From a plasmid: a stretch of 64,000 bases of DNA. The DNA is taken from sequence record NZ_CP064874.1, one strand, 5' to 3'. The position numbers were made by a program, and so were the translations under genes. The notes below the pieces were generated by a model, which saw only the letters and a program-made list of their open reading frames with translations, did no database searches and was not told where the DNA came from. Shown in pieces: positions 1-64,000 of the stretch (position 1 is the first letter of the stretch; each line of letters starts with the position of its first letter).

Positions 1-750
1 ACCTGCTCGGCGCGGACCTCCTGCCAGTAGGTGAGCTGATCGTCGGTCGCGGCCAGCTCCCTCTCGAGCCGTTCGGCGTAGGCGCCGGTGGCTGCAGCCG
101 TGACCTCGACATACCCGCCAGGAAGGGTGCGGCTTGACCCGTCGAGACGTCGACGGATGCCGGCGCGATCTGCGCGGAGCTTCTCGATCCGGTTCGCCAC
201 GGTGATCGGCGCATACCGTGCATCGGTCGCCGCGGCCGCGACGTCGGCACGCACCTGGGCGCGCCGTGCCGCCGCGTCGGCGTCGATGGAGCGGCGGATC
301 GCCGCGTCCGCCTTGCCGATCGCTCGGCGGTGGCCGGCCTCCGAGTGGTGTCCGACCTTGATGGGCTCGCCACCTTCGGGGAGGCGTCGCAGCGCGCGGG
401 CCGCGCGCTCTGCCTCTTCGGTGGCGTCCTGGTGTCGTCGATCTGCGCGCACCGCCAGGGCGGCAGCGCGATCGTTCCTGCGGTCGACCAGGTCAGCCTC
501 GACGACGGCCGCGGCCCGGCGTTCATAGTCGATCGAGATCTCGACGACGAACCCGGCAGCGGTGAGCTGCTCGGCGGTGCGGTTGATGATCGCGATCTTC
601 GGTTCGCGGTCGCGGGAGTGGGGGATGTACCAAGATCCGAGCGCCCGGCTCCACCGCCAGCCGTTGGCCTTGAGAGTATCGGCCGTGCCGTCGCCCCGGC
701 TGGTCCCTTCGATGAGGGTGCCTTCCGCGGCCGCGTGGATGATCGTGAGC
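1..750 (-). CDS. DUF3560-domain protein (3' ~250 codons; gene continues past window start)
   Basis: Reverse-strand translation from ATG at 748-750 reads MMLTIIHAAAEGTLIEGTSRGDGTADTLKANGWRWSRALGSWYIP..., a typical DUF3560 N-terminus of actinobacterial conjugative elements. GC3 bias is strong. It is absent from the ORF track because it runs off the window edge. Confidence 0.55.
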
Positions 751-751
751 A

Positions 752-1267
752 TCATGGCCGGCTCCCTTCCCGCGCGGCCGCGTCGTGCGTGAGAGGGTGG
801 CGGAATCCGATCTCCCGTTCCCAGACCTCGGCGGCGCGATGCAGGCCCTCATACTCCTTCACGCCCAGGTGGTCCGGGGAGTCGACGAGCGGGCGGTGAG
901 CGAACCGTCGCGCGATCGCGTCGCCGAGGCGTTCGACGAGGTCACGCGCAGGGGACTGATCCCATCCGGGGTGATGGCAGGAGACTTCGGCGAGCAGTAG
1001 ACGGCTGCGCTCGATCTGCAACGCCTGCTCGTCATCGGCATGGGGGACGATCTCGGCGACCGGCTGCCATTCGTAGCGCGGTGCGGCGATGTGCTGCTTG
1101 ATCGCGTAGCTGACGCTCGCGTAGTTCTCATCCCAGAGGCTCTGACCCATCCGGTCGGCGTTCTCGGCGAGCTCGCGCGGAGTGCTGCTGCGGTAGGCGG
1201 GTGTGGAAATGTAGGCGGCGGTGACCAACAGGTCGATGGTGTCGCGGTTCACGGGAAACGCGCGCAT
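752..1267 (-). CDS. hypothetical protein (first gene of an operon with the DUF3560 gene)
   Basis: The ORF track gives 752..1297. The ATG at 1297 lies in the centre of the operator palindrome and has no RBS. The internal Met at 1267 (MRAFPVNRDT...) is preceded by GAGGGGG at the right spacing, so this start is preferred. The stop overlaps the start of the downstream gene (ATGA). Confidence 0.5.
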   Translation of the reverse strand: MRAFPVNRDTIDLLVTAAYISTPAYRSSTPRELAENADRMGQSLWDENYASVSYAIKQHIAAPRYEWQPVAEIVPHADDEQALQIERSRLLLAEVSCHHPGWDQSPARDLVERLGDAIARRFAHRPLVDSPDHLGVKEYEGLHRAAEVWEREIGFRHPLTHDAAAREGSRP

Positions 1268-1284
1268 GATGACCCCCTCAGGTG

Positions 1285-1331
1285 GTGAATGTGACATTCA
1301 CTACCCTAGAATCAGTCGGCGCTCATGTCAA
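1285..1331 (-). promoter_or_regulatory. promoter plus palindromic operator, copy 1
   Basis: Read on the minus strand: TTGACA (1326-1331), 17 nt, TAGGGT (1303-1308), then GTGAATGTCACATTCAC (1285-1301), then GAGGGGG and ATG at 1267. Confidence 0.5.
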
Positions 1332-1410
1332 GACGTCGTCGTCGTCGTCGTCGCTGTGGTGGTGGCGCCAAGCAGCCGCCACGCTGCGGACGGAGGTCGG
1401 GTAGTACCGG

Positions 1411-2541
1411 GTGCGAGTGGTCTGGCCGGATAGCGTTGGGATCGTGCCGAAGTCGTTGTCGATGAATGAGATCCGAGCCCGCGCTGCGCAGTTCACCCGT
1501 GACTGGCAGGACGAGCCCGGCGACGAGCGACAGCAAGCGCAGTCCTTCGTCCGGGATCTGCTCGGCGTGTACGGGATAACCCAGACCCGCGCGGCGTTCT
1601 ACGAGAAGCGTGTCAAGCGCTCGTCGACCGGCTCGCGCGGATACATCGACGCGCTGATCCCTGGTCTCGCGCTGATCGAAATGAAGTCCGCCGGCAAGGA
1701 TCTCGTCGCGGCTGAGCAGCAGGCGCTCGACTACATTGACGACCTTCCTGACCCGGAGGTTCCTCGGTGGGTAATCACGAGCGACTTCCGCCGGTTCCGT
1801 CTGCTCGATCTCCACGCTGAGAGCGAGGGTGTGCAGGAGTTCGCCCTGACCCAGATGCGGGATCGCGCTGACGTGCTCGCCTTCCTCGCCGGGTACGGTG
1901 AGCGCACCTTCGGATCGAAGGCGCAGGAGTCTGCGTCGATCAAAGCGGCAAAGCTGATGGCGTCCCTCTACGAGGCCCTCGAGGGGTCTGGGTACGACGA
2001 TCACGAGGCGTCGGTGTTCCTGGTGCGCACCTTGTTCGCCCTCTACGCCGATGACGCCGGAGTGTGGGATCGCGATCTGTTCCTCGAGTTCCTCGAGACC
2101 CGCACCGCGACGGATGGTTCCGACCTCGGGCCTCAGCTGTCGTTGCTGTACCAGGTCATGGGACGTGAGCCGTCTCGTCGGCAGTCAAACCTCGACGAGC
2201 TAATCTCGCGATTCCCCTACGTCAACGGTGGAGTCTTCGAGGAATCGGTGTCGATCCCGTCGTTCGACGCAGGCATGCGTGACCGGCTGATCGCGGCTGC
2301 AATGTTCAACTGGTCGGCGATCTCGCCGGCCATCTTCGGCAGCCTCTTCCAGGCCGTCAAAGACAAGACCGCTCGGCGTGAGCTCGGCGAGCACTACACC
2401 ACCGAGACCAACATCATGAAGGTCATCGGCCCGATGTTCCTCGATGAGCTGCGGCAGCGGTTCACGGACGGGTACCACGACACCGCCAAGCTCAAGAAGC
2501 TGCGTGCGGACATGGGGCTGATGCGATTCCTTGATCCAGCG
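1411..2541 (+). pseudogene. MmeI-family type IIG restriction-modification enzyme, N-terminal fragment (endonuclease domain, helical spacer, start of MTase motif I), disrupted by insertion
   Basis: MNEIRARAAQFTRDWQDEPGDERQQAQSFVRDLLGVYGI...LIEMKSAGKDL...DFRRFRL matches the MmeI N-terminus motif for motif. Homology stops after ...FLDPA (codon gcg at 2539-2541); the residues after that in the ORF are insertion-derived. The true start is probably the Met at 1462. Confidence 0.85.
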
Positions 2542-2542
2542 T

Positions 2543-2575
2543 TTATGCGCAAGTCGGGTGTCTCACGAGACAGCG
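2543..2575. repeat. left terminal inverted repeat of the 31-kb insertion
   Basis: ttatgcgcaagtcgggtgtctcacgagacagcg aligns at roughly 70% with the reverse complement of 33848..33880 (shared TTATG.G.A.G.TCGG.T..GTGTCTCA..CGAC). Confidence 0.45.
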
Positions 2576-2890
2576 GAAGATCGGCCATCAACTCGGGTGG
2601 GCTGGGGGCTCACGATAGCGGCGGTAAGCCATCCGGCTTCTACGACAATTCGGGAGTAGCGCGTTCAGCAGCAGCTGCTGCGACCGCGCGTGCAGTTACG
2701 GCGGTTGCCAGCAGGTGACTCTTGGCCGCCCGATCGGGTTGCCACGAATTGTCTGCAGCCACCGTACCCAGCTCTTCCAACACAACTGCGAGGGCGGCCT
2801 TGACATCATCCTCGCCGATCGCGAGTGGCGCCTGCGCAAGCTGCGTGAGTTGCGTCGGGTTGAACACCTGTGCCCCGAGCGCTTTCGTCA

Positions 2891-3145
2891 CTAGGGCGTG
2901 TTGATCAAGAGGTTCAGGCTCAGGATCGGCGAGTCTCGATGGTGTGACGCGTCAGGAGATCTCGGATGAGGTGTGGGCTGTTCTGGAGCCGCTGATGCCG
3001 GTGCCGGTTGGCAGGTCGCGGCCGTGGACGGATCATCGTCTCGCGGTCGAGGGCATGGCCTGGAAGTACCGCACGGGGGCGCCCTGGCGGGATGTGCCGG
3101 AGCGGTTCGGGAAGTGGAACTCGATCTACAAGCGGTTCGCGCGCG
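2891..3145 (+). mobile_element. IS5-family (IS427/IS1031-like) fragment: left IR plus N-terminal part of OrfA
   Basis: IR CTAGGGCGTGTTGATCAAGAGG at 2891-2912. ORF 2944.. encodes MTRQEISDEVWAVLEPLMPVPVGRSRPWTDHRLAVEGMAWKYRTGAPWRDVPERFGKWNSIYKRFAR, a DUF4096-type OrfA N-terminus. Homology is lost after about 3140. Confidence 0.6.
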
Positions 3146-3163
3146 CCCTACAAGCTGTCCGAG

Positions 3164-3616
3164 GTGGAGAACCGAACTCTCAAGTCCGAGCACCCTCAGG
3201 AGAACCGATGCTCCTTCTGCGTCGGCCAGAAGAACTACACCTGGTACCCCGTCGAGGACATCACGGTCGTACGCCGCTGGACCGCGAGTAGCGTCTACTG
3301 GCCAGACCGCGGAGGTAGAGAATCGGGCGGCTGGTACTCATGGAGATGCCCCAGCCACCCCTTTGATGGCAAGCCCTCGCCGCGGGTACACGATGCCCCC
3401 GATCATCTTCGCCCGAAGTACACCGCGCGATGTCGCATTGTGGAGCTGGGGCGCGCCTGCGGCGAACCCGCAGTCGGCCGCTTCGATAGCGCGTGGCTTT
3501 GCGAACGTCATGCCAGGCCAGTCCTCCTCAGTCAGCGAGACGAGGGGCTGCTGCGAGATGACGACCTTCAGATCAGCGACCCGAACGAAGCGCCTGACGG
3601 CCCAGCCGAGAGATAG
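3164..3616 (+). CDS. hypothetical Cys-rich protein (possible fragment)
   Basis: Open frame with good GC3 (…CSFCVGQKNYTWYPVEDITVVRRW…WRCPSHPFDGKPSP…). It has no ATG; the only candidate start is a GTG at 3164. It lies immediately after the IS fragment breakpoint. Confidence 0.25.
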   Translation: MENRTLKSEHPQENRCSFCVGQKNYTWYPVEDITVVRRWTASSVYWPDRGGRESGGWYSWRCPSHPFDGKPSPRVHDAPDHLRPKYTARCRIVELGRACGEPAVGRFDSAWLCERHARPVLLSQRDEGLLRDDDLQISDPNEAPDGPAER

Positions 3617-3814
3617 AGGGGGCCCGGGGGTTCGCGGCGGCGGTGCCCCGACGGGAAAACCGCGTATCGGTTACAGGAAACGCAGGAACAGCACCACGCC
3701 CCGATCCGCACCAGGACAGGTTGTGCCAACAGCCCACCATCGTCGTGTCTGCTGACCCGGAAAGTTCGCGCGTTCACGCGGCCGTAACGCGGACGCAATC
3801 GTCCCGACGCGGAC

Positions 3815-4003
3815 GTGCGTAACTCTTACTGTGATCACAAATCACAAGAGCGGAGCACGTATGGAAGCGCAGCTGTCAACCTCGCCGCACCGTCCTGGTC
3901 GACCGTCGTGGCCGGGCTCGCCGTCTCGGCGGTCGCGTACCTCGCGCTCAGCATGCTGACCCGCACAGCCTCTCGCACCCCGGCTGTCACGACGGCCGCC
4001 TGA
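3815..4003 (+). CDS. possible small membrane protein
   Basis: Frame contains a hydrophobic stretch WSTVVAGLAVSAVAYLALSML and ends 35 bp before the amidase gene. The start codon is uncertain. Confidence 0.2.
   Translation: MRNSYCDHKSQERSTYGSAAVNLAAPSWSTVVAGLAVSAVAYLALSMLTRTASRTPAVTTAA
3830..3846. promoter_or_regulatory. palindromic motif TGTGATCACA(AATCACA) upstream of the small-ORF/amidase unit
   Basis: A 10-bp perfect palindrome followed by a third half-site, about 200 bp upstream of the amidase start. Confidence 0.25.
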
Positions 4004-4037
4004 ACCAGACGACCTCCCTCCCGAAAGGAATCCGCTG

Positions 4038-5492
4038 ATGCCCCAGAACCACAACGTCGAAGAGCTCACCATCGCTCGCTTCCACGAAGGGATACGCACG
4101 GGGCAGCTGACCTCGCGCGCGCTCACCCAGTGGTACCTCGACCGCATCGCGGCACACAACGTCGACGGGGCCGCGATCAACGCCGTGGTCACGGTCAATC
4201 CGTCGGCGCTCGCCGAGGCGGAGGCGCGGGACGCCGCGTTCTCCGCCTCGGGGCAGCTCACCGGCCCGCTCCACGGCGTCCCGATCCTGGTGAAGGATCA
4301 GGCCGAGACGGCGGGCATCGCCACGTCGTTCGGATCGGCCGCCTTCGCCGATTACATCCCCGAGGCCGACGCGCGGGTCGTCGCGCTGCTGCGCGCGGCC
4401 GGCGCGGTTATCCTCGCCAAGACGGCCATGTGCGACTTCGCGGCCGGCTGGTTCTCGTCGTCGTCGCGGACGGGCCACACGCGCAACGCGTACGACCCGG
4501 CGCGCGACTCGGGCGGGTCCAGCGCAGGCACCGGCGCGGGTGTCTCGGCCGACTTCGGCCTCGTGGGCGTGGGCGAAGACACCGGCGGCTCTATCCGCAT
4601 CCCCGCGTCGTTCAACAACATCTACGGTCTGCGGGTGACGACCGGCCTGATCAGCCGCACCGGGTTCTCGCCGCTCGTCCACTTCCAGGACACCCCCGGT
4701 CCGATGGCGCGCACGGTCGAGGACCTCGCGACGCTCCTCGAGGTGATGGTGGGGTACGACCCCGCCGACGAGTACACGGCGGTGGCCGCCACGGAGCCGT
4801 CGGTCGGCGGATACGCCGCGGCCGTCGTCGACGCGCCGCCCATGTCGCAGTGGTGTGTCGGGGTGCTCGAGACCGCGTTCGGCAGTGGGGGCGACGCCGA
4901 AGAGGTCAACCGGGTGGTGCGCGACGCGATCGCGGCGATGGCGGATGCGGGTGCGACGATCGTCGAGGGCCTCGAGATCGACGGCCTGCCGGAGTGGATC
5001 TCCGACACGTCGGTCTACAGGCAGTCGCGGAGCGACCTGAACCGCTTCCTCGGGTCACGGAAAGGCCCCGTCTCCTCTTTCGATGAGCTGAACGACCTCA
5101 TCCCCGCGATCGCAGCCGGGCCTGAACAGGTCGAGGGCGATGCCGAGGTGACACGCCTCCGCCTCAACCAGGAGCACTTCCGCCGCCTGCTGCGCACGCT
5201 CTTCGCCGACTCGGGTGCCGCCCTGATCGTCTATCCCACCGTGCAGGTGCCGGCGCCGACGCATGACGGGCTCCGCTCGGGCGAGTACACCGCCCTCACG
5301 TTCCCCACCAACACGGTCATCGCCTCGCAAGCGGGCTTCCCCGCCGTCTCGATCCCGGTCGGGTTCACCGAGAGCGGGCTCGCGGTCGGGCTCGAAGTGC
5401 TGGGCACGCCGTTCACCGAGCAGCGCCTGCTGCAGTTCGCGGCTGCCCTCGCCCCGCTCGTCGACGCGCGTCGGGCGCCGGTCCTTGGCTGA
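4038..5492 (+). CDS. amidase (amidase-signature family)
   Basis: 484 aa. Contains the GGSSAGTGAGVS(A) and GVGEDTGGSIRIPASFNNIYGLRVTTG signature motifs. Confidence 0.85.
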   Translation: MPQNHNVEELTIARFHEGIRTGQLTSRALTQWYLDRIAAHNVDGAAINAVVTVNPSALAEAEARDAAFSASGQLTGPLHGVPILVKDQAETAGIATSFGSAAFADYIPEADARVVALLRAAGAVILAKTAMCDFAAGWFSSSSRTGHTRNAYDPARDSGGSSAGTGAGVSADFGLVGVGEDTGGSIRIPASFNNIYGLRVTTGLISRTGFSPLVHFQDTPGPMARTVEDLATLLEVMVGYDPADEYTAVAATEPSVGGYAAAVVDAPPMSQWCVGVLETAFGSGGDAEEVNRVVRDAIAAMADAGATIVEGLEIDGLPEWISDTSVYRQSRSDLNRFLGSRKGPVSSFDELNDLIPAIAAGPEQVEGDAEVTRLRLNQEHFRRLLRTLFADSGAALIVYPTVQVPAPTHDGLRSGEYTALTFPTNTVIASQAGFPAVSIPVGFTESGLAVGLEVLGTPFTEQRLLQFAAALAPLVDARRAPVLG

Positions 5493-5544
5493 CGCGCGGC
5501 CGATGCAGGGGTCGGCGCCGCTCGCACGGCCCGCCCCGCGGAGG

Positions 5545-6282
5545 ATGGACATCAACGCCGATCTCGGCGAGAGCTTCGGCGCGTACCGGTATGGCAACGA
5601 TGACGAGCTGATGCCGCTCATCACGTCCGCCAACATCGCGTGCGGGTTTCACGCGGGCGACCCGGCGAGCATGCGCGAGGCAGTGCGGAGCGCGATCGAG
5701 CACGGGGTAGCGATCGGAGCGCACGTGGGCCTTCCCGACCGGCTCGGCTTCGGCCGACGCGAGATCGACATCAGCGTTGCAGACGCGTACGACTACACCC
5801 TGTACCAGTTGGCCGCGCTCGACGGGTTCGTACGGGCGGCCGGAGCTCGGATGCGCCACGTCAAGCCGCACGGCGCGCTCTACATGATGGCGTCGAAGAG
5901 CCCCGATCTTGCGGAGGGGATCAGTGCGGCCGTCCGCGACTTCGACCCCACGCTGGCGATGTACGTGCTGCCCGGTTCCCACGCCGAGCACGCCGCGGAG
6001 AGCGCCGGGCTTGCCGTACGGCGGGAGTTCTTTGCGGACCGCCCGTACGAGGGCAGCGACGTCGTCATGTTCGGGTGGACCTACGATCAACTCGGCGGTG
6101 AGCAGGGTGCTGCCTCCCGCGTCGCAGCGATGCTGGGCAACCGCGCCTTCGGATCCGTCGAGACGATCTGTGTGCACAGCGATACGGACGAAGCCCCGGA
6201 GCTTGTGCGAGCTGTCCGATCTGCTTTGCGTCACCGGCAGGTCGCGGTCGGGCTGTCCGCACCTCGAGCGGAGGGCGAGTAG
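5545..6282 (+). CDS. pxpA: LamB/YcsF family 5-oxoprolinase subunit A
   Basis: Starts MDINADLGESFGAYRYGNDDELMPLITSANIACGFHAGDP, the canonical LamB/YcsF N-terminus. The ORF-track entry 5263..6282 is an upstream extension that overlaps the amidase. Confidence 0.8.
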   Translation: MDINADLGESFGAYRYGNDDELMPLITSANIACGFHAGDPASMREAVRSAIEHGVAIGAHVGLPDRLGFGRREIDISVADAYDYTLYQLAALDGFVRAAGARMRHVKPHGALYMMASKSPDLAEGISAAVRDFDPTLAMYVLPGSHAEHAAESAGLAVRREFFADRPYEGSDVVMFGWTYDQLGGEQGAASRVAAMLGNRAFGSVETICVHSDTDEAPELVRAVRSALRHRQVAVGLSAPRAEGE

Positions 6283-6496
6283 GAGTAACCACAGCGCTCG
6301 ATCCGTCGTTCAGCCGCGTTCCTTTAGCCCACTGGCGCGCAAGAGGCCCGGAATTTCCACTGTCATCTCGCAGGACATCGGTGACACTTCTCGCGGTCTT
6401 GGTGGTAACACTTCGGCCGGTCGTATTGGTAAGTGACCCCTTCTGAGCCTGTTGATTCTCGTGTTCGTCTCGCCATCACGCAGTGGCCCGATAACG

Positions 6497-7954
6497 GGCT
6501 CTTCGGACATTCGGTGGGGGTCATGGGGTGAGTCCGCCGGCGGCGAGGAGCATGCGGAGCCGGTAGTTGTCGCGGTTGCGGAAGCCGCGGGCGAGGCGGC
6601 GGTGCAGCTCGATGATCCCGTTCACGGCCTCAGTGCCGCCGTTCGATGATCGTCCGGTCGTGAAGTAGGCCAGGAACGCGGCTCGCCAGCGGCGGAGGGT
6701 GCGGCCGAGGCGGGCGATCTCGGGGATCGGGCAGGTGTGGAATGTGTCGACGACCTTCTCCGCGATCTGGCGGCCCTCGGCGAGGTCCTTCTGGTGGTAG
6801 GCGGAACGCAGTTGCTGGGCGCACTGCCATGCGACGAACACCTCGTCGTGCGCGGGGTCGGCCTCGATCGCTGCCGCGAGCCTGGTCCGCTGCTTCTCGG
6901 TGAGGTTCTCGGCGCCGGCGCGGAGGATGGTCTGGATCCCGTAGAGCGGGTCGCCGGTCCGACCGCGATGCCCGAGGGTGTCCTGCTGGACGCGGCGGCG
7001 GACCTCGTCGACGGCGGCGGTGCCGAGCTTGACGACGTGGAATGCGTCCAGCACGGCCGTGGCGTCTTCGAGCTGGTCGTCGATCGCGGTCTTGTAGCCG
7101 GCGAACGGGTCAAGAGCCGCGACTTTCACGTTCTGCCGGAACGCTTCGCCGCGTTCGGCGAGCCAGGACGCGTAGGCCTTCCCGGAGCGGCCCGGCACCA
7201 GGTCGAGCAGCCTGGCCCGCGTCTTCCCGTCCGCGTCGCGGCTCAGATCGACCATCCCGGTAAGCTCCTTCGGACCGCGCTTGCGGGGGTCGACGTGATG
7301 CCAGATGTGCTCATCGACACCGAGCGTGGTGACGTTCTCGAATCGGGACTCGTCGGCCGCGAGCCGCTCCAACTCAGGCTCGACAGCGCGCCACACCGTC
7401 TTCCACGACGTGCCGAGCTGACGGGCGATACCGTGCACGGTGGCGTGCTCGCGGCGCAGCTGCCCGATCGCCCAGCCGACGGCGCGCGTGGTGATCGACC
7501 CGCGCCGGGCGACCAGACCCGGGAGCTGCTCCACGAACGTCCGCCGCGCGCATCCCACCTCGTCGCACCGCCAGACCCGCTGCCGCCATACGATCCGCAC
7601 CCGCGTCGTCGCGGGCACATCATGAAGCACCCGTCGACGGCGTCCGCGGCCGGTCGCGACGACCCCACACGAGGGGCAGCCGGTCGGCGCCGCTGGCGTC
7701 GAGACCGTCACCACCAGCAGCCCGTCGCGACGGTCGACGCGCTCGACATGGACATCGGGAAGACCCAGCAGAACGTCGCAGCGGGAACACGGATCAGCGG
7801 CAGAGCGCGCGGAAGCGCACCCCGAAGTAGGGTGAAGCACGTCGAGGTCCTCGTGAAGATCAGACAGTTAGCGCTACTGATCCTCGGGGACCTCGACCCC
7901 TACCCGCCGAACCCCACCCGGCAAGCCTCACCCCCACCGAATGTCCGAAGAGCC
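6497..7954 (-). mobile_element. ISL3-family insertion sequence (copy 1), 1458 bp, 8-bp TSD CGATAACG
   Basis: Terminal IRs GGCTCTTCGGACATTCGGTGGGGGT (6497..) and its reverse complement (..7954). Flanking direct repeats cgataacg at 6489-6496 and 7955-7962. Confidence 0.85.
6521..7840 (-). CDS. ISL3-family transposase
   Basis: 439 aa with an N-terminal zinc finger (CPSCG) and a typical ISL3 core (…LGVDEHIWHH…). The start is a GTG. Confidence 0.85.
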   Translation of the reverse strand: MLHPTSGCASARSAADPCSRCDVLLGLPDVHVERVDRRDGLLVVTVSTPAAPTGCPSCGVVATGRGRRRRVLHDVPATTRVRIVWRQRVWRCDEVGCARRTFVEQLPGLVARRGSITTRAVGWAIGQLRREHATVHGIARQLGTSWKTVWRAVEPELERLAADESRFENVTTLGVDEHIWHHVDPRKRGPKELTGMVDLSRDADGKTRARLLDLVPGRSGKAYASWLAERGEAFRQNVKVAALDPFAGYKTAIDDQLEDATAVLDAFHVVKLGTAAVDEVRRRVQQDTLGHRGRTGDPLYGIQTILRAGAENLTEKQRTRLAAAIEADPAHDEVFVAWQCAQQLRSAYHQKDLAEGRQIAEKVVDTFHTCPIPEIARLGRTLRRWRAAFLAYFTTGRSSNGGTEAVNGIIELHRRLARGFRNRDNYRLRMLLAAGGLTP

Positions 7955-8259
7955 CGATAACGCGCCGCGCGGGGCGGTGAGCACGTTCTGTGTCGAGCAC
8001 GGGATCTCCCGCAAGACGTTCTACGCGATCCGTAAGCGCGTCGCCGAGGAAGGGCCTGCCGCGGCGCTCGAGCCGAGGTCGCGTCGTCCGAAGTCGAGCC
8101 CGTCGAAGCTGAGCGACGAGGTCAAACGGCAGGCAATCGGTGTGCCGGCGGCGTTGGAGCAGTCCGGGCTGGACCACGGTCCGATCAGCGTGCACGACAG
8201 GATGCGCACGCTGAGGATGGACCCTGTGCCGTCGACGGCGTCGCTGGCGCGGATCTCCT

Positions 8260-8329
8260 CTAGGCCGTGTTGATCATGAGGGTTCACTCACCCACCGAGG
8301 AGCGGAACCTCTTGATCAACACGCCCTAG
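8260..8329. mobile_element. 70-bp MITE-like element made of IS5-family terminal inverted repeats
   Basis: CTAGGCCGTGTTGATCATGAGG (8260-8281), a 26-bp spacer, then CCTCTTGATCAACACGCCCTAG (8308-8329). The second IR is the exact reverse complement of the IR at 2891-2912. Confidence 0.55.
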
Positions 8330-9835
8330 GAAGCTGCTGACGTAAAAGCGTGTGTTCGTTCGAGTAGAGGCATCGGCGGCAACTGCTTCGGTCAAGAGAG
8401 CCGAATCGACTCTACGCTGAACGGTTGCTACCCAAAGGTATACGTCCAGACTCAGAGATGGGTTGAAGACCGCTGCATAGTCTGCCTCGTTGTTGAGCAA
8501 TGTCGACGGGCGTGCACGCGCATCATCAGGTCGGCTCAGTCCAATCGCCATCACGGCCTGCCCGAGTGTGGCGATGCTGATGATCTTGTCGGCTGGCTTT
8601 CCGGCGTTCTTGTAGAAGTTCTTTCGGCGGTCGTAGTACCAGCCCTTCGCGGCGAAGTGCGACTCGATCTGGCGGTGGAGATCCTCGGTCGCATGCAGCG
8701 ACGCGTCTGGAACCTTCGTTTGACTGTTGGTCGCTCGGATCACGTCGTCACGAGTGGCCTCGTCGAGGGTCTTGATTACTCTGACCTGGACAGATCGCCG
8801 CTTGTGGCGCTCAAGGTCGACGCCGGTCGCGGTAAGGACATCGTGGATGGCATGCGAGGTCTGCATGCCATTGACGATCTGCACACCCGACAGAGTGAAG
8901 GTCTTCTCCCCGCCGATATTCACCCCTGAACACAGGATCGTTACCCCGTTGTTTAGCCACCAGAAGTCTCGCTCATCGTCGGCTTCGAGAGTTGCCTGCA
9001 TCTGCCTGTTCACGGTGACTGCGCCCTGGAAGTCGCGAACGTTCCAATCGAACAAATGACCGCGGAGTGCCCCCGACTCGTCAGAAAGGAATCGGAAGTA
9101 CTCGGGTAGCGAGACGAGACCGGCATAGGAGTCGCCTTCCGAGATGTAGTCCCGGAACCGGAGCTGGAGGTCATACTCAGGCGTGGCGCTCGCCATCGCC
9201 CACAGCTCCCTCGCGCCCACGAGGCGCGCCTCGACATCTGACCCAATGACCAGCGAGGAGAGCGCCGCGCGGGTGTCGGCGACCTTCTGTGTAACACCCG
9301 CTGACGCGCTCGTGGTGTCGCCGCGTGACACATATGCGAACGTGATCGAGATGCGTGGCGACCGGATACTGAGCAACGTCCACGCCCTGGTAAACAAGCG
9401 AACACGCGCGATGACATCGGCCGAATAGATCCCAGCCAGCTGCTCGTCGGTGAAGTTCAGGTCGAGCAGCTTCTTCGTGCTCGCGTTCACCTTGTCGAAT
9501 GCGTCCTCGCCGAATCCCTCCGAGCGCTTCGCCTGGATGAGCCACAGGGAAATCTCGGCGCCCTTTCTCACTTCGCTCGGCTTGAAGCCGTCCTCAAACA
9601 CGTCAGAGTCCTCGCTGAGGAGGCGGCCGTCGAGGAAGGTGTAGACGGCGTCAAGCCCGCCGTCCAGTCCTCCGCCGATCCTGCCCGCTTCGATCTCCTC
9701 GTCGCTGAGGTTCTGCCCGCTAAGGACCGTCGCAGCAGCGAACACTTCGAACGCAACGTCATCGGGCAGGGGCGTATCTCGACTGTCCTGCGCCGCCTTG
9801 AGGAACTGATCGACAAGGACAACCTCATTGCTCAT
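8288..9835 (-). CDS. AIPR-family protein (abortive-infection phage-resistance-like); last 14 codons and the stop are supplied by the MITE
   Basis: 515 aa. Carries AIPR hallmarks (…DFWWLNNGVTILCSGV…IVNGMQTSHAIHDVL…). The C-terminal residues LGRVDQEVPLLGG* are encoded by MITE sequence. Confidence 0.7.
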   Translation of the reverse strand: MSNEVVLVDQFLKAAQDSRDTPLPDDVAFEVFAAATVLSGQNLSDEEIEAGRIGGGLDGGLDAVYTFLDGRLLSEDSDVFEDGFKPSEVRKGAEISLWLIQAKRSEGFGEDAFDKVNASTKKLLDLNFTDEQLAGIYSADVIARVRLFTRAWTLLSIRSPRISITFAYVSRGDTTSASAGVTQKVADTRAALSSLVIGSDVEARLVGARELWAMASATPEYDLQLRFRDYISEGDSYAGLVSLPEYFRFLSDESGALRGHLFDWNVRDFQGAVTVNRQMQATLEADDERDFWWLNNGVTILCSGVNIGGEKTFTLSGVQIVNGMQTSHAIHDVLTATGVDLERHKRRSVQVRVIKTLDEATRDDVIRATNSQTKVPDASLHATEDLHRQIESHFAAKGWYYDRRKNFYKNAGKPADKIISIATLGQAVMAIGLSRPDDARARPSTLLNNEADYAAVFNPSLSLDVYLWVATVQRRVDSALLTEAVAADASTRTNTRFYVSSFLGRVDQEVPLLGG

Positions 9836-9895
9836 CGAAGATTCCCGCTTCCTGGTCGCGCTCGACCATCGACACGTTCAGCCAACCTAGCTGTT

Positions 9896-10858
9896 TCACG
9901 ACTCGTCTCTATTCACAGTGTCGGGGCCGAACCACTCGGGCGGGACGCCATCTGCCCACTGCTCCAGGGCCGAGTCGTCGATCGCGTAGTAGCCAGCAAC
10001 AAGGTGGCACGCCTTGTAGAAGATCAGGCAAGCGAGACGCACCTGCCAGGCCACCACGCCACGACCGACGGTCCAGGGTCGACGGGCTACACCGTCAATC
10101 TCTATCGGGATCGACTGCTTGTCGACGGTGAGCAGGGACGGGTGCGAGTAGTCCGAGAGCGAGTCGTAGAGAACCTTTGTCTTTCCCTCGAAGCACAGGT
10201 CTGCGAACGATGCAGCCGCGCCACCAAGGCTCGCCATCCCCTGTCCGGCCACAGTCCAGGTCTCGATCAGATCGGGAGAGGACAGGTCGATCTCAACGGC
10301 GGTCTCGCCGAAGATTGCCCTGGCCTCAGCGATCTTGGTGTCGCGGAGCACCTTCGCACGATTCCCGTGCCCTCTATCGAACTTGCCTGCTGTATACCGC
10401 TCTCGCCGTAGCGAGGAGATCGCCTCCAGGTATAGGCGGGCGACCCGCACCTCGCCGGCTTCCACCTGGACGCGCGGATCGAGCAGCCATGCGGCTCGTC
10501 CCGCGAACTCGAGTTCCGCGCGCACGAGCGGCCATAGCGCCACCGCAACTCGCCGCGCACGGAGCAGCGCCTCGACGGCGAGAAGCTGCTGGCTGATTGC
10601 ATCCACGTACAGCCCGGCGCGCTGACCTGCACCATGTTCGACATTAGCTGGAGCGTCCGGCTTCGCTTCACGAAACTGCCGGGCCTCGGTCGCCGCTGGC
10701 GAGCCGTTGGCGGGGAGTACCGCGAGTCCGCGCGCCATCTCCATCCACGCGAGCACAAGGTGGTGGCAGAGGTCGGCGTACGTATCCAACTCCGCGGCCA
10801 ACTCATCCGGCACGTCAACCCACGCGGTATCATTCTCTATCTCGGGTCCCTGGCTCAT
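9896..10858 (-). CDS. hypothetical protein (operon member between the DUF499 and AIPR genes)
   Basis: 320 aa with good GC3. Its start lies 7 bp after the DUF499 stop. No family was recognised. Confidence 0.55.
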   Translation of the reverse strand: MSQGPEIENDTAWVDVPDELAAELDTYADLCHHLVLAWMEMARGLAVLPANGSPAATEARQFREAKPDAPANVEHGAGQRAGLYVDAISQQLLAVEALLRARRVAVALWPLVRAELEFAGRAAWLLDPRVQVEAGEVRVARLYLEAISSLRRERYTAGKFDRGHGNRAKVLRDTKIAEARAIFGETAVEIDLSSPDLIETWTVAGQGMASLGGAAASFADLCFEGKTKVLYDSLSDYSHPSLLTVDKQSIPIEIDGVARRPWTVGRGVVAWQVRLACLIFYKACHLVAGYYAIDDSALEQWADGVPPEWFGPDTVNRDES

Positions 10859-10864
10859 CGACCG

Positions 10865-13800
10865 TCAGTCCATCGACCAGTCGTCGTCGCCGAAGCCGAG
10901 GGTCTTGAGGTTCTCGCGGATCGCCGAGCGCTGGTCGTCGCTGAGCTTGGCGAGCTGCTCGGACTCGATGTCGATCGAGACGCGCACCGGGACGCCGGCC
11001 GTGACGAAGTGCGACACGATCTCCTCGTAGATCTGCCCGGCGTCGCGCACGACGCGGTTCACGGTGAGGTTCTTCGTCGCGTGGAATCGCGTTGGCGCGG
11101 TGGCCGCTGCACGCCCGCCCCCCGAACTCGTCGTCGTTCCCGGCGCTCCTGAATCCGTGCCGGGCGACGACGTTCCCGATCCGCCCGTCGCAGTGCCCGT
11201 CCCGCCTTGCTCGCCTTCGCCACTCTGACCCTCGGTGACCCTAGTGTCAGCTTCGATCTGATGGGTCGCGATAACAGGGTCGACGAGCAGCCCTCCTTGC
11301 CGTACAGCAGCAGGAGCCTTCATGGTCAGGCCGCTGAATCTGCCGTCCTCGTACGAGTCGGCGTAGGCGAAGCCGTCGAGTTCCACGACGAGGGCGTCGT
11401 CAAGGTGCCACACGGCGTCGATGACGACCTTCGGCTGCACGACCTTCGGCATGTAGACGTACTGGCTGAAGTACCCGACCAAGACGTCGAGTGGCACGTA
11501 CGGCTTCTCGCGCCACAGGTTCAGCCGGTTGATCTGCATACGGAGAAGTGACGGCGAGAAAGTGCGAACGACGAACTCGCCTGCGTCGGCCTTCTTGGTC
11601 ACGCGCGCAGCGAGTGTGCCGTCGCCGTTCATTAGAATCGACTCCAGCTCGATCTCGGCGGCGCCGGGCTCCTGAGTCGGAACGAGAATCCAGCGGTAGG
11701 CCTCGCGGATCGCGTCCTTCACCGTCTGCTTCTGCTGGGCAACGCGTGACTCGGCGACTTTGATGTTGTGCTGGTCGAGGTTCAGCGAATCGCGGTTCTC
11801 GAGTATGTACTCCCATGCCATCCGCTGGCGCACGGCATTGAGCAGGATGTCGATGCGGTCGACCTCGGGAGCGAGGAAGACGAGAGAGTTCTTGTGGATG
11901 CGCGCGTTGGTGCCGCGCTTCGTCAGGAACTCGATCGCCGCGTCCTCAGCCACGGAGCGCCCGCGCTTCGAGAAGGGACGGTCGGGTCCGAAGATCACGA
12001 GACCGATGCCCGGGTCGTCCTCGACGTCGATGCTGCCGTGCGGCAATCGATGCACGCGCTCGAACAGGCCCTTATCGGTCTCCTGGCGGACGACCTGCGC
12101 CAGCTCGTCGAACACCTGCTCCTCGTGGTAGGAGTCGGCGCGCTCCTGCACGATCTGCGCGACGGTCTGCTGCAGCGACAGCCAGTACCGGTCCTGGTCC
12201 CGGTTCATGTACTTGCCGAGGTCGCCGAGTCGTCGCAAACCGTCAGCGACGTGCGCGGGGTTGTCGCCCGGGTAGGTCGAACCGAGCACTACGCGCTTCT
12301 GTTCGATACCGCGGATGGTCGCGGCGCTGCCGTCGCGATTGCGGAGGTTGGCCATCGGAGCGGTGCCGAGGAACACACAACGAGCGGCGCGTTTGGTCGC
12401 CATGGACCGGCCGAGGATCTTGATGTCGCTGTCCACGATGTTGGCCGTCGAGGTCTCGCCTGCGACGTCAGCGTCCACGATCGGTTTCCAGGAGTCGTCG
12501 AGATGGTTGGCCAACTCGTCGAAGACCTTCGCGTTGTCGAGCGGGATCGAAGCGGGGAGGATCATCGGTGATCGGTCACCGCTCGTCCAGAGGGCGTAGA
12601 CGACCGTCGCCATGAGGCGCAGTACGCCGCGGGTGCGCTGGAAGCGCTCCAGGGTCGACCAGTCCTTGTAGAGCCGATCGAACAGCTCCGGGTGGATCGG
12701 GTAGGCGGTGCGCATCGATGCGCGGTAGCCGGGCTGCATGACCTCGCTTGGCACATCCGAGCCGTAGCGCACGTAGTGGTCCATGTACTTGTGAACGACG
12801 AGGTCGCGCGCGGCGTCTTGTTCTCGTCCGAACGGCTTGAAGATGCGCCGCCTGACGATCTCGAACGACTCCTCGATCGTCGCCGGCTGCCAGGCAGACT
12901 CCAGACGGTGGATCACGGAGCGGAGGTGTCGCAATGCCTCCAGGCCCGCGGTGCCGCCAACCTCGTGCTCGTTCTCGGTCGGCGTCTCGGCTCCCTGCAT
13001 GTCGCGGACGACGTCGGACGCCGGGAGCGAGACTACGAGGAGCGCGGTCGGGACGGCCTTCACTGCCTCGGTCAGCGACTGCACGAAGGTCATGTGGCCG
13101 TCGAACGTCCCGGCGGGCGCGACCTTCTCACGTGACCAGAGCTGGCGCAGATACGCTACCCACTCGTCGATGAGGATGATGCACGGCCCGTACTTCTCGA
13201 AGAGGTCGGCTAACGCGGTGGTCGTTGGTGGCACCGACTGCTCGTCGTACCGCTTCAGGAGTTCGTACCCGTCGACGCCCCCGAGCTGGTACGCCAGCTC
13301 GCCCCACAGTGTGTTGACGGTGATGCCCTCGGGCTTTGGCATCCCCAGGATTGAGAGGTCGTTGCCGACAAGGACCGCACGATTGACGCTGGCGGGAAGC
13401 TCCGCGACGCCAATGCCGTCGAGCAGCTCCCGCATCCCCAGCAGCTGCTCAGCGGGTACTCCTGCTGCTGCGTGGTAGACGGCCAGCAGCGAGTGCGTCT
13501 TGCCGCCACCGAAGGTCGTCATCAGGTCGATGACCGGTTCTCCACCTCCGCCACTGAGGCGCTTGATCGCCTGCTCTAGAAGGTAGCGCAGGCCGCGAGT
13601 GAGGTAGGTGCGACCGAAGAACTCCACAGGGTCGCCGTACTCGGGGCCGGCCACGCCCTGGTGCACCTGACGCAGGTCTGCGGCGAACTGGGCCAACTCG
13701 AACGTGCCGCGGGCGACATCGTCGTGAGGTTCAATGACGTCGCGCCATGCGGGGAGACCAGTCGAGTCGACTTGCACTGAGAGGGCCCGCTCCTGGGCGC

Positions 13801-14251
13801 GCTGGAGCCGCTTCTGGTCCTCCTCGAACATGAGTCGGCGGAACTCTCGACGCATCTCATCGGCCTTGTCCGCGTGCTGAGCAGCACCGATCGACCGGAG
13901 GATGTGCTCGCCGTCCATGAGCACCCGCTCGGTGCGCTCCGACGAGATTCGCTCTCCGTGCGCCCACTCCTTGCGGGCATCCCACAGTGCAGAGATCACT
14001 CGTTTGTCCTCGAAAGTGAGCTGCTCCTTGAAGACCTGATGCCACTGCTTGTCGAAAACCCAGAACAGGTACGCGGGGTCTGTGGGACTCGGTGAGCCGT
14101 CACGCCCGGTGAGGCCAGCCGTTCGCCCGACCTCGGCGGCCCAGCTGCCGCCGTGCTTGGCTTCAAGGAGCCCGATCATCCACGGGCCGAGCCCTTCAAC
14201 CACGAGGTCGAGTACCCGTCCAACGCGTTCCTTGTTTGAAAGTGCCGCCAT
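10865..14251 (-). CDS. DUF499 P-loop ATPase with an N-terminal Swt1-like HEPN region
   Basis: Walker A TTFGGGKTHSLLAVYH; protein is larger than 1100 aa. The start MAALSNKERVGRVLD (ATG at 14251) overlaps the MTase stop (TGAcATG). The ORF-track N-terminal extension was not used. Confidence 0.85.
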   Translation of the reverse strand: MAALSNKERVGRVLDLVVEGLGPWMIGLLEAKHGGSWAAEVGRTAGLTGRDGSPSPTDPAYLFWVFDKQWHQVFKEQLTFEDKRVISALWDARKEWAHGERISSERTERVLMDGEHILRSIGAAQHADKADEMRREFRRLMFEEDQKRLQRAQERALSVQVDSTGLPAWRDVIEPHDDVARGTFELAQFAADLRQVHQGVAGPEYGDPVEFFGRTYLTRGLRYLLEQAIKRLSGGGGEPVIDLMTTFGGGKTHSLLAVYHAAAGVPAEQLLGMRELLDGIGVAELPASVNRAVLVGNDLSILGMPKPEGITVNTLWGELAYQLGGVDGYELLKRYDEQSVPPTTTALADLFEKYGPCIILIDEWVAYLRQLWSREKVAPAGTFDGHMTFVQSLTEAVKAVPTALLVVSLPASDVVRDMQGAETPTENEHEVGGTAGLEALRHLRSVIHRLESAWQPATIEESFEIVRRRIFKPFGREQDAARDLVVHKYMDHYVRYGSDVPSEVMQPGYRASMRTAYPIHPELFDRLYKDWSTLERFQRTRGVLRLMATVVYALWTSGDRSPMILPASIPLDNAKVFDELANHLDDSWKPIVDADVAGETSTANIVDSDIKILGRSMATKRAARCVFLGTAPMANLRNRDGSAATIRGIEQKRVVLGSTYPGDNPAHVADGLRRLGDLGKYMNRDQDRYWLSLQQTVAQIVQERADSYHEEQVFDELAQVVRQETDKGLFERVHRLPHGSIDVEDDPGIGLVIFGPDRPFSKRGRSVAEDAAIEFLTKRGTNARIHKNSLVFLAPEVDRIDILLNAVRQRMAWEYILENRDSLNLDQHNIKVAESRVAQQKQTVKDAIREAYRWILVPTQEPGAAEIELESILMNGDGTLAARVTKKADAGEFVVRTFSPSLLRMQINRLNLWREKPYVPLDVLVGYFSQYVYMPKVVQPKVVIDAVWHLDDALVVELDGFAYADSYEDGRFSGLTMKAPAAVRQGGLLVDPVIATHQIEADTRVTEGQSGEGEQGGTGTATGGSGTSSPGTDSGAPGTTTSSGGGRAAATAPTRFHATKNLTVNRVVRDAGQIYEEIVSHFVTAGVPVRVSIDIESEQLAKLSDDQRSAIRENLKTLGFGDDDWSMD

Positions 14252-14252
14252 G

Positions 14253-16927
14253 TCAGAAGAGCCCTTCCGCAGTCGTGCGTCCGTCCCCGCTGAGCCGAAC
14301 AAGTTCAGCCCAGGAGTTGATCAGCGCGTTGTACCGTTCCTGATCTGTGGTTCGACCTTTGCGTGCAGCAATATCGTGCAATCGGTAGGCCAGCGCCATC
14401 GCCGGGTCGTGTAGGTCGGACAACCGAGCCATCAACTTGGCCGAGGCGAGTTCGCCGCCACCGTCGATCAGGCGGTCGGCAAGGTGATGCACAGCCTCCC
14501 ACGCCGTCGGTCGCGAATCGTTCGCCGGACTCCACTGCCTGTCCAAGCCACCATTTCCGAGAAGTTGCACCTTATTGGCCTGGCTTGTTGCCACTTGAGC
14601 ACGAACGACGTCATCAACACTTATTCCCAGAGGGCGCACAGCCTTATCAGCCTCGCCGAATGCTGCCGGCGCCCAACCGTGGCTCTCCCACCAACGAACT
14701 GCGAACCGCGATTCCGGATCGAGATCGCCTTCCTGCTCGTCGAGGACCTCGGCGAGTGCTTGATTGATCATCCGAAGCGCTTGGTCCACCTGAACGCGCT
14801 GGCCTGCTTGGTCAAGGACCGCCCTGTAGCGGGAGAAGATCTGCATTCCCGGGCCCATGGCGGCCTGAGCGAGGTCGACGGGGAGTATCGATGCCGCCTG
14901 AAGGTCGCGGACGGCGGTCGACAGCTCACGCCGTAGGGCACGGTTGAAATCGCTGAGCGAGCACGTGAGTGATTCGACACCCCTGGGCCGGCAGACCATG
15001 ACGATGTATGAAGCCACGGCGTTGGTGCCCGCGGAGACCATACGTGCTTCTGTAGTTCCGCGGATCGGCCATGAACCAGTGATCTCGAGGTCGGCGGCGA
15101 TCATGGCGGAGAGGATTGCCGACCACCGAGTCTCCTCGCCCTTTCCCGCCTTTTGCTCTTTTGAGGCATAGACCACAAGCATCGGAAGGCCCGGTGCCGA
15201 CGACCTTTCGAGGTTCCCGAAGGTCTCGGTAAACCCCTGAACGAAGTAGTTCGTCGCTTCCTGCTTGCTGTTGCCATGCCGCGAAGCGACTGCAGTTAGC
15301 TCGCCTGCCTTCGGGGCGGCAACAGTCGAGTAGAGGTCGGGGTGCACCTTTCGTAGCGCTCTCCGATGCCAAACATAGAAGAAGTCCGAGATATCCGCGT
15401 ACCCAATCGCGTCGAAGTACGGCGGATCCGTGGCGACAAGTCCCGGTTGGTCAAGTGTTGCGACTCGAGCGTCCGCCCTGCGAACGGCGGCGGGCGCGCC
15501 GCCGAGCGCTGCGTACGGCAACGCTCGGAGCATGGTCTTGACCATACCGAGCCAATCCCCGACCGATCCTCCAAACACGTTGACCTCAGGAAAATCCCAG
15601 GTCATCGGTAGGTTGTGTGTTGAAAGCGCTGCTTCAGCCTTTGCCTGCGGTTGAACGCGCCAAATGGCCATTGACGAGGAGAACTGCGCCATCTTGCCGA
15701 CAGCGAGACCGAGCAGCGATGTGACTGCCGTCGCCCACTCGTGGTCACCGCCGTCCGCCAGGATCCGGTCGTAAACCCCGGCAACCAGGTCCGCGAATGT
15801 CGCGAGCGTCAACTCCTGGCGGGGTTCATCAGCGAGCTCCACGTTTCCATCCCATAGAGGCCGACGCGGATGCTCTGCCCCTCGGTGTTGATCGGTACGT
15901 CGTCCGACTCGACCCGTGACGCGATCGAGGCGATCGCATCCATCTCTTCCGCCAGCGGTTCCCGATACACACGCCTCTTGCCGCGCATCGTTACGACCGC
16001 TGTCATCCGAAGGCCTAGTCGCCCTGCCTTGCCTTCTCCGCGGAGATAAGGTCCGTCGAGGGTCGAACCGCAGTTAGCGCATGAGAAGACGCCATCGCCG
16101 ATCTTCAGCGAGCTAGCAGGGCCCCCACCCGTCTGGCCGGAGACCACCTTGAGCTGGATGGAGCCAGATTCAGCGCGAATGTCGTACCAGGCCAGGTCCC
16201 CGCCCTTCTTGGAGATCCAGTTCGACGTGAGTAGCGGTGTCGTCGCCCCGCAGGCGGGGCTCGGACATGCCGCCGTGCGTGCCCATAGCCATGCGATCGG
16301 TGTTTCGCCCGCCGGCCACGAGTAGGCCGAGCCAAGGCGCTCGAGAGCCCGCTGCTCAATCTCCTTCGCGTAGAACGTCACATCATCAACTAGACCTTGC
16401 AGCGGATGTCCCGTTCCAAGGCTAAAGAGTCCATCGCTGACCGCCTCAGCAATGCCCTGCCGCCCGGCCATCGCCGGAACTATAGAGGCAATTGTTCGTG
16501 AGATGAGCACCGGAACCGGATTGAGATCGGAGCCGTACGCCGGGAGGCCGAGTCGCTGTGCCTCTATGAGCGTGGAGCCGCCTCCACAGAAAGGATCCAG
16601 AACGGGTGGGACGCCGTTCGGGAACTGTCGCGCGAGCACGCGGCGCGCCTCAGACAGGTCGGTGTCGCCAGGGACGTCTGCGCCGCTGCTCACCATCCGT
16701 TTGATCAGATCCAAGAGATACACCCGCTGATTGTCGTCTTCCGGATCATCGACCAGTGCGGCGAAGAGAAGAGCGCGCCACGCGGGAAGAGGCATAGGCG
16801 CGAACCACTTATGCAGGTTGCGGATAGTCCCCGTCTTGCGGTCCTTGTCCGCCTTGCAAGCCGCGTTGATCTCGTCGAGGGGCAGCGCGACCTCGATCAG
16901 CTTCTTCTTTCGGGCTGTCTCGGTCAC
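14253..16927 (-). pseudogene. DUF1156-family N6-adenine DNA methyltransferase, split into two frames (15809..16927 and 14253..15842): frameshift or sequencing error
   Basis: The N-terminal ORF begins KKLIEVALPLDEINAACKADKDRKTGTIRNLHKWFAPMP (DUF1156). The C-terminal ORF carries DPPY (…LVATDPPYFDAIGYADISDFFYVW…). The two frames overlap by 34 bp, giving about 900 aa combined. Confidence 0.8.
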
Positions 16928-19900
16928 TGCTGGCTCATCTCCGTTGCGTCGTTCCAGAAGGGCTCCCAGTCGTATTCGACGCGCGCCGCGCGAGGATCGA
17001 TGGGCTGATCTATGGGGTGCCTCAGGTAGCGCACTGTCGTCGTGTCATCCTCCGCTACCTGGACGAGCGCGAGCACCGAGTGGTCGGCCTTGTTCAGCGC
17101 AGTGACCGCTTCCTGCCGGGTGAGCACGAAAGTGCGGCCGCCGACGACGCGGCCCTTCACCTCGATGAAGTCGAGACTCCGCCCGGTGTCGGACTCGATG
17201 TCGTAGCCGGGGTTGTTGTGGTGCATCTCTGTCGGATCGTGCCCGAGCGCGTGCTCGACTCGGAGAACGGCATCGACGGCCAGACGCTCCACCCGCGTTG
17301 TCTCCCTGGCACGGTCAGCTGCGCCTTCCGGGTCAGTCTGAGCATCCAGCCATCCCTGCGTGACGACTAGACAAGCGCCGGTCACCCGAGGCGGGCGAAC
17401 CGAGATGTCACGTTCTTGCTCAAGTTCTCGTAGCCGTCGGTCGAGTCGACGGGCCAGGGCCTCGGCCCGTTCCTGCATTTGAGATGCCGGGAGGCGGGTC
17501 TTCCTGCCCGCTCGCTCCTGTTCGCTCAGCTCGAAGGCACGGCGGTCCCAATAGTTGATCTCGCGAGTAAGGCGCTCGCGAACGAGGCGCTCGGTCTTGT
17601 CAACGCGCTCGATGGTGCGTCGGCTGACTTCGTCAGCGTGCTGCCGAGCGATCGTGACCGATGCCTCGCGAATGACGCGACGGTCTAGATCGGCTGCCTG
17701 TGCCCAAGGCTCACCGAGCAGCGGTTGGCTTGCCTCCACTTCCTCGTCAGTGGGGACCTCGAAGTTCGGGATCGGCGAGCCAGTGAGAGGCGTGATGGTT
17801 CCGTCTTCGTCGATACGGGCGTACTGGGCGCGACGCGACACGACACGAGGCTGCCCATCCTGCGCGATGCGTCCGTCGGTGACGTCGTGTTCGAGGAGGC
17901 TGACAACGTAAGGCTGAGTCGTCAGGTCAGAGCGGTCGACGAGGACCGCTCCGCGACGGAGCGCGTCGATGTAGCGGTCGGAGACGACGCTCATCGTGGC
18001 CGACATCAGCGGGTGGCCCGGGTGTAGGAGCGTCGCGAGGCGGTTGTTGCCGTCTACTCGGACGTACTTCGGGTCGAAGGTGACGCGGTAGTACTCGTCG
18101 ACCACGGGCTGGCCGTAGCCGGTAATGCGGTCGCGCTCCTTGATCTCGCCAGGCACTCGCTTGATCTCGAAGCGGTGGCTCTCGCGCATGCGGAGCTGCC
18201 CGCCCACGTCAGCGAACGCACGGTGAAAGAACGCCTCGACGTGGTGGGGCTGGAGGCGGGCCGCCTCGGCTCGCTCCATCTCACGTCTCATGTCGTCGAC
18301 CTCAGTGTCGCTCATCGCGCCGGGCACAAGCTGGTTCGCCTTCAGCAGCTCGGGGATGCCGTCGGCGATCTTGGGGTCGACGACCTCGGTGAGGTAGCGC
18401 TCGCGCTCCGGCCTGTTTGCCTCGCGGATAGCGGCGATCATCAGGTCGCGCAGTGCGTTGCCCTGGAAGAGCTGACCGAGGACGTCGTAAACGCGCCCGC
18501 CGAGCGTGGCGCGCTGCTCCTCGAGCTTCTCCAGCAGCCGCGTGTACACATCGCCCTCGCGGGTGTCATCGGCGACGAGCGACCACATGAAGCACGTGTT
18601 GGGCTGACCAATACGGTGCACCCGCCCGAAGCGCTGTTCGATGCGGTTGGGGTTCCACGGCAGGTCGTAGTTGATCAGCAGGTGGGCGTTCTTATGGAGG
18701 TTCACGCCTTCGCCCGCAGCATCGGTGGCGATGAGGAACACACAACGCTCGTTCTGCTCGAAAGTCTCCTTCGCCTTCTTGCGGTCTTCCCGCTTGGTAC
18801 CTCCGTGGATGGTGATCACGGCGTCGTCTCGGCCGAGGTGCTGAGTCAGACGCATAACCAGGTCGTCGAGGGTGTCCTTGTGCTCGGTGAAGATGATCAC
18901 CTTGCGACGCGCACCGGTGTCATCGCGCATCTCGTCGGTGTCGTCCAAGGTGTCGCGCAGGGCATCCCACTTGGCGTAGGTGGGTGACGATTTCACAGCA
19001 GACGACTTCACGAGGAGCCGATCGACGACGAGGATCTCGGTCTCGAGTTCCTCCGGCGTGCGTGCGGTCGTGGCTCCAGCGATCGCCTGGTCTTCGAGCG
19101 CCTCGCGTTCCTCGTCGGTGAGGTCTTCCAGGTCGTCCCAGTCCTCGGGCACATCGGGGGTGTCCGACTTCACTGCGGCGTACATGCGCGCTTCGCGCAG
19201 CTCGGACTCAAGGCGTGCCTTGCGGCGTTCGAGGGAGCGGTGGATCGCCGCGGGTGATGAAGCAAGGCGACGCTGGAGCGTCGTGAGCGCGAACCCGACG
19301 GCAGTCCGACGACGATTGTCACCCTCGATCGCATCGGCGCGGTTCATCTCGTCACGGACATAGTCGGTGACGGCGACGTAGAGGTCCTTCTCGGCCTGGG
19401 ACAGCTCGTACTTGACCGTGAACGCGAAACGCTCGGGGAACAGTCGCGTGCCCTCGAACGTACGAAGCTCCTCCTTGACCAGACGGCGCATGAGATCCGA
19501 GACGTCGACCTTGCGGCTTCCCTCCCGGGCGACGCCCTCGAAGCGGTCGGAGTCGAGCAGCGCCATGAAGAGCTGGAACTGCTCCTCTTTCCCGGAGTGG
19601 GGCGTCGCGGTCATCATCAACAGATTGCGCGCGTGTTTCCCCAGCTCCTCGGCCATCTGGTAACGCTTGGTCTTCTTGACCTCGTTGCCCCAGACCGTGG
19701 CCGACATCTTGTGGGCTTCGTCGAAGATGATCAGGTCCCAGTCGACCTCACGGGCCTTGTCGAGGATGCCTTCGCTGTTCCGCGCGAGGACGTCGAGTCG
19801 TGCTAGCCAGAGCCCGCCTCGTGCGAAGGGGTTGCCCTCGTGAAGGATCTTGTCGCGAGTGAGGCTCTCGAACTCCAGGTCGAACTTCTCCCGCATCTCC

Positions 19901-20412
19901 TCGTCCCACTGATCGACGAGCACCCCTGGCGAGACGACCATGACATTCGCCGCATCGCCACGGAGCAGGAGTTCCTTGATGAGCAGGCCCGCCATGACCG
20001 TCTTGCCGGCACCCGGATCGTCGGCCAGAACGTAGCGCAGCGGCTGCTTGTGGAGCATGATCTCGTAGACCGCGCGCAGCTGATGCGGCAGCGGCTGCAC
20101 GTCGCTGGTGCCGAGGGCGGCCTGCGGATCGAAGAGGTACGCGAGCTTCATCCGACGCGCCTCAGCGGCCAGGAGGAACGAGTTGGGGTCCGCATCGAAG
20201 CTGAATACTTGGCCGGCCACGACCTCGCGCACCTGCGAGATCGCGTTGGCGAAGACGATCTTCTCGCCAAGCCCGGTGTCGGTACGATATGCCACGTTCG
20301 CCGAGTCGTCAGTGAGGCGCTCGACGGCAACGATCTTCACCGGATCAGGCCCTGCGAGGCCGGTCACGGTCGCGCCAACACGGACGAGATCAAACATCGA
20401 TGAGGTCGTCAC
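16924..20412 (-). CDS. SNF2/DEAD-like helicase with C-terminal DUF3883
   Basis: Contains LADDPGAGKTVMAG (motif I), DEAHK (motif II), and helicase C motifs (…QRFGRVHRIGQ…). The C-terminus …GYDIESDTGRSLDFIEVKGR… is DUF3883-like. It overlaps the MTase start by 4 bp. Confidence 0.85.
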   Translation of the reverse strand: MTTSSMFDLVRVGATVTGLAGPDPVKIVAVERLTDDSANVAYRTDTGLGEKIVFANAISQVREVVAGQVFSFDADPNSFLLAAEARRMKLAYLFDPQAALGTSDVQPLPHQLRAVYEIMLHKQPLRYVLADDPGAGKTVMAGLLIKELLLRGDAANVMVVSPGVLVDQWDEEMREKFDLEFESLTRDKILHEGNPFARGGLWLARLDVLARNSEGILDKAREVDWDLIIFDEAHKMSATVWGNEVKKTKRYQMAEELGKHARNLLMMTATPHSGKEEQFQLFMALLDSDRFEGVAREGSRKVDVSDLMRRLVKEELRTFEGTRLFPERFAFTVKYELSQAEKDLYVAVTDYVRDEMNRADAIEGDNRRRTAVGFALTTLQRRLASSPAAIHRSLERRKARLESELREARMYAAVKSDTPDVPEDWDDLEDLTDEEREALEDQAIAGATTARTPEELETEILVVDRLLVKSSAVKSSPTYAKWDALRDTLDDTDEMRDDTGARRKVIIFTEHKDTLDDLVMRLTQHLGRDDAVITIHGGTKREDRKKAKETFEQNERCVFLIATDAAGEGVNLHKNAHLLINYDLPWNPNRIEQRFGRVHRIGQPNTCFMWSLVADDTREGDVYTRLLEKLEEQRATLGGRVYDVLGQLFQGNALRDLMIAAIREANRPERERYLTEVVDPKIADGIPELLKANQLVPGAMSDTEVDDMRREMERAEAARLQPHHVEAFFHRAFADVGGQLRMRESHRFEIKRVPGEIKERDRITGYGQPVVDEYYRVTFDPKYVRVDGNNRLATLLHPGHPLMSATMSVVSDRYIDALRRGAVLVDRSDLTTQPYVVSLLEHDVTDGRIAQDGQPRVVSRRAQYARIDEDGTITPLTGSPIPNFEVPTDEEVEASQPLLGEPWAQAADLDRRVIREASVTIARQHADEVSRRTIERVDKTERLVRERLTREINYWDRRAFELSEQERAGRKTRLPASQMQERAEALARRLDRRLRELEQERDISVRPPRVTGACLVVTQGWLDAQTDPEGAADRARETTRVERLAVDAVLRVEHALGHDPTEMHHNNPGYDIESDTGRSLDFIEVKGRVVGGRTFVLTRQEAVTALNKADHSVLALVQVAEDDTTTVRYLRHPIDQPIDPRAARVEYDWEPFWNDATEMSQQ

Positions 20413-20486
20413 GACTCTCGTTCACTCCCTCGGTTGGCAAGTTGATCAGGATACGTTGGGCCGGCGACATTGCGGCCGATCGGGGG

Positions 20487-20669
20487 CTAGTCTGTGGCGC
20501 CGGCATCCCCTCGACGCACCCAGTCGTCGACCTCGCTCGCCTGGAACTTCCACAGGCGCCCGACCTTGTGCGCCGGCATCCCCTTGTCGGAGATCCAGGC
20601 ATAAATCGTGTCTTTCGTCACACCCAAGTGCTCAGCGATGTCGTCGGCAGAGAGCCATGGTTCGGACAT
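20487..20669 (-). CDS. small HTH DNA-binding protein (excisionase/AlpA/MerR-like)
   Basis: MSEPWLSADDIAEHLGVTKDTIYAWISDKGMPAHKVGRLWKF…, 60 aa. Confidence 0.6.
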   Translation of the reverse strand: MSEPWLSADDIAEHLGVTKDTIYAWISDKGMPAHKVGRLWKFQASEVDDWVRRGDAGATD

Positions 20670-20717
20670 TCACGCCCCTATGCAGATTGAGCCGGAAGTT
20701 TCCGGGTATGACCGAGC

Positions 20718-21540
20718 CTACCCCGAGCGCTCGGTATCCGAGCCATCGCCATTCGCCCTTGTCGTGCCCTCGCCGCCAATCACCTCGAGAAGCTCCTCGA
20801 GCTGTAGGTGAAGGACGTCGTAGGCCTGCATGTAGAACATGTGATCCATGGCTGACGGCGGTGTGTCGTCGAGGTCCGCGAGTACCTCTCGAGCCTCGCG
20901 GATCGCTGTCTGCAGCCGGGTCTCGATTCCGGGCAGGCTCTGGATCCAGGCGTCGATCACGCTGAACGGGATCGGTGCGAAGCCGTAGGCGTCGACGCCG
21001 ACATGGAACTGGTGGCCGTTGGGGCCGTGGTCGCGGGCATGCGTGTGCCCGTGGAGAAGCGGGATGCCGTCGTCCCAGCGCGGGCGATGCGACGTGTGTC
21101 GATCCTGTTCCTGGCTGTCACCGCCGTACGGGTAGTGCGAGGCAATGATCCTGTACCCGTGGCGCGTCCCTTCGATCACCTCTGGGAGGATCTCCCACCC
21201 CGCCGCTTCGTACATGGGCGTGAATCTCTCGATCGCCCGTTTCGACTGGGTTGCGGGCGAGACGCGATCGTGGTTCCCAGGCACGAGTAGCTTGCGCCCG
21301 TTGAGCCGCGCGGTGAGCCCGATCGATTCCTCGATCGGACCGAGTGCTACGTCACCAAGGTGCAGGACGACGCTGCCTGGTGAGACCGTGTCGTTCCACC
21401 GGCGCACAAGGTCGTCGTTCATCTCGTCGACCGTGGAGTATGGCCGACCGGCCAGCTCGCTGATGCGGGCGTGGCTGAAGTGGGTGTCGGAGGTGACGAA
21501 GTCGACCTGGTCGAAGTCAAACCACGGATATTCACGCATC
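20718..21540 (-). CDS. metallophosphoesterase (calcineurin-like)
   Basis: Contains D-x-H…GDxxD…GNH(D/E) motifs (FVTSDTHFSH, LHLGDVALG, VPGNHDR, HGHTH). The start is taken at MREYPWFDF (21540). Confidence 0.7.
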
Positions 21541-21945
21541 GCCGACTGAAGCTCCGGACTCAGTTTCGTTGAGGCCGAACGCCCGCCGGAGCGTGCGCTC
21601 CGCGTCGCCTGCGGGCTCGGGAGGCAGCTGGGCGATCTCGCTCTGCAGCTGCTCCCGCGCATCTTCGATCAGTCCCCGGTTCTCGTCGCGCCACTCCCGA
21701 ACGCCAGAGTCGCGCAGAAGCCCATGCCCTGCACTGCCGTCGTATCCGAGTAGTAGCTCTGTGCCGAGGGCGGACGCCATGACGCGTGCATCGACGGTGC
21801 GGCTCGCGCGCAGGATGGACAGCGTCGTTGCGGCATCCGCGCCCGACACGTCGACGCGGTAGTTCTGGATGTCGCCGTGCTCGGTTGTCTCGGTGCCGAC
21901 ATGAGTGACGACGATGGTGCGATCGCCGATGATGATCTCGCGCAT
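21532..21945 (-). CDS. hypothetical protein
   Basis: Start taken at MREIIIGDRTIVV (21945). Overlaps the next gene by 9 bp. Confidence 0.4.
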   Translation of the reverse strand: MREIIIGDRTIVVTHVGTETTEHGDIQNYRVDVSGADAATTLSILRASRTVDARVMASALGTELLLGYDGSAGHGLLRDSGVREWRDENRGLIEDAREQLQSEIAQLPPEPAGDAERTLRRAFGLNETESGASVGDA

Positions 21946-21976
21946 GCGACCTCCTGACATCGAGCCGGCCAAGCTA

Positions 21977-22359
21977 TCAGCAGTTGACGCCGGCGCGGCC
22001 GTGGATACGCCCTGGCCGAACGACGTCGTCGTGTCCCGGAATGTAGGCAATCGCGCCGAGTCGGGACCAGTAGCTGATCAGCCAACGGTGCAAGAGATCG
22101 GTCTGCTCGCGGCGTTCGAGCAAGGTGCGGTCCGGGTCTTCGATGATGTCGTCCCAATCGGGGCTCGAGAACACGGCATCGATCAGCTCGGCGCACGATG
22201 GGCCGGTACCGTGTCGATCCCACCACGCGAGAGTCAGTCGCCCTGCTTGGGTTGCGTTCGTGGAGCCCCCGGGTTCTTCGATGGTCCCGATGAGTGCGCT
22301 GAGGTAGGGATCTTCGGCGGCCAGGACGAAGGAATCTTGGTTCAGTTCCGCCGCGCTCA
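21977..22359 (-). CDS. hypothetical protein
   Basis: Starts MSAAELNQDSFVLAAEDPYLSAL. IS copy A sits 25 bp upstream of this start. Confidence 0.4.
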
Positions 22360-22432
22360 TACAGTGCAGAATGCCATACGGATTAGGGCGTGTCTGACAA
22401 AGGTTGAGGGGATCGGTTGAGACGCTGGAGCG

Positions 22433-22828
22433 GTGACGCGGTTTCGGTTGCTTACGGATGCTCAGTGGTCTCTGATCGATGGGATGTTGCCGAGGCCGAC
22501 GGGTCGCCCGGGTCGGAAGTTCTCGGACGCGCGGACGATGCTGGAAGGGATCATTTACCGGTATCGGTGCGGGATCGCGTGGCGCGATCTTCCTGCAGTG
22601 TTCGGCCCGTGGCAGACCGTGTGGACCTGGCATCGCAGGCTCGCGACCGAAGGCACCTGGGACTCGATCGTGCAGTCGCTGATCGCGCAGGCCGACGCCG
22701 AGGGGCTGGTGGACTGGTCGGTATCGGTGGATTCGACGATCACGCGGGCGCATCAGCACGCGACGAACACGAGTCGCCCCACAGGGGGCTGTATCGAATT
22801 ACACGAATCCGGGCGTCGAGCCGCCTGA
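22433..22828 (+). CDS. IS427-group transposase OrfA
   Basis: MTRFRLLTDAQWSLIDGMLPRPTGRPGRKFSDARTMLEGIIYRYRCGIAWRDLP… (DUF4096-type). Confidence 0.8.
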   Translation: MTRFRLLTDAQWSLIDGMLPRPTGRPGRKFSDARTMLEGIIYRYRCGIAWRDLPAVFGPWQTVWTWHRRLATEGTWDSIVQSLIAQADAEGLVDWSVSVDSTITRAHQHATNTSRPTGGCIELHESGRRAA

Positions 22829-22910
22829 TCATGCTATCGGCCGCTCCCGGGGCGGCCTGTCGACGAAGATCCACCAGCTCGTTGACGGGAAGGGGCTGCC
22901 GCTGGTCACG

Positions 22911-23327
22911 GTGATCACCCCCGGACAGGCCGGTGATTCGCCGATGCTGCTGCCCTTGCTGGATCAGCTTCGCGTGGGTCGCCCCGTCGGTCGCCCTCGC
23001 ACCCGCCCGGACGCGGTCCGGGGCGACAAGGCGTACTCGTCCCGCGCGATCCGGTCACGCTTGCGGGGGCGTGGGATCAAAGCCGTGATCCCCGAGCCCC
23101 GCGACCAGCAGGGGCACCGGAAGCGTCGCGGTTCACGAGGCGGAAGGCCTGTCGGGCTCGACACCGACGACTACAAGAACCGCAACGTGATCGAACGCCG
23201 GTTCTGCCACGCCAAGCAATGGCGAGGCCTCGCGACCCGCTACGACAAACACGCGATCACCTACCGCGCCGCCGTCCTCATCCACGCCGCCATCGCCTGG
23301 ACCAGAACGCTGTCAGACGCACCCTAG
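22911..23327 (+). CDS. IS427-group transposase OrfB (DDE; probably expressed as OrfAB by frameshifting)
   Basis: …VRGDKAYSSRAIRSRLRGRGIKAVIPEP…NRNVIERRFCHAKQWRGLATRYDK…. Confidence 0.75.
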   Translation: MITPGQAGDSPMLLPLLDQLRVGRPVGRPRTRPDAVRGDKAYSSRAIRSRLRGRGIKAVIPEPRDQQGHRKRRGSRGGRPVGLDTDDYKNRNVIERRFCHAKQWRGLATRYDKHAITYRAAVLIHAAIAWTRTLSDAP

Positions 23328-23439
23328 CCGGCTGGCCCTGAGTCCGATGAGACGTCGCACAACCGAAGGGATACGAGGCGGTCGCCCTGTCATGGTTCAC
23401 TCGGCGGCGCGCCGGGCGCCGCCTGGCGGAGCCGCCCTC

Positions 23440-25995
23440 TCAGCGGACGGGTTCGTCGGCGTGCCGGACGTCGTCCGACGACGCATCCCCGGCTTCCGTC
23501 GCCGCCCCGTGGATCGGATGGCTTCGCTCGAGCGCGGCGCCCTCGACGTCGACGTTCGGGAGGATCCGATCGAGCCAGCGCGGCAGCCACCACGCCTTCT
23601 CGCCGAGCAGGTGCATGAGCGCGGGGATCAGCAACAGCCGCACCACGAACGCATCGAACAGCACGCCGATCGCGAGGCCGAAGCCGAGCGGTCGCACGAG
23701 CGCCAGGTGCGAGAAGATGAACCCGCCGAACACCGACACCATGATGATGGCCGCCGCGGTGACCACCGCTCGCCCGTTCCGTAGCCCGGCGACAACCGCC
23801 GTCCGGGCCGGCACCCCGTGCACGAACGCCTCTCGCATTCCGGTCACCAGGAAGAGCTGGTAATCCATCGCGAGACCGAACAGCACGCCGATGAGGATGA
23901 TCGGTGCGAAGTTCAGCACCGGTCCGGGGGTGTGGACGCCGAACACCGGCCCGAGCCATCCCCACTGGTAGATCGCCACCACGGCTCCGAGTGCGGCGAA
24001 CAGCGACAGCACGAACCCGGCTGTCGCGATCAGCGGCACGAGGATCGAGCGGAACACCAGCACGAGGATGAGCAGCGACAGCCCCACGACCAGCGCGAGG
24101 TACACCGGCAGCACGCCGGCGAGTTTCTCGGAGATGTCGATGTTGCCGCTGGCCTGGCCTGCCACCCCGAGCTCGATGTCTCCGATCGGCGAGAGCTCGC
24201 GCAGGTCGTGCACGAGCTGCTCGGTCGATTCGGTGGACGGTCCGCCGATCGGCACGACCTGGAAGGCGAGGAAGTCGCGGTCCTCGGACACTCCGACCGG
24301 CGCGACCGCGACCACGCCGCCCTGCTCGAGCAGCTGACCGGCTAGGTCGGCCTGTACCGCGACGACGTCGTCCTCATCGATCGGGGCCGGCAGCGCGGCG
24401 GTGACGAGCAGCGGTCCGTTCTGGCCGGCTCCGAATGCCTCGGCCGCGGACGTGTAGGCCCGGTACTGGCTGGAGTCGACGGGCTCGGATGACCCGTCGG
24501 GCATGCCGAGCCGCATGGAGAGCGCCGGGATCGCGATGATGAGCAGCGCGCCGACGGCGAGTGCGGCGCGCGCGAACGCACGCGAGGTCTTCATGGGCTT
24601 CAGCTCGGGGCGAGCGTGCGATTCGTGGCCGATCTGGCCGCGAGCCCGCCGATTGACGATCCGGAGGCCGATGATCCCGAGCATCGCAGGCGTCAGGGTC
24701 ACCGACAGGAGTACCGCGACCAGCACGCATCCGGCCGCGACCGTTCCCATGACGCCGACGAAGGGGATGCCGGTCACGTTCAGGGCGAGCAGTGCGACGA
24801 GCACCGTCGAGCCTGCGAAGACCACGGCGTTGCCCGACGTGCCGTTCGCGAGGGCGATGGATTCGTGCACGTCGACACCGGCGAGCACTTGCCGTCGATG
24901 GCGGTTGATGATGAACAGCGCGTAGTCGATGCCCACGGCCAGTCCGAGCATCATGCCGAGCACGGGGGTGGCCGACGACATGTCCACGACGCCCGAGAAG
25001 GCCAGCGACCCGGCGACGCCGACGCCGACGCCGACGAGTGATGAGACGATCGGCAGCAGCGCCGGCAGCAGCGCGCGGAACATGATGACGAGCGTGAGCA
25101 GCGCGAGCGCGACGCCGACGATCTCGCCGATGCCGATGAGTCCCTCGACCGCGGTGGCGATCGTCGCCGAGTAGTAGTCGACCTGCACCCCGTCGATTTC
25201 GGCCTGGTCGAGTTCGTCCGAGACCGCTTCCACGACCTCGGACGGGACGGAGAACACGTCGTCCTCGAACATCACCACGCCGATCGCAGTGGCACCGTCC
25301 TCGGACACGGTTCGGATCTCCGAGGCGGCATCCATGAGCACCCGCGCGTCATCGAGCTGAGCGCGCTGCTCGGCGAGTTCGCCGGCACCGGCGTCCAGCT
25401 CGCCGCGGCGATCCTCGAGCTGAGCGGCACCGGCATCGAGCTCGGCCTGCTGCGCGGCGAACTGCGCCGCTGCGAGCGCGTACGTCCCCGCGGACTTCGC
25501 TTCAGCGATGGCCGCGTCGAGTTGCGCCTGAGCGGCCTCGAGCTGGGTTCGCGCAGCCTCGATCTGAGTGGAGCCCTCGTCGAGCTGGCGCTGCGCTTCG
25601 TCGAGCTGGGCCGCGCCGGCTTCGAGCTGCTGCTCCTGTTCGGCGCGATCGGACGTCGCGACGAAGGGGTCGACCACATCGGCCACGCCGTCGATTCCGT
25701 CGATCTCGGCCAACATCGCGGAGATATCCCCCTGCTGGGCCTCGGTGAAGTCGGATCCGTCCTCCGTCCGGAACACGATGGTGCCGGTTCCGCCCCCGAG
25801 TTCCCCCAGTTCTTCGGTGAGCCGCTCGGTGACGCGCTCGGTCTCGGTGCCCGGGATGCTCATGCTCGACGTCAGCGTGCCGCCGAAGGAGACGAAGGCT
25901 CCGACAGCCAGGGCGAGTGCGGCGATCCAACCGGCGACCACGGCCCACGGTCGGCGCGCGGCGAATCGTCCGACACGGTAGAGGAGTTCTGCCAC
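23440..25995 (-). CDS. MMPL-family RND-type membrane transporter
   Basis: 851 aa with 12 predicted TM regions in two blocks. A coiled-coil-rich periplasmic insert is present. Typical MMPL segments are LGMMLGLAVGIDYALFIINRHRRQ and LFGLAMDYQLFLVTGMRE. Confidence 0.85.
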   Translation of the reverse strand: MAELLYRVGRFAARRPWAVVAGWIAALALAVGAFVSFGGTLTSSMSIPGTETERVTERLTEELGELGGGTGTIVFRTEDGSDFTEAQQGDISAMLAEIDGIDGVADVVDPFVATSDRAEQEQQLEAGAAQLDEAQRQLDEGSTQIEAARTQLEAAQAQLDAAIAEAKSAGTYALAAAQFAAQQAELDAGAAQLEDRRGELDAGAGELAEQRAQLDDARVLMDAASEIRTVSEDGATAIGVVMFEDDVFSVPSEVVEAVSDELDQAEIDGVQVDYYSATIATAVEGLIGIGEIVGVALALLTLVIMFRALLPALLPIVSSLVGVGVGVAGSLAFSGVVDMSSATPVLGMMLGLAVGIDYALFIINRHRRQVLAGVDVHESIALANGTSGNAVVFAGSTVLVALLALNVTGIPFVGVMGTVAAGCVLVAVLLSVTLTPAMLGIIGLRIVNRRARGQIGHESHARPELKPMKTSRAFARAALAVGALLIIAIPALSMRLGMPDGSSEPVDSSQYRAYTSAAEAFGAGQNGPLLVTAALPAPIDEDDVVAVQADLAGQLLEQGGVVAVAPVGVSEDRDFLAFQVVPIGGPSTESTEQLVHDLRELSPIGDIELGVAGQASGNIDISEKLAGVLPVYLALVVGLSLLILVLVFRSILVPLIATAGFVLSLFAALGAVVAIYQWGWLGPVFGVHTPGPVLNFAPIILIGVLFGLAMDYQLFLVTGMREAFVHGVPARTAVVAGLRNGRAVVTAAAIIMVSVFGGFIFSHLALVRPLGFGLAIGVLFDAFVVRLLLIPALMHLLGEKAWWLPRWLDRILPNVDVEGAALERSHPIHGAATEAGDASSDDVRHADEPVR

Positions 25996-26129
25996 GCGAG
26001 AGGCCTTTCATGAGGAGACGAGACGAGGGCGCACCTACGAGCCACCACCGAGGATAGCCGACATTTGTCGGAAATCGGAGCGGCTGGGTTCTGCGTGGCG
26101 TCTCCCCATCCCGCTGGCACAATCGACGC

Positions 26130-26696
26130 ATGGATGCCCGCGTCGTCCGCACCCGACGGTCCCTGCAGGAGTCGCTGTTCGCCTTGGCTCGCGAGCGGCC
26201 GCTCGAGGAACTCACCGTCGCCGACATCGTGCAGCGGGCAGGAGTGAATCGGAGCAGCTTCTATCAGCATTACGCCGACAAGGACACCCTTCTCGCCGAT
26301 GCCATCGACACGGCGGTCGAGCAGGCAGGGACCTTCCTGCCTGAAACGATCACCGCACCGGACGGCCCGCAACGCGCGCTCCTCGCCTACCTGCGACACA
26401 TCGACGAGCATGTGGCGGTCTATCAGCGCGTGCTCGGACGCCACGGCTCGGCCGCGGTGGCGTTCAGGTTGCGTGATCGCATCGAGGCCGTTGCCCGCGA
26501 GGGCCTCGGGCGAATGGGCACGCACGCATTCGAAGGGATCCCCCTCGACGTCGTCAGTGCCGGCATCGCCGGCTCAGCACTCGGCGTCATCGAGGCGTGG
26601 CTCGCGCGCGACCCCCGACCGCGAGTCGAGACCGCTGCGGACTGGGTATGGCGTGTGCTCGTCGGCGTCGGCGATGCAATGGAGGAGGGGCGCTGA
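26130..26696 (+). CDS. TetR/AcrR-family transcriptional regulator
   Basis: N-terminal HTH …LTVADIVQRAGVNRSSFYQHYADKDTLL…. Diverges from the MMPL gene. Confidence 0.85.
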   Translation: MDARVVRTRRSLQESLFALARERPLEELTVADIVQRAGVNRSSFYQHYADKDTLLADAIDTAVEQAGTFLPETITAPDGPQRALLAYLRHIDEHVAVYQRVLGRHGSAAVAFRLRDRIEAVAREGLGRMGTHAFEGIPLDVVSAGIAGSALGVIEAWLARDPRPRVETAADWVWRVLVGVGDAMEEGR

Positions 26697-26719
26697 CGGT
26701 ACGCCCCGTCCACAGCCGG

Positions 26720-27136
26720 CTAGGGTGCGTCTGACAGCGTTCTGGTCCAGGCGATGGCGGCGTGGATGAGGACGGCGGCGCGGTAGGTGATCGCGTGTTT
26801 GTCGTAGCGGGTCGCGAGGCCTCGCCATTGCTTGGCGTGGCAGAACCGGCGTTCGATCACGTTGCGGTTCTTGTAGTCGTCGGTGTCGAGCCCGACAGGC
26901 CTTCCGCCTCGTGAACCGCGACGCTTCCGGTGCCCCTGCTGGTCGCGGGGCTCGGGGATCACGGCTTTGATCCCACGCCCCCGCAAGCGTGACCGGATCG
27001 CGCGGGACGAGTACGCCTTGTCGCCCCGGACCGCGTCCGGGCGGGTGCGAGGGCGACCGACGGGGCGACCCACGCGAAGCTGATCCAGCAAGGGCAGCAG
27101 CATCGGCGAATCACCGGCCTGTCCGGGGGTGATCAC
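26720..27136 (-). CDS. IS427-group transposase OrfB (copy B)
   Basis: Identical 138-aa product to 22911..23327. Confidence 0.75.
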   Translation of the reverse strand: MITPGQAGDSPMLLPLLDQLRVGRPVGRPRTRPDAVRGDKAYSSRAIRSRLRGRGIKAVIPEPRDQQGHRKRRGSRGGRPVGLDTDDYKNRNVIERRFCHAKQWRGLATRYDKHAITYRAAVLIHAAIAWTRTLSDAP

Positions 27137-27664
27137 CGTGACCAGCGGCAGCCCCTTCCCGTCAACGAGCTGGTGGATCTTCGTCGACAGGCCGCCCCGG
27201 GAGCGGCCGATAGCATGATCAGGCGGCTCGACGCCCGGATTCGTGTAATTCGATACAGCCCCCTGTGGGGCGACTCGTGTTCGTCGCGTGCTGATGCGCC
27301 CGCGTGATCGTCGAATCCACCGATACCGACCAGTCCACCAGCCCCTCGGCGTCGGCCTGCGCGATCAGCGACTGCACGATCGAGTCCCAGGTGCCTTCGG
27401 TCGCGAGCCTGCGATGCCAGGTCCACACGGTCTGCCACGGGCCGAACACTGCAGGAAGATCGCGCCACGCGATCCCGCACCGATACCGGTAAATGATCCC
27501 TTCCAGCATCGTCCGCGCGTCCGAGAACTTCCGACCCGGGCGACCCGTCGGCCTCGGCAACATCCCATCGATCAGAGACCACTGAGCATCCGTAAGCAAC
27601 CGAAACCGCGTCACCGCTCCAGCGTCTCAACCGATCCCCTCAACCTTTGTCAGACACGCCCTAG
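26721..27664 (-). mobile_element. IS427-group insertion sequence, copy B (identical to copy A, inverted)
   Basis: Encodes the same OrfA and OrfB proteins (27219..27614 and 26720..27136, minus strand). It has the same termini as copy A. Confidence 0.85.
27219..27614 (-). CDS. IS427-group transposase OrfA (copy B)
   Basis: Identical 131-aa product to 22433..22828. Confidence 0.8.
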   Translation of the reverse strand: MTRFRLLTDAQWSLIDGMLPRPTGRPGRKFSDARTMLEGIIYRYRCGIAWRDLPAVFGPWQTVWTWHRRLATEGTWDSIVQSLIAQADAEGLVDWSVSVDSTITRAHQHATNTSRPTGGCIELHESGRRAA

Positions 27665-27709
27665 GCCTCATGCGGTAGTGGGTGGTGCCTCGACTCTCCG
27701 GTGTTGGAA

Positions 27710-28021
27710 TCAGCGGATCGTGAGATCAGGAGTATCGGCTGGCAGGAGGTCGCCAATCTCCACGTCGAGCACCTGCGCCACGGCCAACAGCGTCCTGACT
27801 GACGGGTTCGCGGGAGTGCCTGGCCGAGACTCGCCCTTCTCGAGCTTCTGATACGTGTAGCGACTGAGGTTCGCCTCGTACGCGACACGATCTTGGCTGT
27901 AGCCGACGCGCGCCCGCTCGCGCTGAATGTTCTGACCAAGCTCGCGGGCGTATTGTTCCCAGGCGGTCGGTGGAGTCGCGTGGGAGGGCACGCACCCAGG
28001 CTTCCGATTAGGCCTTCGCAA
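27710..28021 (-). CDS. XRE-family HTH transcriptional regulator
   Basis: …LGQNIQRERARVGYSQDRVAYEANLSRYTYQKLEKGESRP…TLLAVAQVLDVEIGDLL. The start may be internal. Confidence 0.55.
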   Translation of the reverse strand: MRRPNRKPGCVPSHATPPTAWEQYARELGQNIQRERARVGYSQDRVAYEANLSRYTYQKLEKGESRPGTPANPSVRTLLAVAQVLDVEIGDLLPADTPDLTIR

Positions 28022-28080
28022 GTAGGCCTAATCGGTATGGCAATCTCGGCCTGCAGCGGGAGTCCCGGCGCGTGAAGCGA

Positions 28081-28500
28081 TCAGCTGCCGCGAGGCGTGG
28101 GTGTGGGGGAACGCTTCATCGGAGTGACGTTGCGCGTTGGGTCTTCACCGCGGAGCAGCTGATTCTCGACGTGCAGCTCGGCCACCGCGGTCGCTGCGAT
28201 CGTGAGTTGCGCCTCGAGTTCGCGAATTCGCGCGCGGAGGCCCGCGATCTGTGTCCCACGGTCCGCGAGTGATCGGTTGAGCGCTTCGAGTTCACGATCG
28301 CGCGGCTGGGTTCCGCCTGCCCGCAATGCCCACTCTTCGAGCACGGACTTCGCGCGGTTCATCGTCGCGCGGCTGACACCGGCTTCGCGGTAGAGGTTCT
28401 CCTTGATGAGACGGCCGTCGGTGCGCACTGCTGTGCCAGCGAAGAGCCGCTCCATCGCATCGCGGAGCTTGCGTTCCGACGTGCTGATGGGTTCAGGCAT
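28081..28500 (-). CDS. hypothetical coiled-coil protein, fourth gene of the recombinase-trio operon
   Basis: Start MPEPISTSERKLRDAMERLF at 28500 overlaps the 701-aa recombinase stop by 8 bp. Contains a coiled-coil LRARIRELEAQLTIAATAVAELHVENQLL. Confidence 0.5.
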   Translation of the reverse strand: MPEPISTSERKLRDAMERLFAGTAVRTDGRLIKENLYREAGVSRATMNRAKSVLEEWALRAGGTQPRDRELEALNRSLADRGTQIAGLRARIRELEAQLTIAATAVAELHVENQLLRGEDPTRNVTPMKRSPTPTPRGS

Positions 28501-30598
28501 CCGTGAATCTCCTCGTGATCTTGCGTACGTCTTTGAGTTCGGCCTCGAGCTGCTCGCGATTGTGCGACGCCATGCTGCGGTCGCGGAGCTTTGCCACCAG
28601 ATCGCGCTCTTCGGCGACCCACACGGGCGCGTGTTCATCGGTCACGACCGAATTGCCGCAGGTGGTCGGCTTGCACCGGTTGGGGATCACACCGCTTGCG
28701 GCAGCCTCGGCAGACAGACCTTTGAGGCAGGCCGCCTGTTCCGGATCGCCGAGGCAGTGGTTGATCGTTCCCCACCGCAGCGTGCTGAAGCGGTCACGCA
28801 GCAGAGTGCGCAGGGTCCGCTCATCTCCGACCTTCACTGCGATGTCGACCTCGGCGGTGGCGTTCACGAGCTCGTCTCGGAAGCGTTGTGCGCCTGCGCC
28901 GGCGAGCTTGATGTCGTCGACAGAGTCGGACGACCACATGCCGACGAGGCGTGAGGCGACGGCCTCCTGCAGTTCGTGCTCGAACTCGGCGGCCCACTCG
29001 GGCGTTTCGCTCGCATACCCAGACGTTGTGCCGTTCGCTACGGCCCGACGCGCTGCGTGCTTCAGCTGGATACCGAGCGCGACTTCGCCATCCGGTTGTT
29101 GGGCAGTGATGACGGCCATCGTGCGTCGAAACATGTGCGGGGCGAGATGGAAGTGTGGGATCGGCTCGAAGCCGGCCTCTCGCCCAATGTCGTTGAGCTG
29201 GGGTATGAGCTTCTTCAACTCGTCGTGCCGGTCGAAGGTCACCAGTTGGCCTTCGCTCTTCTGGCTGCGTCGACTCGATCCGAAGACGGCTTCGCCCACC
29301 GCGAGCCGCTCGGCGACGCTGATCGCCTGTGCTACCGGCTCGATGATCCACCAGTTGCGGCGATGCGTTCCGCGCTTGCCTTTCCGTAACTGGGATGCGA
29401 CCGCGGGCGCACCGTAGAAGGTCGTGAGCGCTCCCTTCTTGATGCTCAGCAGCTCGGAGTCGCGCATCATCGAAAGTGCCGCACAGAAGACGTAGCACGC
29501 GTTGCGAAGAACCTTGAGTTGAACTCGAATCGTGGCCGGATCGAAGCCATCGATCCAAGGGCCGGTGGAGCCGTCGGCCTTCCGCACGTCCGTGATCTTC
29601 GAGCGCAGGCCACCGCGCGCAGTGGAGATCTCGCCGGCGTCGATGGCTCTGGCGATTCGTTCGCGTCGGCGCCGCACCTCACTCCGTGATGTCTCGGCGA
29701 ATAGGTGTTTGCTGTGGCCATCGGAAACGAGCAGCGATAGGAGAGTCCAGTGGATCTCACCTTCCGTGAAGCGGCCGGCGGACATGCGATGGAGGGGAAC
29801 AGTCGACCCGGCGGCGACGAGCCAGGTCTCGATTGCGTCGTCGGGATCGCGGACAGCACGGCGTTCCTCGGGTGGACGCTCGAGAGTCGACCATTTGTCG
29901 GCGGCCGCGAAGATGTCGTGCGAGAAGACATCGATGTACTGCCAGCAGGCGCGAAGTAGCGGCCACCAGACGTGAGGTGGGATGACGGGCGTGCTCAGCT
30001 CCTCGCTGAACTTCTGCCCGCTCAGCGCGATCGTGGTCGCCTCACCCCACGGGCGGAACGGGATCCCTCCACCTGTGATGACCCGGTCGTACTGGTGGAG
30101 CGCACGGACGGACTCAATCGCTGCGCGCGTGGAGGACGGGGGAATGCTCGGCTTGATGTCACCAAGGAAGCAGTCGAGATCCGCTTGGTGGAGCTCATTC
30201 AGGGGGACACTGTCGAGGTGCTCGGCATGCCAGGACGCGAATCTCTTGAGTCCGTCGAGTCTTGTGCGGATCGTCTTGGTCTGCGCGGGCGCGGCGGTCA
30301 GGTAGAGGCTCTGATCACGAAGGACCTGGTGTCCCGGATTGAGCATGGCCATCGCGATCTCGCGGGCGCGAAGATTCCAGTCTCCGGTGAACGCGCCGAA
30401 GAGCAGCACCGCTGAGTGGCGCCCCGCCGCGGGGTTCCAACCGAGTGCGCGCAAGTCCCAGCGGGAGTCGTCACCGAACGAAGAGACGGGGTACGACTCC
30501 TCTCGATAGTGATGAGGGAGCACAGATTGCTGGGCGCGCCAGTAGGTGCTGGCGGGGGCGAGTCTCGAGGCATGGCGTGCGGCAGAATCAAGACTCAC
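28493..30598 (-). CDS. tyrosine recombinase, third of the trio (RitC-like; compare Tn554 TnpB-like large recombinases)
   Basis: 701 aa. Putative catalytic boxes …HFHLAPHMFRRTMAV… and …LKHAARRAVANGTTSGYAS…. Overlaps the upstream gene by 4 bp. Confidence 0.65.
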   Translation of the reverse strand: MSLDSAARHASRLAPASTYWRAQQSVLPHHYREESYPVSSFGDDSRWDLRALGWNPAAGRHSAVLLFGAFTGDWNLRAREIAMAMLNPGHQVLRDQSLYLTAAPAQTKTIRTRLDGLKRFASWHAEHLDSVPLNELHQADLDCFLGDIKPSIPPSSTRAAIESVRALHQYDRVITGGGIPFRPWGEATTIALSGQKFSEELSTPVIPPHVWWPLLRACWQYIDVFSHDIFAAADKWSTLERPPEERRAVRDPDDAIETWLVAAGSTVPLHRMSAGRFTEGEIHWTLLSLLVSDGHSKHLFAETSRSEVRRRRERIARAIDAGEISTARGGLRSKITDVRKADGSTGPWIDGFDPATIRVQLKVLRNACYVFCAALSMMRDSELLSIKKGALTTFYGAPAVASQLRKGKRGTHRRNWWIIEPVAQAISVAERLAVGEAVFGSSRRSQKSEGQLVTFDRHDELKKLIPQLNDIGREAGFEPIPHFHLAPHMFRRTMAVITAQQPDGEVALGIQLKHAARRAVANGTTSGYASETPEWAAEFEHELQEAVASRLVGMWSSDSVDDIKLAGAGAQRFRDELVNATAEVDIAVKVGDERTLRTLLRDRFSTLRWGTINHCLGDPEQAACLKGLSAEAAASGVIPNRCKPTTCGNSVVTDEHAPVWVAEERDLVAKLRDRSMASHNREQLEAELKDVRKITRRFTDA

Positions 30599-32415
30599 AG
30601 GTGGACTCCTCGCTGAGCGATGGGGACGTGGACGACTGCGTCGAGATCGTGGGAGCGTTGGGCTCGCTCTCGCTCCGCCGGAGTGAACTCATCCAGGATG
30701 CGCTCGATGTTCCTGAGCTGCTGTCCATGGGTTGCCGCGAACTGGGCGGGCTCCATCTCGTTCTGGTGTCCGCGAAGGATCTCGCGATAGGCGAGGATTC
30801 GAGGCAGGTGGTCGGTGAACACGATCGCGTTGGGGCACGCGAAGCACATCGATGGCCGATGCTCGCATAGACGCCCGCTTCGGCCGTAGGGAGAGTCGTA
30901 CGGTGAGCTGCAGTGCGCGACGTTCATGGCTCGATCCGTCGACGTCGACTCCAACTCGGCTACCGCAGCCACCGCAAGCTCGGGTCGCTCACCAGCCCGG
31001 ATCGACGCAGCACTGGCCTTCACGAACACTGGGCCGCTGACACGGTCGAAGACCTGCTGTTGAGCTGCGTTGACCGCTGCGCCGGCCAGCACGTGAACTG
31101 TCGTCGTCTGCGCGTAGTGGCGCTGGTAGACGGCGATGCTGTGGTCATCGCCTGCCGCAATGTCGGCGCTTCGGAGCACCGCCGCTCGCACACTCTTGAC
31201 TGTCTTTCGCAGTCGGCGCGCGTCGTGAGGTCTGGAGATGGCAGGTGTGATCGACGTCAGAAGGGACGAGAACGAATTCGAGAACGAATCTGGGCGTACC
31301 TCAAGGCGTCTTGACGAAGTTCGGAACACGCTCAAGAACAGGGCGTCATGCACCGGCGACGGGCTGGCTTCCCTCAGTTCCCTCGCCCTGGAAGTCGCAG
31401 CGAGAACCCGCTCGATGAGATCGCCCGACTTCCATCCGCTGCCGCTGGCAGATCCGGACGTGGCGCAGCGTACGATCCGGCTGCGGTGGGCGCGGGCCTT
31501 GTACAGACGGACGCGTAGCGTGTCGGGGTCTGAGATGTCGATGTCGCTCAGCGAGACGTTCGACCACTCCTCGGGAGCGGCGCCCGTCTCGAGCTGCAGC
31601 AGCGTCCTGAACGCGACCAGGTCGTCGCTCGAGGGATAGAGATATGACAGCAATCGCCTGACAACCCGGCCGGAGCCTCCATACGTCGTCGCGTGTTCGG
31701 TTTCGAACGCCTCGTGCAGGTCGTTGAGGACGCCTCGGTCGCACGCCAGCATGGCCTCGCGCTCCACCATGATGCCGTCCGTCCGTCCCAGGTGGTGGAT
31801 GCCCCAGAGGATATCTTCCGCGCGTGACCACCCGTCACCGCGAGGATCGCGCCCGACCTCGAGCAGTTGATGTCCGATCGAGAGTCGCTCCTCCAGCTCT
31901 CGGATGCGGCTGCGGCAGGTATCACGAATCGCAAGACGCTCGGCATTCGAGAACTCGTCGAGAGGCGTCGCGCCGCCGCCCTGATGCAAGACCTGCCCGT
32001 CGGCCCACCGCTCGACGTCGAGGCCGACGTCTCGACCGTTCGCGATGTGGACTCGGACCAACCTTCGAAGCTGTCGACCGTACTTGTACGGCATGGTGCT
32101 CTCGGCGGGGTACGCGGCAGCCAGCCCCGACTCCCACTCATGGATCCCGTCGACCACGACGCGATCGGCCCATGCGAGGCTTGCGGTTCGCGGGCACGCA
32201 TTGGTGAGACTGCGAAGGAGACTGATGACCGCAACACGGTACTGATATGCCGTGCCGTCAGCCAGCGCGAACGTGCGTCTCATGTCGACGAGTGCGTCCG
32301 AGAGCTCAGCGGCCAGGATCGGGTGCGCGAAGTCCAGCGGTCTGATCGTGCCGTCGTTGCTCCCGCCCGCGATCGTGAACGTCATCCGACGAGGGGAGAG
32401 GTCGTGGCCGGTCAT
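30595..32415 (-). CDS. tyrosine recombinase, second of the trio (RitB-like)
   Basis: 606 aa. …RPHDARRLRKTVKS… and …HSIAVYQRHYAQ…. Overlaps both neighbours by 4 bp. Confidence 0.65.
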   Translation of the reverse strand: MTGHDLSPRRMTFTIAGGSNDGTIRPLDFAHPILAAELSDALVDMRRTFALADGTAYQYRVAVISLLRSLTNACPRTASLAWADRVVVDGIHEWESGLAAAYPAESTMPYKYGRQLRRLVRVHIANGRDVGLDVERWADGQVLHQGGGATPLDEFSNAERLAIRDTCRSRIRELEERLSIGHQLLEVGRDPRGDGWSRAEDILWGIHHLGRTDGIMVEREAMLACDRGVLNDLHEAFETEHATTYGGSGRVVRRLLSYLYPSSDDLVAFRTLLQLETGAAPEEWSNVSLSDIDISDPDTLRVRLYKARAHRSRIVRCATSGSASGSGWKSGDLIERVLAATSRARELREASPSPVHDALFLSVFRTSSRRLEVRPDSFSNSFSSLLTSITPAISRPHDARRLRKTVKSVRAAVLRSADIAAGDDHSIAVYQRHYAQTTTVHVLAGAAVNAAQQQVFDRVSGPVFVKASAASIRAGERPELAVAAVAELESTSTDRAMNVAHCSSPYDSPYGRSGRLCEHRPSMCFACPNAIVFTDHLPRILAYREILRGHQNEMEPAQFAATHGQQLRNIERILDEFTPAERERAQRSHDLDAVVHVPIAQRGVHL

Positions 32416-33824
32416 TCTGCCTTCCGATCCGCGAGGACGGCGTCGGCGAAGGTCGCGGCCTCGTCGCTCCAGCTCTCGAACACGTCCTGGATGAGTGCGT
32501 CTGTGTCCTCGATGTATCGCAGGTAGATCATGGTCGTGGCAGGGTTCGAATGGCCAAGAAGTCGCTGCACAGTCAGTCTCGGGTTGATCGCTATGTGCTC
32601 GGACAGAGTGGCCGGTCCGAGGTTGCCAGCGCGGCGGTCGGCCTCACGGGCGAGCGCGACATCGGTGAGTGCCTTGAGGAGCACGACGGCGAAGGTGTGA
32701 CGCAGATCATGCGGTGTGATTTGCGCTCGGCGCCCTCCCATCTCAACTTCAGCGAGCTCAAGGGTGCGACGACTCGCCGCGGCAAACGTGGCATGCCAGG
32801 CTCGTCGACTTATCGGTAGCCCCCCTCGGCCCAGGAACAATCCCAGCGCCTCGAGCCCGTGATCGCGTTCGATCACCGCGATTCGGCGCAGGTGCGGCGG
32901 GAGGAGATGTAGTGGCCATCTCGACCGGCGCCCGTCGAGCCGCCCACGGATGACGCCGGCAGAGACGTCGAGCTCGTCGACGACAAACAGATCGGCTCGA
33001 CGCGACCATAGTGAGTTGGCAGATGCGCGAACGACGGCACGGCGCTCCGTTCGGCGATAGAGGTCGACGGCGCGCAGTGCGGTGAGCGGAACATGGACAC
33101 GGCGCCGCTTCTGGTACTTGGCGCATGCTTCGAGGAGTACGGAGGCACCCGTGCCGGCGGGTGCGGGCAGCTCGGCATCCAGCAACGTCGAAAACTCGCC
33201 GAGTCGCATCCCTGTCGTCACGGCGACCTGCGCGCCAGCCTGGGAACGCAAGCTCGTTCTTCCCCGCCAACTCGCATCCAGCTCGCCGAGTGCGGTTTGC
33301 CCACCGAGGCCGATGTCGCGGAATGCGCGCCACTGCGCCTGACTCAACGGGCGTATGTCTGGCTCACTCCGCCACGGGTTGCGAAGCGCTGACGATCTCC
33401 CGATGGTGATCCACGGCTCACGACGAACCTGCCCGGTCTGCACGAGAAGCTGGTAGATCCCGTGAACGACGACGACGTCGCGTCGCCAGGTTGCCGGCGA
33501 GACTGCGCGATCCCCACCGCCGAGCCGCCACTCTCGGTACGCGACGATATCGTCGGCCGACGCGTGCACCACGTCAGTCCCACGATCTTCGAGGAATCCA
33601 GCGAAGCGAAGCGCGTCGTACGCGTAGTTGCGCACTGTCGACGTTGACGTCGAACCCGCAATGACCCGGAAGTAGGTCTGCCAGGGCTCAACCGGTCGCC
33701 ATCGATCGTCGAGCAGCACGGGCAGTCCGTCGGGAAGCGAACGTGAGCTCGCGTAGACGTCGCGCGTGTCTTCGTCGACGTCAGTGGGCACGGCGAGTTG
33801 GTGGTTGATGAAACGCAGATGCAT
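32412..33824 (-). CDS. tyrosine recombinase/integrase, first of the trio (RitA-like)
   Basis: Clear integrase C-terminus: …ITPHDLRHTFAVVLL… and …LLGHSNPATTMIYLRYI…. The start is taken at MHLRFINHQ (33824), which is preceded by GGAGAG and lies inside the terminal IR. The ORF-track start at 33899 would lie outside the insertion. Confidence 0.8.
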   Translation of the reverse strand: MHLRFINHQLAVPTDVDEDTRDVYASSRSLPDGLPVLLDDRWRPVEPWQTYFRVIAGSTSTSTVRNYAYDALRFAGFLEDRGTDVVHASADDIVAYREWRLGGGDRAVSPATWRRDVVVVHGIYQLLVQTGQVRREPWITIGRSSALRNPWRSEPDIRPLSQAQWRAFRDIGLGGQTALGELDASWRGRTSLRSQAGAQVAVTTGMRLGEFSTLLDAELPAPAGTGASVLLEACAKYQKRRRVHVPLTALRAVDLYRRTERRAVVRASANSLWSRRADLFVVDELDVSAGVIRGRLDGRRSRWPLHLLPPHLRRIAVIERDHGLEALGLFLGRGGLPISRRAWHATFAAASRRTLELAEVEMGGRRAQITPHDLRHTFAVVLLKALTDVALAREADRRAGNLGPATLSEHIAINPRLTVQRLLGHSNPATTMIYLRYIEDTDALIQDVFESWSDEAATFADAVLADRKAE

Positions 33825-33847
33825 CGCTCTCCGAGGTTGTTCGGGTG

Positions 33848-33880
33848 GTCGATTGAGACACTGACCGAACGTACACATAA
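33848..33880. repeat. right terminal inverted repeat of the 31-kb insertion
   Basis: See 2543..2575. It overlaps the ritA-like start region. Confidence 0.45.
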
Positions 33881-33885
33881 CGGCG

Positions 33886-35592
33886 TGCGGCTGTGGCAAC
33901 TTCCTGGTGGTCGGCTACCGACAGATGCGAGCCCTCGATCTTGAGGTTCTGCTGCGGATCCAAGAGCTGTCCGGTGAGACGGCCCGCACAATGTTCTTCA
34001 CCGAGGAGCACCTCGCCGTGCGGCTGTCGAGCTTCCACGGGATCGAGCTCGAGGAATGGCCCGCGCAGATCGCAGCGACGGCGCTGCACCTGGTGGAACA
34101 CCAGGCAAACCAGGCGATGGAGCTGGCGCTTGGATCTGCACCAGATCCGCTGCCGCTGGACAAGATCAAGAGCATCGTCGTCGGCAACGCGCTGCGTGTC
34201 GACTGGGCAGCTGTCCTACAACCGACTGAGCACCTGTACATCATGGGCAATCCGCCCTTCCTCGGCCACGCCACCCGCTCGACCGAGCAAGCGCAGGAAC
34301 TTCGCGACGTGTGGCGGAGGGACGACATCGGTCGGCTGGACTATGTCACCGGCTGGTACGCGAAGGCTCTCGAGCTGCTCGGCCGTCCCGGCTACCGAGG
34401 CGAGTTCGCGTTCGTCTCGACAAACTCGATCGCACAGGGAGAGCCGGTGCCAGCGCTCTTCGGCCCTGTGTTTGCCGCAGGGTGGCGCGTCAAGTTCGCG
34501 CACCGGACGTTCGCGTGGACCAGTGAAGCGCCCGGCGCTGCGGCAGTGCATTGCTCGGTGATCGGTTTTGACCGGCCGTCGAGGAAGAGAGCGCGGCTGT
34601 TCGACTACTCAGGAAACCTCAAGGGCGAGCCCGTCGAGATCCCCGTCGTGGATCAGCTCAACGGATACCTGGTCGACGGTCCCATTGTGCTAATCGATCA
34701 GCGGCGAAGCCCGCTGGCGTCGGCTCTCCCTCCGATGGTGTTCGGGAACATGGCTCGCGACGACGGCAATCTCCTGATCGAGCCGGCCGACTATGCGGAA
34801 GTGATGGCAGATCCGATCGCCGCGAAGTACGTCCGGCCGTTTGTCGGCGCCCGACAGCTCATCCACAACGAACCCCGGTGGTGCCTGTGGCTCGTGGATC
34901 TTGACCCCAGCGACATCGCCCGATCCCCGATACTCCGCGGGCGGCTGGATGCCGTGCGTCAGTTCCGCGCAGCGTCGAAGGCCGAGTCCACGCGACAGAT
35001 GGCGGACACGCCGCACCTGTTCGGTCAAAGGTCGCAACCCGACACGCCCTATGTCTGTGTGCCGCGGCATGTGAGCGAGACACGCAAGTTCTTCCCGACC
35101 GCCCTGTTCACCCCTGATGTGATCTGCGGTGACGCGAACTTCAAGGCAGACGACCCAGACGGCCTCGCCTTCGCAGTGATCTCGTCGTCGGCATTCATCA
35201 CCTGGCAGCGCACTATCGGCGGTCGCCTTGAGTCTCGTCTGCGCTTCTCGAGCACCCTGACGTGGAACACTTTCCCCTTGCCCGCCCTCACCGACACGCA
35301 GCGTGCCGCCATCATCGCCGGGGGGCAAGCCGTTCTGGATGCGAGAGCGCTACGCCCAGAACGCTCGCTCGCAGACCACTACAACCCCCTCGCGATGTCG
35401 CCCGAACTGCTCCGGGCGCATCGTGAGCTCGACACTGCTGTCGACAAGGCCCTGGGCCTGCGGGGGATAGCGACGGAGGCTGACCGACTGCGAGCGCTGT
35501 TCGCCAGCTATGCGAAGCTCACCACGGTCGACGAGCTCGCGATGCCGAAGAAACGTCCCCGCAAGGCGACAGCAGCGAGTGCGGCATCGTGA
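33886..35592 (+). pseudogene. MmeI-family type IIG RM enzyme, C-terminal fragment (rest of MTase motif I, NPPF motif IV, target-recognition domain)
   Basis: Frame reads CGCGNFLVVGYRQMRALDLEVLLRI…EEWPAQIAATAL…YIMGNPPFLGH…AHRTFAWTSEAPGAAAVHCSVIGF…SLADHYNPLAMSPELLRAHRELDTAVDKALG, colinear with the MmeI C-terminal 560 aa. It has no start codon of its own. Confidence 0.85.
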
Positions 35593-35924
35593 GCTGGCCG
35601 TACCCGACCGTCCGCGTCGATGGGACCGCGACGGTCGATGAGGAAGGGGAGAATCAGGTCTGCGCCTGTGGCAATGATTCGTGGACTCAGGACTGGCGGA
35701 GCGCCGATCGTCTTGGGCGTCTTGCCTTCGATGCTGCTGGTTCGGCCGACCCCGACGAGTTCGCGGTCTGCCCAGTGTGCGGCCGTGTGTATCCCAACGC
35801 TGCTCTGTTCCACGGCGCCGCGGCCGCGGTGGCTCGCTATGAGATCACTAGTGCCGAGTTCATTGCTGCGCTACAGCGGTATGACCACGACGCCTACGGA
35901 TCCGGCGGGTCGCTGACGAGCTGA
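35589..35924 (+). CDS. hypothetical zinc-ribbon protein
   Basis: CxCG…CPVCG motifs. Its start overlaps the MmeI stop by 4 bp. Confidence 0.5.
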   Translation: MSWPYPTVRVDGTATVDEEGENQVCACGNDSWTQDWRSADRLGRLAFDAAGSADPDEFAVCPVCGRVYPNAALFHGAAAAVARYEITSAEFIAALQRYDHDAYGSGGSLTS

Positions 35925-35969
35925 GTCACGCGGTCGTCGTCGGCACGGGGCTGTCGGTGCGCCGGCATA

Positions 35970-36251
35970 GTGTTCGCTGTTGTGGTGCAGCACTGGTCTC
36001 CGATGTCTCAGCTGCAGGCGTCGCCGGAGCCGGGGATCTGGTACGTGTTCGACCACAGCAAGAGGATCGCGATCATCCGCCATGTCGAGATCCGCGGCCG
36101 TAGGCTGCTGCGTTCCGTGACGTTCGATCGCGATCCCGAGCGGCGAGTGTTGATCGGCTACTTCCCCGACGATGCAATGAGGCTCGCTGTCGAGTGCACC
36201 TGGTCGGAGTATGTGAGGGCGACTGGTCCACCGGTGAGCAATCGTCGATGA
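35970..36251 (+). CDS. hypothetical protein
   Basis: 93-aa ORF with acceptable GC3. Confidence 0.3.
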   Translation: MFAVVVQHWSPMSQLQASPEPGIWYVFDHSKRIAIIRHVEIRGRRLLRSVTFDRDPERRVLIGYFPDDAMRLAVECTWSEYVRATGPPVSNRR

Positions 36252-36409
36252 TCGCGTGCCACCGGGGCAAGAGAAAACGGCACCCGGCCGGAGCGTGGAA
36301 ATTGTCACATTCACCAACGATCCAACTGAGGAGGAGCCATCGCCCCGAGGGGCGGAAGGGAACCTGCTCAACAGCCGGGTGCCGCGCCTTAGTGTACCGC
36401 GCGGGGCGG

Positions 36410-36685
36410 TCAGAGCGGGGTGGATTGGAGGAGCTCGTCAGCGACTCGGTCGAGCAGCTGAGGGGTGAGCTGCTCGTGGCGTCCTGCGCGCTTTATGGCG
36501 TCGATCGTCGCGAGGATCGTGGTGTGCGCGTCCGGTGCAGAGGGGATGGTCTTCTGTGCCTGTCGGATGCGTGCGCTGAGCTCAAGGATCGCGGTCTCGT
36601 CGCGTTCATTGTTCGCGTAGCCGGCGGCGAGCTCGAGCGACTTGTGTAGCAGGCGGGTCTCGGTGGTGGTGAGCGGTGCGGTCAT
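36410..36685 (-). CDS. hypothetical protein
   Basis: 91 aa. 4-bp overlap with the upstream gene. Confidence 0.4.
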   Translation of the reverse strand: MTAPLTTTETRLLHKSLELAAGYANNERDETAILELSARIRQAQKTIPSAPDAHTTILATIDAIKRAGRHEQLTPQLLDRVADELLQSTPL

Positions 36686-36966
36686 CGTGTCCTCGTGTTC
36701 AGGAGATCTGCGGTCAGTCGGGCGAAGCGTGTGTCGACGTCGCGCTGGTCGGGGAGATCGACGTCGGCCGCGATGGGTCGGGCGTCGTAGAAGTGGTGCC
36801 GGATGACGCGGCCCCGGTGGTCGACCAGGCCCTCACCCTCGCCCTCGATCGGCTCGAGCAGAGCGACGATGGTGACGGCGAGCTCGCGTGCTGTCGCGCG
36901 CTCCCGGATGAGGGCATGATCTCCGAGGCGCAGTGCCGGCCACGCAGTGAGCTCGGGGTCGGTCAT
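36682..36966 (-). CDS. hypothetical protein
   Basis: 94 aa. 4-bp overlaps on both sides. Confidence 0.4.
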   Translation of the reverse strand: MTDPELTAWPALRLGDHALIRERATARELAVTIVALLEPIEGEGEGLVDHRGRVIRHHFYDARPIAADVDLPDQRDVDTRFARLTADLLNTRTR

Positions 36967-37208
36967 GAGGGTGTTCCTTCCTTGCTTCTGGGGGAGGAGC
37001 GGCGTAGCCGCCGAGCGGATTTGGGGAGGGGTTCGTTGCGAGGCAGCTTCGCGAGGCGCCAGTCATCGCGGACGGCGATCGCGGCGGCGAAACAGGTCAT
37101 GAGCGTGGGGTGGTGGTGGTTGGCGCATCCGGCGCGGGTCTGACATCCGAGGTCGTAGCCCTCGGGGCTGCCGTGGATGATCTGTCGAGCGACCTCGTCG
37201 GAAAGCAT
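36963..37208 (-). CDS. hypothetical protein
   Basis: 81 aa, Cys/His-rich. Confidence 0.35.
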   Translation of the reverse strand: MLSDEVARQIIHGSPEGYDLGCQTRAGCANHHHPTLMTCFAAAIAVRDDWRLAKLPRNEPLPKSARRLRRSSPRSKEGTPS

Positions 37209-37218
37209 GGCCTGGTCC

Positions 37219-37629
37219 TCAGTCGAAGCTGGCGTCGATCAGGAGGTCGAGCGCGTCGGCGAGCTCACGGAGCCTGTAGCTGCGTCGACCGGCGATGACG
37301 TGGCCGAACAGGTTGACGAAGTGCAGCTCGCGAGTGGTGGTGTCGGCGACGGCGACGGTATGGACGTCGTGAGCGTCGATGTACTGCCAGCTGATGATGT
37401 AGTTGCGGCCGGCGACGTGCGCTTGAGCCCAGCGGAAAAGCAGTGCACCGAGCGGACCATCTTCGGATGCGCGGGTCGAGTAGGGGTCGGCTGGCACGAT
37501 CGCGTCGACGGAATGGAAGCCGACAGAGGAGCGGGAGATCTCGTAGCTGTCCAGCGGGATGTCGAGGAAGAGATCGTTGTAACGGGTGCCGGTGTCATCG
37601 GTGATGACGATGTTGTTCAGAGTGCTCAT
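37219..37629 (-). CDS. hypothetical protein
   Basis: Start taken at MSTLNNIVITDDTG (37629). Confidence 0.45.
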   Translation of the reverse strand: MSTLNNIVITDDTGTRYNDLFLDIPLDSYEISRSSVGFHSVDAIVPADPYSTRASEDGPLGALLFRWAQAHVAGRNYIISWQYIDAHDVHTVAVADTTTRELHFVNLFGHVIAGRRSYRLRELADALDLLIDASFD

Positions 37630-37655
37630 CGTTGTCAGTCCTCTCGGGTGGGGGG

Positions 37656-38378
37656 TCATGCGGCGCAGCTGGCGAGCTGCGCGCGGAGCGTGGAGTAGTC
37701 GGCCGGGTTGACCGTCAGCTGGTAGGCGGTGAGGACGTCGACGAAGCGCGCAGCGTAGGCGCATCCGTAGTCCGCGTTCGGGGGCATCCATTCGGAGGGG
37801 CCGCGATCGCTCTTCGACTGGTTGGTGCTGCCGTCCGTGGCCTGCAGATTGAGAGGATCGTTGGCGAAGCGCTCACGCTGGGCCTCGTCCCATTCGTCGG
37901 CGCCCTGACGCCACCCCCACGCGAGCGGCACGACATGGTCGATCTGCACGAGCTCACTCGTGCCCTGGCCGCGCTCGAAGGCGATCGTGAGCCCGGTGTA
38001 AGGGTCGTGAAGCGTTCCGGTGAGGACGACGCAGTCGTGTGTGCCGGGCTTGGTGGTGATGTTCTCGAGCGCGGCCGCGAGTGCGTCGTTGCGCTGGTCA
38101 CAGCCGTTGCGGTCGATGTCGGCCCAGCGTTGCCCGAACGCGTCACGGTCGTAGCTGTCCTGGTCGGCTGCATCGGCCACGACGAGCTGCTCGAGCTCAT
38201 CGAGGGCTGCGGCGGCGTCCGCGGAGATCTCTGCGGTAGGCACAGGCACAGGCGCGGGCGCGGTGTCGGTGAGGTCGCTGACGCCGGAGGGCTGGCTGGT
38301 GATCGCGATCGCGCCAGCGAGCAGGGCGACGACAACAGCGCCGGCGGCGGAGGCGAGGCGTGTGGTTCGGCGGTTCAT
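37656..38378 (-). CDS. secreted HNH/DUF1524-type (GmrSD C-terminal-like) nuclease
   Basis: Signal peptide MNRRTTRLASAAGAVVVALLAGAIAITSQ. His-Me finger region …CDQRNDALAAAL…IDHVVPLAWGW…NDPLNLQATDGSTNQSKSDRGPSEW. Confidence 0.65.
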   Translation of the reverse strand: MNRRTTRLASAAGAVVVALLAGAIAITSQPSGVSDLTDTAPAPVPVPTAEISADAAAALDELEQLVVADAADQDSYDRDAFGQRWADIDRNGCDQRNDALAAALENITTKPGTHDCVVLTGTLHDPYTGLTIAFERGQGTSELVQIDHVVPLAWGWRQGADEWDEAQRERFANDPLNLQATDGSTNQSKSDRGPSEWMPPNADYGCAYAARFVDVLTAYQLTVNPADYSTLRAQLASCAA

Positions 38379-38389
38379 GAGTGGTCCGT

Positions 38390-38593
38390 TCAGAGGAAGA
38401 GGGCGGCGCCGAGTACGACGGCCGCGGCGACCGCGGCGACGCTGAGGAGAAGGGTGACGAGGAACTTGAGGCTGCGCCGTACCGTGCGCTCTGCGCGGCG
38501 TGCAGTGTCGACGGTGACGAGGATGCCGACGAGGCCGCCGCTGCCCAGCAGAAGGGGAGCGAAGTCGCGGGCGGTAGACAGGGCGAGATCCAT
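38390..38593 (-). CDS. small membrane protein (two predicted TM helices)
   Basis: MDLALSTARDFAPLLLGSGGLVGILVTV…LLLSVAAVAAAVVLGAALFL. An RBS GGAGGAA precedes the start. Confidence 0.35.
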   Translation of the reverse strand: MDLALSTARDFAPLLLGSGGLVGILVTVDTARRAERTVRRSLKFLVTLLLSVAAVAAAVVLGAALFL

Positions 38594-38617
38594 GGGTTCC
38601 TCCGGGGTATTCGTCTA

Positions 38618-38692
38618 GGGGTATAGGTCGCAGTTCGGGGTGTTCGCGGACAGAGATTCTCGGGGGCGGGCATAGGCGAGCCCGCCCCCGAG
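38618..38692 (-). promoter_or_regulatory. conserved intergenic module, copy 1 (terminator-like hairpin plus TGTCCGCGAACA-N12-GGCCTATACCC)
   Basis: Minus-strand read: hairpin CTCGGGGGCGGGC…GCCCGCCCCCGAG, then TCTGTCCGCGAACAC, 12 nt, CCTATACCCC, 14 nt, GGAGGAA, ATG. Confidence 0.5.
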
Positions 38693-38697
38693 GGCTG

Positions 38698-39573
38698 TTA
38701 CGCGGCCGCGGCCTGGTCGTCGGCGCCGAGCATGGCGTCGGCGATCGCGTTGACGGCACGGAGGACGTTGCCGGCGACGCTGCGGATGAGGTCGACGTCA
38801 CCGCCGGCCCATCCTGCGACGTACCCGATCGACCACGCGGACGTGTCGAGTCCGAGGAGGCCACCGGCGCAGTACGCGACCGACTCGGCTTCGGTCTCGA
38901 TCACTCCGCGGTGCTCGCGGGTGCTGCCCTCGTCGAAGTGCAGAAGTGCGTGACCGATCTCGTGCAGGAGGGTCTTGACGCGCATGGCCGGTGCCATCTT
39001 GCTGTCGACCCGGATCTGTCGGGCCTGGCCATCGGTGTACCCGTTGAGCCCGTCCTGTGCGATGTCCTCGAGCGCGACATCCCAGCCCTGCGCGGTGATG
39101 AAGTCGGCGAGCTGGTCGAAGAGGCCTGCGACGTCGTCGCCCTCGAGGTAGATGGCCGGCTGCTCGGGGAGCGGCTCGCCATCGGTGTCGCGGACGTCGA
39201 ACACGGAGAGCACCGGGTAGATCACTCGACTGCTGGTGGACTCTTCTCCGGTGGCCTCGTCGACCTCGACGATCCGCTTGGTGGAGTAGCCGAAGATCTT
39301 GATCGACTTCGCGCCCTTGACGACGTGACGGCCGAGGGTCTCCCACTGGCGGTAGCCGAGGCAGTGGGTGCCGCCCTGCGCGAGGATGAGCATCTGGTTG
39401 GAGAACGAGCGCCGGCGGACGATGCGCGCGAAGCGCAGCCAGGCCTTCCAGTTCTCGCTCTCGGCCAGCGTGGCGACCTGTGCGGTGAGCTGCTCGTGGA
39501 GCGCCTCGGCCTGTGCGCGGCGCTCTTCCGGGGTGCGGCGGGTGGTGCCGCTGCGGCGGGTCTTGGTGGTCAT
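38698..39573 (-). CDS. ArdC-like anti-restriction protein (N-terminal ssDNA-binding domain plus C-terminal zincin HExxH)
   Basis: …NQMLILAQGGTHCLGYRQWETLGRHVVKGAKSIKIFGY… (ArdC-N) and LHEIGHALLHF metalloprotease motif. Confidence 0.75.
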   Translation of the reverse strand: MTTKTRRSGTTRRTPEERRAQAEALHEQLTAQVATLAESENWKAWLRFARIVRRRSFSNQMLILAQGGTHCLGYRQWETLGRHVVKGAKSIKIFGYSTKRIVEVDEATGEESTSSRVIYPVLSVFDVRDTDGEPLPEQPAIYLEGDDVAGLFDQLADFITAQGWDVALEDIAQDGLNGYTDGQARQIRVDSKMAPAMRVKTLLHEIGHALLHFDEGSTREHRGVIETEAESVAYCAGGLLGLDTSAWSIGYVAGWAGGDVDLIRSVAGNVLRAVNAIADAMLGADDQAAAA

Positions 39574-39600
39574 GGTGTCCTCCCTCAGAGTGGACGAGTA

Positions 39601-39647
39601 GTGAATGTGACATTCACTAGTATGAGGCATTCGATATGCCCCGTCAA
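39601..39647 (-). promoter_or_regulatory. promoter plus palindromic operator, copy 2 (upstream of the ArdC-like gene)
   Basis: TTGACG, 17 nt, CATACT, then TAGTGAATGTCACATTCACTA, GGGAGG, ATG. Confidence 0.5.
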
Positions 39648-39678
39648 CTCCGATTTGCACCCGCCTGCAGCGGGGGTC

Positions 39679-40632
39679 TCAGCCCGGAAGGATGTCGGTG
39701 GCGGCTTTGGGGTACGCGGTGCGCGGCAGCCCGATCGGCAGCCGGCGACGCTGGGAGCTGCTGCCAAGAGGGAAGGCGTATCGGAAGTTCCCCGGATGCC
39801 TGATCTTCGTGACATCGAGCGCGGCGAGCGCCTCGCGCAGCCAGGCTCGCGGGTCTTGCCCTGCGCGGCGGATGGGGGCGCCGAGCGAGACCAGGTGTCG
39901 CTCGGCGGCGTCGGCGCCTCGCTCCTGTCCTCTTACCTTGGACAGAGATCTCTCGGAGAGCACGAGGCCGCGGCGGGGGAGGTAGTTCAGGGTGCGTGCG
40001 GTGCTGCGGCCGAGGGCGATCGCGTTGACGCTTTGGTATATCCCGCCGATGTGGCCGGGCGAGGTCTGTTCGATGCGCTCGATTGTGGTGCCGTTGTCGA
40101 GGGTCTCGGTGATCTGTCGGCGCCGTGGCAAGGGGTCGGCGAAAGAGACGACGCCGCGGATGCCCCGGTCGTAGGCGTGGCGGAAAGCGCGTGCGAGGAA
40201 CCAGGATTCGGCGTTCGCGGGTGTGTCGGTGAGTACGAATCGGCCGAGCTCGATGCTCTGTTCGTAGGGCTCGAGCGTGCCGAAGACGGAGCTGAGGACT
40301 CCTCTGCTCATCGGGGTGGAGAAGGTGGCGACGCCGACCAGTGCCATCTCGTCGACCATGGCGCCGTTGATGGGGAAGCGGTCGTCGCGGGTGAGCAGCC
40401 CGATCGAGAAGCGTGCTGCGGGGAAGGATGCTGCGTAGTGCTCGTCGATGACGAATGCTCGCGCGGCGGCTTCCGTGATCGGGGCCACCTGGTATAGACG
40501 GGGGTCGAACCCGCCTTCGGAGATGTGGCGCCACGAATGGGCGCCGCGAGACCAACGCTGGCAGTAGTCGCTCGCGGGGGAGGAGGGCGGCTCGGCCGGC
40601 ATGAGTACCGGCCGAGCGTTCAGGGTGGGCAT
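39679..40632 (-). CDS. hypothetical protein
   Basis: Start taken at MPTLNARPVLMPAEPP (40632). 318 aa. Confidence 0.5.
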   Translation of the reverse strand: MPTLNARPVLMPAEPPSSPASDYCQRWSRGAHSWRHISEGGFDPRLYQVAPITEAAARAFVIDEHYAASFPAARFSIGLLTRDDRFPINGAMVDEMALVGVATFSTPMSRGVLSSVFGTLEPYEQSIELGRFVLTDTPANAESWFLARAFRHAYDRGIRGVVSFADPLPRRRQITETLDNGTTIERIEQTSPGHIGGIYQSVNAIALGRSTARTLNYLPRRGLVLSERSLSKVRGQERGADAAERHLVSLGAPIRRAGQDPRAWLREALAALDVTKIRHPGNFRYAFPLGSSSQRRRLPIGLPRTAYPKAATDILPG

Positions 40633-40636
40633 GAGG

Positions 40637-40960
40637 TCAGATCTGCGCAGCGATCGCGCGGAGCTGCTCGTCGACGTCGGGGGCGACGTCGATCCACTCA
40701 CCGGTCCTGGGGTGCAGCCCGACGATGAGCGCGGTGCTGAACAGCAGTGCGCTGCGGCCGTGCTCGGTCAGGTAGAGCGAGGCGAGCAGGTTCGGCTCTG
40801 TGACCTTGAGACCGGCTTCCTCGTCGACGAGCAGTGCGTGGCCGTTGGTCAGGCGGAGCTCTGCGACCCAGCCGCCGATCTCGCGCTGGTAGTCGGGCAG
40901 CTCGTCGATGCGGATGGTGTCGATCTCGCCAGCGGGGGTGATCTTGATGGCCGTTGTCAT
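40637..40960 (-). CDS. hypothetical protein
   Basis: 107 aa. An RBS GGAGGA precedes the start. Confidence 0.45.
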   Translation of the reverse strand: MTTAIKITPAGEIDTIRIDELPDYQREIGGWVAELRLTNGHALLVDEEAGLKVTEPNLLASLYLTEHGRSALLFSTALIVGLHPRTGEWIDVAPDVDEQLRAIAAQI

Positions 40961-40986
40961 GGAGTCCTCCTCAGATCAGAACGGTA

Positions 40987-41034
40987 GTGAATGTGACATT
41001 CACTGATGGTACGCGGGCGACGTACCCTCGTCAA
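40987..41034 (-). promoter_or_regulatory. promoter plus palindromic operator, copy 3
   Basis: TTGACG, 17 nt, TACCAT, c, AGTGAATGTCACATTCACTA, GGAGGA, ATG (40960). Confidence 0.5.
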
Positions 41035-41044
41035 CCGCCGTGGA

Positions 41045-42449
41045 CTAGAGGAGTGCTGAGTCGACGCGGCAGCACTTCTGCTGCGCATAGGGGCGTTCAC
41101 TCAGCGGCATCCAACCCGGTTCCCTTCGCCGAATGAGCCGGGGATGCCCGGCTTCCCCCTCCGTGGTCATGTGGGGGCCGGCGTTGGTCCAGCAGTTCTG
41201 CGCGCGCGTCTCGCACCACAGCGCGAGCCGCGCTTCGCGGGGGAGGCAGGCACGATGTGTCCACCAGGCGCGCTTCTCGCCGTAGGGTCCGAACTGGTGG
41301 CCCTCGCTGTGCGCGATCGCGTCGTGGACGGCGCGGAAGACGTCGTTGGCGAGCATCGGCGCCCGCTCGCCCGTGGGCAGGGTGACCGTAACGCTGCGAG
41401 CCATCGGATGATCCGGCGGAAGGGCCCCCTCGCTGTGCTGCGAGACCTCGGTGCGGAAGTAGAACAGGTGCTTGTTCTCGCGGAGATCGGCCAGCATCGC
41501 GGCAGAGTCGGCGTAGGGTTGCTCGGTCTCGCCGTGCCAGGGCTCGAAGGTGTAGCCGGCTTCTGTGAGCATGTCCCACTGAGCGCCGATGTGCTGCCGC
41601 AGTGATCGGTAGGAGCGGGCGACCTGCGGGTGCGCGGGCTCGTGCGGTGCGGCCGCGTATGCCCTCGCTGCAGCGATGTCGTCGAGCTCGGTCAGTCGGG
41701 GGATCGGCGTGCGCTGTGGGAAACCGTGCGCATCGGCGTACCGCTCTCTGAGCGACTGGATCTCCTTGATCGGCTGGTGGTGACGGTAGCTGTCGTTGCC
41801 GGGCACGAAGGCAACGTGCGCTCGAGCGAAGGTGGGTTCTGTTCCGAGACGGGCGGCGATCGCGTTCACGGCGGATGCCGGCAGCGGATACTCGGCGGGT
41901 TCCGCGATCTCGAGCTTGCCGTCATAGAGCCTGCCTCCCGGTGCGCCGGCGGCGCGGAGAATGTCGAGGGTCTCCTGGACCTGCTGCTGCGAGCCGGTGC
42001 CGGCGGCGAAGCTGTAGACCCGGTCGGGGCCGTCAGCGTCGAAGTACCCGGCCATGATGCTGTCCTGCTCATACCGCCCCGCCAGCTCGCCGGCCCAGTC
42101 GGTGACCTGCTCGAAGCTGTCCGCGTGGACGATGTAGGCGCCTGCAGGCTCCGACGTGCCCTCCCAGAGCCCGTCCGCGTGCTGCAGCTCGGAGATCTCG
42201 ATCCCGTGACGTTCCGCGGCCGCGCGCAGGGTGTCTTCGTACTCGATCCACTCGTCGGTGTCCCAATAGCTGGGGCGCGAGCTCATCCGCATCAGCTCGC
42301 CCGAGACCGGCCGGAACGGGGTCGCGCCGATGAAGGCCTCAAGCTGCTTCTCGGCGTTCCGCTCGCGCTTCTCGGCGCGGCGACGCCGCTGCCCTTCGGC
42401 CGTCGACGACGGGCACCGCCGCCCTCCGTGGTCGATGTCGTCGCACATG
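41045..42449 (-). CDS. hypothetical protein (468 aa, Cys-rich N-terminus)
   Basis: Start taken at MCDDIDHGGRRCPSS (42449). The ORF-track extension to 42580 translates the conserved intergenic module and was rejected. Confidence 0.55.
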
Positions 42450-42468
42450 GCCTCTCCCGTTCGTCTGC

Positions 42469-42536
42469 TGGGTATAGGCCGGGGTTGGGGGTGTTCGCGG
42501 ACAGAAATCGGGGCCCCGCCGGTCGGCAGGGCCCCG
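42469..42536 (-). promoter_or_regulatory. conserved intergenic module, copy 2
   Basis: Hairpin CGGGGCCCTGCCGACCGGCGGGGCCCCG, TCTGTCCGCGAACAC, 12 nt, CCTATACCCA, 14 nt, GAGG, ATG. Confidence 0.5.
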
Positions 42537-42683
42537 ATGAGGGCGGCATGGTCAAACGTCAGCCGTTGAGCTCCTCCCACACCTGGTAGGCGCGGTGAAA
42601 CTCCGGGCTGTCATCGTCGCCGTCACGCACGAGCTGGTCGAGGTACTCGTCGAGCTCAGCCTGGGAGAGCTGGCGGGGATCCT

Positions 42684-42965
42684 TCATCCTTCGGCTCCCG
42701 CCTCGGCAGGCGGGCAACTGCACCGTGCACGCGGCCGCGAACCGTTCCAGTTCCCGACGTAGAACAGCGCGCACGGCCATTCGTGCTCGCCGCGGCGCCG
42801 CAGCCTGGGGACGGTCACCGTGAGCTCGCTGCCCAGGCTCAGCGCGTCCATGATGTCGTCCGCGATGTAGCCGGCCTCCTCGTCCGCCTCGTCCGTGTGC
42901 TGCTGGATCGTGCGCACGATCGTTGCGCGCACGTCCAGCGTGACGGTCGGCGATGCCTCGTTCAT
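42684..42965 (-). CDS. hypothetical protein
   Basis: Start taken at MNEASPTVTLDV (42965). Confidence 0.3.
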   Translation of the reverse strand: MNEASPTVTLDVRATIVRTIQQHTDEADEEAGYIADDIMDALSLGSELTVTVPRLRRRGEHEWPCALFYVGNWNGSRPRARCSCPPAEAGAEG

Positions 42966-43318
42966 CGGGTGTCCTCGTCGGGGTCCACACGCTGGATCGC
43001 CTCGTGCAGGCGGGCCAGTCGGTCCTCTCGCACGATGATGACGAAGACCACCGCAATGCCGGCAAGAGGCAGGAGCACGATCGGGGCGGGGACCACGATC
43101 ACCACGCCGACAGCGAGCAGCACGATCGGCAGGATCACCCTCAGCGTTGCGCGGCGGTGCTGACCGAGCTCGTTCCTGATGCGATCCTTGATGACCCCGT
43201 CCTGCTGTGCGAAGGCGGTGGCCGGGTCCGAGGAACGCAACATGCTCCGGATTGCGCGAGTTGTCCACTCGCTCAGCGTGCGCTGATGCCGATCCCTACT
43301 ACTCTCACGCCCGGTCAT
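42962..43318 (-). CDS. hypothetical membrane protein
   Basis: TM stretch ILPIVLLAVGVVIVVPAPIVLLPLAGIAVVFVIIV. Confidence 0.4.
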   Translation of the reverse strand: MTGRESSRDRHQRTLSEWTTRAIRSMLRSSDPATAFAQQDGVIKDRIRNELGQHRRATLRVILPIVLLAVGVVIVVPAPIVLLPLAGIAVVFVIIVREDRLARLHEAIQRVDPDEDTR

Positions 43319-43806
43319 CGCGTGTACTCGCTCGGGGACGGGATCGGCAGGTCAGGATCGCGGATCTCGTACTGCCGGTCCTCCACGTAGGCCGCGTACT
43401 CGTCTGCGAAGTCGTATGCCTCGGCCTCGCTGTGCCCTTCCTGGCGCGCATGATCGAACGCGCTCCGCCACGGCTGACCGGTCGAATCGAGCGGCGGGTA
43501 CAGGCGGTCGATCAGCACCTGATTCGCAGCGTCGTCGATCCTTCCGCGAGCCTCGGCGTCGGCGATCGCTCTCGCAGTCGCATGTGTGCCGTCTCGCAGC
43601 CGCGACAGATCACTCGAAGAGGGCACCACCCGCGCATAGGTGCAGTCGTCCCACCGGCAGTAGGTGGTCGTCTCCTCTGGCGTGAGCGGGCGGGGAGTGA
43701 CGCTCACCAGCGCGGCGCCGCGTCCGCACACGGGGCATCGTCGAGCCTCCGCGCTGCGGACACCAACGCCGCGGCGATGGGCTGTGTTGTTCCGGCGCTC
43801 GGTCAT
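43315..43806 (-). CDS. hypothetical protein with zinc ribbon
   Basis: CPVCG…C…C motifs. 4-bp overlaps with both neighbours. Confidence 0.45.
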   Translation of the reverse strand: MTERRNNTAHRRGVGVRSAEARRCPVCGRGAALVSVTPRPLTPEETTTYCRWDDCTYARVVPSSSDLSRLRDGTHATARAIADAEARGRIDDAANQVLIDRLYPPLDSTGQPWRSAFDHARQEGHSEAEAYDFADEYAAYVEDRQYEIRDPDLPIPSPSEYTR

Positions 43807-44024
43807 CGCTCGCTCCCGCTCTCGTTGGGCGGGTTGGTGATGATGAACCCTGTGCCGGCGTCGGGCTGGTCCTGGCGCAGTCCGACGATCTCGGTGTCGG
43901 TCGCGTCGGTGTCGTTGAGGGTCTGAGCGAGCAGGTCGGCGTACTCGTCCGCGGTGAGTGCCTGGACCGCGGCGGCGTCGGTGACGTCGACGGGCTTGCC
44001 GTTGACGTGGAAGATGCGGGTCAT
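43803..44024 (-). CDS. hypothetical protein
   Basis: Start taken at MTRIFHVNGKPVDV (44024). Confidence 0.35.
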   Translation of the reverse strand: MTRIFHVNGKPVDVTDAAAVQALTADEYADLLAQTLNDTDATDTEIVGLRQDQPDAGTGFIITNPPNESGSER

Positions 44025-44071
44025 GGGGTTCTCTCCTGCTGATGCGTCGTGGTGTCCATCCTCGTCGTGGG

Positions 44072-44371
44072 TCAGCGGAGGTCGAGCTCGACGCTGTCGG
44101 CCTCGAGGTCGGGGATGGTCTGGGCAGGGTGGCTGAACGTGACAGCCGGGCCGTGGACGATTACACGGTCGCCGCGGTGGGTCGTCAGCCGGAGCATCTC
44201 GGCGAGGATCCCGTTGGCGTGGACGTTGTATGAGCCGGCGTCGGTCTCGACGCGGAACCCTACGCGCGCCTGACGGTCGGTGAGTCGGCGGACGAGGGTG
44301 AGCGGTGTGCGGACGGTTCCTGCGATGGTGACCGCGGTGCCCGTGGGGGCTGCGGCCTGGGTGATGGTCAT
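44072..44371 (-). CDS. hypothetical protein
   Basis: Start MTITQAAAP is preceded by GAGGAGA and by operator copy 4. Confidence 0.4.
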   Translation of the reverse strand: MTITQAAAPTGTAVTIAGTVRTPLTLVRRLTDRQARVGFRVETDAGSYNVHANGILAEMLRLTTHRGDRVIVHGPAVTFSHPAQTIPDLEADSVELDLR

Positions 44372-44383
44372 GGCCTGTCTCCT

Positions 44384-44431
44384 CAATCAAATAGTGAATG
44401 TGACATTCACTGACTATACGCCTGCGAGTCT
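44384..44431 (-). promoter_or_regulatory. promoter plus palindromic operator, copy 4
   Basis: TATAGT, c, AGTGAATGTCACATTCACTA, then GAGGAGA and ATG. The -35 is weak (TTCCCC). Confidence 0.45.
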
Positions 44432-44477
44432 GGTAGGGGAACCCCCGTGCCTGACTGTGCCGCAGGCCCTTCTTGCT

Positions 44478-44511
44478 GGGTATAGGCCGGTCTTGGCGCT
44501 GTTCGCGGACA
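44478..44511 (-). promoter_or_regulatory. conserved intergenic module, copy 3 (no strong hairpin)
   Basis: GTGTCCGCGAACAG, 12 nt, CCTATACCCA. It lies about 70 nt upstream, in the transcription direction, of operator copy 4. Confidence 0.45.
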
Positions 44512-44535
44512 CCCGAGTTGCGAAGATCGGTGAGG

Positions 44536-44778
44536 TTAGTCGTCGATGCTGCTGTCGGGTTCGTCACACGCGCCACTGTTGATGGCATCGACGCCGGCTT
44601 TCGTGAGCACCCAGCCGGGTTCGACCCATGAGTAGCGCTCGATCAGACCGCGCCTGCGGAGAGACTGGATGGTGCCACCGGGAATCCCCAGGCCTGTCGT
44701 ATCGAGGTAGCTGGCGCCACCGGAGGGGGACCGGCCATCGGCGATCATCCGCATGGTGACCCGCTGCGACCAGTTCAA
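44536..44778 (-). CDS. hypothetical protein
   Basis: 80-aa ORF; the start is uncertain. Confidence 0.3.
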   Translation of the reverse strand: MNWSQRVTMRMIADGRSPSGGASYLDTTGLGIPGGTIQSLRRRGLIERYSWVEPGWVLTKAGVDAINSGACDEPDSSIDD

Positions 44779-44814
44779 CGGCGGGGCCTTCTTGCGGCGG
44801 TTGAGCTGTCGATG

Positions 44815-46092
44815 TCAGGCGGAACGTGCGAGCTGCGCAGCGGAGGCGGTCGGCTGCAGCGCGAGGAGCCGCTGCGCCTTCGCTGCTTCGATCTCGCCCG
44901 GCAGCTCTCCCTTACGAGCGCCGGAGCGGCCGTAGAGAAGGACTTTCACGCCGGTCTTGGAGGCCTGCGCTCGGTCGGCGATCTCGAGGATGGTCATGCC
45001 GGAGGCCATCAGTTGTCGGACGTGCCGGCGAACGGGGTCAGCGGGCACGCGCGGGGCCTGCGGGGCGATGCCGGCTTCCCGCCGCCGGCGTCGCTCTTCG
45101 GTCAGCGATGCGTCGGCGCAGGAGATCTCGGCAGGGCATTGATCTCGGTCCTTGCAGCCGAGCTGGTAGCCGTAGGCGGTCCCGTGGTGTTCGGCCGGGA
45201 TGCTCTGTTCCTTCCGGTTTGCCATCCACTGCCGGTGATACTCGCGGCCCGCCTCGATGCACTCCGGTCGATCGCAGCCACGCGCCCGGCAGGCGTTGGT
45301 GCCGTGCGGCTGCAGCTGCCGCGGTCGGGAGACGCGAGGGGCCCGCGGGGTCTGCGGCCGCGGCATCCGCGGCCTGGCCGGCGGTGCCGGGCGATCATGC
45401 TTCGCGAGCTCGTCGACTGCTGCCTGATGCCTGGCGGTGGCGTCCTGCAGAGCACGCTCGATCACGCCGCCGACCGATAGGCCGCTTCCGGCGGCGATGG
45501 TGGCCGTCTTGAGCGTCTCGACCGCGGAACGCAGCTGGACGCGCAGATCCCGGTGGTCGCTGCGCCACTGTGCGAGCTCGTCGACGTGACGATCCAGCGC
45601 TGCTTCGTAGCCGTCGACCGTCTCCGCGAACGTGCTGGCACGCTCGACGGGGAGCGTCTCGGCCGCGAGGCGGGCCTTGTCGATCCACTGATAGCCAGGA
45701 TGCGTGCGCGTCCTCAGCAACGTCGGTCGCGGGGTCGCGATCCTCAGCGGCGCCGTCTTCGGCGGGCGGGCGGGCCGTGCTGTCGGTGTGCGCTTCGAGG
45801 CCTGCTTGGGTCGGCGGGGCTGCGTGGCTTCGGCCGCGGCCCGGCGCTCTTCTCGAGCGGCGATCTTGTCACGCTGCCGGGACTGGTCGCGTGCGGCTGC
45901 GTCGCGCTCGAGGATCTCCGCAAGGGGCGTGCCGGCGTCGATGAGCTTCGCGAAGGAGAAGTCGCCGGCATAGCGGGTGTGGATGGTGCGGCAGGGGATG
46001 AGCGCGGGGCACGCTGCAGTGCGGCATCCGCGGCGGTACCCGTCCGGGGTGCCGTGCGGGAAGCTGTCGTCGAGCAGGTCGAGGGTGGACAT
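44815..46092 (-). CDS. hypothetical protein with C-terminal HTH
   Basis: Start taken at MSTLDLLDDSFPHGTPDGYRRGCRTAACP (46092). The C-terminus …GMTILEIADRAQASKTGVKVLLYG… is HTH-like. 425 aa. Confidence 0.5.
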   Translation of the reverse strand: MSTLDLLDDSFPHGTPDGYRRGCRTAACPALIPCRTIHTRYAGDFSFAKLIDAGTPLAEILERDAAARDQSRQRDKIAAREERRAAAEATQPRRPKQASKRTPTARPARPPKTAPLRIATPRPTLLRTRTHPGYQWIDKARLAAETLPVERASTFAETVDGYEAALDRHVDELAQWRSDHRDLRVQLRSAVETLKTATIAAGSGLSVGGVIERALQDATARHQAAVDELAKHDRPAPPARPRMPRPQTPRAPRVSRPRQLQPHGTNACRARGCDRPECIEAGREYHRQWMANRKEQSIPAEHHGTAYGYQLGCKDRDQCPAEISCADASLTEERRRRREAGIAPQAPRVPADPVRRHVRQLMASGMTILEIADRAQASKTGVKVLLYGRSGARKGELPGEIEAAKAQRLLALQPTASAAQLARSA

Positions 46093-46103
46093 CACGTTCG
46101 GCC

Positions 46104-46565
46104 TCAGTAGCGCAGGAGCTTCGCGGTGACGAGCGACAACAGCGCCGCCCGTTGCGGAGAGTTGAGGCGGGAGAAGTGCGCGCCCAGGGTGTCCAGTGCT
46201 GCGGTGAACTCGGCAGGCAGCCCGTCGAGATCCCGCTTGACGCGCCGCTCGTTCGCGTCGCGCTGCGCCTCGGCCTGATCGGTCACACGCCACTCGTCGG
46301 TGGCCGCGCGGTCGGCATAGGCGCCCGTGATCCGTGGCGCATGCAGCCCGCGGGTGTAGAGCGAGTTCGGCTCGTCGATCGGGCGAGTGATCGTGATGAT
46401 CGCGCCGACCGGCGCCGACGTGTACGGCTTGTACGAGCCGAGCTCCTTGTCGGAGATCTCGCCGTCGACGAGCGTGCGGTACCAGTGCGCGAGCTTGCCA
46501 TTGCCCGCCTGCCTGCGCCCGACGTAGACGACATCCTCAGTGACGGTCTCTGCCGATTCGCTCAT
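46104..46565 (-). CDS. hypothetical protein
   Basis: Start MSESAETVTEDVV follows GAGGAGA and operator copy 5. Confidence 0.45.
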   Translation of the reverse strand: MSESAETVTEDVVYVGRRQAGNGKLAHWYRTLVDGEISDKELGSYKPYTSAPVGAIITITRPIDEPNSLYTRGLHAPRITGAYADRAATDEWRVTDQAEAQRDANERRVKRDLDGLPAEFTAALDTLGAHFSRLNSPQRAALLSLVTAKLLRY

Positions 46566-46594
46566 GGGCGATCTCCTCAATCAATCAGAAAGTA

Positions 46595-46642
46595 GTGAAT
46601 GTGACATTCACTGATACTAGAGAGGTTGCAGCGTTCTCGCAA
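46595..46642 (-). promoter_or_regulatory. promoter plus palindromic operator, copy 5
   Basis: TTGCGA, 17 nt, TAGTAT, c, AGTGAATGTCACATTCACTA, GAGGAGA, ATG. Confidence 0.5.
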
Positions 46643-46826
46643 CCGTCGTCGTCGTCGTCGCCGAAAGTCGAGAGCGCTGCCTGTCGGCGGGCACGGTGCG
46701 CATGGGCTCATCACGAGGCGCTTCGATCTCGAAGCCGCACGCGCCGCAGCTGTGCAGTCCGACGCCATCGACGTCGTCGGATGGGATGTACATGGTGGTG
46801 GGCTCTTCGCACATCAGGCAGCGCAT
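46617..46826 (-). CDS. small zinc-ribbon protein
   Basis: MRCLMCEEPTTMYIPSDDVDGVGLHSCGACGF…. Confidence 0.4.
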   Translation of the reverse strand: MRCLMCEEPTTMYIPSDDVDGVGLHSCGACGFEIEAPRDEPMRTVPADRQRSRLSATTTTTVARTLQPL

Positions 46827-46846
46827 GGTGATCTCCGATCGTGTGG

Positions 46847-47310
46847 TCAGGCGGTAGCCGCCGGGGTGATCTGCTCGACGGTGGCTGAGTAGCCGCGGTG
46901 GGAACCCCAGGCGGCGGCGATGCGGTCGGCGACGTCGCGGTCTTCGCCGAGGTAGGGGCGGTATCGCTTGCCTCGCGGGTCGGTGATGACGACCTGGACG
47001 ACGCCGGAGGGCTCGCGCACGGTGACTCGGGCAGCAGGGATTGGGTGGGCGTGGACGCGGCCGGCGATGATGAAGGTCGGGTACAGATCGCGTGCGAGCT
47101 CGGGGGAGCGGAACACGTCGTGGACCCATGCCGTGATGGCGATCGCGCCGGCAGGACTGAACCCGATGAGGCGGGCGGGGAGCTGCTCGAGCCCGGAGCG
47201 GACGAAGTAGTGCTCGTCGACGAGTATCGGCGCCGGCGGATGCAGAGACCGCTCGTCGTGGGCGGGGTAGATCGTCAGGCTGGTGCGGCTGTTCATGAGG
47301 CGCTCGTTCA
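46847..47310 (-). CDS. hypothetical protein
   Basis: Start MNERLMNSRTSLTIYPAHDE. ATGA overlap with the upstream gene. Confidence 0.45.
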
Positions 47311-48078
47311 TGCGGTGCGGCGGATGCCTACGGCGATGATGTGCGCCTTGGTGGGACGGGAGTAGAAGCCGAAGCTGTCGTCGTCGTCCGAGGCGGAGAC
47401 GGTTGCGGTGAATGCGACGACGTCGCCGCGCGTCGCGGAGGAGATCTCGGAGGGCTTGGTGCCCCACACGCGCCAGCCTTCGCCCTGGACGAGGATCTTG
47501 ACGGTGATGCCCCACTGGGTGTCGGTGGTCTTGGTTGCGAGGATCTCACCCTGGATGAGGGTGCGTCCCGTGGGGACGGGGCGGCGCGCTGCCAGCTCGC
47601 GCTCGAGCTGCTCGAGCAGCTCGTGGGCAGTGCGGACCTCATCGGCGTCGAGGGTGCCGGTGGAGTCCTCGAGCGAGTCGAGGAGGTAGCCGATCTTCTC
47701 GCGCAGCGGGTTGCCCTCCCGGATGCTCAGATGAGCTTCGGTGAGCTGGTCGCGCAGGCCGGGGTGCTCGGCCTCGAAGGCAGCGCGACGGGCGGTGATC
47801 GCGCGCGTCGTGTCGATGTGCTCGGCGTGCGCCTTCGCGTGGGCGCGGGCGGTGGCGCGAGCGCTGCTGACGAGCCGGCTGCGAGTGCCGGTGCCGTGGC
47901 AGTCGAAGCAGATCGGGCGACCGTGGCCATCGGTGAAGTGGGTGGGCCCGGTGTACAGGCCGGTGCCGATGCACTTGCCGCAGGTGTCGGTGATCCGCTC
48001 GGAGCCCTTGCGGCCGGGGAAGGGGTCGACGTAGAAGTCGTGCCAGTCTGCCGGTGCGGTGGTGTCGATGCTGTCCAT
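47308..48078 (-). CDS. hypothetical protein with CxxC…CxxC zinc-binding N-terminus
   Basis: MDSIDTTAPADWHDFYVDPFPGRKGSERITDTCGKCIGTG…CFDCHGTG…. First gene of a long minus-strand operon. Confidence 0.5.
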   Translation of the reverse strand: MDSIDTTAPADWHDFYVDPFPGRKGSERITDTCGKCIGTGLYTGPTHFTDGHGRPICFDCHGTGTRSRLVSSARATARAHAKAHAEHIDTTRAITARRAAFEAEHPGLRDQLTEAHLSIREGNPLREKIGYLLDSLEDSTGTLDADEVRTAHELLEQLERELAARRPVPTGRTLIQGEILATKTTDTQWGITVKILVQGEGWRVWGTKPSEISSATRGDVVAFTATVSASDDDDSFGFYSRPTKAHIIAVGIRRTA

Positions 48079-48099
48079 GGGATCCTCCGATGCGTCTGT

Positions 48100-48179
48100 G
48101 GGTATAGGCCGCGGATCGTTCTCTTCGCGGACATGAAGGGGAAGGTGCGGGGGCGGCTATGTCACGGAGCCGCCCCCGC
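48100..48179 (-). promoter_or_regulatory. conserved intergenic module, copy 4 (with terminator-like hairpin)
   Basis: Hairpin GCGGGGGCGGCTCCGTGACATAGCCGCCCCCGC, CATGTCCGCGAAGAG, 12 nt, CCTATACCCA, 10 nt, GGAGG, ATG (48078). Confidence 0.5.
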
Positions 48180-48343
48180 GGCGGCGACCTGGTTGGGAGG
48201 ACGGCGGTCGCCGTGAGGGACGGAGCGAAGAGCGCGGCGAGCGCTCGTCAGGCTGCGGTGTGGCGCCTGTCCCTGGGAGGGGAACGGCGTTGCGCGGTTC
48301 CCCTGGCTGTGGGTCTGTGGGGTCTCCCTCTACTCAGTTAGTA

Positions 48344-48389
48344 GTGAATGTGACATTCACAGAGTAGGGGGTTTCTGCGTGCGGGTCAA
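48344..48389 (-). promoter_or_regulatory. promoter plus palindromic operator, copy 6 (about 260 nt upstream of the 48078 start)
   Basis: TTGACC, 17 nt, TACTCT, GTGAATGTCACATTCACTA. It is separated from the gene by the hairpin and module in 48100..48179. Confidence 0.5.
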
Positions 48390-48416
48390 GCGTCGATCTT
48401 GTAGGGATCTTTCTGA

Positions 48417-48468
48417 AATGTCCATTTCGCAGTTGAAATGTCCACGCGATGTCCATATGGACATTTCG
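48417..48468. repeat. 52-bp direct repeat A containing palindrome ATGTCCATATGGACAT and extra ATGTCCA half-sites
   Basis: aatgtccatttcgcagttgaaatgtccacgcgatgtccatatggacatttcgg. A near-identical copy is at 50093..50144. Confidence 0.5.
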
Positions 48469-48601
48469 GACGCCGGCCGACCGTCGCGATCATGTGGGCG
48501 GCGGTTTCACAGCGCCTCAGCTTCTCTGCTGGATCGCGGCTAGCGCCCGGGTATTGTCGGCACGATGCCGTTGCCGCGTATCCGTTGTTGAAGGGGTGAG
48601 T

Positions 48602-49255
48602 ATGTCTGCTGTTGTTGCGCGACTTGACGTGGACCTCACGGATATTGAGTGCATTGTGAAGGTCACGCGGCCACTGGTCGGAGTACCGGACTCCGTGAAC
48701 TGGACGGAGTTGCCGTCGGGCGTCGCGAAGATCTCCGCTGACGCGACGTTGTACATCTTCGATGACGACGACGAGGGGGAGCCGGAGCGTCGTGTCATCG
48801 CGCGCGCTACTGCGTACACCGTCGACCTCGACCGGGTGGGTGACGTCGTTGACGTGTTCGATCAAGTAGGCGGCGAAGCATTCGAGATCACCGAGTCGAT
48901 TCTCGGTGATGAGAACGTCTTCGAGTGGCTCGACTCCCGCGATCCGCTGGTTGGCGAGCAGGTGTCGCAGCTCGTGATCGTCGAGGGCGTCTTTGTGGAG
49001 CCACCGTACCGGGGTCAGCGCCTTGGTCCACGTCTGCTCACGACGCTGGTGGAGACGGTGACCGGCACGGGGAGGGAGACTCTCATCGTTCTCCGCGCGC
49101 AACCGGTGCCGTGGGAGCACCTGTCCGAGATCGAGTTTCGGCGCTCCCGAAAGAAGGTCGCTGCGTCGTACGAAAGCGTCGGGTTTGCGCACTTCCGGGA
49201 CAACATCTATTGGCGTCACAACGCGTTCGTCGGGACCGAGAACCTCGAGGCGTGA
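48602..49255 (+). CDS. hypothetical protein (possible GNAT-like fold)
   Basis: Start taken at MSAVVARLDVDLTDIECIVKV. The ORF-track start 48449 lies in the palindrome. Confidence 0.45.
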   Translation: MSAVVARLDVDLTDIECIVKVTRPLVGVPDSVNWTELPSGVAKISADATLYIFDDDDEGEPERRVIARATAYTVDLDRVGDVVDVFDQVGGEAFEITESILGDENVFEWLDSRDPLVGEQVSQLVIVEGVFVEPPYRGQRLGPRLLTTLVETVTGTGRETLIVLRAQPVPWEHLSEIEFRRSRKKVAASYESVGFAHFRDNIYWRHNAFVGTENLEA

Positions 49256-49399
49256 GTCACGCCCCCGGGTATTTGGGAACCTTCAGGTCGACCTCCCCGG
49301 CCAGGTGGCGAGCGTCGTCGGGCGGGTCCAGTTGCGGCGGGCGGTGCGCTCCGTGGTGAGATCGTGCGGAGCGGCAACGATCCACACGGTCGCTTCCCG

Positions 49400-49485
49400 C
49401 GTCGATCAGATCCGACGAGCCCTCACTGACTATCACCACGATGGCTCACCAACGTCTACGACGAAGACAACCCGGCCGGATCCTC
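49400..49485. repeat. degenerate IS256-family terminal fragment (solo end)
   Basis: cactgactatcaccacgatggctcacc matches the sub-terminal hairpin region of the IS256 copy at 51822-51850 (about 25 of 29 positions). Confidence 0.3.
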
Positions 49486-49526
49486 CACCACACCAGGGGA
49501 CAGGACCATCAATCAAGAAGGGTTTC

Positions 49527-49856
49527 TCATGCAGTCAGCGCCTCGAGGATGAGACCGCGCACGTGATCAAAGTCGAGGTCGGCCGGAAGCTGGAGCCACG
49601 CGTTCTTCTGACCCTTGTAGTGTGTCCCGACGCCGGCGTCAACGAGAGCCGCCGTGCGCATTGGGTCAAGCTTCACCACCACCTGCCCGCCGCTGGTCAT
49701 GGCGCGCACGGCGCCACTGCTGCTTCCCGAGACGATGAGACTGCCGCGGTGGTTCCGTGACACACCGTCAAGCGCAGTCATCTCGTGAGCGATCGTGTCG
49801 AACACTTCATCCCCAGTCATCACGGTTCTCCCTTCATGCGCGGTCGACGACCCCAA
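49527..49856 (-). CDS. hypothetical protein
   Basis: 109-aa ORF; real start is perhaps MTGDEVFDTIAHEMTAL. Weak resemblance to small TfoX/YjbR-like DNA-binding proteins. Confidence 0.35.
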   Translation of the reverse strand: MGSSTAHEGRTVMTGDEVFDTIAHEMTALDGVSRNHRGSLIVSGSSSGAVRAMTSGGQVVVKLDPMRTAALVDAGVGTHYKGQKNAWLQLPADLDFDHVRGLILEALTA

Positions 49857-50092
49857 AGCGATCCCTACAGGTGGCCCTCAGAAGAAGTGTCCCACTCAGG
49901 CTCCTTCACGCGGAAGACCACGGCGCGCAACGCTTCGGGCGCAGAGCTGCGGATCAAGGCCGCCGGGTTACCGGCTCGCAAAACGTTGGAGGACTTCGAT
50001 TGGGATGCGCAGCGGAGGGCGCTCGCAGACCAGTTCTGACGACCGACAGCAGTTCATCGTCAGCCGGTTCCTACAGATGTCACGCTCCGAGT

Positions 50093-50144
50093 TGTCCATT
50101 TCGCAGGGGAGATGTCTACGCGATGTCCATATGGACCTTTCGGG
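50093..50144. repeat. 52-bp direct repeat B (copy of 48417..48468)
   Basis: gttgtccatttcgcaggggagatgtctacgcgatgtccatatggacctttcgg. Confidence 0.5.
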
Positions 50145-50222
50145 GCATTGGGGCGAGTCGCTTCGGTGGGATTCGCAAAAAACGTCGAGACGCCGACTGA
50201 CCGGCGCTCGTAGATTCGAAGC

Positions 50223-50507
50223 GTGTCCTCAGTCGTCCTTCCACTCACCGCTCAGCGGCATGCGGAACGTGTGAGCCGGGCACTTCACTGGATGGAGGAG
50301 CGTCTCGAGGAGCCGGTGACCCTCGCCGAGATCGCGGCGGTCGCTGGTCTTTCGCCGCATCACTTTCACCGCGTCTTCCGTGCGGTCGTGGGTGAGAACC
50401 CGAAAGCGCACCTGCGCCGGTTGCGGCTTGAGCGAGCGGTCTACCGACTCAAAGTCAGTACGGACACGGTGCTGCACATCGCGTTGGAATCGGCCGCGTC
50501 CGTTTGA
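50223..50507 (+). pseudogene. AraC/XylS-family HTH regulator fragment, truncated by IS256
   Basis: …VTLAEIAAVAGLSPHHFHRVFRAVVGENPKAHLRRLRLERAVYRL… The frame ends exactly at the IS256 terminus (50508). Confidence 0.5.
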
Positions 50508-51893
50508 GTGGTGGTCTTTCGCTTCGTTGCGATGATCAGCTGTCGTTAGTTTAGGCGGCGGTGATCTCGGGGAGTATCACCGCCTCGTCGATGGTGGGGG
50601 TGGTCGCGGTGAGCTCGGTCATGGAGGCTTCGGAGAAGTAGCGGCGGTCGGCGGCTTCCCATTCGTCGTGTTGCTCGACGAGGACGGAGCCGGCCAGGCG
50701 GAGCAGGGCGGCGTTGTTCGGGAACACGCCAACGACGTCGGTGCGGCGCTTGATCTCCCGATTGAGGCGTTCCAGCGGGTTCGTGGACCAGATCTGTCGC
50801 CAATGCCGGGCGGGGAACGCTTTGAACGCGAGGATGTCGTCACGGGCGTCGGTGAGCATCACGGCGGTCTTGGGGTGGACGCGCTCGATCATGCGCACGA
50901 CTTCGTCGAACTGGGCATCGATGTGCTCGGCGTCGGGTTGGGCGAAGATCGTGCGGATCACGCTGGCGACCATCTCCTGCCGGCCCTTCGGGAGGGCGGT
51001 CAGGACGTTGCGCATGAAGTGGACGCGGCAGCGCTGCCAGGCGGCGCCCTGCAACACGGTCGCTGCGGCCTTCTTCAGTCCGGCGTGGGCGTCGGAGATC
51101 ACCAGCTTCACCCCGCCCAGACCTCGTGTCTTCAACGAGCGCAGGAACTGCTTCCAGAACTCCTCGGTCTCGCTGTCTCCGACATCGAAGCCCAGCACGA
51201 CCCGCCGCCCGTCAGCGGCGACGCCGATCGCGACGACGACCGCCTGGGACACGACACGGTGGTCGATGCGGACCTTGCAGTAGGTCGCGTCGAGGAACAC
51301 GTAGGGGTAGGCGATGTCAGACAGCGAGCGGTCGCGGAACGATGCGACCTCGGCGTCGAGCCCTTGGCAGATGCGGGACACCTCGGACTTCGAGATGCCA
51401 GTGTCAGCGCCGAGCGCTTTGACGAGGTCATCGACCTTCCGGGTTGAGACGCCGTGGAGGTAGGCCTCCATCACGACCGCGAACAAGGCTTGGTCGACCC
51501 GGCGGCGCCGCTCCAGCAGCGACGGGAAGAACGACCCCTGCCGCAACTTCGGGATCCGCAACTCCAGATCCCCAGCCGTGGTCGACAGCACCCGCGGCCG
51601 GGAACCGTTGCGGGTAGTCGTGCGCTCGCTCGTGCGCTCGTAGGGGGCGGCGCCGATGAATGCGGCTGTCTCCGCGTCGATCAGCTCCTGGTAGAGCCGC
51701 TCGGTCGCGGCTCGGATGCGGTCGGTGGTGCCGGTGAGCTTCAGTTCCCCGAGCAGCTCGAGGAGGGCAGACTGGTCAAGAGCCATCGTGCGGTGTCGTC
51801 TTTCTGTGTGAGTTCTTGGTCGTTCTCACTGACCATCGCACGATGGCTCACCCCGTCGCGGTCACGACGCCGCGGGCCCGAAAGACCACCACC
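50508..51893 (-). mobile_element. IS256-family insertion sequence (about 1.39 kb)
   Basis: Terminal GTGGTGGTCTTTCG at 50508-50521 and its reverse complement at 51878-51892. Sub-terminal 12-bp-stem hairpin at 51788-51855. No clean 8-bp TSD. Confidence 0.7.
50551..51786 (-). CDS. IS256-family (Mutator-like) transposase
   Basis: 411 aa. …YPYVFLDATYCKVR…LVISDAHAGLKKA…CRVHFMRNVL… (DDE). Confidence 0.85.
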   Translation of the reverse strand: MALDQSALLELLGELKLTGTTDRIRAATERLYQELIDAETAAFIGAAPYERTSERTTTRNGSRPRVLSTTAGDLELRIPKLRQGSFFPSLLERRRRVDQALFAVVMEAYLHGVSTRKVDDLVKALGADTGISKSEVSRICQGLDAEVASFRDRSLSDIAYPYVFLDATYCKVRIDHRVVSQAVVVAIGVAADGRRVVLGFDVGDSETEEFWKQFLRSLKTRGLGGVKLVISDAHAGLKKAAATVLQGAAWQRCRVHFMRNVLTALPKGRQEMVASVIRTIFAQPDAEHIDAQFDEVVRMIERVHPKTAVMLTDARDDILAFKAFPARHWRQIWSTNPLERLNREIKRRTDVVGVFPNNAALLRLAGSVLVEQHDEWEAADRRYFSEASMTELTATTPTIDEAVILPEITAA

Positions 51894-52059
51894 CCGCGGG
51901 ACTCCAGGCCCGGTAGCCGGGGAACGACTGGGCCCGGCCGGTGAAACCATGCGCCCACTCGGTGAGATCGTCCAGCCGCCCCCTGTGCGTCAGGATGGGG
52001 TGAGACACCAGCACTGCTGACCTTCGCACTGCACGGGGCGAGAACGGACCAATACTGAG

Positions 52060-52464
52060 ATGACGATGACGGTTGCTGACGTCGGCACCGATGATGGGGC
52101 TATGGCTCCTCGTGCTGACCGGCCCAAGAGGCGGACGTTCACCGCCGAGTTCAAAGCGGCGATCCTGGCCGAGTACGACGCCGCGGACCGCTCTGGGCGT
52201 GGGGAGATCCTGCGCCGGGAGGGCCTGTACACCTCCCACATCATCGAGTGGCGCAAGGCCGCGGCCGCCGGCTCGCTGTCCGGGCTGGGCAGCAAGCCGC
52301 GGGACCGGCGCGAGCGGGAGCTGCAGGCGCTACGGGCCCGGGCGGAGAAGGCCGAGGCCGAGCTGGCCAAGACCAGGGCGGCGCTGGACCTGATGGGAAA
52401 AGCACACGCGCTCTTGGAGACGCTCTCCGAGAGCGCGGACAAGCCGCCGCGGTCGCCGCGGTGA
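52060..52464 (+). CDS. IS3-family transposase OrfA (HTH)
   Basis: …RRTFTAEFKAAILAEYDAADRSGRGEILRREGLYTSHIIEWRKA… with a leucine-zipper tail. A possible slippery site GGGAAAAG lies near 52410. Confidence 0.75.
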   Translation: MTMTVADVGTDDGAMAPRADRPKRRTFTAEFKAAILAEYDAADRSGRGEILRREGLYTSHIIEWRKAAAAGSLSGLGSKPRDRRERELQALRARAEKAEAELAKTRAALDLMGKAHALLETLSESADKPPRSPR

Positions 52465-53462
52465 TCAACCCGGCCGTCGACGGGCTGGCCGAGCACGTCG
52501 GCACCGCGGCTGCGTGCGCGCTGCTGGGTCGCTCCCGCGCCAGTCACTACCGGGCCAAGAACCCGCCACCGCCACGTCCACGGACACCGCGGCCGGCACC
52601 GGCGAACAAGCTGTCCGCCGCCGAGCGGGCCCACGTGCTGGCCGTGTTGACCAGCCAGCGGTTCGCGGACAAGTCGGTCGCCCAGGTCTGGGCCACGCTG
52701 CTGGACGAGGGCACCTACCTGTGCTCGATGTCCACGATGCACCGGATCCTGCGCGAGCACGACATGGCCGGGGAACGGCGCCGGCAGGCGAGCCACCCGC
52801 CCCGGACCCGGCCCGAGCTCGTCGCGACGGCGCCGGGGCAGGTGTGGAGTTGGGACATCACAAAGCTCAAGGGGCCGGAGCGGGGCGTGTACTACGACCT
52901 GTACGTCGTGCTCGACATCTTCTCCAGGTTCGTCGTGGGCTGGACCATCGCGGCCCGCGAGGACGCCGAGATCGCCAAGAACCTGCTCGAGCACGCCATG
53001 GGCATCCATGGCGTGCCGGAGGCGATCCACGCCGACCGCGGGACCTCGATGACCTCCAAACCGGTCGCTCAGCTGCTCGTCGACCTCGGGGTGGCCAGGT
53101 CGCACTCCCGCCCGCACGTGTCGAACGACAACCCTTACAGCGAGGCGGCGTTCAAGACGCTGAAGTACGCCCCGGTCTTCCCCGAGCGCTTCGGGTCCCT
53201 GGCCGACGCCGGCGCGTTCGCCGAGCAGTTCTTCGCCTACTACAACCACGAGCACCGCCACTGCGGGATCGGGCTGCACACCCCCGCCAGCGTCCACTTC
53301 GGCACCGCCGGGCAGGTCCGCGCCCAGCGCCAGGCCACCCTGGACGCGGCCTACGCCGCCCGTCCCGAGCGCTTCGGCCACCGCCGACCCCAGGCGCCCA
53401 AGCTGCCCGAGGCCGCCTGGATCAACCAGCCCTCACAGGAGGCCCTCATACAGACCGCCTGA
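52248..53462 (+). CDS. IS3-family transposase OrfB (DDE integrase; expressed as OrfAB)
   Basis: …WSWDITKLKGPERGVYYDLYVVLDIFSRFVVGWTIA…HADRGTSMTS…NPYSEAAFKTLKY…. Confidence 0.8.
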   Translation: MAQGRGRRLAVRAGQQAAGPARAGAAGATGPGGEGRGRAGQDQGGAGPDGKSTRALGDALRERGQAAAVAAVINPAVDGLAEHVGTAAACALLGRSRASHYRAKNPPPPRPRTPRPAPANKLSAAERAHVLAVLTSQRFADKSVAQVWATLLDEGTYLCSMSTMHRILREHDMAGERRRQASHPPRTRPELVATAPGQVWSWDITKLKGPERGVYYDLYVVLDIFSRFVVGWTIAAREDAEIAKNLLEHAMGIHGVPEAIHADRGTSMTSKPVAQLLVDLGVARSHSRPHVSNDNPYSEAAFKTLKYAPVFPERFGSLADAGAFAEQFFAYYNHEHRHCGIGLHTPASVHFGTAGQVRAQRQATLDAAYAARPERFGHRRPQAPKLPEAAWINQPSQEALIQTA

Positions 53463-53489
53463 CGGAATCTGTCTCACCCGCCTTGACAC

Positions 53490-53642
53490 TTTCCGGAAGA
53501 CCACGGCCTGCTCACTCGCACCGTCTACCCCGAGGTTCCCGCTCGCGTGGAGTACGAACTTACTGACCTCGGACACAGCGCAGCCGCCCCGTTGAAGCAT
53601 CTGCGCGACTGGGTTGAACACAACGTCGGAACCGACCAGTAG
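53490..53642 (+). pseudogene. HxlR-family regulator, C-terminal fragment abutting the IS3 right end
   Basis: HFPEDHGLLTRTVYPEVPARVEYELTDLGHSAAAPLKHLRDWVEHN is the characteristic HxlR wing and C-terminus. The N-terminal half is not found at the IS3 left flank. Confidence 0.5.
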
Positions 53643-54679
53643 CGACCCCCTCGGCGCTACATCGAGCCAGGAGTCCCGGCCTCCGCGTAATACCGCGTCA
53701 ACACAGACGAGGCGTCGCGGTCGCCGTCACCGGACACGACAGAGTTCAGCAGGTACCGGTACCCGTCACCGGTCGTCATCACCCTAATTGATAACGTCAC
53801 ACCTAGAAGGTGCGAAGTAACCGACGCGCGAGCACAGGAGCGCTTCTGTCATTTCGAAGGCGAGACTTCGCGCGATTGGGATTCGCCGGGCCATCCTTCT
53901 TCTCTTTCGTCGAACGTCACCGCAACACCGTGTCGCTGGGGTTCGTGAAATCTTCTTCCGGAAGCGAAACCCAGGTACTGCGCCATGAGGAACTCGCCGC
54001 AGCGATGCACAGGCGTTCGACAGTTCGGTCGCACGAACCGATCGTTTGTTAACGGACGGCACTGTACGTCGATCGAAAGTCGCGCCGACACCCCCTGCGA
54101 ATTCGCGTCGCGGGATAGTTTGCCAGGATCCGGCGATCAGCGTGGTGCGCATCAAGGAGGTGCGCAGCGGCCTCAGCACGAGGAGCCTGCCCGCGAGGCC
54201 GACCACCCCGCCCCTAGGAACGGTAGGAGTGCGACGTCGGGGCGAGCTGGGGGCCACCCCCCGAGACCGAAAGTAGCACCGCAGCGACGATAAGCGCCAC
54301 GCCAACCAGGGTGGTCGTCAGCTCCCCGACCAACGAACCGATCCATCCGCGTTCCTGGAGGTCTCGGAACATCCTTATGCTCAGCCCGAACGTTCCGTTC
54401 GAGCTGCGAACCGATCGTCTCGATGCGTCGTGGCAGACGCCTCAGCTGTCCACCGATGACCTGGAGTTGCACGCGGCCGTCGGCGAACATCTCCCTTGAG
54501 TCCATCGCCAGACGTATGAAATGAGGAGTTCGAGCAAGGGCCCGATCGACCAAGTCGTAGTCGGCAACGAGCTGGCACAGCGTTCCCTCGAGTGACACGA
54601 AGGAAACGACTGGCGTTCTCCTCCGCTGTTGGGGACGTCGGGTCGGCTGAAATAATGGCCGGGACGATACGGTGGCGAG

Positions 54680-55594
54680 TCAGAGCGCCGTGATCCACCG
54701 CGCGATCTCGTCAGCGATCTCGTCGCTATTGTCTTCGACCATCAGCGAGTGGCCGTTCCCAGCGAGAAGAGGCAGTTCGGACGACCAGAAGGTGACGGCG
54801 GCGCCCTGATCGGTGAGCCAGGCCACGATGTCCTGATCCAGCTGCGAGGGGTGGTCGGTATCGGCTCCACCCGTGAAGACGAGAATCGGCTTGTTCGTGA
54901 ACGCGTCGGTCGGCCCGATCCTCATTTGGCTCCCACCGATGTTCTGACGCTGATAAAGCATCCGGGCCGGGATCGGCCGAAGGGTGCGGCGGAACACCTC
55001 GATGCACTCGCGGGGGAACCGCCGGCTGGGTCCGATGGCCTTGTCGTTCACGAAGGCGCTTGTGGGTTCCCAGAAACCCATCTTCGGGATGGTCCAGTCG
55101 ATGGCCGCTCCACGGATGGAGACCTCCTGGTCGGACTCCCTCACGATCTCGGGCACCGCCTGTATATTTCCAGGCGGGCCCGGAGCGACGGCTACGAGCC
55201 CGTCGATGAGATCGCCATGCGTCTCTAGGAGGCGGAAGCCAATCGGACCTGCCATCGAGTGCACGACCAGCACGACGTTCCGGCCGAGACCAGAGAGGAA
55301 CACGCCCATCCCTCGGCACACGCTCTCATAGTCCAGCCGCGCAGACGCCGCACGATCATCGACGTGTTGGGCCGCCTCATAGGACAACCCCAGCCAGTCC
55401 ACCACCAGCACACCGTAGCCATGCGATACGAATCGTGCCGCCCAGCCCTGTCGGCCGTCGGGCGTCTCGAGATAGTACTCGTTCGAGGCACCACCCCCGT
55501 GCACGAGGACGATCCACCGAGCAGGCGCACCCGACGGCGCCAGTTCGGTGTACGAGATCGGCGCGACGTCGTCTGGGCGTGAAATCGAATCCAT
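54680..55594 (-). CDS. alpha/beta hydrolase
   Basis: Start MDSISRPDD. …IVLVHGGGAS… and nucleophile elbow VVHSMAGPIG. Confidence 0.7.
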   Translation of the reverse strand: MDSISRPDDVAPISYTELAPSGAPARWIVLVHGGGASNEYYLETPDGRQGWAARFVSHGYGVLVVDWLGLSYEAAQHVDDRAASARLDYESVCRGMGVFLSGLGRNVVLVVHSMAGPIGFRLLETHGDLIDGLVAVAPGPPGNIQAVPEIVRESDQEVSIRGAAIDWTIPKMGFWEPTSAFVNDKAIGPSRRFPRECIEVFRRTLRPIPARMLYQRQNIGGSQMRIGPTDAFTNKPILVFTGGADTDHPSQLDQDIVAWLTDQGAAVTFWSSELPLLAGNGHSLMVEDNSDEIADEIARWITAL

Positions 55595-55610
55595 AGCTTC
55601 CCCAGGCCTG

Positions 55611-56333
55611 TTAGGCAATGACGGCGTCGAGGGCCCGTGCGAGCCTCTCCGGATGCGTGAGCATCACCAAATGGCTTCCGTCGATCTCGATCGTGCGCGG
55701 ACTATCAAGCCGCCCGGCCGCGGCCTGGTAGATCTCAGCGGGAACGGCCTGGTCCTGAGCGAGGAACACATAACTTGACGGGATGCTGCTCGCCCAGAAC
55801 CGGTCGAGGCGGATCGGCTCATCGGACCAGCCTGCCGGCGCTGGGACGAGCCTCGGCTCGAGCGCGGCGAGCTGCTGCTGCTCGAACGGGGACATGTCCT
55901 GCATAGACGCGGCCCAGAGCTCAGGCGGCATGACGATGGTGTTGTCGTCGGACTGACTCGCAAGCGCCTTCGTCGCTGCGACCAACGGATCGGGGAGCAC
56001 GTCGTTAATGGTCTCGCCGTCGCGCAGCACCCAGGCGTCGACGAAGACGACCCGGCCGATGCGCTCGGGCATCGCCTCAGCGACGAGTTGGATGAGCGGA
56101 CCTCCGCCGCTATGACCGACGAGCACGATGTCGAGCTGGGTGAGCTCTCTTACCTGATCGATCAGATCGCGCGCCATCATGCTCATCGTGACGCCGGAGC
56201 GGTCCACGTCACCGTCTTCGAGACCGCGCAGCGTCGGCGCGATCACCTCGTGCCCCATTCTGCGCAATTCGTCGGCGACGCCGTCCCACACCCAGCCGCC
56301 TACCCATCCGCCGTGCACCAGTACGATCTGCAT
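55611..56333 (-). CDS. alpha/beta hydrolase
   Basis: MQIVLVHGGWVGGWVWDGVADEL…LVGHSGGGPLI (GxSxG). Confidence 0.75.
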   Translation of the reverse strand: MQIVLVHGGWVGGWVWDGVADELRRMGHEVIAPTLRGLEDGDVDRSGVTMSMMARDLIDQVRELTQLDIVLVGHSGGGPLIQLVAEAMPERIGRVVFVDAWVLRDGETINDVLPDPLVAATKALASQSDDNTIVMPPELWAASMQDMSPFEQQQLAALEPRLVPAPAGWSDEPIRLDRFWASSIPSSYVFLAQDQAVPAEIYQAAAGRLDSPRTIEIDGSHLVMLTHPERLARALDAVIA

Positions 56334-56494
56334 TGATCATCCTCTTCGCATATTTATCTGCTGAGCAGAACTTGTTCCTAACTAGAAGACACAATAGCTT
56401 GCGCGGCGCCAACAGTCCAGCATGGCTCGAGCTCTCTTCAGAACGCGCCGAACGACCCCTGCACCAGGTCGCAGGGGAAAGAGACGACGAGCCT

Positions 56495-56900
56495 TCAGGA
56501 GGTCAGGTCGGCCAGACGTACGGCTGCCTCATCGAGGAGTGCGACGAGGGTCTTCACCTTGCGGGGAGGCAAGCGGAACACCGGGGCAGATGCGTTGATC
56601 GCCAACCGCAGCCCGCTCGCCGAGGGAACGGCCACGGCCACCGAGGCCACGCCCTCCTCGCTCTCCTCCCGGTTCGTTGCATAGCCCTGCTTCGCGACAA
56701 GATCCAGTTGTGCGAGGAGCTCGGTCTTGGTACGGATCGACTGCGGAGTCACCTGTGAGAGTTGCTCGTCGGGGTAGAGACGGTCCAATTGTTCTCGCGG
56801 GAGCTGCGCCAGGAGAACCTTTCCCGTGGAGGTGCAATGGGCCGGCATCTCCTTGCCCAACCGTGAAGCGACTCGCACCGCCGTCGTCGGTTCCGCGACC
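56495..56900 (-). pseudogene. IclR-family regulator, C-terminal effector-domain fragment
   Basis: …RVASRLGKEMPAHCTSTGKVLLAQLPREQLDRLYPDEQLSQVTPQSIRTKTELLAQLDLVAKQGYATNREESEEGVASVAVAV… Upstream of about 56900 the frame is non-homologous. Confidence 0.5.
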
Positions 56901-57275
56901 GGGGTCGTGCCCGACGTGAACCAGATCCAGCTCAGCCCCGACATCGCCCGTACCGTTCCTCGACGCGCGCACGAGGTGCTCGGTATCGTGACCGAGAGCT
57001 GGAGCCCGCTCGGCCGCGGGCCCGAGCTGCGGGAGAACCCGACGATCGTGCAGATCGCGGCGGACGTCGGACGAACGGCGGCACAGGTGGTGCTCCGCTG
57101 GCACGTGCAGCAGGGCCTCGTGCCGGTGCCGAGATCGTCAGACCCCAAACGCCTGGTCGAGAACCTCTCGGTCTTCGACTTCCGCCTTAGCACCGACCAG
57201 ATGGCCACGCTTGCGTCCCTCGACAACGGCGAAGCCGCCGCGCGGGACTCTGACCTGCCCGAGAACGGTCATTAG
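56901..57275 (+). pseudogene. aldo/keto reductase, C-terminal fragment
   Basis: …VPDVNQIQLSP…ESWSPLGRG…IVQIAADVGRTAAQVVLRWHVQQGLVPVPRSSDPKRLVENLSVFDFRLSTDQMATL… It shares its breakpoint with the IclR fragment on the opposite strand. Confidence 0.5.
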
Positions 57276-57312
57276 TCCACCAAGAACACCAAAATCGTCA
57301 CCGATCTGGTAA

Positions 57313-57504
<192 letters not shown>

Positions 57505-57659
57505 TGATGGCTCGAACGTAGGCGCGATCTGCCTTGCTCGCCTCACCTTCGGCTCGCTCGACAGCCGCGTCCAAACCATCGCGAAGTCGCGTGCACTGCA
57601 GATGGCGGCGAGGGAGAGAGTAAGTTCTGCAGTGTGCCCGATCGGGAACAGGGGGTGGG

Positions 57660-58114
57660 CTTTAGTACCCCTGCCCGAATTCGCGAAGTCTGGGCCACAG
57701 ATCGCCGCCGACGACGCCGAAGACCCCTACGTCCGCCAGCATGCCGCCGAAGCCCTGCTTGAGATCAACGAAGACCGGAAAGTCAACGGCCGCTACCTCG
57801 CCGTCAAGACCCGACAGAACCTCGCCCGCCTCACCGACTTCGCCGAACACACCCGTCGGTTTCCCTGCCTCTTCCGCCTCGATCAACGCCACCTGTGCAC
57901 CCCTATCAGCGGGAGCGAGGGTCTCGGGAAGCTTCTCAAGCCGACGGGCAACTCGCTCGGCAGTGCTTGCGAATCGGCGGTACGGACGACCCAACTGTTC
58001 GCTCGTGTTGGGGTCCTGGCCGTGCCCCATGAGACGGCGGAGCTGCTCCTCGCTGACCTCACCACCGGGTTCGACGGCGCCAGAAATGTACGCGAGACCC
58101 GATCCGAGCCATGA
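57660..58114 (+). CDS. hypothetical protein or fragment (HEAT-repeat-like)
   Basis: Good GC3 from about 57660 (…DPYVRQHAAEALLEINEDRKVNGRYLAVKTRQNLARL…). Lower-quality sequence upstream suggests a junction. Confidence 0.3.
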
Positions 58115-58131
58115 GCCCGGCGGCGTGCTGT

Positions 58132-58449
58132 TCAGTCGTTCAGCCGGTGGAGCCAGTAGCCGGGTTCGCGGCGCTCGTGGGCGTAGGCGAGGATCAGGAT
58201 CGTGTCCGGCTCCACCGTGTAGACGATGCGGTACGGGTATCCGCGAACGGCCTTGCTGCGGATCACGGTGCCATCGTCAGCGGTCGTGAATGGTGGGGCG
58301 GCGTTCGGCCATTGGTCGAGGTCTTTCCGGGCTTGCCTTGCTCGGTCGATGAGCGCAAGGCCGATCCCTGGCTCCTGGTCTTCGTACCAGCGCACGGTGG
58401 CGTCGAACTCCGCGACGGCCTCGGGGTGCTCTCGCTGGGCCAAGGTCAT
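58132..58449 (-). CDS. type II toxin, RelE/ParE family
   Basis: 105 aa. …GYPYRIVYTVEPDTILILAYAHERREPGYW…. Overlaps the antitoxin gene by 4 bp. Confidence 0.6.
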   Translation of the reverse strand: MTLAQREHPEAVAEFDATVRWYEDQEPGIGLALIDRARQARKDLDQWPNAAPPFTTADDGTVIRSKAVRGYPYRIVYTVEPDTILILAYAHERREPGYWLHRLND

Positions 58450-58712
58450 GCGGTGAGCAAGGCGCGCAAACGCTCGTAGTGCTCGTCGGCATCCACCAGA
58501 TCGACCGCACCCTCACGCACCTCGGCCAGTCGCCGGGTAGCCTCGGCACGCCAGGCTGCATCGACCTCGCTCTCGTCGTCTGCATCATGGAGGCTTTCGA
58601 GCAGGGCGTTAGCGACGACCGCGCGCTGATCGGCGTCGAGCGCGAGGCCGTCTCGGATCAGAGTTGCGGTGTCGGGTGTCATGTATTCAAGTGTACGTCG
58701 AACGGCCGACAA
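58446..58712 (-). CDS. antitoxin (addiction-module component)
   Basis: 88 aa, acidic protein directly upstream of the ParE-like gene and overlapping it. Confidence 0.55.
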   Translation of the reverse strand: MSAVRRTLEYMTPDTATLIRDGLALDADQRAVVANALLESLHDADDESEVDAAWRAEATRRLAEVREGAVDLVDADEHYERLRALLTA

Positions 58713-58785
58713 TCGCGCTGGGCGTCTGTGGCTCGGGTTGCGGGGCTGCTGTGAACGTCACGCCGACGCGACGTGCTGCTGATGC

Positions 58786-61700
58786 TCATAGGCCGCGTGC
58801 TGGCCCGTCATGTCGCGGGTCGTTGCGCCGCGGGTCGCGTTCGGTCGGCTCGCGGAGTTGCCGTTCGCGTTCGGCGAGTGCTTGCTGCCTTGCTTCGTGC
58901 TCGGCGCGGGTGGTTTCGATCCGTGCGGCGGCGTCGCGGATCGGTAGCGCGCGGAGGTAGTCGGCCTCGGCTCGGAGCGCGGTGGCTTGCTGGTGCGCCT
59001 GTCCTGCTTGCTGTGCTGGGTTCGGCAGTCGCATCCCGACCCGGTGGCGCATCACCGCCTGCGGCCCGTACTCGCTGACCAGCAACGCCCGGCGTTCCTG
59101 CTCGTGCCGCTGCCGCAACTCGTCACGGTCGGCTCGCGCGGCCTCGACGTGCTGGGCGGCGTCGATCACGCGGGGATCGGCCTCGGCGCGACGCTCGGCC
59201 TGTCGTGCCGCCCACTCGGGCAGGGTGTCGGTGGTGCGGGGTGGTTCGCCCCATGTTTCGCGCACCCGTGCCCGAACCGTCCGGGTGTGCTCGCTCGTCT
59301 GGCGGTGCTCCGCGCGGGCCTTGCGCCTGCCGAGCCTGCCGACGGTGGCGAGTCGGCTGCTTGCGGCGGCCTCGCGCTCGACAGCATCGAGATAGGTGGT
59401 GCCGTCTGCCTCGGCCTGCACCGTCAACGGTTCCGCGATTTCGGCACGGATGCGCGCCGCCTCGTCCTCGGCGTGGCGGAGCACGTCGGCGTGCTCGTCG
59501 TCCTCGGTCTTGTGTGTTGCGCGCTGGGCGTCGAACCTGGCAGCGGTCTGCTCCCAGCGTTCCGCCGCACGTTCGGCTCGTTCGGCTTCGGCGGTGAGGC
59601 GGGCGAGTTCTTCGGTGATGAGCTGCACGGGGCCATCGCTGACGAGGCCTTGCACGGCGTCGATGGCTTGGGCGGTGGCGTGGTCGAGGCCACGGTCTGC
59701 CGGGTCGCGTTCCATCGCCTCAACGAACCGCGCCCGCGCATCCGCCATATCAGCGGCGACGACGTGGAGTTGGTTCTGTTGGCGGCCTCTCGTCATGCCG
59801 ACGTAGACGCCTGCCGCGCTCGTCGCCTCCGACAAGGCCGTGTGGGAGGCATCGACGGTTGCGCCTTGGACGCCGTAGGCGGTCGCGGCATACGACAGGT
59901 GCGCCCACTCGCTCACGTACTCGGCGGGGAGGGCGACGGTGCGGCTGTGCTTGCCTCCGCCGCTGACTTCGCGGGCGTAGACGCTGCCCTCGTCGGTCAC
60001 ATGCTGCACGATCCATTGCTGCCGGTTTGCCACGCCGAGGTCGCTGCTGTTCTTCCGGGTCTGGATCAGGTCGCCAGCGCCGATGCTCAGCCCGTCGCTG
60101 CCGGTCGTCGTCATAGTGTCGTCGACCTCGCCGCGCTCGACCCGCCCGGCGCGGATGTGCTCGTTCAGCTCGGTGGCCTCGTCGTTGGTGGCGACGGTGA
60201 TCGCTTCGCCGTCGTGGGCGTGGGCGGTGATGTGCTCGCGGGCCGCTTCCTCGTCGGCATGCAAGGTCACGAGGCCCATCGTGGCGAGTCGGTCGAACAC
60301 GTCGCCGGGGTGCTCCCGGTCACGCATGACCAACGTCAACGCCGCATACTCGGCATCGGTGAACCTGTGGAGTTCGGTCATGTCGTAGGTACGGCCACGA
60401 ATCTGGGCGGCCATGTCGAGCACCCCGCCGCGCCCGACCGCCGGGAGCTGCGCCCGGTCGCCCACGAACGCGACCGACGCGCCTGCCTCGGCGGTGACGG
60501 TCAGCAGAGCGAGGGCGGTGTCCTGGTCGAGCATCCCCGCTTCGTCCACGATCACCCGCTCACCCCGCGACAGCACGGCGTCGTTTGGTGGGCCGGTGTA
60601 GATGTTCCCGGTTGCAGGGTCGGTGTCGCCGGGTGCGAGGCGTGTCCATACGCCGTCCTCGTTCCACCGCCACCCATGCGCATACACGAGCGCCGCGACG
60701 GAGGTTGCGGGCACGCCGAGTTCTTCGTGGGCGACCTGCGCCGCACGCAACGTCGGCGCAACCACCCGCGAGGATCGCCCGTGCTCGGCTGCAACCTCGA
60801 TGGCGACGCCGAGCATGGTGGTCTTGCCTGCGCCCGCCGCGCCCTCGACAATCACGAGCGGGTTGGTCGAGGCGACGGCAGCGGCGGCCACGGTCTGCCC
60901 GGTGTCGAGTCCGGCGGCTTGCGCAGCGTCGGTCACGTCGGGGTGCTTCGGCTCCCGTTCCGGCGTCGCGGCGGTGAGTTGGTCGCGGAGTGCGGTCTCG
61001 GCGGCGACGACGCCAAGGCTGGTGAGGTGGGCGACGTGCTCGGGTTGCACCATGCCCGGCGGCAGCACCGAGAAACAATCCGAGGCGGCGAGTCCGGTGG
61101 CGAGGTCGATGAACTCGCGCAACTCCGCCGGGGTCGCTTGCACGCCTGCCTCGGTGGTGATGCGGGTGACGTGCTCTCGCACGGTGTGCGGTGCCCAGGT
61201 CGATGCAGCCGCCGCGCAGCGATCCAGCGCACGACTGGCGACCTGTTGCACGCTGAGGTCATCCAGCGATGCCGGCGCAACGGTGTCGGGGTGCTGCAAG
61301 CTCTCGGGGTGGTAGCCGGCGTCTCGGAGTTCCTGCTGCCACCACTGCTCGTTCTTCAAGTCCGCCGGTTTCTTGCCGGGCCGCTGGAACGCCCACGCCG
61401 CGTCCTGCATCCGAGCGGTCAACACCGGGCCGGGCGTCTCGCCGGGATGCTTCGCTTGCCACTCGGCCTCCATGCGTTCCAGGTTGCGTCTGATCTGCGC
61501 CGACCGCTTCGACATGACGGCGTTGAACGGCTCCAACTCCACAACCTCACCGCTTACGGGGTCGAGGGTCAGGCCATGCTCGGAGAGCGTGGCGGCGAGC
61601 TGGGGGTGCGCGGCGATCACCGCCGTACCGAGAGCACGGATCGCGCCCTGCTGCTGGAACAACGCCGCCGTGGTCAGCGCCCGCCACTTCCCGCCCGCCC

Positions 61701-62241
61701 ACACCCTCGTGCCAATCTGGAAATGGATATGCCGGTGCGGATCACCCGCACGACTCGTCTTGTGCGTGATCGCGACGGTCTGCATGTGCTCGACCGGCAG
61801 CACCTCCTGCGCGCCGCGCGGCCCCGCCAACGTGACCGAATGCTGACCAAGGAAGTGCTGAATCTCCCGCGCCGCATCCCGCTGCGTCGCGTCCAACGCC
61901 TCGGACACGTCCGGGTGGAGTGCGGCGGCGACCGACAGGCTCTTCGGCGCGTTGATCGTCATCTCCGCGAACAACGGCGACCCCCGACGCACCTTGCCCG
62001 GCTTGCGCGGGGTACCCATCGACTCCCCGGTGTCCGGGTTCACCCAATCGACCCAGGCTTCGTACTCATCCGCCGACAGCGACCGAGCAGCGGTGACCTC
62101 GCCGGTCGCGTCGATCACGGCGTACTCGGCCACGGCCTGGTCTGCGCCGAGGTAGTACTCGTCAGCGCGGGAGCGGTCGGCCTCGACATAGGCGCGCGCG
62201 GCAGCACCGCTGCCGTGGAACAGCTTCACTCCACCCTTCAC
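58786..62241 (-). CDS. MobF-family conjugative relaxase-helicase (TrwC/TraA-like)
   Basis: Relaxase motif HKTSRAGDPHRHIHFQIG. Helicase Walker A VIVEGAAGAGKTTML. Start taken at a GTG (VKGGVKLFHGSGAAARAY) preceded by GGGAGG. The ORF-track start at 62586 is a likely over-extension. Confidence 0.85.
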   Translation of the reverse strand: MKGGVKLFHGSGAAARAYVEADRSRADEYYLGADQAVAEYAVIDATGEVTAARSLSADEYEAWVDWVNPDTGESMGTPRKPGKVRRGSPLFAEMTINAPKSLSVAAALHPDVSEALDATQRDAAREIQHFLGQHSVTLAGPRGAQEVLPVEHMQTVAITHKTSRAGDPHRHIHFQIGTRVWAGGKWRALTTAALFQQQGAIRALGTAVIAAHPQLAATLSEHGLTLDPVSGEVVELEPFNAVMSKRSAQIRRNLERMEAEWQAKHPGETPGPVLTARMQDAAWAFQRPGKKPADLKNEQWWQQELRDAGYHPESLQHPDTVAPASLDDLSVQQVASRALDRCAAAASTWAPHTVREHVTRITTEAGVQATPAELREFIDLATGLAASDCFSVLPPGMVQPEHVAHLTSLGVVAAETALRDQLTAATPEREPKHPDVTDAAQAAGLDTGQTVAAAAVASTNPLVIVEGAAGAGKTTMLGVAIEVAAEHGRSSRVVAPTLRAAQVAHEELGVPATSVAALVYAHGWRWNEDGVWTRLAPGDTDPATGNIYTGPPNDAVLSRGERVIVDEAGMLDQDTALALLTVTAEAGASVAFVGDRAQLPAVGRGGVLDMAAQIRGRTYDMTELHRFTDAEYAALTLVMRDREHPGDVFDRLATMGLVTLHADEEAAREHITAHAHDGEAITVATNDEATELNEHIRAGRVERGEVDDTMTTTGSDGLSIGAGDLIQTRKNSSDLGVANRQQWIVQHVTDEGSVYAREVSGGGKHSRTVALPAEYVSEWAHLSYAATAYGVQGATVDASHTALSEATSAAGVYVGMTRGRQQNQLHVVAADMADARARFVEAMERDPADRGLDHATAQAIDAVQGLVSDGPVQLITEELARLTAEAERAERAAERWEQTAARFDAQRATHKTEDDEHADVLRHAEDEAARIRAEIAEPLTVQAEADGTTYLDAVEREAAASSRLATVGRLGRRKARAEHRQTSEHTRTVRARVRETWGEPPRTTDTLPEWAARQAERRAEADPRVIDAAQHVEAARADRDELRQRHEQERRALLVSEYGPQAVMRHRVGMRLPNPAQQAGQAHQQATALRAEADYLRALPIRDAAARIETTRAEHEARQQALAERERQLREPTERDPRRNDPRHDGPARGL

Positions 62242-62468
62242 TCTGGCCTCCCTCACGAGTCGTCTCGTGAGAGAGGTGCGCACTACGGCCCCGCCGTAAA
62301 ATACGTGCCTCACTGAGATAGGGGGCAGATGACTGATGGAGCCGAGCGTCAGCGCGAGAGCGTCGCACAGAGTGTCGCTGGCAAGAGTTGGCGTCACAAA
62401 GTTCGAGGGAACTTTCGGAGTTCGGTTCGATGAAGTGACTAGTCTTCTCGGCGAACTTCGTGACCTGA

Positions 62469-63053
62469 TTACTGCCCGATGAGTCTTCGGGCAGCGGTGA
62501 CGACGGAGGCACGGCGGCGTGCGTGTTCGGCGTCGCTCTCGGCTCCGGTGATCATGCGGGCGACCTGCGGTACCGCTGACCACCATCCGGCGAGTGAGAG
62601 CACGAGGAACATCAGGTGGTCGGCGTCGAGGTCGCTCGTTACTGTGCCCTTGGCCTGTCCGTCGGTCATGGCGGCGACTTTGTATCCGTAGTATTCGCGC
62701 CGCTCGGCCTCGTCGGGTACTTCGGTGTCGAAGACGAGCCCTTCCCAGCGCATGAGCCTGCCGAGTTCGGGGTGCTCGCGGTGGTAGTCGTAGACGCGCC
62801 CGGCGTAGTCGCCCACGTCCTCGGTTGCGAATGATTCGACGGGCACGTCGCGGGCTACCTTCGCCAGTTCCTCGCGCAGTACGGTGGCGAAAAGTCTGTC
62901 CTTGCCCCCGAAGTGCGTGTAGACGCGCTCCTTGTTCACCCCGGCGGCCTTGGCGATGCGCTCGATGGTCGTGCCGTGCGGCCCGTGCGCGGCGAACTCG
63001 GCCACCGCCGCGTCGAGGATGCGGCGCTTCCTGCCCTCAACATCCCAGCCCAT
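62469..63053 (-). CDS. TetR-family transcriptional regulator
   Basis: Start MGWDVEGRKRRILDAAVAEFAAHGPHGTTIERIAKAAGVNKERVYTHF (HTH). Confidence 0.75.
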   Translation of the reverse strand: MGWDVEGRKRRILDAAVAEFAAHGPHGTTIERIAKAAGVNKERVYTHFGGKDRLFATVLREELAKVARDVPVESFATEDVGDYAGRVYDYHREHPELGRLMRWEGLVFDTEVPDEAERREYYGYKVAAMTDGQAKGTVTSDLDADHLMFLVLSLAGWWSAVPQVARMITGAESDAEHARRRASVVTAARRLIGQ

Positions 63054-63085
63054 CGTTCCCACCTCCCGTCTCGTGCGGTAAACCC

Positions 63086-63230
63086 AACGCTCACGTTGCG
63101 TCTTCGCGCGTCCGGACGGTCCGAGGATCGCGGTGCCGGCACGTTCGACATGCATGACCTGTAGGTCGGAGTATCCGCCCCAGTTCAGGACCTGGACCTT
63201 CTCGATGCGGAACTGCCCATTGATTAGCAT
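63086..63230 (-). pseudogene. N-terminal fragment of an SMC/RecF-like ATPase, JetC(MksF)-like, fused in frame to the TetR ORF
   Basis: MLINGQFRIEKVQVLNWGGYSDLQVMHVERAGTAILGPSGRAKTQ resembles the JetC N-terminus and P-loop approach. Homology ends near 63090. The ATG overlaps the stop of the upstream fragment (TGATG). Confidence 0.3.
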
Positions 63231-63232
63231 CA

Positions 63233-63664
63233 GGACTCCTCGTCAAGGAGCTGGGCTGAGTTTTCGGTGCCATTCCCGTCATTTGCGGTGGCGCCTGCCC
63301 CGAGCCGGTATGCCGCTTCCAGCCGCGTCAGTTCATCGACACCGACAAGAGGTACCACGACTGGCGAGATCGTGTAGAGGTAGTCGGCGTCAGGGTCCTG
63401 GTTGAGCAGCCGCAGATCCTGCAGCTGCCGGATGGCGGCGGTGACGCGACGATCGAACTTCGCCTGGTCGCCGTCGTCATCCTGGCGGTAGGCGCTAAGG
63501 AACTCGTCGATCTGAGCCCGGGTGACCACGACGAGCTCGTCCTGGGGGTCGGCGTGGGCGCACTCCTGGCAGAGAAAGATGAGCAGGAACGAGGCGTCGC
63601 GACTGAGCGGGCGATCTTTGCGGAGGATGCGGGGAGTGTCCTCCTCCATGATCTGCCGTTTGAA
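63233..63664 (-). pseudogene. DUF4194/JetB(MksE)-like gene, C-terminal 144 codons, 5' end cut by ISL3 copy 2
   Basis: …DELVVVTRAQIDEFLSAYRQDDDGDQAKFDRRVTAAIRQLQDLRLLNQDPDADYLYTISPVVVPLVGVDELTRLEAAYRLG… is acidic and winged-helix-like. The frame only continues upstream through ISL3 antisense sequence. Confidence 0.3.
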
Positions 63665-64000
63665 GGCTCTTCGGACATTCGGTGGGGGTGAGGCTTGCCG
63701 GGTGGGGTTCGGCGGGTAGGGGTCGAGGTCCCCGAGGATCAGTAGCGCTAACTGTCTGATCTTCACGAGGACCTCGACGTGCTTCACCCTACTTCGGGGT
63801 GCGCTTCCGCGCGCTCTGCCGCTGATCCGTGTTCCCGCTGCGACGTTCTGCTGGGTCTTCCCGATGTCCATGTCGAGCGCGTCGACCGTCGCGACGGGCT
63901 GCTGGTGGTGACGGTCTCGACGCCAGCGGCGCCGACCGGCTGCCCCTCGTGTGGGGTCGTCGCGACCGGCCGCGGACGCCGTCGACGGGTGCTTCATGAT
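63665..64000 (+). mobile_element. ISL3-family insertion sequence copy 2 (left 336 bp; inverted relative to copy 1; continues past window end)
   Basis: The IR GGCTCTTCGGACATTCGGTGGGGGT starts at 63665. 63665..64000 is the reverse complement of about 7619..7954. Confidence 0.8.
63778..64000 (+). CDS. ISL3 transposase, 5' part (copy 2)
   Basis: GTG start followed by LHPTSGCASARSAADPCSRCDVLLGLPDVHVERVDRRDGLLVVTVSTPAAPTGCPSCGVV…. Confidence 0.8.

Follow-up and report, generated by a model that had tools for sequence, protein, structure and literature searches.

A very probable remnant of a type I Wadjet (jetABCD) operon between a plasmid tetR-mobF module and an ISL3-family insertion sequence

Type I Wadjet (JetABCD, also named MksBEFG or EptABCD) is an SMC-like anti-plasmid nuclease system. 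Its components are the kleisin-like JetA (DUF3375), the MukE-like JetB (DUF4194; approximately 220 aa), the SMC-like ATPase JetC (approximately 1,100 aa, with a Walker A motif, coiled coil, hinge, and Walker B motif), and the Toprim nuclease JetD (DUF3322 and JetD_C). JetABCD cuts circular DNA of up to about 100 kb, and this activity needs ATP and the JetC ATPase (10.1101/2022.10.04.510915). In Corynebacterium, the nuclease subunit is reported to be the executing part of the system (PMC10123090). In Clostridium cellulovorans, either spontaneous loss or clean deletion of jetABCD improved the uptake of conjugative plasmids approximately 100,000-fold (PMC12287153).

The locus described here resembles type I Wadjet in that JetB and the JetC N-terminus are encoded in their native order, with the native TGATG overlap and with 100% identity to a complete operon. 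It differs in being a pseudogene remnant, in which jetD is absent and no jetA is present within the window (the whole 64,000-nucleotide stretch that was analyzed). Like the C. cellulovorans case (PMC12287153), it is a Wadjet operon lost through a spontaneous genomic lesion, with plasmid DNA kept afterward. However, that case concerns a chromosomal deletion in a laboratory isolate with measured phenotypes, whereas the present one consists of a joint with plasmid DNA and an insertion sequence (IS) in an actinobacterium and is known from sequence alone. The locus belongs to a known kind of system and is a case of ordinary defense-gene decay. What the analysis adds is the anatomy of the two lesions, the order in which they occurred, the origin of the fragments in a conserved Microbacterium locus beside a Tn7-like module, and the joint between chromosome-type and plasmid-type DNA.

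The jetB and jetC fragments and their intact counterparts

The jetB remnant (63230..63664, minus strand) comprises codons 78 to 221 of 221 and the stop codon, and its translation reads FKRQIMEEDTPRIL...IRQLQDLRLLNQDPDADYLYTISPVV...LLDEES*. It matches the PADLOC JetB profile with an E value of 1.5e-35 over profile positions 113 to 249 of 328, and it scores 58 bits against Pfam DUF4194 (cut-off, 32.7). The stop codon of jetB and the ATG of jetC overlap as TGATG, with base 63230 common to both genes, and the frame after this overlap opens with MLINGQFRIEKVQVLNWGGYSDLQVMHVERAGTAILGPSGR, the start of jetC (41 to 44 codons). The jetC remnant itself (63107..63230, minus strand) consists of codons 1 to 41 plus one base and ends inside Walker A. 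The first 44 residues of the jetC frame match PADLOC JetC (E value of 1e-11; profile positions 13 to 52 of 1112), and the jetC start scores 30 bits against Pfam AAA_29 (cut-off, 27). An earlier, sequence-only reading of this DNA had described an acidic JetB-like C-terminus followed, across the TGATG overlap, by a JetC-like start, and the sequence does read in this way. Its tentative assignment of the fragments to JetB (DUF4194) and JetC was borne out by the PADLOC and Pfam profile searches, in which the two translations came out as JetB/DUF4194 and JetC and not as members of unrelated families. JetC homology, which it had seen to stop about 45 codons in, was found to end at codon 41/42; at this point, Walker A reads GPSGR followed by GKS in intact JetC and GPSGRAKT in the window.

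At the protein level, the jetB fragment is 100% identical to JetB of Microbacterium sp. 5K110 (tblastn). At the DNA level, the 558 nt from 63107 to 63664 contain no mismatch to either this genome (L008) or a sister contig (L003), and they are a 100% match to the jetB-jetC region of intact jetABCD operons in Microbacterium genomes. The sequence-only reading had looked to relatives for an intact jetABCD, and the genome that is 100% identical in DNA to the window fragments, that of Microbacterium sp. 5K110, holds a complete operon encoding JetA (485 aa), JetB (221 aa), JetC (1136 aa), and JetD (401 aa). These four proteins match the PADLOC type I Wadjet profiles with E values of 1e-144, 9e-59, 5e-203, and 6e-83, respectively. 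Since the 558 nt are identical to operons whose products match PADLOC JetA1, JetB1, JetC1, and JetD1, the fragments can be taken, on this identity, to descend from a bona fide jetABCD operon. A scan with the L003 JetB, covering one genome per species, found identical JetB proteins at four loci, three of them in named Microbacterium and one in a metagenome-assembled genome labelled Planctomycetota.

JetB is not full length in the window, as the ISL3 element cuts off its first 77 codons and leaves 144 of 221. JetC retains 41 of 1136 codons. In tblastn searches of the whole window, the intact L008 JetC found no match beyond residues 1 to 44, and the 401-aa JetD of L008 found no match. The window contains no jetA, as the IS extends past its end. 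The jetA-like gene that the sequence-only reading had sought upstream is present in L003, where it lies directly upstream of jetB and encodes a 485-aa protein with PF11855 (DUF3375), and jetA is likewise directly upstream of jetB in all intact relatives. As only 41 codons of jetC and the final two thirds of jetB are left and JetD is missing altogether, it is a safe inference that the locus cannot work. With the SMC-like motor (JetC) and the Toprim nuclease (JetD) both gone, there would be no extrusion or cutting of circular DNA. The loss of Wadjet would lift a barrier to smaller circular plasmids, which would be a plausible selective reason for the decay. That the carrier strain or element would have no working Wadjet at this locus is relevant when its defense systems are annotated but carries little weight alone.

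In the assembly collection, 481 blocks list the exact JetA of the locus and 377 list the exact JetD. The genomic context was read in the 23 longest JetA contigs and the 22 longest JetD contigs, and all 45 of these long contigs have a single conserved context around the operon. On the jetA side, the order is TauE, AhpC, LysE, ABATE, a Peptidase_S66 fragment, a 464-aa gene, PIN_12, and an 855-aa AAA_13 ATPase, which is the PADLOC candidate PDC-S06, followed by jetABCD. On the jetD side, the operon is followed by two small genes and by the tniQ, tniB, tnsB-like, and tnsA-like genes of a Tn7-like module; the left end of the Tn7-like element was not found by short inverted-repeat and motif searches. 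One of the contigs with this conserved context is a complete chromosome of 3.52 Mb (CP063814.1), and the same context makes up the 10 kb of jet-side DNA in L003. No plasmid in PLSDB matched the 579-nt jetB-jetC remnant, even at low stringency. We consider it very probable that the window fragments come from a very recently shared Microbacterium defense island and are now a nonfunctional remnant of type I Wadjet (jetABCD).

The jetC-tetR joint and the ISL3-family insertion

jetC is broken after codon 41, in Walker A, and joined to a position 55 nt upstream of tetR. The Microbacterium jet loci match the window as far as 63107, and the match to the Rhodococcus plasmid pNAPH begins at 63108. In a three-way alignment, the window reads ...GGACCGTCCGGACGCG up to the break and CGAAGACGCAACG... 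after it, intact jetC reads ...GGACCGTCCGGACGCG and GCAAGTCCACC..., and pNAPH reads ...GTAGTAGGCTAAC and CGCGAAGACGCAACG.... The joint (63107..63108, minus strand) is the dinucleotide CG, which is common to jetC and the tetR leader. An overlap this small points to illegitimate recombination rather than homologous or site-specific recombination, and the partners would have been plasmid-type DNA and a chromosome-type stretch that contained the jet island. The 253-aa fusion product encoded across the joint is identical in three other assemblies (L003, L004, and L005; exact-protein look-up). As the joint recurs in four independent assemblies, an assembly artefact at 63107/63108 is unlikely. The reciprocal joint, with the plasmid side attached to jetC from codon 42 on, was sought in two ways, and both negatives are uninformative: jetD is always preceded by full jetC in the 22 longest exact-JetD contigs, and a gapped pattern for the predicted reciprocal junction found none in the JGI metagenomes.

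The plasmid DNA joined to jetC is a module of tetR, mobF, antitoxin, and RelE/ParE genes. The mobF relaxase gene (58786..62241, minus strand) encodes 1151 aa, is assigned to the MobF family in the annotation of pNAPH and pLW1, matches Pfam TrwC and AAA_30, and carries one substitution, T350A, that is unique to the window. DNA identity over the module, starting with the toxin/antitoxin genes and taking in mobF and tetR, is 99.9 to 100% both to pNAPH (NZ_CP063451.1), as far as 55 nt upstream of tetR, and to pLW1 (NZ_CP079226.1), as far as 25 nt upstream of tetR. The pNAPH tetR gene is separated from a divergent MFS transporter gene by a 174-bp spacer that includes an 11-bp perfect palindrome, CAAATCCAACG-N4-CGTTGGATTTG, located 72 to 97 nt upstream of tetR (L001 8726..8751). 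In contrast, this spacer is cut in the window and joined to jetC, and the palindrome, which falls outside the leader that was kept, is lost.

The rest of the window is also related to plasmids. The region 53496..63108 matches Rhodococcus and Glutamicibacter plasmids; 50492..53495 consists of an IS256-family and an IS3-family element and is identical to a Microbacterium sediminis plasmid; and the Microbacterium plasmid pYJNG is collinear, at 86 to 92% identity, with 3..2542 and 33883..48399, the shared genes being those for DUF3560, a DNA methyltransferase, an HNH endonuclease, ArdC, and DUF3846. The carrier had been called a conjugative element. The MobF relaxase and the Microbacterium plasmid backbone agree in part with that description, but no mating-pore genes were present among the open reading frames (ORFs) scanned, a subset of those in the window.

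At its other end, the remnant adjoins ISL3 copy 2 (63665..64000, plus strand) at 63664/63665, between jetB codons 77 and 78. The window contains only the first 336 nt of this copy, with the terminal inverted repeat running from 63665, and its transposase start maps to 63779 and reads rightwards past the window end. The 336 nt are a 100% inverted copy of 7619..7954, the end of ISL3 copy 1 (6497..7954, minus strand), which is complete (1458 bp) and has the 8-bp duplication CGATAACG on both sides. The transposase of copy 1 matches DDE_Tnp_ISL3 (Pfam E value of 2.7e-53) and HTH_Tnp_ISL3, and this, together with the 25-nt terminal inverted repeats GGCTCTTCGGACATTCGGTGGGGGT and the 8-bp duplication at copy 1, places the element in the ISL3 family. 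With a DDE_Tnp_ISL3 transposase containing an HTH and a zinc ribbon, 25-nt repeats, 8-bp duplications, and a length of 1458 bp, there is nothing unusual about it as an ISL3-family IS. Public assemblies contain this 1458-bp IS at many other sites.

The uninterrupted jetB of L003 reads ...GGCGTCGCA TTCAAACG GCAGATC..., with the octamer TTCAAACG present once, exactly at the IS boundary, and the window reads (IS end)...GAAGAGCC TTCAAACG GCAGATC... at the same place. In the window, the octamer (63657..63664, minus strand) adjoins the IS end and is presumably one copy of an 8-bp target-site duplication, whose other copy would lie past the window end. It fits the target preference at other copies of the IS (CGATAACG, AGTTAACG, and ACTTAACG), and matched 8-bp duplications of similar sequence occur at copy 1 and two other IS copies (CGATAACG and AGTTAACG). 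The sequence-only reading held that ISL3 copy 2 had replaced the 5' part of jetB. The ISL3 boundary at 63664/63665 is as it described. However, because L003 has the octamer once and exactly at the boundary, it is more likely that the 5' part of jetB was parted from the remnant by IS insertion than that it was replaced, and jetB codons 1 to 77 and jetA would then lie beyond the IS. Flanking octamers are unmatched in 6 of 9 other public copies of this IS, indicating that IS-mediated rearrangement or metagenome assembly chimerism is common around it; the matched duplication at copy 1 argues against an inversion between the two IS copies. Searches for the exact IS/jetB junction in genome, metagenome, and viral contigs, for the jetC/tetR junction in viral contigs, and for exact copies of the jetB fragment, the ISL3 transposase, an abhydrolase, and the MobF T350A variant yielded no source sequence extending past the window end.

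The order of the two lesions is given by L003, a 107-kb contig from sample SRR14903965, whose identity to window 53496..63667 is 99.83%. This contig shares the jetC-tetR joint but has an uninterrupted 221-aa jetB, a 485-aa jetA, and no IS, indicating that the joint is older than the IS insertion.

Origin of the joint and other lesions in the operon

The operon has also been broken elsewhere. In CP063814.1 (L024), an IS whose transposase is of the DDE_Tnp_1 type interrupts jetB at a site equivalent to window 63494..63499. In L007, L025, and L027, jetC is cut at approximately codon 706 by an IS3-family element, the same one as at window 51980..53495, and is called as a 726-aa ORF. Together with the jetC-tetR joint and the ISL3 insertion, these are four independent lesions in an otherwise identical operon. 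The operon is intact in 18 of the 23 longest JetA contigs and disrupted in 5, several of the disrupted ones coming from related marine metagenome samples and perhaps not being independent. This pattern is compatible with selection against Wadjet in plasmid-holding lineages, given small numbers and no neutral baseline, and four lesions among several hundred assemblies could also be neutral IS activity. With at least four ways of breaking the same operon, once with plasmid DNA, the locus may offer a small natural data set on possible selection against Wadjet by plasmid carriage, an effect to which the laboratory findings in Clostridium point.

Because every intact copy retrieved has one Tn7-like-adjacent context, one of them on a complete chromosome, and because the remnant has no PLSDB match, the remnant appears to be a joint between chromosome-type and plasmid-type DNA. 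Three histories could account for such a joint: a plasmid may have integrated into jetC, a plasmid may have captured chromosomal DNA, or the island may have moved onto a plasmid and then undergone deletion. We put forward only tentatively the possibility that the joint was left by a plasmid, or a large part of one, recombining directly into the motor gene of the host's chromosomal anti-plasmid system, and that the four lesions reflect repeated selection for Wadjet loss in plasmid-rich Microbacterium.

It is possible, if doubtful, that the position of the joint is not random and that the zone beside the 11-bp palindrome is a recurrent site of breakage or recombination, with jetC as one of several partners. 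Between the palindrome and tetR, three independent junctions lie within 46 nt of one another, at distances from the palindrome of 2 nt (L046), 17 nt (the window and L003), and 47 nt (pLW1). However, these are three events only, their positions differ, and no single nick or crossover site is defined by them; moreover, selection for an intact tetR-mobF alone would cluster junctions just outside the gene. Such a site might be an operator prone to form hairpins, or one related to a relaxase or a recombinase. Since the three positions differ, joining by a relaxase at one nick does not fit, and the palindrome zone as an oriT nick region was set aside and kept only as a weak rival. The idea that the plasmid module lands repeatedly in defense genes was also dropped, as the product of a second tetR-leader fusion (P0138; 366 aa) has no Pfam or PADLOC match.

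An unlikely alternative is that the Wadjet system was the plasmid's own: a Tn7-like element with jetABCD would have moved onto the plasmid, and a later deletion would have run from jetC codon 42 to the tetR leader. That a plasmid's own system was switched off was the view of the sequence-only reading, in which the inactivation of a plasmid-restriction system on a plasmid or ICE-like element would make biological sense. Such a deletion would take jetC, jetD, and the transposition genes and would have been selected as the system attacked the carrier or co-resident plasmids. The window is otherwise plasmid-like over 63 kb, the intact locus adjoins Tn7-like tnsA, tnsB-like, tniB, and tniQ genes, defense cargo is known on Tn7-like elements (PMC8649781), and one deletion with 2-nt microhomology would yield the observed joint. 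However, the 579-nt remnant matches 0 PLSDB plasmids, 45 of 45 long contigs have the same context, including the complete chromosome, and the 10 kb of jet-side DNA in L003 contain host-like genes (ABATE/zf-CGNR and the Peptidase_S66 fragment) and are identical to the conserved context. The inactivation stands, but the attribution of the system to the plasmid itself is made less likely by the chromosomal copy and by the lack of a PLSDB match. A joint between chromosome-type and plasmid-type DNA remains the reading that we adopt.

The tetR gene and the 253-aa reading frame

tetR (62469..63053, minus strand) encodes a 194-aa regulator, and matches to TetR_N (E value of 4.5e-16) and TetR_C_21 (E value of 1.1e-33) place it in the TetR family. 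It is WP_024476687.1 in the annotation of pNAPH and pLW1, where its start equals window 63053. The leader that was kept (63054..63108, minus strand) is 55 nt long, includes a GGGAGG ribosome-binding site, and is 100% identical to pNAPH. As the sequence-only reading had noted, the JetC frame runs on into TetR; the resulting open 253-aa ORF (62469..63230, minus strand) in the ORF list comprises JetC residues 1 to 41, an 18-residue translated leader, and TetR. This frame exists because the tetR leader has no stop codon in it, and it appears to be an accidental read-through. At another junction, a different truncated gene reads through the same tetR leader in the same frame (P0143; 553 aa), indicating that the leader is simply devoid of stop codons.

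It is very improbable that the JetC(1-41)-TetR chimera is a functional new protein, such as a TetR regulator whose N-terminus has changed and whose translation is coupled to that of jetB. The frame is open, uses the native jetC ATG in the TGATG overlap, and is identical in four assemblies, but those four copies are virtually identical in DNA and so reflect recent common descent rather than conservation. In addition, tetR retains a start codon and a ribosome-binding site of its own, in-frame read-through of this leader also occurs at the separate junction of P0143, and the IS in the window severs jetB from its promoter.

Translation of tetR probably still begins at its native start codon, but the gene now lacks the upstream palindrome, which is its likely operator. 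If the locus has any residual effects, these would plausibly be on tetR, which is without this likely operator and part of its promoter region. In the form of the locus seen in L003, the jet promoter could drive tetR transcription; in the window, the IS lies between that promoter and tetR. A sigma-70 scan gave no promoters in 62200..64000, but it covers actinobacterial promoters poorly and so says nothing about expression. For annotation, the 253-aa ORF is best recorded as a pseudogene joint plus an ordinary tetR gene.

Spread of the jet locus and its Tn7-like neighbor

The Microbacterium jet locus and the neighboring catabolic module were found in several hundred to more than 1,000 unrelated assemblies, among them short contigs labeled Salmonella, Klebsiella, or E. 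coli as well as Tara ocean metagenomes. This spread over unrelated assemblies suggests that a widespread contaminant-type strain is the source of these occurrences. A Tn7-like transposition module (L037, 13308..19775), consisting of tniQ, tniB, a 716-aa tnsB-like gene, and a tnsA-like gene, was located downstream of jetABCD in every intact copy. Because the module lies 3' of every intact operon, jetABCD, a PDC-S06-like ATPase gene, and a PIN_12 gene are probably cargo of the Tn7-like module. Short inverted-repeat and motif searches did not find the ends of the Tn7-like element beside jetABCD.

Lesions of the jet operon and junctions of the tetR-mobF module

The tetR-mobF module, whose tetR leader is fused to the jetC remnant in the window, has three different upstream junctions, all of them no more than 46 nt from an 11-bp perfect palindrome. 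The junction or palindrome zone lies at 8709..8751 in the Rhodococcus plasmid pNAPH (L001), at 8679 in L002, and at 5474..5489 in L046. At one junction, a truncated 366-aa gene with no family assigned is in frame with the tetR leader, and the resulting 553-aa fusion ORF is present on five contigs.

An IS3-family element occupies 51980..53495 of the window, and a 100% identical copy breaks jetC at approximately codon 706 in three further assemblies that carry this jet operon (L007, 12784..12861; L025, 14238..15753). The 3.52-Mb chromosome CP063814.1 has an IS in jetB, at the site that corresponds to window 63494..63499. L005, a short contig carrying the jetC-tetR fusion, ends at window 63499, exactly at this site. 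The L005 sample may contain both lesions, the jetC-tetR fusion and the IS in jetB, or the position of the contig end may be a coincidence.

Two 58-nt direct repeats, at 48412..48469 and 50086..50143 of the window, are 86% identical and are spaced 1,674 nt apart. Each contains the palindrome ATGTCCATATGGACAT, and the pair may represent sites of protein binding or the ends of an element.

The 31-kb insert and its defense genes

Compared to the Microbacterium plasmid pYJNG, the window contains approximately 31 kb of extra sequence at 2543..33882, which lies inside the gene for a class I SAM-dependent DNA methyltransferase. Found in this insert are an IS5-like fragment, ISL3 copy 1, AbiU, Hma, an MMPL unit, and a group of three large ORFs that overlap. 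The MMPL transporter gene (23440..25995) lies between two perfect inverted repeats of 960 nt each (22375..23334 and 26713..27672), which are weakly similar to IS5-family elements, and this arrangement looks like a composite transposon. The three overlapping ORFs, of 495, 606, and 701 aa, are on the minus strand at 28493..33899, and only the first has a Pfam match, to a tyrosine recombinase (Phage_integrase). These three ORFs also occur together beside an IS256 element in L031.

AbiU and Hma form a small defense island in the window, with all of their genes on the minus strand. The AbiU/AIPR abortive-infection gene (8288..9835; PADLOC AbiU E value, 1.5e-168) is directly adjoined by ISL3 copy 1. 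The Hma system at 10865..20412 appears complete, with the HmaA helicase (16924..20412; PADLOC, 1,296 bits), the HmaB methylase, and the HmaC ATPase, which has an N-terminal HEPN domain (10865..14302; E value, 1e-267). HmaB is divided between the ORFs 15809..16927 and 14253..15842, which overlap but are not in the same reading frame, indicating a frameshift or a sequencing error. Adjoining the Hma system, at 20864..21530, is a 75%-identical relative of the Metallophos-like gene that lies two places 3' of jetD in the intact locus of Microbacterium sp. 5K110 (L008, 15958..16616).
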